Origin: Dipteris shenzhenensis
Lineage: Eukaryota
Assembly (NCBI GenBank): GCA_047967505.1
Contig: CM106538.1
Strand: one strand, 5' to 3'
DNA length: 64,000 nucleotides
This document shows positions 1 to 64,000 of this stretch, piece by piece (the first letter of the stretch is position 1; every line of letters begins with the position of its first letter). A model generated the notes under the pieces. That model was not told where the DNA came from, did not search any database, and saw only the letters and a program-made list of their open reading frames with translations. The position numbers and the translations under genes are program-made.

Positions 1-2671
1 GAAGGCCTACGATCGAGTGGACTGGTCCTTTTTGGAGGGGACTCTGAAGCGGCTAGGTTTCCCAGCAGGTTGGATTCAGGGTATCTCAGCTTTGTACAGG
101 ACAGCTTCTAGCACGGTCATCATTGGAGGCAGGATGGGTGAGCGTTTTAGCTTGGAGAGATCAGTGCGTCAGGGCTGCCCCCTTGCTCCTTACCTGTTTC
201 TCTTCTTCGCCGAGGCTATGACTTACTACCTTCGGGCGAGGTCTACAGGGATCAGGGGTGTTCGCCTTCCACTCCGGGAGGACACGGAGCTTTTGGACTC
301 GGAGTACGCAGATGATACAGCCCTGTATGTCCAGGACGATGAGAGGATGCTGGAGAGGGTGCGGATGGCCCTGGAGGTCTTCTGCTCGGCCGCTGGTGTG
401 AAAATCAACTGGAACAAATCAGTTGGTTTTCTCACAGACCCCTGGGCGTGTTCTCAGTGGGGGAGGTTTTTGGGTTTCAGATGGATCCCACGGGGACAGA
501 CAGCTAGATACCTTGGTTTTCAGGTTGGCCTGGACATCACGCCAGCTCAGCAGTTTCTCCCGGTGCTAGACTCCATCCAACGGAAGCAGGCTTTCTGGAG
601 CACTGCTAAGCTTTCCCTTGCAAGTCGTGCCCTGGTAGTTAACCAGGTCCTCCTAGCCACGGCTTGGTATGTGGCTTCCTGTTGGTGTTTCTCGAGATCC
701 AGCGTGGCACAGCTCAGGAGGCTGGTTCGGAACTTCCTTTGGTCCGGGGAGGATGGCCTCAGAGATACCAGAGCCAGGGTTGCTTGGCAGACAGTCATTC
801 TTCCGCAGGCTGAGGGTGGCCTGGGGGTCATCGATCCAGAGCTTCAGAGTCAGGCCTTGTTAGGCAAGCTTGTCATCCGCGGTTTGACCCCGGGGGGGCA
901 GACGTGGAAGATGCTACTTCAACAGGGGGTTGGTTCTTGTGTCCCGCGCCGAGGTGGAGAGTGGCTACCGTCCCTCAGGTGGATCTTCACTTCCGCCCCG
1001 CTCACTCAGCCCCGTTCCCCACTCGTTCGTAGCCTCCTCATGGTTTGGAGGCGGCTCCGCCTCAGTCTCATTCAGTCCCCTCCTAGCTGTCAGGAGGAGA
1101 TCGATCGCCAGCCGCTTATCTGGAACGGTCAGGTCAGAGATGCCGAGGGCCTTCAGTTGGGGGAGAGATCACATATCAGGTGGGATGGCTGGATGAGGGG
1201 GCCAGCCCGGTCCCTTCGAGTTTGGAGGGACACGTACAGACATCTGGAGACGGCTGATCTTGCAGACGCAGCTGGAGGTGCACGTGGAGCCCAGGCGAGA
1301 CACACGGAGATCGACGGCGCGATCCCAGCTGATTGGTTGGTTCCACCTGAGCCTCAGATCCTCATGCCTGGTGACGACCGCTGGCTGGGACAGTTCACAC
1401 CCCATGGCATCCCACTGGTGGTCGCAGGACGTATGGATGACTCCTCTATTTCCTTCTTCGAGGTTATGGGGGATGGACGACTCAGGAGAGAGGATGCGCT
1501 CATCGACCCCCTACTCCCATGGCAGAGGGTTCGGGTCGTAGGCCTTTTGGGGAAGGTCTGGCGTACCGATCCTAGCATCGAGCAGGATCAGATGCAGCTT
1601 TGGCGTCTCTGGCTCTGGGAGGGGCGGGCCTTGTCAGAGCTTGATTGGGACCCAGGAGAGTGGTGGTGGCCAGAGATTGTGACAGGACAGGGGCCGACCT
1701 CCTTCTTCGCCTACAGCACGACTCTGGGCAGGCGAGTTCTTGGGAGGATGCAGAGCCGCCCCCCCACCCAGCGGCCCAGCTGGTATGCACAGGGTATTTC
1801 CAGGTTCTTTTTGCAGGCCTTCTGGAAGGCCTTGTGGGAGAGCTGGCGGCCGCGGAAGATCTCCTACTTCCTGTGGCTTCTTGCCCACAAAGGTCTTCCA
1901 GTGGGGAGCTGGTTGCGGCAGATAGGCCAGGACGGATGCTGTCATATTTGCCATGAGGATGAGGAGTCACCAAAACACTGCCTGTGGAGCTGCACTCGCG
2001 CCCAGGAAGTGTGGAGGTGGACTTTCGGGATTCTTACTCGCGCAGCACCGGAGCTAGGATTGATCACTTGGGGCGCGTTCTGTTAGTGCAGCACCGCACC
2101 TGGTCTTCATCACTTATTCGAGGCATGCCAGCAGGACCCCACTTTCCTTATCACACAGGGGACGTGGGGGCCGCTCGAGGGTATCCCGCAGCACCTAGCA
2201 GAGGCTGATACAGGAGTTCAGGAGAGGCAGCCAGTCTGGGAGATTATTAGCAGCATTGCAGGGTGGCACATCTGGACCTCGTGCTGCGCGCAGATCCTCG
2301 GTGGCACCTCCTTATCGACTGCCCAGATCATGACGGAGATTTGGAGCGAGATTATTCATACCCTCAGAGGCCAGTGGGACCAGATTCAGGGAGATTCCCG
2401 GACCGGCCGGGAGAAGCGGAGACGCTTCCTCCGGGCTTGGGACACACAGGGCCTCTTCTTCGAGCAGACTTCGTAGGGCCTTCGGTGGCACTACTCACCA
2501 CCCCGATGGCTGTTCATTCACACTCGCCTTATCCCTCCGTGAGAGTATGATTTATTTTGTTACCTTTTAGGGCTGTGTCCGATTTGTGAACGCAGCCCGT
2601 CAGCTACAAGCTGACCTTTTGTATCTTGTTCTCGAAGTAATATAATTAGCACTGTTTTTTCGGCAAAAAAA
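1..2671 (+). mobile_element. L1/Tx1-type LINE, 3' part (RT C-terminal half + zf-RVT), running off the left edge
   Basis: ORF 17-2086 has RT motifs (SVRQGCPLAPYLF, EYADD, YLG) and a zf-RVT-like CHIC..E..HCLWSC. The same frame continues past TAG at 2084-2086 to about 2542. Short A tail at 2665-2671. Confidence 0.92.
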
Positions 2672-2888
2672 GAAACGCCATCACGTCAACTAGGATAGAT
2701 GAAAAAAGGAATACAAGGTATTTGTACCTAAACCTAGGACTAAGTGTCCTAGGTGTCACATAGGACTAAGTGTCCTATGTGGCCTAAAAGGCACTAACAC
2801 TACAAGTGCCTATATTTATGCCTGCCATCATGAACTGTAGGCCATCTCCTGGTGGTTCTAGTGATGCCCTATAGGCCAAGGTATGTGC
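2672..2888 (-). repeat. Copia LTR fragment (family of 5624-5880), interrupted by the LINE and carrying a micro-inversion
   Basis: 2672-2823 is the reverse complement of the central part of that LTR. 2836-2888 is its first ~53 nt in forward orientation. Confidence 0.85.
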
Positions 2889-3079
2889 ATGACAATTTCT
2901 TTTGTATTTGATGCCTAGTTCTTTAATAGTGGTGCTAGCAAGCACATAACTTCCTGCAAGAAGTTATTCAGCTCACTTGAGCATGCATCTAAGGGGGGTA
3001 CAATCATATGTACCAATAATGCACTATATACAGTGAAAGGCATTGGCCAAGTTGCTATCACTTCTATTTCTTTAGGTCT
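2889..3079 (+). pseudogene. Copia protease remnant (host of the Gypsy insertion)
   Basis: Translates as NSGASKHITSCKKLFSSLEHASKGGTIICTNNALYTVKGIGQV, similar to the element at 30340-30430 and 39044 onward. Confidence 0.8.
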
Positions 3080-4508
3080 TGTCACGAGGACGTGAAACTA
3101 TGGGACTTTTGATTTGCCACTCCCGTAGTATGCGCGTGACTGCCTTGAGCCTCTGGGACGCGAGGGTCCGGCCATGGGGCGGGACTTGGGGAACTAAAAT
3201 TCCCTAGTGGGCCCTTGGAAATTGTGAATGTGCGCCCAGTTACTAGGCAATTAATTCCTAGGGCCAAAGTGTGCAACAGAGGGACCAAAAGAGTGGTGCA
3301 ATTAAAAATTGCTAATTTTAGCACAAGACTCCAAAAAAGAGTAGAGAGCCCTGTTTTTGGGGGCAGAAGGCCAAAATCAGTTCCAGAAGGAACCAGATCA
3401 TCAATTGTGAGCTGCCAGAGCCACATTGTCATTTGCCAGGAGCTTCCAAATCCTACCAGGAAAATCGCCAACAACCTGGACGAGTTCTAGTGCATTCAGG
3501 GCCTGCCAGAGGAAATCGCACCTGATCCAAGAGTCTGTTGCACGTTGCGATTTCAGCCAGGGTGTCTTCTTCAGATTGCGATTTCATCTCCATGTCTTTC
3601 GGGCTGTGCCAGGTGACTACGTGCTGTTCCAGGTGTTTCCAGGCTATCCAGGTGGCTGTGGAAGATTATGATTTGCTTTTTTAAGCTTTCCAAACTCTTC
3701 CACCTGATTTCTGGAGCTTTCTAGGTGTTGCTTCTGATTTTCGTAACTTTTTAGGCGTGGCTTTTCTCTTCTAAGCTGCTTTTGGGGCTGTGCCAGAGCA
3801 GAATCAACTTTTCTCTGCAGGATCTAGGGTTTTCCACCCCCGGTGACCTATCGTCTATGGATACTGGGGGTAGAAGAAGGCTTGCTTTTGCCGTTCCCTG
3901 ATTGGTTGTTGGCTAGTTATTGCGTTTGGGTTTCTTTCCTCATGAAGAAAGGTTGATTCTTGCTGTTGGGCAGTGGTCAGAGAGGCTATAGATTGAGGCA
4001 ACCTGTTTTGGGAGTGCTTTGTCGATTGATTGCACCAGAGTTTGGCTATTAAGGGCTTTGTCTTGCAGTTGTTCAGGCGTGTCTAGCTGGTTGGGCACTT
4101 AGTTGTGCAATTGCAGGTATGGCACATAGAGTGGATGTTTTTGGGGTCTCTATTGCATGCTTTGGTTGGCTGAGGATAGAGGGTTGTCTAGTAATTGGAT
4201 GCCGTTTCACCGTTTGGAGTTGAGTAGGCAAATACAGGGTGGGCTGGACGGGAAGTCTACGCGCGTTGGTTTGCCTATGGTGCAGCTTCCCAGAGACCTT
4301 TGTAATCAGCCGCTTGGATTCAAATGAATGTTAAATAAATACCACAAGGGGTGCCAACGTTTGGGGCCAATCGGTGTCCGTGTTTCTGAGTAGGAGCACT
4401 CTAGCTCCCTTGTGATTTAACCTGTGGTGCATAATTATTTGTCAAATTGCTATGTATGCTGTAATTAAGTGGATCCTACCACCCTTTACGTTGTTAGGGC
4501 TGGTTTCA
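3080..4508 (+). repeat. Gypsy 5' LTR (~1.43 kb)
   Basis: Starts TGTCACGAGG. The first ~500 nt recur at 23652-24157. Ends TTTCA just before a PBS. Confidence 0.8.
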
Positions 4509-4509
4509 A

Positions 4510-4526
4510 TGGTTCCATTGCCGGGA
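4510..4526 (+). promoter_or_regulatory. Primer-binding site, tRNA-Glu-like
   Basis: TGGTTCCATTGCCGGGA is the complement of TCCCGGCAATGGAA-CCA, the T-stem/acceptor end typical of plant cytosolic tRNA-Glu (recalled, not searched). Confidence 0.7.
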
Positions 4527-5623
4527 TCCACCTAACTTCTTCAAGAGGGGACCCTGTGGTTGGCTTGGTGCAAGTCCATCCGACGAGGTGAAGAAGACAG
4601 CGTACTATTTACTAAATATGTCTCACAAGGAGAGATCTCTGAGTCTTACTGAAGAGGAAGAGGAAGAGTGGATGTCTCAGTCTCATGATGATGATCAAGG
4701 TGCAAGAGAGGAGTCCCAGCATGTTGCTGAGCATCAGGATGATCGAACTGATGAGGAGGATGTGGATTTATTCAGGGCACAGATGCAGAGTTTCATGAAT
4801 GCTTTTACACAATTCACACAGGATTCTCGCTTCCAGAAGATGATGAATTTTGATGTGCAGCTGAAGAAAAGGAAGCCCGATGATGGGGATAGGGATGTTG
4901 AAGCTAACAAGAGACCACATGTCAGCTTTCAGGATAAGCCCTCTCAAAACCTCTATGGTATGGTTTGCAGCAGCCTAATGCTACTTCGGGGCCAACTCAA
5001 GGTAATAATTTTCAGTCCATGGTTTCCGGACAGCAAGGAGTTATGGCAAACCCGCTGCAATCAGGTTATTTTCGTGGTGGTTCAATGTTTTAGGCCATGG
5101 TCAGCCCACAAGCCCAATTTTCAGGTATGACTGCTAGTAAAACAGTTAGGTTTCAGCCTAGTTTACAGCCCGTGCGACAGAATATGATGTATGCAAATGT
5201 TGGAGCAGCCCCAGGGATGCAAACAGGTATGCCTAATGCAGCAGCAGGTAACCTTGGTTTGGGAAATATGCAAAATATGGGTGCTGGTCTGAATAATACA
5301 GGTTTTCCCAATGCTAGGAGTGTGGGAGATAGAGTGAGTGCTGCTGTCCCTTTTGCCCAGGCACTTGTATACGATAATTTGGCACCTCAAGGGAAGATGA
5401 AAGACTTTAAAGAGACAGGTGCAGCAATAAAATTTGAGACATTCAATGGGGTGCAGGAAAAACTTAAGGCCATGACCTTTTTGCAGCAGTTTGATGCAGC
5501 CTACAAGGGAGGGAATTTCACAAAGTCATCCAAAATACGCCGGGCTGCAAGTTTTCTAAAGGGGAATGCACTTCAATGGTGGACCACTGTGCTTATGCAA
5601 AACACTGCACCAAACACATGGAC

Positions 5624-8600
5624 TGTACGCCATCTTCTGGTGATTCTAGTGATGCCCTATAGGCCATGGTATGTGCCTTGTAGGCATAAATTAAGGCACT
5701 TGTAGTGCCTTTTAGGCCACATAGGACACTTAGTCCTATGTGACACCTAGGACACTTAGTCCTAGGTCTAGGTACAAGTACTTTGTACTCTTTCTTTTCT
5801 ATTATCCTAGTTGACGTGACGGCGTTTCTCATCGACCCTTGTACCTTGTACGTGCTCCGTTTTGTCTACGTGACCCTTCAGTGGTATCAGAGCCCAGATT
5901 TGCTTCTTGCGTCATTTTTCCATACTATCCGTATAGACACGTACGGATTCCGTATGCTTCCTCCAACGCTTTTTCGTCGCCAAAACGTGCCTCATTGCTG
6001 GTTCCAGGCTGAGGCGACTGCTTGTAGGCTCCATCTGCAGCATTTTTGAGGTCCTCTGCAGTACCCGTGGCCATCTATCGCCACTTTTGTACTACAAATC
6101 CAGGCGCCTAGCTCCCGCGACCTCAACTAGCCTCAGATCCAGGTGTCCAGCTCACGTAAGTCATCTGCAAGAGGCGTCCTGCTATCGCAACCTGCTCAGA
6201 GACCTCCACAGGAAACACCTGCAGCCACGCATTCCTTTCAAAGTGCCTAAAGGCAGTTCCAGTTACGCTCCAGCCGTTTTTTGCACTTCAACCTGCTGCA
6301 GCAGCTCCGTGGTCTGTTATAATATACCTACAAAGGTCTTTTAAGTCTCAGCTTTAAGTTCAGAGAACCAGAAGCTGATTCACAAGCAATGTTTACAGTC
6401 TTTTATTGTTTTTTATAGTTTTTGCTGTCAAACCCTAATTTCCAACAGAAAATTTAGGGCTTTTCACATCTGGACCTTCAACCTGTCAATACAATACTTT
6501 GGACAAGGTTGACAACTGAAATCTTTCCAAAAATTGAAGTTTTCAGTTAATTTCAGGTTCAGGATTGTCACATTGTGCCACGTCATCACTTAGGTCAACA
6601 AAATTTGGGGCTTTTGTGTTGGGAGCTCAATTTCAACTGGTGTTTGAGACAGTAAATCGTACTTTTGCAGTTTAAAGCCTTGAGGCTATACATTGGGTCT
6701 GATTATCAGACATTAAGTCTTTTCTGCAAGACATTGAGTCAGATTATCATACATTGGGTCACATTTGCAAACATCTCAGCAAAATTTGGGGCATTTCTGC
6801 ATTTGCCCTCTTTTTGGCCTATTTGCCCTCATTAAACTTGGGGCTTTTGCCAGATTTGCTGCTTTTGCACAGTCACATTTGGGTCAGATCTGCATTTGCC
6901 CTTTGATTTGGGTCGGAAATTTGCAGATATTTGCTGTCATTTTTGGACAGCCAGCTTTTCACAGTGATAGCCTTGAGGCTTTTGGGTTTTCGGGTCTCTT
7001 TCAAGGTATCACATTTGCTATGGCTAGGAACAATCAAGATTTATTTGCTGTTCTTCGTGAAGATGATAAGTTGGATGGCACCCACTATCCGATGTGGTCT
7101 TATCTCATTAAACATATTCTTGTTGCAAAGCATTTGTGGAATATTGTTTCTAGGGTTAATCTGAGGCCAGCCAATGCCACACTGGTTGCCTCTACTCCTG
7201 GTCCCTCTGCAAGGGGGTACTACTAATGCCTCATCCTCTAGCAATCCTGCTACTGCTCTTCCAACTCGGGAACAATCAAGATGGGATGCAAGAGATGCAA
7301 ATGCACATTCATGTATTGCTTTATCATGCAAGAGAATCATTATTCCACACATCCCGTCTTGCAGAACAGCAAAGGATGCTTGGGGATAAATTAGCTTCTC
7401 TCTATCACAGTCGCAATGAGGCACGTTTTGCATATTTGAGAAGGCACTTACAGGAAATCAGCATGAATGAAGGTGACTCTATGGATGCATACTTGACAAA
7501 GATCAAGGACCTCATGGAACAACTTGCCAACATTGATGAGGTGCTGCCAAATTCACAGCTTATCAATACGACATTGAATGGACTACCAGATACATATCAA
7601 GGGTTTGCTACAACCCTTCGATTAGTGCCCATGGGTAATCCAGACCACTATTCTTTTGATCAGCTAGTTACTTTGCTTTTGCAGGAAGAGCAAAGTCGAG
7701 CTAATAGACAAGCCATTATTCCTGATCATGCATTTGCTTCACAGCAAACAGGAAGAGACAGGGCTTCCAAGCCTATGGGCAAGCCTAAATCTGCACATAG
7801 CAGCTGCAATTCCTCTCATGCATCTAAAAATATAGCAGATAAGTCAAAGAAGAAAAGATGCAACTATTGTCGCAAGCCTGGACATGACATTTCAAAATGC
7901 AGGAAGCGCATCGCTTCGGAGAAAAAGAAAGCAGGATTGACAGTTAATGCCTCACATGCTATTAAATCCCATGAGTCAGTAGATGCTTCTCATGCACATG
8001 CTCTTCAGGATGATGGGGCATGGGCTGTCCATTGTTCATTTGACCCCTCCAAAGCTGATGCACTCTTTACTGCTAATGATGCTCAATCCTGGTACTTTGA
8101 TAGTGGTGCTTCCAAGCATGTCACATCTTGCAGACAGTTGTTTCACTCTTTAGCTGATGCACCTCGAGGGGGGATTGTCACATGTGCTAATAATGCTTCA
8201 TATGCCGTAAAAGGAATTGGAGATGTGCAGCTCACATCTATTTCAAGTCATCTTGTCACTTTGACAAATGTTCTCTTTGTGCCTGGAATTGAAGTCAACC
8301 TGATCTCAATTTCAGCAATTGGTACTTCAGGTTTCGGAGTGATTTTTGATGGCTACAGATGCCTTGTTTATAATCTTCGTGAAGACAATGCCATAGTTCT
8401 CACTGGCACTTTGCAAAAGGGGCTTTATCACCTTGATCATCACTCAGCTGCACTTTCTATTGAAGCATTTGCTATTTCAGATTCATAGCTTGCTGAAACT
8501 CATCTTTGGCATGAGAGAATGGGTCACCTCAATTATAGAGCTCTTGCAAAGCTACATTCACAGCAGATGGCAAATGATGTATTCCAAACATGTGTGTGAG

Positions 8601-11600
8601 GGTTGTCTTTTAGGTAAGATGCATCGGTTTCCTTTTCAAAAGAATTGTCCAAAACTCTCACAAAGGAAATTGCAGCTAGTACAGAGTGATGTCTCTGGAC
8701 AAGTGCCATTAGGGGGTACAAATATTTTATGACTCTCATTGATCATTTCACAAGATATTGATGGTTACATCCTTTAAAAGCCAAATCTGAAGTTTTCTTA
8801 CGCTTTCAGAGGTGGCCGAATATGGTTGAGAATGAATCAGGATGCAAGCTTGTCACCCTCAACACAGACAGGGGGGAAGAGTATACGTCAAAGGAGTTTG
8901 ATGCATTTTTGTCTTCACGGGGCATTATTCACTCATGCACTACTCCTTACACTCCTCAGCAGAATCCTGTTTCTGAAAGGAAAAACAGGTCCACAATGGA
9001 GATGGCCAGATGCATGCTTAAGGCCAAGTCTTTGCCCAATAAATTTTGGCTTGATGCAGTGATGTGTGCCAACTATGTGCTGAATAGATCACCTACACGA
9101 GCATTGAAGACTGTTACACCTTATGAAGCATCGAAAGGCAGGAAGCCTTCACTTTCACACATGAAAGCTTTTGGGTCTCTTGCATATGTTCATGTACCAT
9201 CTCAGCTGAGACATAAGCTTGATGACAATGCAATCAAATGCACATTTATTGGTTACAGCCAGGAGAGCAGAGGGTATCGCTTATAGCAACCAAATACTGG
9301 AAAGATTATGTCAGTAGAGATGACATTCAGCTTCTCCTCTTGTGGACTGCAAAGCTAAGCCATATGTTGACATGTTTGATGCCTTTGAATCTTGGTTACC
9401 TCTGCCTTCCTCAGAAGAGGATTTTGACCAGCAACATGAGCCTCCTGCAGGCCCTCCACCATGCAATAATCAGCCACTACCCCATGCTGATTTGCAAGTT
9501 TCTCTTCCAGGACAAAATGGTCCCACTATTCATGATGCAGTCATTGAAGAAAGAGCTGTCAATAGACAGCAAAGGCAAGTTCCCAGATGGCTTCTTGATA
9601 CATTGAGGGACAGCAAACAAGATTAGCCTTTTGCTGCCCGAACAAGGTCAGGGAATAGAGAGCATGGTCACTTTCTTGAGTTTGCACTCCTTGCTACAGC
9701 TTGCAATCAAGAGCCTCTGTGCCATAAAGATGCTTTTGACAGCAAAGAGTGGATGGATGCAATGAGAGCTGAGTTACATTCCATTGCTAAAAATGGCACA
9801 TCGGAATTAGTAGATCTCCCTCCCAGCGCCATTGGTACCCGGTGGGTCTACAAATTGAAAAGGAAATCTGATGGCAGCATAGATCGATACAAAGCCCGTC
9901 TTCTTGCAAAAGGGTATGCCCAACAACAAGGCATTGACTTTGAGGAGACATTTCCCACATCCAAGATTACTACCATTAGATGTGTCATTGCCATTGCAGC
10001 CCATCATCATTGGCAAGTGCACCAACTTGACATCAAGACTGCTTTTCTTCATGGGGATCTGCAGGAAGAAGTATATGTCACACAACCTCCTGACTTTGAG
10101 GTTGTTAATTCTGGAAATAAGGTATGCCGGCTTAGAAAAGCCCTTTATGGTTTGAAGCAGGCACCCAGGGCATGGTATGCCAAAATTCATGCACACTTAC
10201 TATCCCTTGGTTTTCAGAATAGCCCCACAGAACCCACTCTTTATGTCCGTGGGAGTGGATCTGATTTTTTAGTGCTGATTTTATACGTGGATGATATGCT
10301 CATCATGGGCCCAAATACTCAACATATTGCAACTTTCGAGGCTGATTTGCAGCAGATTTTTGACATGTCAGACATGGGACAGCTCCATTATTATTTGCGC
10401 ATTCGATTTGCTCATGTTGAGGGGGGTATCATGATGTCTCAGTCCAAGTATATTGGACAGCTCCTTGATCGTTTTCAGTTTGAGGATTGCAAGCCAATCT
10501 CTACTCCAGTAGATCCTGGCTTCAAATTCTCCGCTCATGATGGGAGCCCACCATGTGATATCACTCTTTATCAGCAGGCTATTGGATGCCTTATTTATTT
10601 ATGTCACACCAGACCTGACTTGCAGTATGCAGTATTTCAGCTCAGCAGATTCATGCACATGCCCAGTTCACAGCAATGGCAGGCAGTGAAGAGAGTCTTC
10701 CGATATCTCAGAGGCATTCAAGATTTAGCCCTCTTCTATGGTGATCATGGTTCACTTACCATGCATGCTTACACGGATAGTGACTGGGCAGGATGTTCCG
10801 ACACCAGAGTGTCACATACTGGCAATTGTTTTTTGCTTGGCAATTCATGTATCTCTTGGCTCAGCAAGAAGCAACCAACAGGTGCCACATCTAGCTGTGA
10901 GGCTGAGTACAGGGCAGCTTTCACCGCTACAGTAGAGTGTGTTTGGCTTTGACAGTTACTTATAGATCTTGGTATTCGCCAGACATCCTCCACTATTGTC
11001 TACACTGACAGCCAAAGTGCTTTGGCCATTGTGCGTAACCCAGTGTTTCATGCGCGTACCAAGCATATTGAAGTTCATTATCATTATGTTCGGGAGCGAT
11101 TGTGAGCACGAGATATAGAGTTGTCCTATCTTCCCACAGAGGACAACATAGCAGATATGTTTACAAAGGCACTTCCTCGTCCCAAGCTCGAAGTCTTTCC
11201 ACAGGCTTTACACTTGGTTCCCTTTGTTACATGATCTGACATCCCTTGTACATTCACAGGTAGCTATATCCTTTTGGATGAACATGTGCCACCATGACCA
11301 GAAAATACCAAGTATTCTGAGACGTTTCCAGAATACTTCAGCCCATCCCATGGAGGGGGGTTTGTAGGCCATCTCCTGGTGGTTCTAGTGATGCCCTATA
11401 GGCCATGGTATGTGCCTTGTAGGCATAAATACAGGCACTTGTAGTGTTAGTGCCTTTTAGTCCACATAGGAGACTTAGTCCTATGTGACACCTAGGCCAC
11501 TTAGTCCTAGGTCTAGGTACAAGTACTTTGTACTCTTTCTTTTCTATTATCCTAGTTAGCGTGACGACGTTTCTCATCGACCCTTGTACCTTGTACGTGC

Positions 11601-11625
11601 TCCTTTTTGTCAACGTGACCCTTCA
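5624..11625 (+). mobile_element. Ty1/Copia element 1, full length but degenerate, inserted in Gypsy gag
   Basis: LTRs 5624-5880 and 11363-11625. TSD TGGAC at 5619-5623 and 11626-11630. PBS-Met at 5882, PPT at 11352-11360. Gypsy gag reads through once the insert is removed (APNTWT/GFKQVF). Confidence 0.96.
7020..11234 (+). pseudogene. Copia-1 gag-pol with stops and frameshifts
   Basis: DKLDGT, CNYC..GH..C knuckle, WYFDSGAS, integrase, RT LYVDDM, RNase H YTDSDWAG. Confidence 0.93.
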
Positions 11626-12682
11626 TGGACAGGTTTCAAACAGGTGTTTTCAACTGCGTGGCTTACCACAACTTTTGAGGTGGATATCATGACTGCTTGG
11701 CATGAGCTGAATTCCAATAATTGCCGTAATTTAGAGGAGTATAACAACAAGTTTTGGGTGGCCTTGTTGCCTGTTAGGTCCTATCGGATTGTTCCTTTTG
11801 TGGAGCAGGTTGAGAAATATTGTTGCGGGGGAGTTGAGAGACTACTGCACGAAGACTAAAGTCTTATGTCTCAACTTATCAAGAATGCTAGCATGGCATA
11901 TGATTTGATGCAAGGGAGGACTTCTGGTTTCAAGGGTGGACAAAAGCAAGAATCTAAGAAGGATGACACAGACAAGAGATCTAGGTTCCAATTTTCCAAA
12001 ATAGAAAAGAAGGCTGCGTTTGTTGCAGGGAGGCAACAAAACAATAAAAAGGCAGTTGCGTATTTGAGTCCAGAGGAGCGGAAATCTCTCTACGAAGAAA
12101 AGAAATGTTTTAAATGCAAAGAACCATGTCATGTGTCTCGGGATTGCCCAAAGTAGAATGAGGAGAAGACTGATGCAGGCAAAGGTGATTAGAAGGGGAA
12201 GAAGTAGAAGACCCTGGCTGGTTTGATGCCTAATGTGATCAGTAAACAGCCCCAGGGTGAGGAAACTGAGTTATGCAGAGCTTGGGGTAAGGTTTGGGAT
12301 CAAACAGCCCTTATTTTCTTTGATCCATGTGCAAAGGCTAACTTTATTTCTGCAGAGATGGTAGCGAGATTGGGCATTTGAGCAGAGGAGATGGGACCGA
12401 GCTGTGAAGCCGGTATGGCTAACCCGGAGTTCACCACTCCTGTCACACCTATCATAGGGAAGTTGCACTTGCATATTGAGTCTTTCGTGGACAGCGAAGA
12501 CTTTTATATTATGCCCCTTGTAGGTTGTGACATTTTGTTGGGTATGCCATGGATGCGGTGATAGAAGCCAAGAAGAGAAAAATTACAGTTTCACATAAGG
12601 GGAAGACCCATGTAATTGATGCAAAATTGAAAGGAGTTGTAACGGCTTCTGCCATTAATTCTGTAATGAAAAGTCATATTTC

Positions 12683-14524
12683 TGTTAGAAATCTAGCATG
12701 GTATCATCCTAAGTTAGAACATCAGGGAAGACTGCATGAGAGATGAAGCAAACACTGAAAGATGTGAGATATATTCCATAGATGTGACCCCTGAATATAT
12801 AGGGCCAAGTACAAGACCATGAGCAAGAGTGCTTATGGGATAATTGTAGAGGTGCCACATGGCACACACTCAAGACACAAAGACTCAACTGAGACTAGAC
12901 AAATGTAGACTAGGGAAATAGTACACCTAGTGTGCACTTATCTCCAACACCCTCCTTAAGTGGACACTAGGAGTAAGACAGAAAGACAAGACTAGAAGAC
13001 AGACATAAAGACTGATAGACTGAGAGACAAGATAGAAGACATGACACACAAAGATCCTGAGACACCCTCCTCAAGTGATATCCTCATATGGGTCCACAAG
13101 GGTAGGTACAAAAGTGGATCATAGACAGACAAAGAGAGAGACAATCAGCCAGTAGAGTGGTCCCACAAAGAGAGAGACTGTCAGATAGACATGAGAGAGT
13201 CTGACAAATAGAAGATAAATGGGGACATAGACAGAAAATGCCAAGAGAATGTGGGTAGCTAATCCACAAAAGATAGGCATATAGAGTGTCAAAGACATAT
13301 GACTGTAGATCACACTGATAGACACAAGACTGAGAGACTGACTGATTGTAGATAGACAGAGAGATGGACCTTGACTAATAATCCCTCCTCAAGGGCAATC
13401 CTCCTGTTAGAGTGAGTAATGCAGGGGTGCCTCTTGGGTAGGTACAAAGATGAGTCCATGTAGACAAGTAGACATGACATTACCCCATGATCTACATCAT
13501 CGGTGATCATTGGTGGTAGATAGCATGAAAGCATAGACAGATATAAGAGATGGGAAGGTCTTACCATACTTGGCAGTGTCTAATCCCGTGTACAAGAGAG
13601 AGAACAATTAAGAATAGAACTGAAATATTGCAGCATAAGAAGATAATCCATTTTGTTTTTGCCTCAGGTCTTCCACCTTTTCAGGGGTAACCCGAGAGAG
13701 AGACAGCTGCTGGAGAAGTGCAGCAACTGAAGAGGTAGACGGGCAGAATGCAGAAGAAGTTGCGGCCTGTTGAAGAGGTGGCGCACAGCATTTGAAGAGG
13801 TAGACTCGAACAGCACCGTAGAGATCCTCCGCAGCAGCAAGAGGGGAAGAGACGGGGCAGGCAGAAGCGGCCAGATATGGCGGGGCTGTCATAGATGAGG
13901 CAGCCTGGATGGCGCAGAAAATGGAGCGGATGCCGGGCACAATGGCGGGGCAGAAGTGCATGCAGCTGAAGAGGTAGGCGGCGGCCAGCAGTAGGAGCAA
14001 ATGTCGAGGCAGAGCCAAACTAATGGCGGGCAGTAGCAGAAGAGGTGCGTGCAGCAGCAATAGCGGGGCAGACATCGGAGAAGAGACGGCCAGCGGGAGC
14101 GTAGAAGAGGGCGATGCAGACAGAGATGGTGGGCACAGGTAGAGGTGCCGCCAGAGGCTGAAAGAAGATGAGTAGACGAAGCTAGGGTTCCAGCAGAGTG
14201 AGAGGAGAGGAGAGGAGAGGGATCTTGATGGCTCTGATACCATGTTAGAAATCTAGCATGGTATCATCCTAAGTTAGAACATCAGGGAAGACTGCATGAG
14301 AGATGAAGCAAACACTGAAAGATGTGAGATATATTCCATAGATGTGACCCCTGAATATATAGGGCCAAGTACAAGACCATGAGCAAGAGTGCTTATGGGA
14401 TAATTGTAGAGGTGCCACATGGCACACACTCAAGACACAAAGACTCAACACACAAAGACTCAACTAAGACTAGACAAATGTAGACTAGGGAAATAGTACA
14501 CCTAGTGTGCACTTATCTCCAACA
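12683..14524 (-). mobile_element. Non-autonomous small LTR element (TRIM-like, 1842 bp)
   Basis: LTRs 12683-12949 and 14243-14524, near identical apart from one substitution and a 15-bp duplication. TSD ATTTC. Reverse PBS-Met at 14230-14242, reverse PPT at 12950-12960. No recognisable gag or pol motifs. Confidence 0.93.
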
Positions 14525-15161
14525 ATTTCTGCATACATGGTTTTTGCTAGAGAGATACCCCCTGTAAATGAAGAGCATATTGTTTCCCATTTGGAAAAGC
14601 AAAGGGCTGTTTTTCTAACTGAATTTTCCCGTTTGAAAAAGCAAAGGGCTGTTTTTCTAACTGAATTTTCAGATTGCTTTTCTAATGAGTTGCCTAGTGA
14701 GCTTCCACCAGAAAGGCCAGAGGACCATGGGATTGACATCATACCTGGCAATAGTCCACCAAACAAACCACCTTACAAAGTTTGTGTGGTGCAGCAGTAA
14801 ATGAACTTTTGGAGAAGGGGCTCATTCAGCCTAGTCCATCGCCTTATTGCTCTCCAGTTCTGTTGTTTCAGAAGAAATTATTTCTTGGCGTATGTGTATT
14901 GATTACCGCGCCTTGAATAAGATCACCAATAAGAATCACTTCCCTATACCCAGAATAGATGATATTCTCGATAGGTTGAAGGGGGAGCTATTTTCAGCAG
15001 CATTGATTTGAAGAGTGGGTATCATCAGGTTCGCATACGTCCAGAAGATGTGCATAAGATGGCATTCAGGACTTCTTTTGGGTTGTATGAGTTTTTGGTT
15101 ATGCCTTTCGGACTCACTAATGCCCCTACCACCTTCAATTGTATGATGGACAGGATCTTTC

Positions 15162-18100
15162 TGAAGGTGAGAGAATGAGAGCAAGAGGGAGTGAGAGAGT
15201 AGAAAGCTTGGAAGCTGTAGTTGCAATAGAATAGAGTGTAAAGAGTACAACACAAAGTGAGTAGGATAAGGTTTTGTCCTAGTGACAAAACCTTAGTAGT
15301 CACTAACCATAGTTAGTGAACTAACTGCAGTTAGGGGAAAAAACCTCTAAATGAGGGGAAAGTGCCCCTAACTAACTTATTATATTACATTGGTCACTGC
15401 TGAATTATATCTATAATTCCAACACCCCCCTGCAGTGCCAATGTCATGTACAAGGCTGATCAATCACCAAACGGATATAAGTTCAGGGCACTGCGAAATG
15501 CCTCAAACTTCTCACGTGGTAGCGCTTTGGTGAAAATATCTGCAACGTTGTCATGTGTGGACACAAAGATCATACTGATCTCTCCTGCAACTTCTCTCTG
15601 ACGTAGTGATAGTGAACCTCAATGTGCTTCGTGCGAGCATGAAACACTGGATTCTTTGCCACTGCAATGGCACTCTGACTATCAGTGAGAATTGGAGAAG
15701 GACCCTCCAAAGACAGATGAAGATCAGCAAATAAACGTCTCAGCCAGACACATTCAACTGTTGCTGTGAAAGCTGCCCTGTACTCAGCTTCACATGATGA
15801 GGTAGCCACTGTAGATTGTTTCTTGCTCAGCCATGAAATGCAAGATTTTCCCAAAAAGAAACAATTGCCACTAGTGGACTGCCTAGTGTCATAATCACCA
15901 GCCCAATCTGAATCACTGTAGGCATGCATCTGCAAGTCACCCCCCCTGGGAAATAGTAAGCCAAAAGACTTGGTGCCTTGCAAATAACGGAAGATGCGCT
16001 TAACTGCCTGCCAATGCATAGTTTTGGGGCTGTGCATGTACCTGCTCACCTGAGATACTGCAAACTGAATATCAGGCCTAGTATTGCAGAGATATATGAG
16101 GCATCCAACAGCTTGACTGTAAAGTGTGGCATCAACTGATTCTCCTGCATCATGCATTGTGAGTTTCAGCCCCGGTTCCATAGGAGTAGATATGGGCTTA
16201 CACTCTTGCATGTTAAATCTGTCCAAAAGTTTCTGAACATACTTGGACTGAGACATAACAGTGCCACGTCTCTCATGAGAGAACTGGATCCCCAAATAAA
16301 AGTGAAGCAGCCCCAAATCTGACATATCAAAGTGGGTCTGCAAATCAGCTTTGAAATCTGCAATTTTTCCTTCATTGGACCCTGTGAGCAGTAAGTCATC
16401 AACATAAAGAAGGATGACTAATATTTCCCCCCCATCCATCTTGATGTAGAGGGTGCTCTCAGTAGGACTATTGTGCAGCCCCTTGCTGGTCAAAAAGGCA
16501 TGTATCTTGGCATACCATGCACGAGGGGCCTGTTTCAGCCCATATAAAGCTTTATGAAGCTTGCAGACTTGAAGTGCATTTGCTGTAATTCCAAAACCCG
16601 GAGGTGGTTTGACATACACCTCTTCCAGCAAGTCCCCATTTAAGAAGGCTGTTTTGATGTCCAACTGATGAACATTCCACTCAAAATGTGCAGCCATTGC
16701 AATTACTGATCGGATGGTAGTCATCCGGGATGTAGGAGCAAAAGTCTCCTCATAATCTATGCCCTTTTTCTGAGCATAGCCTTTAGCAACCAGCCTGGCT
16801 TTATATCTGTCAATGGAGCCATCTGGCTTCCGTTTGACTTTAAATACCCATCGTGTGCCAATCGCATGTTTACCCTGTGGCAAGTCCACAACATCCCAAG
16901 TCTGATTTTTTGCAATGGACTGCAACTCATCGTGCATGGCATTCATCCAATGCACATTACCTTGTGCCTCTTCAAATGTGGCAGGCTCCTCTTCATCAAG
17001 GAGAGTACCTGCATATGCTGATTCCACTGAATTAGCACCTTCCATGTGCCTTGCTGCACTGCGAGTCCTGCCAGGTAACGGAGCTGCACCGCTTGTTCCA
17101 CTGCCTGTGGAGGAGGCATGACATCCTGTGGCGGAACTGAAGCATTTGAAGGTTGCTGTAAATTCTGATTTGGATCAGAAAAATCAGCAGGGGAACCCAA
17201 AGCAATGGGTAGCAACCCTTGAAAGACATCTTCTGAAGGTGAAGGCATTTGAAAATCAGCCTGAGTGTGAGCTGAATTTTCAGAAAATATCACATCTCTA
17301 CTTACAATGATTCTGCGTGTAGCAGGATTGTAGAGACGATACCCCTTGCTTTCTGCACTGTATCCAACAAATATGCATTTGATGGCTTTATCTGACAATT
17401 TGTGCCTAAATTCAACTGGCACATGTGCATAGGCAAGGCATCCAAAGACTCGGAAGTGATCCACTGAAGGCTTCCTGTCATTCCAGACCTCAAAAGGAGT
17501 TTTTGTTTTTAAAGCCTTAGTGGGAGCCCTGTTCAAAATGTAATTGGCACACATCAAACCCTCTAACCAGAATTTATGAGGCATGTGTTTGCTTTTCAGC
17601 ATACATCTGTCCATCTCCATGAGGGTTCTATTTTTCCTCTCAGCTTTGCCATTTTGCTGAGGGGTCAACCTGACTGTGAGCTGATGCACAATACCCTTTT
17701 GTTTGAGGAAAGCATCAAATTCTGCAGATAGGTATTCCCCACCTCTATCCGTGCGTAATGTCTGGATCTTGAGCCCGGTTTCATTTTCAACCATGGCTGA
17801 AAAGTGTTTAAACACTGTGAACACTTCAGATTTCTTTTTCAGCCCATAAACCCAAGTAAAATTGGAGTAGTCATCAATAAATGTGACAAAGTAGAGATGA
17901 CCACCCAATGACGGAGTCCTCATGCGACCACAGACATCACTGTGTATAAGCTGCAATTTGCGAACAGCTTTAACTGAACCATCCTTCTTGAAGGGAAATC
18001 TATGCATTTTACCTAAAATGCACCCTTCACAGGCATGTGGAGGAGGTATCTCAAGAGGTGGCAATGCATCAACCATTGAAAATTTCTGAAGTGTCATTAA

Positions 18101-20875
18101 GCTGTTGTAATGCATGTGGCCATATCTGGCATGCCATAATTCTGCATTTTGCATGGCAACTGTAGGGGTAGAAATTGCCAAAGCATGAGCTGCTCTTTTC
18201 TCAAAAATATCAAGCTGAAAAAGCCCACGCAGCAGAGTACCAGATAACATTAAGGCATAGTTAGCTTCCCTGTCCCGAACAGCACATTTGTCATCCTCAA
18301 AGATGACCTGAAATCCCCCTTTGTTAAGAGTGGACACTGAAAGGAGATTTTTGGTTATGCCAGGCACATATAAGACATCAGAAAGTCTGAAAATTGAGCC
18401 ATCAATTGCAGTGAGCTCAACTTCTCCTGTGCCACGTACTGAATATGAGGAGTTGTTGGCACAAGTGACTTTCTTACCAACAGGAGGTGGATGCAAGGAA
18501 GTAAAGAGACACTTCCTCGAAGTGATGTGCTTGGATGCACCGCTGTCAAAATACCATGTGTTCAGTGTTTCATCAACACTGAAAGCAGATGCATCTGAAG
18601 GAGAGTCAAAACTGCAAGTCAAAAATGCATATGTATCATCATTGCAAGAAGCTGTACTATCCCGAGCATCTGGAACAGCCAACCTAGAATCAGAAATGCA
18701 AGATAGAAAGGCATAATCTTGACCAACAAAGTTGGCTGCAGCATCCCCACTGTCAGATGCACAAGGGGCTGAATCTGAAACAGCCATTCCTGAGCTGTTT
18801 TTCTTTTCCTTTGCAATCCTTTTCCTGCATTCTGCTATGTGATGACCTGGCTTTTTGCAGTAGTGACAAAAACCCTTCTTTTTGGGCTTGCTTGCATCAC
18901 TTTTAGCCTTTTGTGAAGGCTGTCCTGACCCACTGGAAGGCTGATTTGCTGCTGTCTTTGCCTGTCCCTTTGTTTTTTATTTAAATTTTGAGAGCATGGC
19001 TTGTTCACCTGCACGTGAAGCCAAATTTTTCCTGGTCTGCTCTTCCTGAAGCAGAAGTCCTATCAGCTCATGAAAAGAAAGAGGATTTGCACCCCCCCTC
19101 AATGATAAATTCAGCGAAGTGTGAAAGCTGAGATAAGACTCAGGAAGAGAATTCAGAGTGGTAGTAATCATCTCTGAATCAGGAATAATTTCATCTATGT
19201 TTAACAACTGCTCTCTAAGATCCTGTAGCTTAGTGAGGTGGGCTGACATGGAGTCACCCTCCTCCATATGTGTATTGCTCAACTCTCTTTTTAAAAAAGA
19301 TACCCTGGCATCATTCCGTGCTGCATACATGCTTTCCAAAATATCCCACGCTGCCCTGGAGGTCTTACACGACCGGATATGCGGAATGATTGATCTTTTT
19401 ACTGAAAGAGAGATGCATGACAAGGCTAAGGCATCCCGTGAATCCCATCTCTTTTGCTCAGGAGTATTGACTGTAGCTGCACCAACAACTTGACCTGCAG
19501 CTGCACCTTGTGCACGACCTCTTCCACCTCCTTGCTGAGGAGGGGTAGTAGGTGCAATATCTGCTGGTCGGATTTCATCCCCATTGACATAATCCCATAA
19601 ATTGCGAGAAATCAGAATATTACGTACCATGAAACTCCAGAGGGAGTAGTTGGTACCATCCAATTTGTCTTCCTGTGAAAGACCACCGAACTGGAACTCA
19701 TTCTGATTTTGATGGGCCATATCTGAGAAAGAGATTGAAGCAGATACAAAGCTGAATTCCCTTACTGGGAATAAAATGCACAACTCCCAAAAACACAGCC
19801 AAGCACGGGCTGTATATGCAACTTAGATTTCTGCACTTGAGCTTTCAGAAATCTGTCCAAGCATAAAACACTCTCTAAAATCTGCCAAAAGTGTTCCAAA
19901 CACTCCAAGAAAGGCAGTATGTACTGAATACTCCAAAAAATGCTCTCCAAACACAAAAGCCCCAATTTGTGGCTAGAAATTGCAGCCAGAAAGGGGTAAA
20001 AATGCTAATATCTGCAATTTTGCTCTTGATATAGCTCCAAACTTGCCCAATGATTGCAATGTCTGCAATCTACAAAATGCCCCAAATTTACTCCAAAACA
20101 ACTGCACCACACTGTAGTTTTCTGAAGAATGAGCCTGTCAAAGAACACCCGAGGCTGACAGCGACTGGTGCAGATCTGCAAGGACAGACTATACGAACTG
20201 TACGGTCAGTGTGTACGACAGTACGGTGGAGTGTACCGATGCTCTTGCGACAGACAAAACAGACTGTACGGCGCTGTACGGAGATGTACGGACACCTGTA
20301 CGGAGCTGCACGGACGCCTGTACGGAGATGTACGGACGCCTTTTACGAAACGTACGGATGTGGTACGTCGATGTTCGGAAGCAGTAAGAAGCTGTACGGC
20401 AGGCGAAATTGTACGGCGAGCACGTGTACGGCGATGTACGCAAATGGCGACACTTGTACGGCGATGTACGCAAAGGACGACACTTTGCGTCAGAATTCCG
20501 TACAGTCGTACGGACTGTACGGACAGATTGGCGCAGGCTGAAAGTCGAGGCTGAGTGTTGGAACTGAAGGGAGCAAGGAGCACAAAGCTCTTGGACCTGC
20601 TCTGATACCAAATGAAGGTGAGAGAATGAGAGCAAGAGGGAGTGAGAGAGTAGAAAGCTTGGAAGCTGTAGTTGCAATAGAATAGAGTGTAAAGAGTACA
20701 ACACAAAGTGAGTAGGATAAGGTTTTGTCCTAGTGACAAAACCTTAGTAGTCACTAACCATAGTTAGTGAACTAACTGCAGTTAGGGGGAAAAACCTCTA
20801 AATGAGGGAAAAGTGCCCCTAACTAACTTATTATATTACATTGGTCACTGCTGAATTATATCTATAATTCCAACA
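15162..20875 (-). mobile_element. Ty1/Copia element 2, full length and young, inserted in Gypsy RT
   Basis: 263-bp LTRs 15162-15424 and 20613-20875 differ at about 2 sites. TSD CTTTC. Reverse PBS-Met at 20599-20610, PPT at 15425-15430. Confidence 0.97.
15460..19720 (-). pseudogene. Copia-2 gag-pol with three lesions
   Basis: Starts MAHQNQ; in-frame TAA at 18977-18979. Relative to the sister copy there is a 79-bp deletion near 17084 and a 4-bp deletion near 15587. All domains are present. Confidence 0.93.
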
Positions 20876-23651
20876 CTTTCGAGACCACAGAGCCTTTGTG
20901 GGTACATTCTTTGATGACATGATTGTATTTTCGAAAAATGAGGAGCATCGGAAGCATCTCGCAATTGTGTTCGCTGAGCTCAAGAAGCAAAGGCTGTTCA
21001 TAAACCCAAAAAGAGTGAGTTTTTCATGGCTGAGATTCATTTTTTGGGACATTGTGTTTCCAAGGATGGGGTTCATATGGATCCAACTAAAGTGGAAGCA
21101 ATATGAAGTTGGCCACAACCAAAGAATTTGCATGAGGTTCGTAGTTTCTTGGGTTTGTGTTCCTACTACCGTCATTTTATCCATCACTTTGCAGAAATTG
21201 CAGCCCCTATGCATGCACTTTCCAAGAAGGAAAGGCCTTTTCAGTGGTCCAAGTAGAGAATTACTCTTTTGAGGAGTTGAAGCGCAAGCTTGCAACAGAT
21301 CCGGTGCTGATTTTGCCTAACTTGAGGAAATCTTTTCATGTGCATGCGGATGCTTGTGGTAAAAATGGTATTGGAGCTGTCCTCACACAGGATGGGCATC
21401 TTGTAGCTTATGAGAGTCGCATTTTACAGCCAAATCAGTTACATTTACAGATTTATGAGAAGGAGATGTTGGCTATACTTCATGCTCTATCCACTTGGAA
21501 ACATTATTTATTGGGAGCTGATTTTACAGTACAGATAGATCATCAATCTTTGCGCTACTTTCTGACGCAATCTAAGCTGTCCGAGAAGCACATGAGGTGG
21601 GCAAACTTCTTGTCAATGTTTCATTTTCAGATTGTACATGTTGAAGGCAAGAAGAATGTGGTTGCAGGTGCTTTGTCCAGGAAGCCACAAGTTCTTTATC
21701 ACAATGAGTTGGATGTAATGAAGGATTACTTTGCGGAGGATGAGCAATTTGTTGAAATATATGGCCAGCTTAATAATGGTAGAGGCACAATCATTATGCG
21801 TTTAAGGATGGGTTTATGATGATGCATGACAGACTGTGTGTAACTAAGCAGCTAAGGCAGAAGGTTATGAGTGAATGTCATGATCTACCATATGCAGGAC
21901 ATCGAGGTATTGATGCTACTGCGTCGCGATGGAGCATTTCTTTTATTGGCCTACACTGCGTCGCGATGTTGAGGAGTATGTTCGCACATGCCTAACCTGT
22001 CAAAAGGTGACGTATGATCACAGGAAGACTCCTGGACTGTTACGTCCTTTGCCCATACCTGATGGACCATGGGAGAGCATAGCCATGGATTTTATTTTTT
22101 ATTTGCCGAGGACACCTACTAGTAATGATGGAATATGGACGATCACTGATCGCTTCAGCTAGCAGGTGCACTTCATTCATGTACGGAAGAAGATTGTGGC
22201 AGATCATATGATGAAGTTATTTATCCAGAATATCTTCAAGTATCATGGTATGCCAAAGTCCATTGTGAGCGATAGAGACCCGTGCATGACCAGCTTGTTT
22301 TGGCGGGGACTTTTTGAATATATGGGCACTACTCTCCTACTTTCTTCTGCTTTTCATCCACAGACCGATGGGCAATCGGAGGAGGCTAATTCCACAGCTC
22401 TAGATTTGCTGAAATGCTATGTGTCGGAGCACCAGTCACAGTGGGAGAAGTTTTTACCATTAGTCGAGTATGCATACAATAACACAGTACATTCTTCCAC
22501 AGGTAAAGCTCCATTGAGATAGTGGGAGGCCAGCATAAGATTCCACCCATCTTGCACATGAAAGATAATTTTTTTGAAGCTGATAGGTATGTGGAGAGCT
22601 TGGGCATTGCTTATCAGAAGGTGAAACAAGCATTGCAGAAGTCACAAAAGAAGCAGGAAAAAGGGCAACAAACAAGCACAGGTGTGACGTTGCCATCAAG
22701 GAAGGTGATTATGTCTTGCTGCGTTTTCAGAAAGCAAGGCTAAAAAGTACACAGGGTCGTACTTGACTATTTCCTAAGCTGAGTATGAGGTACTATGGGC
22801 CTTTCAAGGTAACTCGGCAAATTAATGATGTGGCATTTCGCTTACAGTTGCCTGACCATTGGAAGATTCACAATGCTTTCCATGTGAGTCTCCTTGAGCC
22901 TTTTCAAGGTGATGTGCCTACAGATCTGCCTTCGGAGATCCAGCCAGAGATGGAAGACATGAATGAGATCCTTGTACCCGAGCAGATTCTAGCACGTAGG
23001 GAAAGGAAGCTAAGGAGGAAAGTTGCACGACGCTATTTGGTATAATTTTGTATTTATTTATCATTGCATGTGAAGTGGATGGACGAGGGCGAGTTCACAG
23101 ATACTCCTCAGGTGTTACAGCTTTACCTTGAGGATTTCCAGTTGGAGCCCAGTTTGCAGGGCGCCAGGTGTCTGTAGCATTACTTGATGCACAGGGGGAG
23201 AGTTATCGCTTCCATTCCTTTTGTACAGACCCGCTCATGTATCTAGAGGATACTTGATGTTGCATTTTGTTTCACCCAAGGTACTGGTTGCTGACAGTAT
23301 CTTCGCCGTGAGGGCCTCTATGATTGGTGTGCTAGCCACTTGGTTTTGATGCATCTTATGTGCAATGTATTTTGTATTTGTTACCATGGCTCTACAGATA
23401 CATATTCATTGTTGGTTGACCTGTTGGCGGCATTGGTATACTGTCCTTTTAGGTTTGGTTGGTCTGTTGGGTCACTCCCATTTTAGACTTGGTTGATCTG
23501 TTGGCCGCATTGTTGGCTGTCTTTCAGATTTGGTTATTTTTATATTTCAGCTTTGGTTATTTCACTTGCTTTCGATTTTTCCATTGCTATTATTCCTTTT
23601 CGTTTGGTTTGCAGGCAAATGAGGACATTGCCTTCTTTCAAGAGGGAGATC

Positions 23652-24157
23652 TATCACGAGGATGTGAAATTATGAGACTTTTGATTTGCGACTCCCGTAA
23701 TTTGCACGCAACTGCCTTGAGTCTCTGGGGCGTGAGGGTCCAGCCATGGGGAACTAAAATTCCCTAGTGGGCCCTTGGAAATTGTGAATGTGCGCCCAAT
23801 TACTAGGCAATTAATTCCTAGGGCCAAAGTGTGCAACAAAGGGGCCAAAAGAGTGGTGCAATTAAAAATTGCTAATTTTAGAACAAGACTCCAAAAAGAG
23901 CGGAGAGCCCTGTTTTTGGGGGCAGAAGGCCAAAATCAGTTCCAAAAGGAGCCAAATCATCAATTGCGAGCTGCCAGAGCCTACTAGGTGCTGCCATAGC
24001 CAAATTGTCATTTGCCAGAAGCTTCTAGAGCCTGCCAAGGAAAATCACCATCATCAACCACCAGAGGAAATCGCACCTGATCTAGGAGCCCGTTGCAGAT
24101 TGCAATTTCAGCCAGGGTGTCTTCTTCAGATTGCGAATTCATCTCCAGGTCTTCCGG
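23652..24157 (+). repeat. Gypsy 3' LTR, truncated
   Basis: Homologous to 3080-3605, preceded by the purine tract AAGAGGGAGA, and fused directly to Copia RT sequence. Confidence 0.85.
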
Positions 24158-24159
24158 AC

Positions 24160-24415
24160 GCTCTTTAGTATGTTGTCTCACACTTGAACAAGTATATAGC
24201 CCTCTACGCACCATTGGCAGGCCCTAAAGCGTGTCTTTAGGTACCTCAAAGGCACTCAGCATTTGGGCCTTCTTCATGACGCTGATTCCTCACTTGTTAT
24301 GCATAGATTCTCTGATATTGGTTGGGCTGGCTATTCAAACACCCGTGTGTCACATAGTGGCAACTATTTCATGCTTGGTACTTCATGCATCTCTTGGTTC
24401 AGCAAGAAGCAGACT
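24160..24415 (+). pseudogene. Copia RT/RNase H remnant
   Basis: Matches 41430-41690 (KRVFRYLKGTQHLGL..SHSGNYFMLGTSCISWFSKKQ). Probably the distal part of the Copia at 2889-3079. Confidence 0.8.
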
Positions 24416-24429
24416 CCTGCACATCCTCA

Positions 24430-24935
24430 TGTGTGATAGGCTGATCCTGGACCTGATCTAGAGCATCCAAAGGCTGCTGTGCATCAGCATGTGCAGGCTT
24501 AATATTCTGATCTTCTACTAGTTGCTCTCAAGTGCCTTCAGCTGCAACCCTTCAAACACATCCAGCTGGTCTATCAAACTCAGTCATGGACTGATCTGAG
24601 TTTTCTGCAAAAATCACACCTCTACTATCCTTCTATCTGAGGAGGGTAGAGACAGTTAACTCACTGTTGTAGCAACAAAAAAACATTTACTTGCCTTGGC
24701 ACCCAGGTTGTTTCTCAACAGACTAGGCATATGTGCATAAAGTATGCAACCAAACACCCTAAGGTAGTCCACCTTTGGTTCTCTATTATACAAAGGCACA
24801 GAAGTCATTGTTTTCAAGGCCTTGGTGGGACATCTATTCAAAATGTGAGCTGCACACATCAGTGCTTCCACCCCAAAAAATTGTGTAGCAAACTCTTGCC
24901 TTTGATCGTGCATTTGACCATCAAAGGAGTAACAT
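24430..24935 (-). pseudogene. Copia integrase remnant
   Basis: EALMCAAHILNRCPTKALKT..LRVFGC..YAH..KCFFV in ORF 24656-24985. Confidence 0.75.
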
Positions 24936-25523
24936 CCTCCTCCATGTGAACCTATGGATGGTCTCGGAGGGCTGCATGCTTGCACAATGCTGTCAGCCTG
25001 GCCAGGGTGTCTCTAAAGTATATCACTAGAGGCTACTCTCCATATGGAATTTGTGAGGTCACCTCCCCATCTGTGAACCCGCGAATGAGGAGAGCAAAGG
25101 GGAGATGGACCATTGTGTGTTGTGGAAGACATGTGGGTATTGATTTGGGATGCCACATGGTCAGATCTAACATGGAACAAGGACTGCCACGTGGACAGCA
25201 CATTGGCTGTCATGTGGGCAGATAAAGATAATGCAAGAAAAAGGCTCACTATGCAAACACAAAACAAAAAACATGGGGCCGACACATGGGCAGCACATAG
25301 GCTGCCCATGTGGTCAGCACAACAAGAAACAGTACCTGGCTCACAGGAAGACTATGGTGCAGAAGAAGCAGCAACAGTGCTAGGAATCCTGCCAGATGCA
25401 GCCATGATGAAACGTGGCATGGTCTGGGACTTGTTCAGCCACTGTATGGCCTGTTGGATGACCTGAAACAGCACTGAGATGATTCCATCAGCCTGCATGA
25501 AGGCATGCACATCTGTACAGACC

Positions 25524-26105
25524 TGTACGGGTGGCTGCAGGTGCCAGTGCAAAGCTGGAATAGAAGATCCAGGGCAGAAGCACGTCCAGAAGACTGGCGG
25601 GGATGCTAAAGCATGGCTGAGACTGATTGGATCAAAGATCTGTCCAGGAAATAGTCTAGACATAGGCCCTGACTGGGGCTGCATATGGCCTAGGCCCGTG
25701 GCTGTGTGCCACTTGGCCAGGCAGGACCAGCAGGGCCAGCAAAGGCTGGCTAGATCCAGTACAGAATGAGGGTTGGCCAGATCAGCTTCTGGCCCCTATA
25801 AAAGCGAGCACTCTTGGGCTCATTAGATATCCATTGGAGGAGCATATTGGAGCTGCAGAGAGCCTGCCTCAAGGACATTTCAGGGACACAGGAGATGTCT
25901 ATTTGGAGCAGACAGAGAGCTCAACAAAGCCTTCACTCTTGGCTGTCTATAAGGCAGCTAGGAAGGCAGACCATAGGGGGACATTATGCCTCACCATTGG
26001 CTGCACATCAGGGCAGCAAAGAGGTCAAGTCTTCACAGCATACACTGCCTTAGTTTTGGCTGTCCAGGGGGGCAGCTTGAAGGTGTGATTGCGGGCACAA
26101 TAACA
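25524..26105. repeat. Possible solo LTR
   Basis: TGT..ACA ends flanked by AGACC at 25519-25523 and 26106-26110; TATAAAA at 25797. The match could be chance and the LTR may begin near 24990. Confidence 0.35.
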
Positions 26106-26989
26106 AGACCGACTCAAGCCCTACGGGAGCACACAGGCTGAGTGCTTTTGAAGTGCCACTGGTGGGTAAGCATATAGCATGGAGGTGGAGGGCAGAGTGT
26201 GAGTTGGGGAGAAACCAGCCATGCTCTGGTATGGCATGGATATCTGGGGGGGGGCACTTGGGGGGAGAGAGGATGCACTTCGGGGGAGAGAGGATACGCT
26301 GTGTGGGAGGGTGATAGAAGAGGATGAGGGACAGAGGACTGAGTTGGAGACTGGGGGAGGGGGAGCTAGGAGAACTGAGTTGGAGACTGGGGGAGGAGAA
26401 CTGTATGACTGTATGATGGCCCTGAGGGCTAAAGAGCCGGCAAGAGGTGTGTGGCCTGAGAAAGAGCCATCATGGTATATGGCTGTACTGTCCACTTGGT
26501 TCCTACTTTGAGTAAACCTCGTATTGAATTCCGTACCCGGACTCTTTCCCCTCTCTGTGTCTTCTTTCTTGTCTCTTGGCTTTTCCTTTTCTTTGTCATT
26601 ATCCACATCTCGAGCCATACTCTATCTATCCGTATCCATAAATCAGCTCACCATCCCCTTGAGAGTCGATGGGAGGGGGCAGTAGGGTAGGTACCAGATC
26701 AGTAGCTGAGCTCAGATGGGTGTGGATGGATGATGTGGGAAGAGAAATGGAGAGAGCATCATCAGTATGGATTCGTTGGCTCCTCGATGACGCCTAAAGC
26801 GTTTGTTGTTGCCTTCTCACCTCTATACCACATATTCTAAAATAGTCTAATAACATCACAACTACAAAATCATTTCTATGTAGAACATGTGGCATCTCAC
26901 TGCTATTACACAAACGGAAGAAAAAAACACAATAGAGCCCCATGATCAGTTTTAAAAAATGCATACGTACTTCAGATCCTTGAACATAC

Positions 26990-27398
26990 CTGCATTGGTA
27001 CTATGTAGCAATGTCCTTCCACAAGGGGCTCCCTAGGAGGTAACATTAGATAAGATGAATTGGCTATTGAAATGGTGAGATGCTTAGGACGGGATACATT
27101 GCCAAAACAAAATTGGCAACGCTCCTCTTGCGTCAAGATTCGCTTGTGGTCACGCATAGCCTGCAGAGCTTCCTTTCCTCCCAGACTCTTTGACACCTTT
27201 TTTCTAGTCCTGGATTCAGAAGCCTCAAATCCAGTCCCAAAGTCATATTCATCTTCAATACCACTTGCCTTATTGTACTGCTTATTATGCAAGATGCTTT
27301 TAAATATCTCATCATCTCCATCGTTCTTCTTGGTCCTACGTTCATAGTCAGCTGTAATGCTTTTCAGGCTTGGTCCAGCACTCTGGTTTTCACGATGC
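26990..27398 (-). CDS. CWF19L2: CWF19-like protein 2, coding exon 7 (start of CwfJ C-terminal domain 1)
   Basis: RILTQEERCQFCF..RPKHLTISIAN..YLMLP..PLVEGHCYIVPMQ. Acceptor CTAG, donor CAG/GTATGT. Phase matches exon 6. Confidence 0.92.
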
Positions 27399-28215
27399 CT
27401 AGCCCAGTAAAAACACACACAGTAAAAAAGAGGATTAGCTACGCAATACAGTACTTGAGAAAGCACCAAGCAGAAATTATTCTACGTAAATTTTTCTATT
27501 GTCTCAATCCCAGAGTCAAGTTACTATCCCCCCAACTTGTAATGTCTATCATTTTCAGCAATTCTAAGGGTCTGATTCAAGCACCTCCTCTTGCTTGTTT
27601 TTCTTCTAGAAGTTTCGTGCCCATGGTTAATTGAATTTTAATAGTGGTTTTTATTATTAGTAGAAGGATTGTAGGCCATCTCATGGGCTATCCATAGATG
27701 CCACTTATACCTTGGTATGTGCCTTGTAGGCCTAGTTATAGTCAGTTAGGACTATTGGTACACTTAGTTTATGTCCCATCTAGGTCACTTAGGGCACTTA
27801 GTCCAGTTAGGGCAGTTAGCCCTAGGGTTTTGTTATGTTGGCTCTCCCTTGAGCCTCCACACTCAATTTTTGCAGCAATCTAGTACAGCATCTCGTTTTT
27901 CTCCTTCTTACCTCCATTTTTGAGCTTCCATTGCTTGCCATAGCCAACAGTGGTATCAAAGCAAGCCGGGAATCCATTCCCTCAAACAACTTTCCCAAGC
28001 TGTTTGGCAGCCTCTGGAGCTCTCATTCCTGCTGGTCTTGCTGGTTTTGACACTCCCACGAGTGTTTGAGGCCTTTCCAAGGACTTCTATCGCGAAAAAC
28101 CTCATTTTGTCGCAAGAAGACCGCACTTTGGAGCAACCATCGCGAAGGGAACTGTGTTCCGGTGCATTTTCCAGCCCGCTGCAACCACACGTGTGCATTT
28201 ACAGCAACTGTACGG

Positions 28216-28876
28216 AATCTGTACAACAGTACGAAACCTGTACGGCCATCCATACACTGTACGGACAGTAGACACCTGCATTTACTGCATTCTCGATTCC
28301 CGAAACTGTATGGGCCGGACCTGCAGCGCTTAGGGCTGTACGGACTGCCTTGGGGTGCATGCCAGCATTTTGAAGCTGTTTCGAGGTGCGAGCCAGCATT
28401 TCAGAGCTGTTTTGTGGTGCATGCCAGCATTTTGGACCTGCCTCGAGCTGTATGACGACTGTAGGAGCTTTTTGGAGCATGTTGAAGTGATCTGGAGTTC
28501 ACTCCTTGAGCCCATTCTTCCTCATTTGGCATCCCTTTGCCTCGAATCCGTACAACAGTACGAAACCTGTACGGCCATCCATACACACTGTACGGACCGT
28601 AGACACCTGCATTTACTGCATTCTCGATTCCCGAAACTGTATGGGCCGGACCTGCAGCATTTAGGGCTGTACGGACTGCCTCGGGGTGCATGCCAGCATT
28701 TTGAAGCTGTTTCGAGGTGCGAGCCAGCATTTCAGAGCTGTTTTGTGGTTGCGTGCCAACATTTTGAAGCTGCCTCGAGCTGTATGACGGCTGTAGAAGC
28801 TTTTTGGAGCATGTTGAAGTGATCTGGAGTTCACTCCTTGAGCCCATTCTTCCTCATTTGGCATCCCTTTGCCTCG
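28216..28876 (+). repeat. Tandem duplication (2 x ~330 bp) in the Copia-4 leader
   Basis: Two near-identical units start at 28216 and 28545. Confidence 0.92.
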
Positions 28877-31800
28877 GGCTGCGAGTTCTCCTCCATTGAA
28901 TCTCTTTCTCTCCATTTCTTAGTGCTCTCCTCCTCGTGGGAGCACTTTCTTTTGCTATAACTCTCATTTCCAGCCTTCATTTGCTCGCATTCAGAGCCTT
29001 TCACTACTGTTCTTTTGGGCTACATCATAGAGTAAGCTGTTGTTGCATTGGTTCTTTCCAATTTCTGCTTCATTTGCATTTTGGAAAGGCCTCGTGTTGC
29101 CTTGGAAGGCCTCATGTTGCCTTTGGGGATTTTTCTTGCAACAGGTACACCTTGGGACAGCAGAGTCTCTTGCAAGCATAAGCTTTGAAGCTTGGGCAGA
29201 TTTTTGTTACTTGATTCTGAGAGGTTGCCTTTCTTCATTTGCTTTGCCAGTTGGTGCATTTGTCTTGTATTTCAGCACCATGTCTGGTGGCAAAGATGAT
29301 TTGTTTGGGATGCTTGGGGCTGATGACAAGCTTGATGGCACCAATTATCCCATGTGGTTATACATGATGGGACATGTTTTGGCATATTGTTTCAGGTTCT
29401 GAGACCAAGCCTACACGCACTGTTACTTCTGGTGCTACACCTACAGCCTCTGGCTCTTCAGGTGATGGTTCTAATGCTATTTCCATGACACCTGCACCTC
29501 CTGCTATAGGCGCTTTGCCTCCTTCACAGGAGCAAATTCAGTGGGATGGTCATGATGCCAAAGCACATGCCTTGATTGCTCTTTCAGTGGAACGGGTTAT
29601 TATCCCTCACATCCGGTCTTGCAAGACAACTAAGCAAGCATGGGATCAGCTTGCATCATTGTATCAGGTGCGGAATGAGGCGAGGGTTGCCTATCTCCAC
29701 AAGTAGTTGAAAGATTTAAAGCTTGATGGAGGTGGTAACATGGATGCCTATCTCACTAATGTGAAGGACTTGAAAGAGCAGTTGGCCAACATTGATGAGA
29801 TTATGCTTGATTCTCAGCTTGTTTCTAATACCCTTGATGGGTTGCCTGATTCATATCAAGGCTTTGCTACTACATTGAGGTTGGTTACAGGAGGTGATGT
29901 CAATCCTTTCTCATTTGACCAGCTGGTTGCTTCTTCAGGAGGTGCAAAGTCATGTGATACACAATGCTTCTATGGCTAGTGATCAAGCATTTGCTGCCCA
30001 TCACAAACACAAAGGTAAAGGCAAGGTTTCAACTGGAAAACCCTCTCATTCTCATGCTGATCATTCACACGGTGCCTCTTCTTCAAGGGATAACAAAAAG
30101 AAGAAGAGATTATGTAATTATTGCAAGAAACCTAGGCATGACATTTCTGAATGCAGGAAGCGCATAGCATCTAAAAAGAAGAAGAAAGAGTCTGGTCTTG
30201 CAGTATCTGGTTCTTCTAGTGCAGAAGATCAACATAAGTCCGCTAATTTTGCACAAGACCAGCATTGGGCTTTCTTGGTTACATGTCAATATAATCTTGA
30301 TGTTCATGATGCTTGTATGGCAGTTTCAGATGTTCGTGATGCCTGGTTCTTTGATAGTGGTGCTAGCAAGCATATCACTTCCTGCAGGAAGTTATTCAGC
30401 TCATTGGAGCTTACATCTCAAGGGGCCAGTTGTAGGCCATCTTCTGGTGGTTCTAGTGATGCCCTATAGGCCATAGCATGTGCCTTGTAGGCATAAATAT
30501 AGGCACTTATAGTCTTAGTGCCTTTTAGGCCACATGACACTTAGTCCTATGTGACACTTAGTCCTAGGTCTAGGTACAAGTACTTTGTACTCCTTTTTTC
30601 ACTACACTAGTTGACGTGACGGCTAAGACTCTATCGACACTTTGCACCTTGCTCTCTCTCTATCATCTAACGATCCTACAGTGGTATTAGAGCCACGTTC
30701 AGATTCGTCTCCTGCCCCTGGACTCGCACCAGCCTCCTTCATCCGTACAGTTGTACGGTATGGACGACCGTACTCACAACTTGCTCCGTACTTGCGTCGC
30801 CGTACAATCGTACTTGCTCTGTACTTGCTTCGTCGTACAGTCGTACTTGCTCTGTACTTGCTTCGTCGTACAGCCGTACAGATTTGAATCTGCATCGCCC
30901 CGTACAGCCCGTACACCATACAGTTTGGTACTTGCATTTTGTACACCGTACAGCTATGTACTTGAGCAACTGTACAAATCCGTACCTGCACTACGTACTT
31001 GTCCGTATAGGGTACTGTACTCCTCTCCGTACCTGTATCATGTACAATCAGCATACATGTCCGTACTGTGCTTCCGTACACCGTACACCCGTACACTGTA
31101 CTACGTAGTACATGCAACCGTACAACCGTACATTGGATTCCGTGCTGATATCTGTACTGTTCCGTACATCAGTTCAGTACCCATGCAGTACGTTGTACAT
31201 GCATTGTACTTGCTCCGGGATTTGGTGCATTTTTTCAGTCAATTTGTGGACAGCAAGTCCTAATTTTATAGTTGCAAGCCTTGAGGCTATTTTTTTGGTA
31301 TTTGGTCTGCAATTTCTCGTTTGATTGCAATACATTGGGTCAGATTGGAGAACATTGAGTCACATTTGCAGGACATTGAGTCAGATTATCATACATTGGG
31401 TCACATTTGTAAAAATTTCAGCAAATTTGGGGCTTTTCTGTATTTGCGCTCTTTTTGGCCTAGTTGCCCTCATTAAATTTGGGGCTTTTGCCAAATTTGC
31501 TGTTTTTGCAGTGAACATTGCCTGCCACAATCACATTTCGGTCAGATCTGCATTTGCCCTTTGATTTGGGTTGGAAATTCGCATATAATTGCTGTCATTT
31601 TTGGACAGCCAGCTCTTTGCAGTGATAGCCTTGAGGCTTTCGGGTTTTCAGGTCTCTTTCAGAGTATCACATTTGCTATGGCTGGGAACAATCAAGATCT
31701 ATTAAGCATTCTTCGTGAAGATGATAAGTTGGATGGCACCAACTATCCAATGTGGTCTTATCTCATGAAACATATTATTGTTGCAAAGCATTTGTGGAAT

Positions 31801-34755
31801 ATTGTTTCTAGGGTTGATCTCAAGCCGGCCAATGCTACGGTGGTTGCCTCTACTGCTGGTCCCTCTGCAGGGTATACTCCTCCTGATGCCTCATCTTCTA
31901 GCACTCCTGCTGCTGCTCTTCCAACTCAAGAACAGTCAAGATGGGATGCAAGAGATGCAAATGCACATTCATGTATTGCTTTATCATGCAAGAGAATCAT
32001 TATTCCACACATCCAATCTTGCACAACAGCAAAGAATGCTTGGGATAAATTGGCTTCCCTTTATCAGATTCGCAATGAGGCACGTGTTGCATATTTGAGA
32101 AGGCAGTTACAGGAAGTCAGTATGAATGAAGGTAATTCTATGGATGCATATCTGACAAAGGTCAAGGACCTCATGGAACAACTTGCCAACATTGATGAGG
32201 TGCTGCCAAATTCACAGCTTGTCAGTACCACACTGAATGGACTACCAGATACATATCAAGGGTTTGCTACAACCCTTCGATTAGTGGCCATGGGTAATCC
32301 GGACCACTATTCTTTTGATCAGCTAGTTACTTTGCTTTTGCAGGAAGAGCAAAGTCGAGCTAATAGACAACCCATTATTCCTAATCATGCATTTGCTTCA
32401 CAGCAAACAGAAAGAGGCAAGGCTTCCAAGCCTATGGGCAAGCCTAAATCTGCACATAGCAGCTGCAATTCCTCCCATGCATCTAAAAATACAGCAGATA
32501 AGTCAAAGAAGAAAAGATGCAACTATTGTCGCAAGCTTGGACATGACATTTCCAAATGCAGGAAGCGCATTGCTTTGAAGAAAAAGAAAGCAGGATGGAC
32601 AGTTAATGCCTCACATGCTATTGAATCCTATCAGCCAGCAGATGCTTCACATGCACATGCTCTCCAGCATGATTGGGCATGGGCTGTCCATTGCTCATTT
32701 GATCCCTCCAAAGCTGATGCACTCTTTACTGCTATGATATACCTTTGTAAGACTAGAATAAGTCCAATCATACCTTTGTAATGCACTCATTACTACTAAT
32801 GATGCTCAATCTTGGTATTTTGATAGTGGTGCTTCCAAGCACATCACATCTTGCAGACAGTTGTTTCATTCTTTAGCTGATGCACATCGAGGGGGGACTG
32901 TCACATGTGCTAATAATGCTTCCTATGCTGTAAAAGGAATTGGAGAAGTGTAGCTCACATCCATTTCAAGCCATCCTATCACTTTGACAAATGTTCTTTT
33001 TGTGCCTGGAATTGAAGTCAACTTGATTTCAATTTCAGCAATTACCACTTCAAGTTTCAGAGTGATTTTTGATGGCTACAGATGCCTAGTTTATGATCTT
33101 CGTGATGACAATGCCATAGTTCTCACTGGCACTTTGCACTTTATCACCTTGATCATCTAGTTCTCACTGGCACTTTGCAAAAGGGGCTTTATCACCTTGA
33201 CAAATGTTCTTTTTGTGCCTGGAATGGAAGTCAACTAGATTTCAATTTCAGCAATTGCCACTTCAAGTTTCAGAGTGATTTTTGATGGCTACAGATGCCT
33301 AGTTTATGATCTTCGTGATGACAATGCCATAGTTCTCACTGGCACTTTGCAAAAGGGGCTTTATCACCTTGATCATCACTCAGCTGCACTTTCTATTGAA
33401 GCATTTGCTATTTCAGATACACAACTTACTGAAACTCATATTTGGAATGAGAGAATGGGTCATCTCAATTATAGAGATCTTGCAAAGCTACATTCACAGC
33501 AGATGGCAAAAGATGTACCTCAAACTCACACAGTTTCCAAACATGTGTGTGAGGGTTGTCTTTTGGATAAGATGCATCGGTTTCCTTTTCAAAAGAATTG
33601 TCCAAAACTCTCACAATGGAAATCGCCGTTAGTGCACAATGATGTATGTGGCCCAATGAGGACAAATGCCATTGGGGAATACAAGTATTTCATGACTCTC
33701 ATTGATGACTTCACAAGATATTGCTAAGTATATCCTTTAAAAGCCAAATCTGAACTTTTCTTATGCTTTCAGAGGTGGCTGAATATGGTTGAGAATGAAT
33801 CAGGATGCAAGCTTGTCACCCTCAACACAGATACAGGGGGAGAGTATATGTCAAACAAGTTTGATGCATTTTTGTCTTCAAGGGGCATTGTTCACTCATG
33901 CACTACTCCTTACACTCCTCAACAAAATCCTCTTTCTGAAAGGAAAAATAGGTCCACAATGGCGATGGCCAGATGCATGCTTAAGGCCAAGTCTTTGCCC
34001 AATAAATTTTGGCTTGATTCAGTGATGTGTGCCAACTATGTGCTGAATAGAACCTATAAGGGCATTGAAGACTGTTACACCTTATGAAGCATGGAAAGGC
34101 AGGAAGCCTTCACTTTCACACATGAGAGTTTTTGGGTCTCTTGCATATGTTCATGTACCATCTCAGCTGAGACATAAGCTTGATGACACGGCAATCAAAT
34201 GCATATTTATTGGTTACAGTCAGGAGAGCAGAGGCTATAGGTTATACCAACCAAATACTGGGAAGATTATTATCAGTAGAGATGTAATCTTTGCTAAACA
34301 TTCAGCTTCTCCTCTTGTGGACTGCAAAGCTAAGCCAGATGTTGACTTGTTTGATGCCTTTGAATCTTGGTTACCTCTGCCATCCTTAGAAGAGGATTTT
34401 GATCAGCAACATGAGCCTCCTGCAAGCCCTTCAACAAGCAATGATCAGCCAGAACCCCATGCTGATTTGCAGATTTCTCTTCCAGCACAAAATGATCCCA
34501 GTATTCATGATGCAGTGATTGAAGAAAGAGGTGTCAATAGACAGCAAAGGCAAGTTCCCAGATGGCTTCTTGATACATTGAGGGACAGCAAACAAGATCA
34601 GTCTTTTGCTGCCCGGACAAGCTCAGGGAATAGACAGATGCATGGTCACTTTCTTGACTTTGCACTCCTTGCTACAACTTGCAATGAAGAGCCTCTGTGC
34701 CATAAAGATGCTTTTGACAGCAAAGAGTGGATGCATGCAATGAGAGCTGAGTTAC

Positions 34756-35926
34756 TGTCACCACAATGTAAATATCCTAAGTCAAAGTACAGTTGACCAT
34801 TTATTTGATCATAATTGAAGAGTTTTATATGTGTTAATTATGGTCAAAGAGTTCTTTTAATGGTCAAAGAATTGACTACGGTCAAAGATACTTGACTCTG
34901 GTCAAGTAAACTGACTTCGGTCGGGAGACTTGGTTTATTACCAAGAGGGTTAACTACGGTTAACCAGAGAACTACAGAGCTGACTACGGTCAGAGAGTGT
35001 TGACTTCGGTCAATGAGACTTGGCATGCGCCAAGAGGGTTAACCACGGTTAACCAAGACGTGCCAACTTCGGTTGGAGAGTTGTGCCAACTTCGGTTGGA
35101 GAGACTTGGCTATAATTAAGGCGCCTCGATCCTTGATCAAAGCCCCTTAATTATGATCAAGAGCGTTGACTTCGGTCAACGAGAGTATATATATATATAT
35201 ATATATATAATTTTTTTATTTTTAATTTTTTTGGGTGTGGGGGAGGGGGGGGGGGGGTTGTTATGTGTGCACATGTATTCAATGGGGACGCCCACCGTGA
35301 CTAGAACTAGTCCACAAGTTAAATTTGCTTGCAAAGCGCTAACAATTAATGGGTGCCATGGTGGTGCACTTTAATTAATTGTTGCAGGTACTAGGAAGAG
35401 TTATTTTCCTAAGCGTTACGGGAGCCTAATCAGAGTCTAGGAGGCGGTTCGAGTGACCAAGTGCTTCGAAGACTCCAGAGTTACCCTTAGTGGCATGTAA
35501 TTAGGAAAGTAGTGTAGAAATTGACAAGTGGCTTATTGCCAAGAAGGGGAGCCTAAGAGCTCATGTAATGATTCATTCATTCGCGTTTTGGATTATGTAT
35601 GAACAGCTCTACGCTGAACTATGTACTTCATCTTCTCTCAAGTACTAAAATCCTTCAGGGGGGTCCACCCCGACTGTTGTCCTGGGCCCTAGTGTCTCTG
35701 TTGAGAAAGGGAGAGAGGGAAAGAAATGAGAGTGTTGTTGGTTGTTTTTCTACGGGTATTATTTCATTGGTATCAAAGCCAAGGCTCATAGCCTTCTCAA
35801 GCTGTGATGATCCAAGAGATAAGGAGGGAAAGAAGCAGAGACCCACCGTGACCACATAAAGCGTTGAGGTGAGCGTAACGTGCACCTGAGCAAAGGAGGG
35901 AGTCGCCAAAAGTAACAAGGCCTATT
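34756..35926 (+). mobile_element. Unclassified LTR element X: ~1 kb 5' LTR, PBS-Met and short leader
   Basis: Starts TGTCAC exactly where Copia-3 homology stops. Ends TTTCA at 35766, followed by TGGTATCAAAGCC at 35768. Confidence 0.78.
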
Positions 35927-38599
35927 TGAAGCAAATAGAATGAGTGAGAGAGAGCAAGAGAGAGTGAGAGAGCAGGAGGCTTGGAAGCTGAAGACGTAGT
36001 TGCAATAGAATAGAGAGTACTACACACTGAAGGAAAAAGATAAGGTTTTGTCCTAGTGACAAAACCTTAGTAGTCACTAACCATAGTTAGTGAACTAACT
36101 GCGGTTAGGGGGAAAAACCTCTCAAAGAGGGAAAAGTGCCCCTAACAAGCTTATTATATTACATTGGTCACTGCTGAATTATGTCTATAATTCTAACACC
36201 CCCCTGCAGTGCCAATGTCATGTACAAGGCTAATCAATCACCAAATGGATATAAGTTCTGGGCACTGCGAAATGCCTCAAACTTTTCACGTGGTAGTGCT
36301 TTGGTAAAAATATCTGCAACGTTGTCATGTGTGGACACAAAGATCATACTGATCTCTCCTGCATGCAACTTCTCTCTGACGTAGTGATAGTGAACCTCAA
36401 TGTGTTTCGTGCGAGCATGAAACACTGGATTCTTTGCCACTGCAATGGCACTCTGACTATCAGTGAGAATTGGAGAGGGACCCTCCAAAGACAGAGGAAG
36501 ATCAGCAAATAGACGTCGCAGCCAAACACATTCAACTGTTGCTGTGAAAGCTGCCCTGTACTCAGCTTCACATGATGAGGTAGCCACTGTAGATTGTTTC
36601 TTGCTCAGCCATGAAATACAAGATTTACCCAAAAAGAAACAATTGCCACTAGTGGACTGCCTAGTGTCATAATCACCAGCCCAATCTGAATCACTGTAGG
36701 CATACATCTGCAAGTCACCCCCCCTGGGAAATAGTAAGCCAAAAGACTTTGTGCCCTGCAAATAACAGAAGATGCGCTTAACTGCCTGCCAATGCATAGT
36801 TTTTGGGCTGTGCATGTACCTGCTCACCTGAGATACTGCAAACTGAATATCAGGTCTAGTGTTGCAGAGATATATGAGGCATCCAACAGCCTGACTATAA
36901 CGTGTGGCATCAACTAATTCTCCTGCATCATGCATTGTGAGTTTCAGCCCCGGTTCCATAGGAGTGGATATGGGCTTACACTCTTGCATGTTAAATCTGT
37001 CCAAGAGTTTCTGAACATACTTGGACTGAGACATAACAGTGCCACGTCTCTCATGAGAGAACTGGATCCCCAAATAAAAGTGAAGCAGCCCCAAATCTGA
37101 CATGTCGAAGTTGGTCTGCAAATCAGCTTTGAAATCTGCAATTTTTTCTTCATTGGACCCTGTGAGCAGTAAGTCATCGACATAAAGAAGGATGACTAAT
37201 ATTTCCCCCCCATCCATCTTGATGTAGAGGGTGCTCTCAGTAGGACTATTGTGCAGCACCTTGCTGGTCAAAAAGGCATGTATCTTGGCATACCATGCAC
37301 GAGGGGCCTGTTTCAGCCCATATAAAGCTTTATTGAGCTTGCATACTTGAAGTGCATTTGCTGTAATTTCAAAGCCCGGAGGTGGTCTGACATACACCTC
37401 TTCCAACAAGTCCCCATTCAAGAAGGCTGTTTTTATGTCCAACTGATGAACATTCCACTCAAAATGTGCAGCCATTGCAATTACTGATCGGATGGTGGTC
37501 ATCCGGGATGTAGGAGCGAATGTCTCCTCATAATCTATGCCCTTTTTCTGAGCATAGCCTTTAGCAACCAGCCTGGCCTTATATCTGTCAATGGAGCCAT
37601 CTGGCTTCCGTTTGACTTTAAATACCCATCGTGTGCCAATGGCATGTTTACCCTGTGGCAAGTCCACAACATCCCAAGTCTGATTTTTTGCAATGGACTG
37701 CAACTCATCGTGCATGGCATTCATCCAATGCACATTACCTTTTGCCTCTTCAAATGTGGCAGGCTCCTCCTCATCAAGGAGAGTACCTGCATATGCTGAT
37801 TCCACTGAATTAGCACCTTCCATGTGCCTTGCTGCACTGCGAGTCCTGCCAGGTAACGGAGCATCAAGTTTACTCTCCCTGAGAGTCTGTAACAGCCAGT
37901 TTGGGACTGTTTTTGCTGCATGTATGTCTGCAATTTCTTGCTGCACCACCTGTTCCACTGCCTGTGGAGGGGGCAAGACATCCTGTGGCGGAACTGAAGC
38001 ATTTGGAGGTTGCTGTAAATTCTGATTTGGATCAGAAAAATCAGCAGGGGAACCCAAAGCAATGGGTAGCAACCCGTCAAAGACATCCTCTGAAGACGAA
38101 GGCATTTGAAATTCAGCCTGAGTGTGAGCTGAATTTTCAGAAAATATCACATCTCTACTTACAATGATTTTGCGTGTAGCAGGATTGTAGAGACGGTACC
38201 CCTTGCTTTCTGCACTGTATCCAACAAATATGCATTTGATGGCTTTATCTGACAATTTGTGCCTAAATTCAACTGGCACATGTGCATAGGCAAGGCATCC
38301 AAAGACTCGAAAGTGATCCACTGAAGGCTTTCTGTCATTCCAGACCTCAAAAGGAGTTTTTGTTTTTAAAGCCTTAGTGGGAGCCCTGTTCAAAATGTAA
38401 TTGGCACACATCAAACCCTCTAGCCAGAATTTATGAGGCATGTGTTTGCTTTTCAGCATACATCTGTCCATCTCCATGAGGGTTCTATTTTTCCTCTCAG
38501 CTTTGCCATTTTGCTGAGGGGTCAGCCTGACTGTGAGCTGATGCACAATACCCTTTTGCGTGAGAAAAGCATCGAATTCTGCAGATAGGTATTCCCCAC
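35927..38599 (-). mobile_element. Ty1/Copia element 5 (Copia-2 family), 3' half only
   Basis: 3' LTR 35927-36198. Open integrase-RT-RNase H ORF 36234-38546, nearly identical to Copia-2. Truncated at about 38599. Confidence 0.93.
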
Positions 38600-41500
38600 T
38601 CCCAAGTTCGAAGTCTTCTGAAAGGCTTTACACTTGGTTCCCTTTGTTACATGATATCCCTTGTACATTCATAGGTGGCTATATCCTTTTGGATGAACAT
38701 GTGCCACCATGACCAAAAAATACCAGGTATTCTGAGACGTTTCCAGAATACTTCAGCCCATCCCATGGAGGGGGGTTTGTAGGCCATCTTCTAGTGGTTC
38801 TAGTGATGCCCTATAGGCCATGGCATGTGCCTTGTAGGCATAAATATAGGCACTTATAGTCTTAGTGCCTTTTAGGCCACCTAGGACACTTAGTCCTATG
38901 TGACACCTAGGACACTTAGTCCTAGGTCTAGGTACAAGTACTTTGTACTCCTTTTTTCACAAGACTAGTTGACGTGACGTCTAAGACTCTATCGACACTT
39001 TGCACCTTGCTCTCTCTCTATCATCTAACGATCCTACATCAGTGTCACATGTGCCAATAATGCATCATATACCGTGAAGGTATTGAGCAAGTTGCTCTTA
39101 CTTCTGTCTCTGGTAGTATTGTTACTCTGTGCTTTAGGTTCCAAGCATTCGTAAGAACCTCATTTCTATTTCAGCCATTGCTACATGTGCCTTTCACGTT
39201 CTTTTTGATGGTGTTAGGTGTGCAGTGTATGATGCTACACATGCCTTTACCATGGTTTTGAATGGCACATTGTCTAGAGGTCTTTAGAGACTTAATGCTT
39301 ATGACAGATGTTTGGATGATGATGCTGCACTTGCCGATGCACATGCCTTTGCTCTTGATTCTACCATGGCAGATACTCATTTGTGACATGAGAGGTTTGG
39401 ACACCTCAATTTTGGAGCCCTGGTGAAGTTATATAAGGAGGATATGGTTGTGGATCTTCCCAAAATGCATATGCCCACCAAACATGTTTGTGAACCATGC
39501 TTGCTTGGTAAGATGCACCGTGCTGCGTTTCCCAAGGATGGGAGAGTTGGTGCTTCACGCAAGCTTTATCTGGACCCATGAAGGTTGCAACCCTTGGGGG
39601 GTTCTACTATTTTGTCACTTTTATTGATGACTTCACCAGGTACACTTGGATTGAAATCCAAATCTGAAGTTTCTTCATGCTTCAAGCACTTTATTGCCAT
39701 GGCTGGGAATGAGAGTGGGCTGCACATTGCTCACCTTGATACAGACAGGGGGGGTAAAAACATGTCGAAGGAGTTTGTTATTTTTTTGGCTTCCTGTGGC
39801 ATCAATCATCGATGCATAGTGCCTTATACTCCTCAATAGAATCTCGTGGCTGAGCGGAAAAATAGATCAATGATGGAGATGGCAAGGTGCATGTTGAAAG
39901 GCAAACATTTTCCTAAGAAGTTGTAGTCAAATGCGGTCATGTGTGCAAATTACATCTTGAATAGATGTCATACAAAGGCATTGCAGACTATCACACCTTA
40001 TGAGGCTTGGACGGGTCAAAAGCCTCGCATTTCCCACATGAGGACTTTTGGATGCTTAGCTTATGCTCATGTGCCTTCACAGAAACACACTACGTTGGAT
40101 GATAAAGCTGTCAAGTGCATTTTTCTTGGGTATAGTTCAGAGAGCAAGAGCTATAAGCTAATCAGCCCCGCCCGTTGTTGATGCCCCTGACATATTTGAC
40201 ATGATGCCTTTGTTTCCATCCAATGCTCGGGATGATGCTCCATCTGAGGTAGTACCTCCTCCATCTGTTGGTCATTTGCAGCCACATGTGCAGCCAGAAA
40301 TTCAGCCTGATATGCCTCTCATTGATCAGGATCATTTGCACAGGGCTCTTGACCAGGAAGAGCAGAAATTCAAGAGCCCAAAAAGGTACCCCGTTGGCTC
40401 CTTGACACATTAAAAGACAGCAAACAAGACACTCCTCTGCCAGCCCGTACGAGAGCAGCTGTCCGTAAAGAGCATGCTAGTTTTGTTGCTTATGCTTTGG
40501 TTGCTACAGCATGCAATGAAGAGCCCTTATGTCATCAAGATGCCTTTCAAAATGATTGTTGGATGAAGGCCATGCAAGCTGAACTGGATTCTATCCATCA
40601 GAATAACACTTGTGTGATTTGCCTCCTGGCAAGAATGCCATTGGAACTAAGTGGGTTTACAAAATCAAACGGAAAGCTGATGGTTCAGTGGACCGTTACA
40701 AAGCCCGTCTTGTTGCTAAGGGCTATGCTCAGCAGCATGGCATTGACTTTGAGGAGACTTTTGCTCCCACTTCCAGGATCACTACTATTCGCATTATTAT
40801 TACCTTTGCTGCCCACTTTCATTGGCAGATACATCAGCTTGATATTAAGACAGCTTTCCTTCATGGGTATTTGCAGAAAGAGGTCTATGTTTCCCAACCT
40901 CCTGGCTTTGAGGTTGAAGGTTCTGAAAGCAAGGTATGCCGCTTGAAAAAGGCCCTCTATGGATTGAAGCAGGCACCTCGGGCTTGGTATTCGAGAATTC
41001 ATACTCATTTGCTCACACTTAACTTTCAGAACAGCCCTACAGAGGCTACCCTTTACATCCGCAAGCGTGGGACAGATTTGCTAATTTTAAAACCTTTATG
41101 TGGATGACATGCTTGTAACTGGGACACATGCTGAGCAAATTGCAGATTTCAAACTTGATTTGCAGCAGACATTCGCTATGTCTGATCTTGGTCTTTTGCA
41201 CTACTATCTGGGCATCCAATTCGCTAGCAGTGAGGGGCATTTTGATGTCACAATCCAAGTACATTGGACAGCTTTTGCAGCGTTTTCAGTTTGAGGATTG
41301 CAAGCCAGTATCCACACCATTAGAGACTGGTTTTCACTTCTCTTCTGAAGATGGCAGCAGTACGTGTGATGTCACTCTCTATCAGCACGCAATTGGTTGT
41401 TTGATTTACCTTGCCATACAAGACCTAATCTACAGTATGCTGTCTCACAGTTGAGCAGATATATGCACCGCCCATCTATGCACCATGGGCATGCCATGAA

Positions 41501-43229
41501 GCGTGTTTTCAGATATCTCAAAGGAACTCAGCATTTAGGCCTTCTTTATGGAGCTGATACTTCACTTGTCATGCATGGATTCACTGATAGTGATTGGGCT
41601 GGTTGTTCGGACACTCGTGTGTCACATAGTGGCAACTGTTTTATGCTTGGTACTTCATGTGTTTCTTGGTTCAGCAAGAAGCAGAGTACAGTTGCTACTT
41701 CTAGCTGTGAAGCTGAGTACAGCGCAGCCTTTACAGCTACAATGGAGTGTGTTTGGCTTCGGAAGCTACTTGCTGATCTTTGTGCATGCCAGACTGCTCC
41801 TACCGTCATCTTCACTAATAGTCAAAGTGCTTTAGCTATTGCACGCAATCCAATTTTCCATGCTTGCACAAAGCATATTGAGGTTCACTATCACTATGTC
41901 AAAGAGTGATTATCAGCAGGTGATATTGAGTTGTCTTATGTTCCCACTGAAGACAACTTGGCATATCTTTTGACGAAGGCAAAGCGTATACTCCATCATA
42001 CATAATGGGGAGTACACATGCTCTCACATGCAGCTTTGGCAGTTAAGGGTCCACTAGGTCGTGATTAAGGCTCGAATTTAAGGAGAGGGCAATCCAAAAT
42101 TACTCCCCATTCTCTTCATCCAAGCTACAAACTGCTTATGAAAACACAGTGTTTTTTAGTCTTTTCCAAACAATTACCTCTAAGAAAATAAGCTAGACAG
42201 AATAATGCATCACAAAAAATAAATAAGCATTATCAGAGCCACAAGACTTGGCAATATCACAGCCTCCAATATTTGGAGAGCCCAACCTTGATAATTGATG
42301 GCAGCAACCTCATGAAACTATCTTAGGCTTATGAATGACAGTACCACACTCTCGAGGGCATAAAATCAAGGCACTTCCAGAACCTGTAATCGAGCTGGCA
42401 GCTAGTACTTCATGCACATGCCATAATTGCTTTTTTGTGTAAGGAGTTAAAAGGGTCCTTTGACTGTACCATCCTTGCTATTGGTTCCTTACTAGGTAGT
42501 AGGCCTGAGGTTCTGCAGAATACGTACCAGCAGGGCAAGTATCTCTTCTGCTTCTGAGTTGGAAAGAGCACTTCCTAAGGTTGGACAGAGTTATTCCTTC
42601 CTACTAATGTTGATTTAACACAGGTATTTTCCAGCTCAAAAACAGAAAGATTGTACGTTTCTGCACTTGAGTCTGGCACATACACTGTGACTATTAGTTT
42701 CTATGAAAAAAGAATAGGAAGGATGATCTGCATTCTTCCTCTAGCTTGTAGTGACGGCAGCACAGGATCTCAAATAGAGTTATCAGCTGTGGGAATTGTA
42801 GACAGCAATGAATAGAAAGGTCATGACTGCCAGATAAGAGGATGAGAAACCTCTGCCAATGGCAAACTTAACTCCCTGAAGCTATTCACAGAGAAGAAGA
42901 TCACAAGGATATAAGACTACTTTTTAACAGAAGAAATGAATCAGTTGAGGTGCAAAAAGTCTGAAAAAGCACTCAGATCAACATCTTCCAAACAAATTTT
43001 GGTTCTGGAAATTCACAAAACACATAAGATCGACACTACTACAGGCCTTGTGCTGTCTTCTGTCTGCTATACTTCTCTTATTTCTTAAACTCATATTTGC
43101 AAATTCAAGACAAAACTCGCCATGAATTAATTTATTGTTTTAAGCCTCTATAAACATGCAAATCAAACCATGCAGCCCCAATGCAAGTCTAACATAAAAA
43201 TCTGAGTAGTGAGTAATAGCCTTTTGTAC

Positions 43230-43300
43230 CTTGAATCTCTGCCACTTTCCCAGTGTTTAGACAACTCTGCCTCCTCTTGTCCCAACTTATGCGCTTGCTT
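43230..43300 (-). CDS. CWF19L2: CWF19-like protein 2, coding exon 6 (71 bp)
   Basis: TTTCTCAG acceptor, then KQAHKLGQEEAELSKHWESGRDS plus AG, then a GTACAA donor. Bridges phase 0 of exon 5 to phase 2 of exon 7 exactly. Confidence 0.8.
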
Positions 43301-45564
43301 CTGAGAAATAACAAATTTCACATAAGTAAACAGAATCATCTGCTTGAAATGAAATCTTGGAGACCAATGGGTCATCTATTGATAAGAAACCAGTCCATGG
43401 ATCTATAGCGCTCTTCACAAAGTCATTAAAAACTATTTGTGTGTTTATTAACTTGATTTTGTGTGCAAAACACACAACTATATTCAATTTCATCAAGAAC
43501 AAGATTGCCGAATGAAAAAACTTCTGAGAATTTTTTAGAATTTTTGCTCTTTCCTCAGGTCCTCCTGTTTCATGGGAAAATATCACACTACCATTAGGCT
43601 TCTCTTTCCTTCAGGAAGCCCCTAATGAAAGTCGCATGCACATTCGTGATTCTCAATTGATCTCATGTGAAACCACTCTATGCTTTTTAACGACTTAGAC
43701 AAAGGAATTTACATATTTATTTTGCAGACTTTTTCAAGATGCTCATAGATGCATGTTGGAATTGGAAATTGCATACATGAGAGTTTGCAGAACTTGACAA
43801 CTTGCTCAATTGAGAGTAACAACCAAGAGATATACACAAATTGGTATTTGCAGAACACCTTCGAATTTACATTTGGGTTAAGGGGCTAAGACGACCCCCC
43901 CCCCCCCCCCCCCAATCCAAGCTCTTTTTATTGCTTGAAATGGAGATACAAAGACCAAGGTGCAATGCACCTTACAAACTTGGACTCAAACTCTTGACAT
44001 GGACATAGACAAAGGACTTATTTACAAGTGCAGGACGAGTGCTCAGGCGGAGCTATACACAAGGAATGACTCGAAAGCTGATACTAGTGGGAACTGAGTA
44101 CCTCAATCCGCATCAAAATCTTGTAAACTTGGTTGAAAGTTGGGTCGTTGGCATATCCTTATGTTATTTCTTCATGATCCATCATATTCTGGTGTTTAGA
44201 AAATATTCTCTGACTATCATTGAACTGCTGCTCGCCTTGGTTATGGAATTAATGGGAGTGATTGCTATTTGTCTTACAAATAGCACGATGTCACTCATCT
44301 TCGACCTATATCCACTTGCTTGGTAAATGTTCTTTTAAATTTCTATTTATTTTAAAATATCTAAGATAGTATGTTTTGCAAAAGAATGAAGATGTATTCC
44401 TTCTATTCAGTTAGGTCATGGGGGCTAGGTCTAGCATTGGAGGGTGGACCCCCTTGCTTGGGGTTATAGGCATTAGTGACCCACAAGAGTGGTGCCCTCT
44501 CTCAAGAGGGACGTCTAAAATCACACCCAACCTGAGTATCCATTTCTAGGACGAATCAAATGTACAGATTCCAAATCGACGTGGCAACCATCCAAGAGAC
44601 ATGGGTGTGAGCCGGGAGACATGCCACGAGGCATGGAGATACAAGATAAGACTCCAAACCAATAAACCTCTTAGCTGAAACTCAAAAGTGGCTCTACAGT
44701 AGGTCAATGTCTAGGACTACCTGCTAGGAACAAGTCGGTGAAGTTAGAATTCAATTATGACAAGTTTGAATTTTAGGGGTTTTGTAACACGTGGCAGGCT
44801 GCAGGCTGTAGGAGGGGGCAAGTGGCAAGGAGGAGAGGGGCAAGTGTATGGTCGGCACCATTTGGTGGGCTGAAAATGCCAAATTGGGCCAGCCCAGCCC
44901 CCAAAAACTTGCCATCTTGGGCAGATTCTGGGCTAGGCCTCGGCCTCCCCTCCCTCATCTCACACAAATCCCACGCCTCATTTTTGCCCCTCCTCCCTCC
45001 TTGGTGCAGCAGCCCTCCTCCCTTCCCCATCGTGGTGCAGCCAGCCTTCCTCTCAGGCCCTCTTGGTGGTGCAGCTATCTTCTCTCTCCTCCGCCAGGCT
45101 TTTCTCTCTACAGCAGCCACTTTGTCTCTCTACAGTTTCAGGCTTCTCTCTCTGCGGAAATCTGGCCCTTTCTTCACCTCTGAAGCAGCAGCAGTACGTC
45201 TTTCTCTTCCCCCTGTCTAGGAGCAGCAACAACACTCTCTCTCCATGCTATTACTCCACTCTAACACTTTCTCTCTCCTCCCTGCATCACTTTTTTCCCA
45301 CTCCAGCCCCAAGATCTCATCCATCCAAGCAAGAGGGCTGCAATTGTACCAAGGGCTCCATAACCAAGAGAGCACAATTGGAAGGGGAAGTTTGAATCTG
45401 AGATCTGTTTATTTGCAGAGCATTTTTCACATTGAAATTTCCTCTTTTTCTAGAGATCTAGTGCATGCAACTAATGTGGGATGAAGTTGTGATTATGCAG
45501 GCATCTTCCTTTGTTACACTGCATATATCGTTGTCCCCCTTGCGACAAGCTCACTGTCCTGCAG

Positions 45565-45964
45565 CCTGGGCCAATCATTCATCATCTGTAACACGAAGAA
45601 GAACGCTCAGATGACAGGAAAAGTATGCATTGGTCCATCCAACTCTTGGTAAATATCAAAATGGCTAAATCAACTTCCAATTTTAGCTGTGGTTCTGCTT
45701 TTCTTATGCAAACCAAGGCCTGCCATAATCAGTCCTCCAAGAGCTAAATAGGAGCATCCCTATTGCACCTGGGCCAATAATTCTTCATCTGTAACACGAA
45801 GAACGCTCAGATGACAGGAAAACTATGCATTCATCCATCCAACTCTTGGTAAATATTCAAATGGCTTAATCAACTTCCAATTTTAACTGTGGTTCTGCTT
45901 TTCTTATGCAAACCAAGGCCTGCCATAATCAGTCCTCCAAGATCTAGATAGGAGCCTCCCTATT
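45565..45964. repeat. Tandem duplication (2 x ~200 bp)
   Basis: Units begin CCTGGGCCAAT at 45565 and 45768. Confidence 0.9.
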
Positions 45965-46373
45965 CCAGGATCTTCAACTACTCAAGTCCCTCATTGCCTC
46001 CCAAAACAGTTTGCACGATTCTGTATCAAGACCTCAATCTAGGACGTACAGGCTGTTCTGTTGAGCACTAAATACAAATCCTCCTTTTACAAAACTCATT
46101 CCCTCTCTTTTTAAGAATATATCTCAACTCAGCTTTACTTATGAAGGTTGCATCATAAAAATGAAAAGACAGAAAAAAATACAAATACAGTATTTGGTTC
46201 AGAAGAATCGATGCACAAAACTTCAAGACTTTGCCATGCCTAGCATGCTATGAAACCCAAAAAAAAGAACCTCACAGGTCACAAGCAGGTGCATGTCAAA
46301 CACAGCCAGATACCCTGACCCTTATATTCAAACATCTACACACAAGACAATATGTTCCTTGCCCCATAATCAG

Positions 46374-49300
46374 ATGGTTAGGGAATCGCTGCCTCTGCTC
46401 CCGCTAGCTGCCCCGCCTCCACCTTCCTCCCCCCCGCTACCTTCTCTCGCCTCGCCGTCCTTGCCTCGTCCTCGGCGCCCTGCATTGGTAGCCGCCTCAG
46501 CTCGCGGCTGTGAGCCACCTCAGTTCGTGGGCAGCAAGGCAGCCCTCAGCTGGCTGCTCTCAGCCCGCTCCTGCAGGCCTGCTCCTCAACCCAAGCCACT
46601 CCAGCCTATCGACCTCCAAGGGCTGAGGGCCTTCCTTGCATTCAGCTCGCACCAAGGCCAGGCCCATCTTGTTCCTCGCCAGCCCGATCCCTGCCAAGAA
46701 CCAGCCCGCTCCTTGCCAACAGCAGGCCGCCTCTGTTTGCACTTTTACGGGACAGAAGGGGATCTCTCACGGCCCTTGTGGGCTGTCTCTTGCAGCCTCC
46801 TTTCGACTATCAGCACCTAGGTTGTTTGGAGGCCGGCTCGGGGTTGTGGGGAGGCTGCTGGAGTCTTTGGACAGCGTGCTAGGTTCGGTGGGTGCAGCAC
46901 TTCTCTCCCAAGAGGAGCCTTCAGCCCGCTTTGCTCGCCTTGGAGCTCCCACACAGTTCGAGTAGGTGTGGGTGGTGGAAGCAAGCTTTTCAAGCGGCCC
47001 TTTCTCCAACGCCTTATTTATTCTGTTGAAGGTCAAGCCTTGCACGGATCAGCAGCTCTCTCTAGAGACTGTACCTGGGCGGTGACGTGATCATAGCATT
47101 CTGGCTGTACCTCCCTTACGGGCGCTTTCCTCCCTTCTCTCTTCACCTTCTTCTTTTGATTTCCCGCCTTTCAGCGGGCAGTGCAGCTTTTTACTTAACC
47201 TAGTGATTCGATTCTTTGGTGGCAACCTTTGGTCTGGCCAAAGGGCAGCACCCTAGATCCCCACAGCTGTCAAAGTTCTTCTTTCACCGTCGGATAAGCA
47301 ATAGGTACAGCAGGCCGTGAATCTTCTTCAAGATAGGGCAGTGTTAGGCAAGTTCGTTGGCCTCGCCCCCTCAAGGAGACAGATCAGGGATTGGATCCAC
47401 GCCTGCCAGGCACTAGATGGTGACCACATTCAAGGGGTACTATCTATGGACGAGGTGTTTTCCTCCTCCAGCTAGGCTCCCCGGATACTGCTCTGTCTCT
47501 CGTGGAGCGTAGCCCTATCCTCCTGAGACCCCACTTGGTCTACCTCATCCCTTGGTATCATGGCTTCATGGTGGAGGACATGGACTCGGATACCATGTTC
47601 CTCGCTTCCCAGTGATGCTCCGATTCCCCAGACTTCCGAGGGAATATAGGCCCATCCTTTCCTCCATTGGACGAGCGTTTGGCACAGTTTTGGAGCACAC
47701 AGCAGAGTCGGAGGCGGAAGTGGTGACAGATGATGGGGTTCCTCGACTCAAACTCGTGGTAGAGAGCCCGGATACCCTCCCAGCTAAGATACTCGTGCTG
47801 ACAGATGATGGGGTTCCTTGACTCAGACTGGTGGTAGAGCCCAAATACCCTCCCATACGTGATTCTCTTGGAGACTCTGGAGGGGGGTACTTTCCGTCAG
47901 CGCCTGGAGGTTTCAGGCTTAACAGGCCAGTGTTTGAGGTGTAGACAGATGAGGCACCTAGCTCGTGATTGCACACATGGCCAGCACCAAACTCATCCCT
48001 CCACCCAAAAGGCACAGGGACAGCATAGCGACATGAGGGAAGAGGACTCAGAGGCCACCTAGGCGGACGCAGCAGGAGTCTTAGAGACACCAGCCAAAGT
48101 CGCAAACCCCCTGGGTAGATCCTTCGGAGGGTGGATGGACTAAGATGGGGGCAAAGAAGAGGAGCAAGTGGTCCAAAAAGAATTAACAATATCGTGCCAA
48201 CCGTAAGAGGCAAGCACGGACAACTACGCAGTCACAGGGAGCTCCGAATGGAGACCCACAGGTATCACGTGAAGACATCCCTCAAGCCCCTCCGGAGGAG
48301 AGACTCCTCGTCCACCGCAGGACCCCCCACCACAACCAGACCTGGCGTCAGAGACCCTCAGAGCACCAGGGCCCACTGCCTCTTGGGCCCACCCCCCTTC
48401 GAGCTTAGAGGAGGAGCCTCAGAGGACGCAAATGCCTCCACTGCAGCACCCTTCCCAAGGGACAGTAGCAGACTCCACACAGTTTTCTTCTTCCCCTCCC
48501 GTGGACCCGCCAGCCTCTTTGTCGCAGCCCCCTTCCGCGATGTCTCGACTTGCTCCTTCCCCAGTGATTACCCTCACCACCTGCCCTTCCCCTCCGGCCC
48601 CCTCCCTTGCCCCTCCGTTAGTTGCAACCCCCTCCTCGAGCACCTCGCCAGGCGCTGCAGCTGACCCCGCTTCTGCGAGCAAGGGCAAGGCAAAGACTCC
48701 TCCGTTGACCTCTCCTCAGTAGCAAGTCAATGCCCTAGGCAACTAGGACTCAGCCTCCTCTTCCCACAGTTCAGGGGAGTGGGGTCGTGTCGATGAGTTC
48801 GTGAGCATTCGCATGCGTGCTGGGAGGCCGTTACCGTGTGAGTTCTGGCAGTTGGGACCTTGGAACTATTTGGAGATTCCGGATTCTTACCCCATGCCCT
48901 TGGAGTTGACCATTCTGGTCTTGCAGCCCCATAAAGGGGGCATCAGTGCGGTAGGATTGAGCACCCACCCGGTTCGGATCCTCCACTTTGTCTCGTCAAG
49001 TTCTCCACTCCTATGGAGGCAAAGTGGACAGCAGAGCTCTTCGACGCGATGATGGAGCACCAGATTTACCAGATCATGGATGAGTGGATGGGACCTCACG
49101 ACATGGACCTCTTGCTCGCTCACGGAGGTTCTGTGTACTTCCAGCTTGTGTGTACTTCCAGCTTGGCTTCTCTCCAACGAAGCTAGGGTCAGGCCTAGCT
49201 GTAACAATTATCTGCCTACTAGCGGAGAAGGCTTTCTCACAGCCTCATTACTGGACCCTCCAGCAATGCGCTGACCTCTTCGACGTAGAAGTGCAATACT

Positions 49301-50421
49301 CGGCACGCTGGGTAGGGATTGAGCCCATGGCGACTCTGGTTAGCCAGCGCACGGACATAGATTACTCTCCCTCCAAACCTCTGACGAAGTTGTTGAAGTC
49401 GGGTTTCTTAGAGTAGGCTCCCATGCACAGGCGAGCCTTGTTCACTGCTGCCCCTTCCCCATGAGTTTGACCGCAGTGAGTTGGAATGTGCATGGCCTTC
49501 ATGACCGTGTGCATAGTCAGCCGCAATACCTGATTCTCATTCAGGAACTGCAGCGGGCTCTAGTAGGTGGACCAGTGGACTTTCTCTTGATCCAGGAGCA
49601 CATGTTCTCTGCAGCAAACATCACACGCCGTCACCATCTTCTCCTTGGGTAGGCCCAGAGGTTTGGTCCCCAACATTGGGCAGGAGCGGAGGGGTCTGCA
49701 TCTCAGCATCTCAAGCAGTAGCCCCATGCATTTTTGCGCAGGGTGAGCTCATTCCAGGCCGCACAGTGTGGATGGACCTTCAAGTAGGAGAGACTCAGAT
49801 TGGTGTCTTGAGCGTGTACGCACCCACGTGCAGACAGCACCGCCCGGCTTTCTAGCGACAGCTCACAAATTGCCTCCCAAAGGTGGACTCATGGATTGCT
49901 TGAGGGGACTTCAATAATCTTGAGTTCCTAGAGGATAAGCAAGGAGGAGCCTCTTTTGCAGAGATGCCAGCAGGGGTAAGGAGTACTTGGGAGCAATTCA
50001 ACTTTGCGATCCATGGCAGGGACCCCTGGCGAGAGCCTGAGTTTGAGTTTTCTAGGACCCCGAGCAGCCTGCGGTTCTCCTTTGGCCAACGGAGACAAGA
50101 TGGACTATTGGAGCGTCTCAATAGATTCTACATCGGGGATTGGGCTTTACTATGCGGTGGCTCCATTGGTATTTAGCAGACACCACTATGTCCGACCATT
50201 CTCCAGCGGTCTTGCACTAAAAGCAGCCCCACCGCGGACTCCCCCAAAAAGGGGTTCGTATTTCAAATGTTCTTTTCTAGGAGGCGGACGTTCAATAGTT
50301 GATAGCAGTTCTCTGGAGACAGCCCAAGAGTAGACCCGAGGAGGGTTGGGCAGCTTGGGTGGCTGAGAGGATTCAACGTAGCAGTCAGGAGCTCCAGAGT
50401 CAGGCCCTCAGACTGAGAGCG

Positions 50422-50469
<48 letters not shown>

Positions 50470-50925
50470 TCGTAGAGACCTTGCATCTATCGAGAGACTC
50501 AGGGAACAGGACCCGGGATCGCTTGGAGTGTGCACGCTTGGAGCTACAGGATTTGGAGGTTCGCAGAACAGAGTTCTCATACCATTCTTCCCGGGCCAGG
50601 TGGGTCCACAGATAGGATGACCCGACAGTTCTTTCAGGCCACTGGACCACAGTCCGCAAGAGCCCAGCTTTAGCGGCTTCGAGACCCACAGGGACACATG
50701 CGCCCGGACCCGCAGGGGATCCTTGAGTTGACTACAGCCTTCTACAGCCAGCTTTTTCAGTCATAGGAGGTATCACCCATCACCATTCTGGTTAGAGAGG
50801 CAGTTTGGGAGCAGGTCCCCTCAGTAATTTCATCGGGCCTTACCAGACGGTTAGAGGCTCCTTTCACGGATGAGGAGTTGTAGGACACCCTTCAGGCCCT
50901 TCCAGCCCAGAAGTGCCCTGGCGAT
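46374..50925 (+). mobile_element. L1/Tx1-type LINE, 5' half, degenerate (ORF1 + endonuclease), truncated at the start of RT
   Basis: ORF1 has a DUF4283-like AVLGKFVG segment and a CLRC..H..RDC knuckle. ORF2 from 49461 has VSWNVHGL..IQE, VYAP, GDFN, SDH and ends at KCPG. Internal 75-bp duplication at 47726/47801 and (GA)n at 50427-50467. Confidence 0.85.
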
Positions 50926-51897
50926 GAGATCCGGAAACGGATGGTTGTTATTGTAGCTGGCAACCAGCTCTTTCCTTTATTTTCATCGACAGCTCCTACT
51001 AGAAGCTGGTTGTATGGTTCTTTCAGGCATTAATAGAATTTACTTCTTCTTGCAAAAAAAAAATTTGTTACTTACCCTGGACAAAGGGCAAAGCCGATGA
51101 TAACAAAAGCTAGTTACTAAACTAAACACATGGATTGACCGCTTTAGCAGCCTAGCTAAAAGACTTTCACAGCCTAGCTAAAAGACTTTCACTCAAGACG
51201 ACAAATGTTTGTATCGACCCTATTTAGTTGATAATCCCATTTTCTAGTTTCCTTTTTTTTTCAACCTTATATCATCTATTATACATTTGTTATCCTTAGA
51301 CATAAATGGCAAGAGTTTGAAGTGGAGCAATTGAAGCCATAATATTTGCAGGTTACAAGGCTGAATTGTCCCTTGCACCTTTCTGCAAATAAAAATGCTG
51401 GAGTTTGGCAACCAATCTTCTGCAACCTCAGTCTGAGGACAGATTTCCAAGAAGAAAATGTTCTCAACAAAGAGCTCTCACAAAGAATGACCCAAAACCA
51501 ACCTGTGTGCCTCCTTAAGCAGCAAAATAAACTACATCCTGGTGACAAGTACAAATCTACATATGAGCCCATCCCTTGAATCCACACAGGCTGACAAACA
51601 GTTATCTCCAAAATATCCCACCAGGTACTGGCTATGCTCCTGGCAACACACTCTTTGCCCCACTAGACAAAAGTTCCATTGCCATAAAAGACTTCCGGCA
51701 ACAGGACAAACTCATAACCTGCAGGCCTTTATGGCATCAGAAGCACTCACATGTGCAAACCGCCCAAGAATAAGTGGAGCTTTTGGAAGAACCCATCACT
51801 TCTAAACTGCAGTGGCCCCAAAACTATCCCTGCAGGCTTGTCCTCAACACTACCGGTTCTTACCTAGTAGAATGATGTCTGCAGTCTACTCAACCCA

Positions 51898-51946
51898 TGT
51901 GTGTGTGTGTGTGTGTGTGTGTGCACGTGCACACGCACACGCACAC

Positions 51947-51988
<42 letters not shown>
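51898..51988. repeat. Compound microsatellite (TG)n-(CA)-(GA)n
   Basis: Directly visible. Confidence 0.95.
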
Positions 51989-51990
<2 letters not shown>

Positions 51991-53400
51991 CATCAAAGTC
52001 TGCAAAAAGCCAAAAAGTCCTATGAGACCAACAGAATTACAACGTGACAGAAAATAACCCCATAAGGAAACTAGATGTGGCTACTACAACCTTACTAATC
52101 TAACAAACAAAAGAGTATAGGAAAAGACAATCTAGGTGTGTGTATCATGATCTCGTGGTGGTAATGTCCTCTCATAGTCTAGCCATGGTTGATTCAAGCT
52201 ATGCTCGTGCCTGGATGGGATCCCACTGAGAGCCCTGATTCTCTGGAACATGTCATATATCTCTGCTCAGCCTGGTGAACATGCAGACAAAGTAAAGCAG
52301 CTAGTCGGAGGGAAGCCATGGTAATGTCCTCTAATAGTCTAGCCATGGTTGAATCAAGCTATGCTCATGCCTGGATGGGATCCCACTGCAAGCCTTGATT
52401 CTCCGGAACGTGTCATATATCCATTGTTGTCTACCTCTCCTCTGCTCAGCAGGGTGAACATGCAGACAACGTAACACAGCTAGCCTGACAGAAGCTACAG
52501 CTAACCTGCCGCCACAAATGGGACAAGAGTTGGTAGGGCCAGTGTCCAAACTCCTGCTGGTTTGGTGACTCTGTGTCACAAACTCATAAACTCTGGGACT
52601 CATCCTGTGGTTGTGCGCAATATAGATGCAAACCCCATGTACAAGAAATCTGTGATGGCCCACTCCTGATGTCTCTTTCCAGTCCCTTCATGAGTCTATG
52701 TCTGTGTCAGGTGACCTCTTCCACGAAGTGGGTCGTCCAATACTAGTGCAAGTAGTCAATGATCCAGTGTATTCCTATAAAACCCTGAGTGAGCAGGCAA
52801 AATATTGGCCTCGAATCTCATAGTAGTGAGGGAATTTGTCAGCACAGCTCAGGTCCCATAGGCCGATTTTTTGGTCTTCAGAGATAATATATTCTTCTTC
52901 TTCTTCTTCTTCTATATCCACCTCATTTGTGTCTGAACATAGGTGCACAACCTGAGGTCTCTGCAGATGTCATGTGGCTGCAACCTCTTCGCTGCCTCAA
53001 TGTGGAACGTCTTGACCTAACCCACATCCACTCGAACTCCATGACGTGCAAGTACCCGGCATCTACATGAAATTGTCCTCTGACGGTCAGAAGAAATGCT
53101 CTCAATAGAATGCCATTTTTGGTGGATGTGATTATGGTGGGGAAAACCATGTTCTCAGAATTGTGCCAACCCCTGGTTAAACGATGCTTGAATCCCTTTA
53201 TCTGGCTTCAACCTTGAGCCCTGTTAGACACGTTTTGTCTCAACAGGGTTGTAATAGTGGGCCTCTCCATAACTTGAGCTCCCTATTGATTCCACTAGAT
53301 CCAAGATGTTAACTGTTCTGAGAAGGGGCTAGCTTTCAAAGACGTCAGGCGGATCCCCTAGTACTAAGAGCCACCTAGCCACATGATTGTCTTCATTGTC
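51948..53400 (-). mobile_element. (TC)n-tailed retroposon-like element C, 5' boundary uncertain
   Basis: 3' end resembles those at 56245-56310 and 61377-61460. Degenerate minus-strand coding-like cargo. Internal ~160-bp duplication at 52160/52320. Confidence 0.45.
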
Positions 53401-53539
53401 AAGCATGATGCAAAAAACTACTGGCAACAATTCACAGAGCACCTACCAGTAGGGAAAGTCCCTATTGAACCAAAATATCGAGACTTCTCTTTGAGTCCTA
53501 ACTCCCAGAGGGGACATTGACACTATGTTGAACAAATAA

Positions 53540-53541
<2 letters not shown>

Positions 53542-53576
<35 letters not shown>
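53542..53576. repeat. (TA)n microsatellite
   Basis: Directly visible. Confidence 0.95.
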
Positions 53577-53580
<4 letters not shown>

Positions 53581-54028
53581 TCCTAGACAGGGCTTAACTG
53601 ACCATGCTAACCATTACCCATTGCTATACTTGCCTACTAAGGAATCATGAACACCGTACACGGTACATCCACAAAAATCCTAGAAGTCATCATGTAAAGG
53701 ATTGCCTCTGTCAATCGGCCATATTTATCCTCAACATAAAAGTGGATTGATTCTCCAAAAAACAGGTTTTACCAATTTTTTATTAACACTCCCTCGTATG
53801 ATTGACTCACTGGTTAGCAACATGATCAACTTTCTAATTCAAACATAGAAAGCATTGAGAAGAGTGAATAGAGGCAAGGGAGGTGTAGGGCTGAATAGGG
53901 CAGGTTAAGCGCTTGACACAGCTTGCTCTCTAATGCCCTTTGTAAATACTTATGGATCCCTTGTACAAGATGAAGCCTCACTAAATCCAGAAAACCAGAC
54001 ACAACAGCCAAAGTTAGATTATCTTTAC

Positions 54029-54676
54029 CAAAAGTTCATTGGCTTCTTGGGACTTGCCACGCAATTGTAACTGTAGAGCTTTTGCAGCCAACTGATTTGC
54101 ACTCATGCCCTCAACTGATAAGCCTGATCCAGAGGTACCTATGTTTGCATTTATGCTATCCATTTGTCCACTCTGCTTGTCAACCTCCTTGTAGGAATCC
54201 CTAAGTTGCTCACAGTTATGCTGCTCCTTATCAAGAGCAGCTTGAGGGGCTTGTTTCTCATTGAACGTTTGCAGAAAGCTGCCATCATTTTGAAATTTGT
54301 TTGAAGCAGAAGCTGCAGCCTGGAAAATCTCAACATCCTCTGCACGCATAGAATGATCTTCTCTATTTTTGTGTCTCTTCCAACTTAAAGAGTCACTGAC
54401 CCGTGGTGCTTTCATTCTACTATCCCGAACACTGACATCTTTCAAATATTCCCTCTTACTTTTGCTGATTTCTTCTGAAGCTTTATCATAGTCCTGCAAC
54501 CTGTCCCTTCCTTCAGCTGAACGCCTACTCTCTTCCCCCTGTCCTTCTAGCTTGGCGTCATTTGAACTGCGATTCCTGTCTCTTTTTGCATGGAGGTGAG
54601 CATGTGCATGGGCAGCTCGCCTCGCTGAAACACTAACGGCCATTTCAGCCAACGAACCCCACCGTTCCTCCACAAC
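54029..54676 (-). CDS. CWF19L2: CWF19-like protein 2, coding exon 5
   Basis: VVEERWGSL..NKFQNDGSFL..MSANQLAAKALQLQLRGK. TAAG acceptor and GTAAAG donor; 648 bp, phase 0 at both ends. Confidence 0.93.
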
Positions 54677-54772
54677 CTTAAAAGCAATGAAGAAAAAAGC
54701 CTTGAGTACCTTCTCAGTATCCAGAACTTAAGGTCTAAAGTCAAGACTTGTTCAAAAAATGCACAGCCGCAC

Positions 54773-54979
54773 CTCATCAAGCTTGCGACCCTCACGTTCA
54801 GCCTGTTCTTTGGCTCTCCTCAAGGCTTTCAACCTCCAACTAAGGCCACCATCACCGATAACTGGGCGGTTTGACAAGCTGCTTACTCCCATATTTTGCA
54901 GAATATTGTTTTCAGATGGATAGCCTTCGCCTCCATCTTTAAAATAGGGATTTAGCTCCTTTGGATTCACTTCAACTTT
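54773..54979 (-). CDS. CWF19L2: CWF19-like protein 2, coding exon 4
   Basis: NPKELNPYFKDGGEGYP..IGDGGLSWRLKALRRAKEQAEREGR, characteristic of the family. 207 bp, AG/GT boundaries. Confidence 0.94.
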
Positions 54980-55104
54980 CTACAAATCATATAATCCAGT
55001 TTGAATGCATTAGTTCACGATCTATAGCATAGCATAGCATGAACTAATCTATAGCACAGCATTATCACTCAAACAATTGAAGTTTCCTAATAACTGAGTT
55101 TCAC

Positions 55105-55244
55105 CTCCTCCACAGGAACTGTAGAAGAAGCAGTTTCTGGTTCAGCAATCGTGGTTGAAGCTCGAGGTGCCCTTGTCATCCATTCCAAACCTGCAGCTTT
55201 CCGTGCAGCAATGGAATTCATTGTTCCCTCATCAATCTCATCAT
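55105..55244 (-). CDS. CWF19L2: CWF19-like protein 2, coding exon 3
   Basis: ARKAAGLEWMTR motif. GCAG acceptor and GTGA donor; 140 bp, phase 1 to 0. Confidence 0.9.
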
Positions 55245-55723
55245 CTGCATAAAGAAGGGAATAGTTGGATGGAACCATGGAATCTTCCCTATCACAATAT
55301 TTAGAAAACTAGTGACCCTGAATAATTGTCATGAACAGTCAGAGGGATGTTCTAAATGCCCTTCAAAGCCACGTTTAAGGCCCAATGCTTTATCAAAGCT
55401 TTAAAATGAACTCAAAAAGGGAAATCATAAACATAGATAGGATAGCACCGAATGTGAATACAAAATGTGTGCCAAAGACGAGACTGCAAAAAGGTATGTA
55501 ATGGGAATTAACCATAAAGAAAAATCAAAGCCAAATGTCAAAAAAAATACTCTTCCAGCTGAAGACAGCTGTCTTTTTCAGAAGTTAGTATAGGTCACAT
55601 TCTTATAACATCTACACAGTTCAACACTTCATTTTTCATCATATATAAAATGGAAGTTAAGGAAGAATGGATGGATACAATTCGATGCTTGAGTTGCAAG
55701 AACCTAGCTCAAGAAAGATATAC

Positions 55724-56060
55724 CTGATGCAATTTTTTGCTTGCCACCTAAGTCTTCACTTCCTGTGTTACTCATGGAAGAACTGTATCCCCTGCCCCTG
55801 ATTCCCTCACTTCTGGGTCCACTATGCTTGTGACATCTAGAAATCTCTTTGTCGCTGCTTGTGTTGCTATCATCATGCTCCATGGAACTCTCTGATGACT
55901 TATGCTTTGAGCTTCTTCCACGTCTGCGTCTGGTGTCCTTCCCATCATCACTGTCAGATGAGGCTTGCAACTGCTGACTTTTCCGTCTCTTCTTGGATTT
56001 GACCTTTTTAGTGCTATCTTTTTCATGCCTTTTAACATCTTCAACACTACGTACTCCTTT
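55724..56060 (-). CDS. CWF19L2: CWF19-like protein 2, coding exon 2
   Basis: Open K/R/S/D-rich frame KGVRSVEDVKRHEK..KQKIAS. ATAG acceptor and GTATAT donor; 337 bp, phase 0 to 1. Confidence 0.82.
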
Positions 56061-56763
56061 CTATTCCATCAAAAAAGATCCAATTAGAAAAGGTCACAGG
56101 ATTTTCCCTTTTTTCTCTCTTTTTGCTTGGGGGGGGGGATTGATTGTTCATAGAATGTAACACATTAAATGTTTTTTGCAAACCAATCTTCTCCTAACCT
56201 TAGTTCTCTGAGCATTTAAGGAGACAAACAGTTTCAAAGATCCTGAGAGAGAGAGAGAGAGAGAGTCTATTAACGTTAACGGGAGACCAAGAGGTCTATG
56301 GGATAACATGAAAACCATCCAGTACATCAGCTTAGGGAGGGCACAGGGCAGCTCCCACGAAGTGCAGAGGCAGCTCCATTTTATTTAAAGTACATACTTG
56401 ATAACCTAGATAAAACATACATCAGTTTAAGACTGAGAGTCTTTTGGTTTGATTTGAACTCTTTAATAAGTGCTACTCCTTCACGGTATACTTCCCATTT
56501 CCCATCTTCCCTGGCAGCCTTGACCTTTGCTAATTCCATTGCCTTGTTCTTGAGTTGAGCTTGTGTAAGCTCCCCAACTATCCATACTTTGGTACCCTTC
56601 AGCTTATAAGATTGTCCGGAGGACTTTGATCCGCAAATCTTTTGACTTCAAAGTAAGGATGGCATGACCTTTAGATTGTCCAATAGAAGCTGGTCTGGAG
56701 TCATTATCTTCCTCCTCATCACCATCTGTCCATTCAATGTTGGGCAAGGCTGCTTTGACCTTT

Positions 56764-59700
56764 TGTTAGAAACTCACTGTGCCCACCTGTGAGCCCCCGA
56801 TTTGAGGTGACAAGGGGCAGTGAGAGGTAGGAGGGCTGGGAAAGAGAGAGACTCTGGCTGGCATCATAGGCAACCAGCACACGGGCTGGTTGCTGCCTGC
56901 AACAGCAGAGAAACAGGGGGCCTTGGGCCTCACTTGGAGGCACCTGCAGCTGCATAGACTGGCTGCACAGGGCACCCTTAAATAGGGGCCTGTGGCAGGC
57001 CAAGTCGGCCCAACCAGGGCCGCCGACCGGGGCCAACCCTGGTCGGATTTCTAGGGCCATCTGGTCGGCCACCAGACAGGGTACCGACCCTGCTGGTCGG
57101 TCAACCCAAAGGGCCTGGACAGTGCCTATAAAAGGCCCACTCCTTCAGTCATTCCAGCATCCAGTGCAAGACTGGAAGTCTCCTTCCAAGGCTGTGCTGT
57201 GCACTCAGAGCTGGTTCAGTTTGTGAGAGAGAGTTCCTTCAGTTTTCTCCAGCACTTCGCTGAGTTTTGTATTGCTCCCTTGGAGCCAGTTTCTGCCCAC
57301 CTTCCGGTGGATGAATATACTCTTTCTCTCTCTCCGTTTAAGTTCTCTGAGTGAGTGTTTATCGCATCTGTGATCATCTATCTGAGTTGAGTACACACCA
57401 ACATTTGTGGCCCAATGTCTACAGCATCATGGGCAGGATCCAGGTACTCACTTCTCTTTGTGGACGATTTCAGTAGAATGACCTGGGTATATTGTTTGGC
57501 TAAAAAGTCTCAGGCTTTCAATAAGTTCAAGGACTGGAAGGCCAGAGTTGAAAAGGAGACAGGGGAGGATGTCAAGACATTCCGCACAGAGAGGGGGGGG
57601 AATTCACCTCAAATGAGTTCAACACATTTTGTCACAAGCATGGGATCAAGCGACAACTCACCACAGCACATACTTCTCAGCAAAACGGGGTAGCCGAGAG
57701 GAAGCATAGAACCACCACAGAGACAGGGCTTGCTATGCTACGAGGGAGGAACCTTTCTAAAGCCTATTGGAGTGAAGCTATCAATACAGCCGTACACATT
57801 CTCAACAGGACCAAGACGAAGGCCGTCAAGGACAAGACTCCATATGAGGCATTTTATGGTAAGAAGCCCTCTATCACTCATCTTCGCATTTTTGGTTCTA
57901 ACGCATGGGTGCATGTGCACAAGGAAGACAGGACCAAGCTTGATTCCCGGAGCAGAAAATGTATCTTTGTTGGGTATAGCGAAGAATCCAAGGCCTATCG
58001 ACTCTTTGACCCAGTAAAGAAGCAGATCCTTATTAGTCGAGATGTTGTCTTCGAGGAAAAGGAACCTGAACCCCAGGAGGAGCCTCAGATTGAGGAGGAG
58101 GAGATTGTTCAACCCCCGAACCCACCCCGCCACAGGTTGACCATCCAAGAGGTGGCAAAATCAGAAGCTGATGTTTCACAAGATACTCAGGAAGAGCAAG
58201 ATGTTCCAAAAGAAGTTCCAATTCCTCCTTCCACTGAGAAGCAGAACAGGTTGCCCCAATGGTACCTAAGGACATTGGAAGAGTCTCGGGTCACCGAATT
58301 ACCTGAGAGTAGCAGTTCCGGATTGCGTCGGTCCCAACGTCTTCAAAAGACCCCATCCGTGAATTTTGCGTTGGTGGCTCAGCTTGACGAGCCAAGGACC
58401 TTCGAGGAGGCGAAGGACAATCCAGAATGGCAGGCTGCCATGCAGGCAGAGATGGATGCTATCCTGAAGAACAATACCTGAGACTTAGTGGCTAGGCCCC
58501 CGCGACAAAAAGTCATCGGCACTAAGTGGGTATACAAACTTAAATACATCAGACGGCAGCTTGGATAAGTATAAAGCAAGGTTAGTGGTCAAAGGTTTTG
58601 CTCAAACTGAAGGCATGGATTTTGATGAAACTTTTGCTCCCACAGCCCGCATGGTTACTATCCGGACAGTGATTGCCCTTGCTGCCCAATTCCAGTGGCC
58701 TATTTTTCAAATGGATGTGAAGTCCACATTCCTTAATGGAACCCTGGAGGAGGAGGTATACGTGGAGCAGCCACCGAGCTTTCAAGATCCAGGGTCCCCA
58801 TTAAAGGTCTGCAAGTTGAAGAAGGCGTTATACGGGCTGAAACAGGCCCCCACAGCTTGGTGCCAAAGGATTGATGTATTCTTTCAGAAGATAGGGCTAA
58901 GTCGGAGTCCTTCTGAGGCAAACCTTTACTTGTTCATTGAGAAGGGATTGCGACTGGTACTCATCCTCTATGTTGATGATCTTATCTTGACAGGTGATCA
59001 TGTCAAGAAGATTTCACAGGTCAAGGAGCTACTCATGTCTGAGTTTGAGATGACTGACCTTGGGTTATTACATTACTTCCTTGGGATTGAACTAAAGCAG
59101 GCCAAAGACAAGATCTTCATTTCACAGGAGAAATATTACAGAGAACTTCTGAAGAGATTTCAGATGGAGGATTGCACGACAGCAGTAACTCCCATGGAGG
59201 TCGGGCTCAAGCTAAGTGTTCACGACACATCTCAACCGGTCGATACTCCCTTGTACCGACGATTGGTAGGAAGTTTGCTTTACCTTACCAATACTCGACT
59301 TGATATTTGTGATGCAGTTGGGCTATTATGCCAATTCTCTGCTTCTCCCAGGAAGAGTTGTTGGGATGCAGGTTTACGGGTGCTGAGGTATCTAAAGGGT
59401 ACTTGCACCTATGGGATCACCTACACCAAAGGCATCGAACTAGGCGGGTTCTGTGACAGTGATTGGGCGGGTGATGCTAACACCAGAAGATCGACAACAG
59501 GGTATTGTTTCTTACTTGCATCTGGTGCCATCTCTTGGCTGAGTAAGAAGCAACCCACAGTGGCCCTTTCATCTACAGAGGCAGAGTACAGAGCCGCGTG
59601 TACAGCAGCTTGTGAGACACTGTGGTTGAGGTGGATTCTCGAGGACATGGACGTGTGTCAAGAGGACGCAACAGTGCTGATGTGCAACAATCAGAGTTGC

Positions 59701-60617
59701 ATAGCCATTGCCAAGAATCCAGTGTACCATGCGCGGACCAAGCACATCGAAGTCATTACCACTTTGTTCGAGAGCTCATCATCGACGACGTGATCGAGCT
59801 TATCTACTGCCCGACCGCTGACAACTTGTCCGACCTCTTCACGAAGGCACTCCCTCGAGAACAGATGGAGCACCTCATCAAACGCATGGGGATTGGCCCA
59901 CAGTTGTGACATTGAGGGGGGGTGTTAGAAACTCACTGTGCTTACCTGTGAGCCCCCGATTTGAGGGGACAAGGGCAGTGAGAGGTAGGAGGGCTGGGAA
60001 AGAGAGAGACTCAGGCTGGCATCATAGGCAACCAGCACACGGGCTGGTTGCTGCCTGCAACAGCAGAGAAACAGGGGGCCTTGGGCCTCACTTGGAGGCG
60101 CCTGCAGCTGCATAGACTGGCTGGACAGGGCACCCTTAAATAGGGGCCTGTGGCAGGCCAAGTCGGCCCAACCAGGGCCACCGACCAGGGCCAACCCTGG
60201 TCGGATTTCTAGGGCCATCTGGTCGGCCACCAGACAGGGTACCGACCCTGCTGGTCGGTCAACCCAAAGGGCTGGGCAGTGCCTATAAAAGGCCCACTCC
60301 TTCAGTCATTCCAGCATCCAGTGCAAGGCTGAAAGCCTCCTTCCAAGGCTGTGCTGTGCACTCAGAGCTGGTTCAGTTTGTGAGAGAGAGTTCCTTGAGT
60401 TTTCTCCAGCACTTCGCTGAGTTTTGTATTGCTCCCTTGAAGCCACTTTCTGCCCACCTTCCGGTGGATGAATATACTCTTTCTCTCTCTCCGTTTAAGT
60501 TATCTCTGAGTGAGTGTTTATTGCATCTGTGATCATCTATCTGAGCTGAGTGTGAGGAAGAGTAGGAGAGATCTTGGGTGGAGGTTTGAGTGATTCATTA
60601 CCTCCTATTCTCTAACA
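56764..60617 (+). mobile_element. Ty1/Copia element 6, internally deleted
   Basis: 5' LTR 56764-57392 (end missing), 3' LTR 59923-60617. TSD CCTTT, PPT at 59914-59922. Integrase, RT and RNase H at 57393-59909; PBS, gag and protease absent. Confidence 0.94.
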
Positions 60618-61238
60618 CCTTTGTCAATGTTTCAATAAATGTGTCCTCATCTTTGTACCAGTCTTTTGGGAGTCCCCCTATTCTGATCTTTGGCACGTTA
60701 TCCCATCTAGCTTCATGTTCTTTAATCCCTTGGCTGAAGCTAACCCCCGGGCTGGGCTGGGGGTTCAAACCCAACTCGGGGTGAAGGGAACGAAGAAAGG
60801 TGCTACTGCTGCTGTCGACAAAAGTAGAAGGCAGAGGTTGCTGGCTGCTACTGCTGGCAGTTGCTGCTGGCGGTGGCTGTTGCTAGTGGCTAGCGGCGGC
60901 TGGAGAGATCTTGGGTGGAGGTTTGAGTGAGTCATTACCTCCTATTCTCTAACACCTTTGTCAATGTTTCAATAAATGTGTCCTCATCTTTGTACCAGTC
61001 TTTTGGGAGTCCCCCTATTCTGATCTTTGGCACGTTATCCCATCTAGCTTCATGTTCTTTAATCCCTTGGCTGAAGCTAACCCCCGGGCTGGGCTGGGGG
61101 TTCAAACCCAACTCGGGGTGAACGGAACGAAGAAAAGTGCTACTGCTGCTGTCGACAAAAGTAGAAGGTGGAGGTTGCTGGCTGCTACTGCTGGCAGTTG
61201 CTGCTGGCGGCAGCTGTTGCTAGTGGCTACTGGCGGCT
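60565..61238. repeat. Tandem duplication (2 x 337 bp) spanning the Copia-6 3' junction
   Basis: Units start GGAGAGATCTTGGG at 60565 and 60902. Each holds the LTR end, the TSD and flank. Confidence 0.93.
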
Positions 61239-61373
61239 CTCTAAAGAACCAAAGGAAAGGGGAACAGCTGAGGCTACAGGCGGATCAGTGACGATGTGCG
61301 ATGAACAATCGCAGGCGAATCAGGTACGGAAGACGGTGACGGGCGAACCAAGTACGGATGGGCAAGAGGTGGG

Positions 61374-61376
<3 letters not shown>

Positions 61377-61408
<32 letters not shown>

Positions 61409-62391
61409 ATTAAAGTTGGTTAAAGACCGATAGGTCTATGAGACTAATAGAAAACCTGATACAATGAGCAAAAGGGTGGAGCTACTAAGTGAGCATCCTA
61501 CTAAGAGAGAGATGTATGAGTCTGTCTACAAAATACGTAATATGTTTGGTGAACACAACATTAAAAGATGACTAGATTCAAACTGCATCAGTCAGAATGC
61601 TTCTTCGAATGAAAACTACAAACAAGTATGAGCAATCCAGGGTTTTCTTTAACCAGGCAGAGGACTCACTCCAGGCACAAAGTCTTGGAAGCTCTTGCTT
61701 CAGCAAGGGCTTCTACGAAACACTCATAGCACCGAGGGTCCGTGGCAACAGTCTCAGCGGCGGATTTTTACAAAGTCCCATCTTATAGGGAAGGTGTCAT
61801 CTTGATACAGAGCTTGATGAGGGTGTGGTGACACCTCTCTACCGGCCTCCTTCGAATCAGCCCACAATGCAAGGATGAGTTCCAGCGCTAGCCCTTGATG
61901 TGGCGCCCTGAGGTCCATGACTAAGAGGGACGCACGTTGAGCCATCACACAAATCCATTGGAGCACACGTGATAGTAAACCTGCCCGCTCTCTGCCTAGG
62001 AGCCTAGAGTTGCCTCCCTGAGCAGATGAAGGCGTGCCTTCAGGCCAGCACATTGATGGTGGCTTGGCTAACAGCCGGGAGGCACACTTTCTTTATCAAG
62101 ATGAATTCGCAAACCAATCTCATGGATTAATCACGTAATTAATCAACACATCCTTGAGGCCTGCCCTCCAACTTGACGGCAGCATTTGACATGATATCAT
62201 ACGTACTCTACATGCCATATGGGTCTTCTTGGAGTCCTCTGTACCACGCTCCACCAAAAGGCTTGAGTGTTTCTACAAGGTTTGGCCTACAAGCCTTTTT
62301 TATATTTTCACGGATCGACATTGATGATTGTATGCTCCTACCCCTCGCTGTTGACGCCCAATTCTAGGGTACTCTAGTAGTGAGCTCTCAC
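61377..62391 (-). mobile_element. (TC)n-tailed retroposon-like element B, cargo unknown
   Basis: Tail at 61377-61405; 3' stem-loop shared with element A; candidate TSD CCTGAGAGAG at 62392-62401. Confidence 0.5.
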
Positions 62392-62551
62392 CCTGAGAGA
62401 GGGGCTTTGGGACAGCCATCCATCATTTCCTTTCAGCGCCTTATCTTCTCAAAGTTTCTAATAGACGGAGGAAAAAAAAAAGAAACAAGCATATGGTCTC
62501 GGCATATCAACAGCTTTATTATCAAACTCATTCAACTTTCAAGGGCATTAC

Positions 62552-62596
62552 CTGTATAGCCGTGTCACGAGGAACAACACGCAAGCCGCTCAACAT
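62552..62596 (-). CDS. CWF19L2: CWF19-like protein 2, first coding exon
   Basis: MLSGLRVVPRDTAIQ resembles the MLSG.K.IPRD N-terminus of plant orthologues. Donor CAG/GTAATG; phase 0 matches exon 2. Confidence 0.88.
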
Positions 62597-64000
62597 GCTT
62601 GCATCTCTGTCCAAGCACTGATTGATTTAGGGTATATCTGCAACCATTGGAAGTATTAGAGAATCAACAACATGCATCGATTGTTGCAGGGACCTTCTCC
62701 TTGGCTACTAACATCCTATGTCTCTCAGGAAAGCTCAATCAAAAATATACCTGGAGTTACCCTCCGTTTGTTGATACTCAAATGCAATGCTTGTGTTGTT
62801 GAACGACGACTTAGGTGAACAAGAACAACGACGACATACTGTTGTTGTTGAATGTGAAGGGGGAGTAGGCCCACGGTGGGGAACGATCCCGGGGAGTGAA
62901 CTCAGGCCAAGACCTAGGCAGAACAAGGCAGAATGGAGGTAGGGCAGAAGAAAGGAGAACCGAATAGAGCGGAAGGTGAGGATCAACGGAGGGAGAGATT
63001 GTAGAAACAGCTCAGTAAAGACAAAAATTATCAATGCATGAGCCCCCTCCCTTTCAACTACTTGATGGGTTGGCTTGAATTGATCTTCAGGATATTTCGA
63101 CTCTGTCCGTTTATCTTCATGTTCCAGAAGACAACGGCAAGAGAGGCGCGAGAGAAATTTTACCCAACAATATCGGATTCGGACGATACAAGGAAGGATT
63201 GGCTTACGGATGCGAGTCTACAAACGGTACGGAGATTGGTATAAGAAAAAAAAACGTACGTACAGGAGGATGTGGATTGCGGTAGCCGACTAGAAGATCG
63301 GAACCGTTCTGTTTTGGAACTAACTTTATCAATGTATGGGGGGACATACTAGCTCAAATACGAAAAAGATGTATGTGAATCAAAGAAACGAGGCCTAAAG
63401 CACGTTCAGAAGCTGTGCATATGTCCTCGTACACAAGAGATGCAGGGGTGTTGCAGAAAAGAAGGCAAATTGAAAGATAAACCAAGCGACTCTCAGTACT
63501 CTACACATGTGCCACGCGACGAGATAAAGGAATTTCGTGAAGGCAAACGGGAAGATAGACTAAGCCAGTCTCACGAGCAATCGAAATATCAAGGAAGAAG
63601 CACGCGTAGCTCATACGAGCCCTTTTTGTAATCTCTACTGCATGACAAGAGCGAATCCTCCCACAGTACAGAAGTTGGATGGATTTCGAAGCATACACTC
63701 TCAGATATCGTGATGATGATTAGGAATCTACAAACTACGCAAAATCTTTACAAAATCTCATTCCATGAACAGATTCAAGTGCGAGAGTTGAACATGATTC
63801 CAACAAAAGAAAGTAGGAAGTACCACTGTTTTGTGGAAGTTGCAACAGTCAAGCGTTTGAGAAGGCATTGAACGGCAGCTCCACACACATAAAGCGGAGG
63901 GCAATCAGCTTCCTCTGCCCATAGTTTTTGTAGCAAAGGAATGAACCAATCGTCGGTGACAGGCCTTTGGCAAATGATCTGATTATTGTGAGTACACTAT

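What the first reader, a model, noticed from the sequence alone, without database searches (positions are those of the whole stretch)
30743..31210. Ultra-dense GTAC (SBP-box/SPL core) array in the Copia-3 leader
Seen: 39 GTAC tetramers in ~465 bp by hand count, against about 2 expected at uniform composition. Many are CCGTAC or TCGTAC with variable spacers, so this is motif enrichment more than a simple tandem repeat. CpGs are retained here although the coding region is CpG-poor. Known: GTAC, extended to CCGTAC(A/G), is the binding core of SBP-box/SPL factors and of the copper-response element bound by CRR1 and SPL7. Inference: the element may carry an SPL-binding platform just downstream of its PBS, coupling expression or escape from methylation to the miR156-SPL age pathway or to copper status. 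It could also act as an intronic enhancer or SPL sink.
Basis: partly seen in the sequence, partly recalled or inferred. Interest (0 to 1): 0.8.

Follow-up and report, generated by a model that had tools for sequence, protein, structure and literature searches.

The report
GTAC-box array in a copia leader
A plant copia-type retrotransposon carries about forty copies of a short GTAC-centred word packed just behind its replication primer site, and two other copia families nearby carry the same word at the same place, which points to a protein-binding control module rather than a chance repeat.

Summary
There are 39 GTAC in 468 bp (30743-31210), where 1.3-1.8 are expected.

- **Location.** The array starts 51 nt after the tRNA-iMet primer-binding site, in the roughly 1-kb leader of an old, broken Ty1/copia element. 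That element is nested in another copia.
- **Recurrence.** A young copia of another family has 21 GTAC in 326 bp at the same place. A third family has two small clusters.
- **Shared word.** The word is the asymmetric (T)CCGTACAG. Of the window's 20 CCGTACAG, 19 lie in these three leaders. The word is sense in two families and inverted in the third. It fits the published SBP consensus TNCGTACAA at 8 of 9 positions.
- **No specific RNA fold.** Permuting the repeat units leaves folding energy unchanged.

Best reading: a homotypic array of double-stranded-DNA binding boxes in an exchangeable CpG-island leader module. SBP/SPL proteins are the best candidate binder.

Caveats:
- A sister copy of the same family lacks the array.
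- 0 of 8 distant relatives have one.
- 38% of the array is recent tandem duplication.
- CpG richness is general to these post-PBS leaders, not specific to GTAC.
- Binding, expression, methylation and host species could not be tested.

It is a new variant of a known kind.

The parts
30430..30680 (+).
   Evidence: 93.5% identical to 38777-39038. The LTR alignment shows the triplet kept in all 4 LTRs of elements A and C and decayed in the solo LTR at 2671-2823. The TATA-like box was read.
30682..30693 (+). Primer-binding site TGGTATTAGAGC
   Evidence: 1 mismatch to TGGTATCAGAGC. It lies directly after the LTR end ...cctaca.
30743..31210 (+). GTAC-box array: 39 GTAC, of which 17 CCGTAC, 12 CCGTACA, 12 TGTAC and 7 GTACTTGC; CpG o/e 1.28
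30779..30879 (+). 33-bp unit x3.1 inside the array (92% matches): a recent tandem duplication
31074..31132 (+). Run of 7-8-bp CCGTACA(A/C) units inside the array
31211..31677 (+). Distal leader: CpG-poor (o/e 0.32), homologous to element A from 31327 on, with two sense-strand AATTTGGGGCTTTT boxes (31424-31437, 31476-31489)
31678..32781 (+). gag of element C (Retrotran_gag_2, DUF4219, CCHC knuckle). The downstream pol is broken by stops and frameshifts.
38777..39038 (+). 3' LTR of element C. Flanking 5-bp duplication CCAGT / TCAGT; C is inserted in the pol of element D.
20200..20525 (-). Sister array in young copia element B (LTRs 15162-15425 / 20613-20876, 99.2%): 21 GTAC, 15 CCGTAC, 11 CCGTACA, CpG o/e 1.67. 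It starts 78 nt after the PBS at 20599-20610.
28205..28345 (+). Cluster 1 in the leader of copia element D (PBS 27951-27962): 6 GTAC, 4 TGTACGG, i.e. the same word inverted relative to the element
28545..28676 (+). Cluster 2 in the D leader: the copy of cluster 1 made by a 333-bp tandem duplication (95.8%); 5 GTAC
5910..5955 (+). Vestige in element A (same family as C): ccatac / ccgtat / acgtacgg / ccgtat directly after the PBS at 5882-5893, followed by about 730 bp unrelated to the C array

Best explanation
The array is a homotypic cluster of binding boxes for a protein that reads double-stranded DNA. It forms the CpG-rich module that these copia elements carry between the primer-binding site and the conserved distal leader.

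The functional word is the asymmetric (T)CCGTACA(G) with an invariant GTAC core. The best candidate reader is a host SBP-box/SPL zinc-finger factor. Many low-cost sites packed at 7-14-bp spacing would recruit the factor just downstream of the LTR promoter. They would then act as a downstream enhancer, and possibly as a shield against silencing. This would tie transcription of the element to SPL activity.

The array grows and shrinks by slippage and unequal exchange. It can be swapped between related elements, so each family, and even each subfamily, has its own version.

Shown here:
- the anatomy
- the recurrence in three families
- the asymmetry and the inversion of the word
- the absence of an arrangement-specific RNA fold
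- the CpG island

Inferred: that a protein binds, that it is an SBP/SPL factor, and that the effect is activation.
For: 1. **Recurrence at the same place in unrelated families.** Three copia families carry the word in the leader after the PBS. They are only 66-72% identical in pol at the DNA level. The counts are C 39 GTAC in 468 bp, B 21 in 326 bp, and D 6 and 5 in 141 and 132 bp. The background is 2.7 per kb. All four stretches of the window with 6 or more GTAC per 500 bp are copia 5' ends.
2. **The word is longer than GTAC and is shared.** CCGTACAG occurs 20 times in the window against 0.53 expected, and 19 of the 20 lie in the leaders of B (8), D (7) and C (4). TNCGTACA occurs 21 times against 2.1 expected, and 18 of the 21 lie in the leaders of B (9), D (6) and C (3).
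3. **The flanks are asymmetric, not palindromic.** CCGTAC versus GTACGG is 17:1 in C and 15:1 in B. The B logo is T(-3) 11/20, C(-2) 16/20, C(-1) 18/20, A(+1) 15/20. This fits the SBP consensus TNCGTACAA with GTAC core (PMC7490389, passages).
4. **In D the same word stands inverted relative to the element.** There, GTACGG versus CCGTAC is 7:1. A double-stranded-DNA reader tolerates this; a single-stranded-RNA reader would not. By contrast, the other leader box, AATTTGGGGCTTTT, is sense in 8 of 8 cases.
5. **The young element B keeps CpG in its array while losing it elsewhere.** Its LTRs are 99.2% identical. CpG o/e is 1.67 in the array but 0.25 in its coding part and 0.00 in both 200-bp windows over its LTR. 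The lineage has therefore lost CpG everywhere except here.
6. **Decay in C spares the GTAC core.** There are 12 TGTAC against 2 CATAC (one-sided binomial 0.006). CpG decay that keeps GTAC is over-represented relative to decay that destroys it.
7. **There are precedents of the same design.** The gypsy 5'-UTR holds 12 Su(Hw) zinc-finger sites in 340 bp (PMC2374998, passages). Sirevirus copia LTRs hold high-copy palindromic boxes that delimit CpG islands (PMC2829016, abstract and passages).
Against: - Element A, about 90% identical to C in gag-pol and in the distal leader, has no array. Its leader has 4 GTAC in 1128 bp and 0 CCGTAC. The array is therefore not needed by the family, or A is a recombinant.
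- Element F, a short copia-type element with a perfect PBS, has 0 GTAC in its 631-bp leader.
- 0 of 8 metagenome loci encoding a gag relative (43-46% identity) have an array. The most found was 5 GTAC in any 300 bp. These loci represent only about three families.
- 38% of the C array, and much of the B array, is recent tandem duplication. Part of the copy number therefore needs no selection.
- Only 3 of 39 sites in C meet TNCGTACA, and the final A of the consensus is not preferred.
- The inversion argument rests on one family with 4 independent boxes, doubled by a duplication.
- CpG richness after the PBS is general (5 of 5 elements here, 4 of 4 relatives with a PBS). It therefore does not point to GTAC or to SPL.
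- The array lies in the transcribed leader, roughly 240 bp downstream of the TATA-like box. This is not the usual place for plant transcription-factor sites.
- No binding, expression or methylation data exist here, and the host species and its SBP genes are unknown.
Confidence: 0.45

Rival explanations
1. Neutral by-product. The stretch after the PBS is a hypervariable part of the leader in which short words expand by polymerase or reverse-transcriptase slippage and unequal exchange. On this view the GTAC word does nothing.
For: Tandem Repeats Finder marks 178 of 468 bp of C and several overlapping 10-44-bp periods in B. A sister element of the same family lacks the array and has about 790 bp of unrelated sequence instead. 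0 of 8 distant relatives have an array. Tandem repeats in untranslated parts of plant LTR retrotransposons are a known source of satellites (PMC7004042; search listing and start of abstract only).
Against: Three families that share no alignable leader sequence would have had to expand the same 8-9-mer by chance. 19 of the window's 20 CCGTACAG lie in their leaders. 21 of the 39 GTAC in C lie outside any tandem tract, with variable spacers. CpG is kept in a lineage that has lost it elsewhere. TGTAC outnumbers CATAC 12 to 2.
Confidence: 0.25
2. RNA-level signal. The repeated GUAC palindromes or CCGUACA words in the genomic RNA serve dimerisation, packaging by the Gag zinc knuckle, or clustering of RNAs by many weak intermolecular pairings. 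The place is where retroviruses keep their packaging and dimerisation signals.
For: The array lies between the PBS and gag, and GTAC is self-complementary. The word is sense-oriented in the two large arrays. The leader folds better than dinucleotide shuffles (z -2.95, 0 of 20 shuffles as stable). Both gag genes carry a CCHC knuckle.
Against: Permuting the GTAC-to-GTAC units leaves the folding energy unchanged: z 0.36 for C sense and 0.21 for B sense, with 93 and 80 of 150 permutations at least as stable. The stability therefore comes from word content, not from an evolved structure. The conserved flanks CC...AG are not self-complementary in the sense RNA, and the antisense strand folds more tightly than the sense strand (-166.9 against -141.3 kcal/mol in C). 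In D the word is inverted, which gives a different RNA word. Element A lacks the array. There is no Rfam match in the window.
Confidence: 0.15
3. A DNA-level role that does not involve SBP proteins. One version is another GTAC- or CGTA-reading factor. Another is a CpG-island-like module that keeps the 5' end of the element free of silencing marks or acts as a boundary, with the GTAC word only one of several interchangeable fillings.
For: A CpG-rich post-PBS stretch is present in 5 of 5 copia-type elements of the window with four unrelated sequences, and in 4 of 4 relatives with a PBS. Element F fills it with ACCTCTTC x5, while A has no strong repeat. The gypsy array acts as an insulator (PMC2374998).
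Against: It does not explain why three families converge on one 8-9-mer that matches the SBP consensus. The only GTAC-core readers I can name in plants are SBP proteins (recalled, not from a call).
Confidence: 0.1
4. The array is coding: the open frames across it (30751-31263 +, 30623-31117 -) encode a repeat protein or an upstream ORF product.
For: Frames of 164-182 codons are open across both arrays on both strands.
Against: 0 of 5 such ORFs match any Pfam family at E up to 0.1. Frames are open on both strands, as expected from a word set poor in stop codons. The unit lengths (7, 8, 10, 11, 22, 33 bp) mostly break the reading frame.
Confidence: 0.02

Closest known systems
SBP-box/SPL binding sites and copper-response elements (GTAC core, consensus TNCGTACAA)
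   Same: Invariant GTAC core. The preferred flanks C(-1), C(-2), T(-3) and A(+1) give (T)CCGTACA, 8 of 9 positions of the consensus quoted in PMC7490389. Sites occur in both orientations across families.
   Different: Known sites are a few copies in promoters upstream of host genes. Here there are 21-39 copies in 330-470 bp inside the transcribed leader of a retrotransposon. Binding was not tested, and only 3 of 39 sites in the reported array meet TNCGTACA.
Sirevirus repeated-motif (RM) boxes (Bousios et al. 2010, PMC2829016; abstract and passages read)
   Same: High-copy short symmetric boxes in non-coding DNA of plant copia elements, with divergent spacers, whose first and last units delimit a CpG island of about 400 bp. 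A regulatory role was proposed from sequence alone.
   Different: The RM core is CGG-CCG, not GTAC. RM boxes lie in the LTR upstream of the TATA box or before env, not after the PBS. The elements here are small (B is 5.7 kb with 264-bp LTRs) and show no Sirevirus hallmarks.
Su(Hw) binding-site array (gypsy insulator) in the 5' untranslated region of Drosophila gypsy (PMC2374998; passages read)
   Same: About a dozen or more sites for one zinc-finger protein, packed with short variable spacers into 340 bp of the 5' leader of an LTR retrotransposon: the same position and the same design.
   Different: A Ty3/gypsy element of an insect, a different word, AT-rich spacers and 12 sites. Its function as an insulator is shown experimentally, whereas nothing is shown here.
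Enhancer in the untranslated leader of Drosophila copia (Wilson, Matyunina and McDonald 1998; seen only as a citation and one sentence in PMC2829016)
   Same: A regulatory region with repeated, symmetric protein-binding words downstream of the LTR in a copia-type element, naturally variable in copy number (the last point is recalled).
   Different: Few copies, a different word, an animal host.
Retroviral and Ty1 packaging and dimerisation signals
   Same: Location between the PBS and gag; palindromic word.
   Different: Those are single, defined stem-loops. Here no arrangement-specific fold exists, the conserved flanks are not self-complementary, and one family has the word inverted.

Membership tests
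Ty1/copia LTR retrotransposon (host of the array) | Paired LTRs, a tRNA-iMet PBS directly after the 5' LTR, and gag then protease-integrase-RT order | tested here: met
   LTR pair 93.5% identical. PBS with 1 mismatch. gag matches Retrotran_gag_2. Integrase-type ORFs follow. The better-preserved B shows gag, Pol_BBD, gag_pre-integrs, rve, SH3_retrovirus and RVT_2 in that order.
SBP/SPL binding-site cluster | GTAC core | tested here: met
   39 of 39 boxes by definition. Decay products that keep the core outnumber those that lose it: 12 TGTAC against 2 CATAC.
SBP/SPL binding-site cluster | Extended consensus TNCGTACAA / CCGTAC(A/G) | tested here: inconclusive
   C has 17 CCGTAC, 12 CCGTACA and 3 TNCGTACA among its 39 boxes. 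B has 15, 11 and 9 among 21. D has 6 TNCGTACA. The final A is not preferred.
SBP/SPL binding-site cluster | Bound by an SBP-domain protein of the host | not testable with these tools
   No host genome. No protein-DNA tool is available.
SBP/SPL binding-site cluster | Response to SPL level, miR156 or copper | not testable with these tools
   No sequencing run could be listed.
Sirevirus RM boxes | High-copy symmetric boxes that delimit a CpG island | tested here: met
   The island (o/e at least 1.0) spans about 200-800 from the LTR start in C and 300-700 in B. The arrays span 313-780 and 356-676.
Sirevirus RM boxes | CGG-CCG core signature; location in the LTR upstream of the TATA box or before env | tested here: not met
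   The core is GTAC and the array lies after the PBS. The feature is as described in PMC2829016.
Simple tandem repeat / satellite seed | Head-to-tail copies of one unit over the whole tract | tested here: not met
   Only 178 of 468 bp are marked, in three separate tracts with different units.
Packaging / dimerisation RNA element | A defined secondary structure that depends on the arrangement of the sequence | tested here: not met
   Unit-permutation control: z 0.36 (C) and 0.21 (B).
Packaging / dimerisation RNA element | Strand-specific word on the sense RNA in all carriers | tested here: not met
   Sense in B and C, inverted in D.
Known RNA family (Rfam) | Match at the gathering score | tested here: not met
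   0 matches in the whole window.

The most novel reading that the evidence does not exclude
A group of plant copia families carries an exchangeable CpG-island enhancer cassette between the PBS and the conserved leader. In several families it is built from 20-40 SBP/SPL boxes. The element thereby reads the host's miR156-SPL clock (or SPL7-type copper signalling) and is transcribed mainly when SPL activity is high, that is, in adult and reproductive meristems close to the germline. The bound array also keeps the 5' end free of CpG methylation. That would be a plant counterpart of the gypsy Su(Hw) array and a new way for a retrotransposon to time its activity.
Probability: 0.3. Interest if true: 0.75.

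Novelty: new variant of a known kind. Interest (0 to 1): 0.5.

Why it matters
Plant retrotransposons are known to borrow host signals through a few sites in the U3 part of the LTR. Heat-shock elements in ONSEN and MYB boxes in Tto1 are examples (recalled, not from a call).

A cassette of dozens of SPL-type boxes in the leader would be different in three ways:
- It would be a new place for such sites.
- It would work by high copy number.
- It would link transposition to developmental age or copper status, giving the element a route to germline-proximal expression.

The wider pattern may be the more general lesson. Every copia-type element examined here and in distant relatives has a CpG-rich island right after the PBS, while its LTR and genes are CpG-poor. 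This suggests a conserved, unmethylated or selected control region that has received little attention.

The idea can be tested directly with SBP-domain binding assays, reporters and methylomes. Dispersed arrays of this kind could also act as sinks or enhancers for host SPL networks.

Tried and rejected
- **Own genome.** None is held for this window.
- **Sequencing runs.** For 30430-31700 none was listed, and no RNA holder was listed.
- **Earlier notes of this scan.** There is nothing on this genome, nothing like the B array by sequence, and nothing by words apart from unrelated phage and bacterial GTAC clusters.
- **Relatives of gag in metagenome contigs.** 8 loci were found and none has an array. 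In viral contigs there was no relative.
- **Protein search with the B gag.** 16 hits, the best at 58% identity, none with a name, so no species was obtained. The protein atlas gave only 'Streptophyta' as the commonest phylum.
- **Rfam.** No match in the window.
- **Pfam on the ORFs that run through the arrays.** 0 of 5 matched, so a coding reading was rejected.
- **Specific RNA structure.** Rejected after the unit-permutation control, although the plain shuffle test looked positive.
- **Literature.** I found no paper describing GTAC or SBP-box arrays in retrotransposon leaders.
  - GTAC + retrotransposon + SPL gave 154 papers; none of the 20 listed was relevant by title or abstract start.
  - GTAC + SQUAMOSA + transposable element + binding sites gave 10 papers, none on this.
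  - CCGTACA + retrotransposon gave 34 papers; none of the 10 listed looked relevant by title or abstract start.
  - DAP-seq + SBP + copia and related terms gave 2 papers. One lists a single SBP-box word among motifs enriched in a Pogo group.
  - 'GTAC motifs' + retrotransposon gave 0 papers.
  - The library omits most subscription journals, so this is not proof that nothing is in print.
- **Errors.** Two search calls failed on term syntax and were re-sent corrected (re-sent as 33 and 51). One Pfam call failed on a frame with stop codons and was re-sent without that entry (re-sent as 16).
Full report
**What is there**

The stretch 30743-31210 holds exactly 39 GTAC.
- Uniform composition predicts 1.8 and the region's own base composition predicts 1.7.
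- The GTAC rate of the window outside the dense spots (2.70 per kb) predicts 1.26, giving a Poisson P of about 1e-43.
- Dinucleotide-preserving shuffles of the region itself average 10.8 and never exceed 20. None of 2000 reached 39.

The boxes are 17 CCGTAC, 4 TCGTAC, 1 ACGTAC and 12 TGTAC, plus five others. On the 3' side, A follows in 19 cases and T in 15. A second box type, GTACTTGC, occurs 7 times.

Tandem Repeats Finder marks three tracts, 178 of 468 bp in all, holding 18 of the GTAC. The other 21 stand in non-tandem sequence at spacings of 5-26 bp. CpG observed/expected is 1.28 in the array, against 0.28 in the coding part, 0.34 in the LTR and 0.32 in the rest of the leader.

**Context**

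The window is a nest of retroelements (self-comparison; Pfam).
- **Element C, the carrier.** Its LTRs are 30430-30680 and 38777-39038 (93.5% identical). The PBS is at 30682-30693 and the gag ATG at 31678. Its pol is broken, and a fragment of another copia is nested at 35941-38599.
- **C sits inside the pol of element D.** It is flanked by CCAGT/TCAGT.
- **Element A** (LTRs 5624-5880 and 11363-11625, 92.8%) is of the same family as C. The two are about 90% identical from 31327 onward.
- **Element B**, on the minus strand (LTRs 15162-15425 and 20613-20876, 99.2%), is a young member of another family, about 67% identical to A and C in the RT region.
- **Element F** (12683-14524, minus strand) is a short copia-type element with a perfect PBS.

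The atlas search places the RT among Streptophyta. The species could not be determined.

**The array is not a one-off**

All four stretches of the window with 6 or more GTAC per 500 bp are copia 5' ends.
- B has 21 GTAC in 326 bp, starting 78 nt after its PBS. These include 15 CCGTAC and 11 CCGTACA.
- D has two clusters of 6 and 5 GTAC about 250 nt after its PBS. The second is a copy made by a 333-bp duplication.
- A has only four degenerate boxes directly after its PBS.
- F has none.

The shared word is longer than GTAC.
- CCGTACAG occurs 20 times in the window against 0.53 expected. 19 of the 20 lie in the leaders of B (8), D (7) and C (4).
- TNCGTACA occurs 21 times against 2.1 expected. 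18 of the 21 lie in those three leaders.

The arrays of B and C share no alignable sequence beyond the word, and their repeat units differ. Either an ancestral array was maintained at the level of the word while everything else turned over, or three families expanded the same word independently. Both cases imply that at least the seed word matters to the elements.

**DNA or RNA?**

The core is palindromic, but the conserved flanks are not.
- CCGTAC versus GTACGG is 17:1 in C and 15:1 in B, read on the sense strand.
- In B the logo is T(-3) 11/20, C(-2) 16/20, C(-1) 18/20 and A(+1) 15/20.
- In D the ratio is 1:7, so the same word is inverted relative to the element.

A reader of double-stranded DNA is indifferent to that inversion. 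A reader of single-stranded RNA would see a different word.

The leader folds better than dinucleotide shuffles (z -2.95 with 20 shuffles). The effect vanishes when only the order of the GTAC-to-GTAC units is permuted. The z values are then 0.36 and 0.21 for the sense strands of C and B, and -0.05 and -0.30 for the antisense strands, with 150 permutations each. The stability therefore comes from word content, and there is no evolved fold. The sense strand also folds less tightly than the antisense strand.

By contrast, a second leader box, AATTTGGGGCTTTT, occurs 8 times in the window, all in the distal leaders of A, B and C and all in sense. That is what a strand-specific signal looks like here.

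I therefore rank a DNA-level reading above an RNA-level one.

**Which reader?**

The consensus quoted for SBP domains is TNCGTACAA with GTAC as the core (PMC7490389, passages read; that paper cites Birkenbihl et al. 2005 and Kropat et al. 2005, which I did not read). The word TCCGTACAG meets it at 8 of 9 positions.

Support is better in B and D than in the reported array, where only 3 of 39 boxes meet TNCGTACA.

In C, CpG decay that keeps the core (TGTAC, 12) outnumbers decay that destroys it (CATAC, 2; one-sided binomial 0.006). This fits a constraint on GTAC in the active ancestors, although TGTAC need not all derive from CGTAC.

No other plant GTAC reader is known to me (recalled). Binding itself is untested.

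**What CpG retention does and does not say**

In the young element B, CpG o/e is 1.67 in the array but 0.25 in the genes and 0.00 in both 200-bp windows over the LTR. The lineage has therefore lost CpG everywhere except here.

The same holds for the post-PBS stretch of all 5 copia-type elements of the window, whatever its sequence. The peak values are:

| Element | Peak CpG o/e after the PBS |
|---|---|
| A | 1.18 |
| B | 1.80 |
| C | 1.42 |
| D | 1.04 |
| F | 0.84 |

Their LTRs and genes run at 0-0.4.

It also holds for the 4 metagenome relatives in which a PBS could be found. Their leaders run at 1.00-1.34, the 300 bp before the PBS at 0.08-0.16, and the coding part at 0.57-0.75. In C, 22 of 33 CpG lie in CGTAC; in B, only 19 of 39 do.

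So the island is a general property of these leaders, and the GTAC array is one filling of it. The island itself is an interesting, apparently conserved feature.

**Against function**

- A and C are sisters, yet their post-PBS modules (5894-6684 and 30694-31326) are unrelated.
- None of the 8 distant relatives has an array, though they represent only about three families and have short leaders.
- A good part of the copy number is recent duplication.

The array is therefore at most an accessory, fast-evolving module.

**Comparison with what is known**

- **Gypsy Su(Hw) array.** The design, many sites for one zinc-finger protein with short variable spacers in the 5' leader of an LTR element, is that of the gypsy Su(Hw) array: 12 sites in 340 bp of the 5'-UTR (PMC2374998, passages).
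- **Sirevirus repeated motifs.** Among plant copia elements the nearest thing is the Sirevirus repeated motif. These are high-copy symmetric boxes with a CGG-CCG core that delimit CpG islands in the LTR upstream of the TATA box or before env, and they were proposed to be regulatory from sequence alone (PMC2829016, abstract and passages). Here the core is GTAC, the place is after the PBS, and the elements are small non-Sirevirus copias.
- **Drosophila copia.** An enhancer in the untranslated leader of Drosophila copia is cited in the same paper.

My searches found no paper on GTAC or SBP-box arrays in retrotransposon leaders. The library lacks most subscription journals.

**Verdict**

My odds are:

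| Reading | Odds |
|---|---|
| Double-stranded-DNA binding array, with SBP/SPL the best candidate | 0.45 |
| Neutral expansion in a hypervariable leader | 0.25 |
| RNA-level signal | 0.15 |
| Other DNA-level role of the island | 0.10 |
| Remainder, including coding | 0.05 |

It is a new variant of a known kind, of moderate interest.

Noticed in passing
window 5894-6330, 20200-20600, 30694-31230, 27963-28900, 13700-14230; loci L002-L005 (PBS to gag): Every copia-type element examined has a CpG-rich, GC-raised stretch of 300-600 bp directly after the PBS, while its LTR, distal leader and genes are strongly CpG-depleted. This holds for 5 of 5 elements in the window and for 4 of 4 metagenome relatives with a PBS, with unrelated sequences filling the stretch.
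   Followed up: partly
window 6451-6464, 6602-6615, 6783-6796, 6835-6848 (+); 19955-19968, 20075-20088 (-); 31424-31437, 31476-31489 (+): A second leader box, AATTTGGGGCTTTT, occurs 8 times against 0.54 expected. All 8 are in the CpG-poor distal leaders of elements A, B and C, and all are in sense orientation. This makes it a candidate strand-specific (RNA-level) signal shared by two copia families.
   Followed up: partly
window 30574-30590, 38932-38948, 5772-5788, 11517-11533; decayed at about 2724 in the solo LTR 2671-2823: A GTAC triplet (aggtacaagtactttgtac) lies about 75 bp downstream of the TATA-like box in all four LTRs of elements A and C. In an older solo LTR fragment two of the three GTAC have decayed by transitions.
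   Followed up: partly
window 12683-14524 (-): A 1.8-kb element with 267-282-bp LTRs (94% identical) and a perfect tRNA-iMet PBS but no gag-pol: a small non-autonomous copia-type element. Its post-PBS stretch repeats ACCTCTTC five times, and a 214-codon open frame of low complexity runs through it.
   Followed up: no
window 30430-39038 within 27669 to about 42000; 35941-38599: Three-level nesting. Element C is inserted in the pol of element D (flanking CCAGT/TCAGT). C itself carries the 3' half, with LTR, of a B-type element in the opposite orientation, 95-97% identical to B.
   Followed up: partly
window 34800-35260: Between the pol remnant of C and the nested fragment lies an array of imperfect repeats of the type gac(t)t(a/c)cggtcaa(a/c)gag. 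It is followed by a (TA)n run and a G run. Another PBS-like word (TGGTATCAAAGC) stands at 35768-35779.
   Followed up: no
window 2-2086 (+); 21157-21819 (+); 56764-60551; 60565-61238: Other transposon remains: a LINE ORF (RVT_1 plus zf-RVT) open at the window start; a Ty3/gypsy RNase H fragment; a copia pol fragment flanked by 630-bp direct repeats (96.7% identical); and a 337-bp tandem duplication (97% identical). No host gene was recognised in the window.
   Followed up: no
window 25460-25530 (-): The only CCGTACAG outside the three leaders sits beside a CTGTACAG and a CCATACAG in unannotated sequence. It is possibly the remnant of another decayed leader.
   Followed up: no
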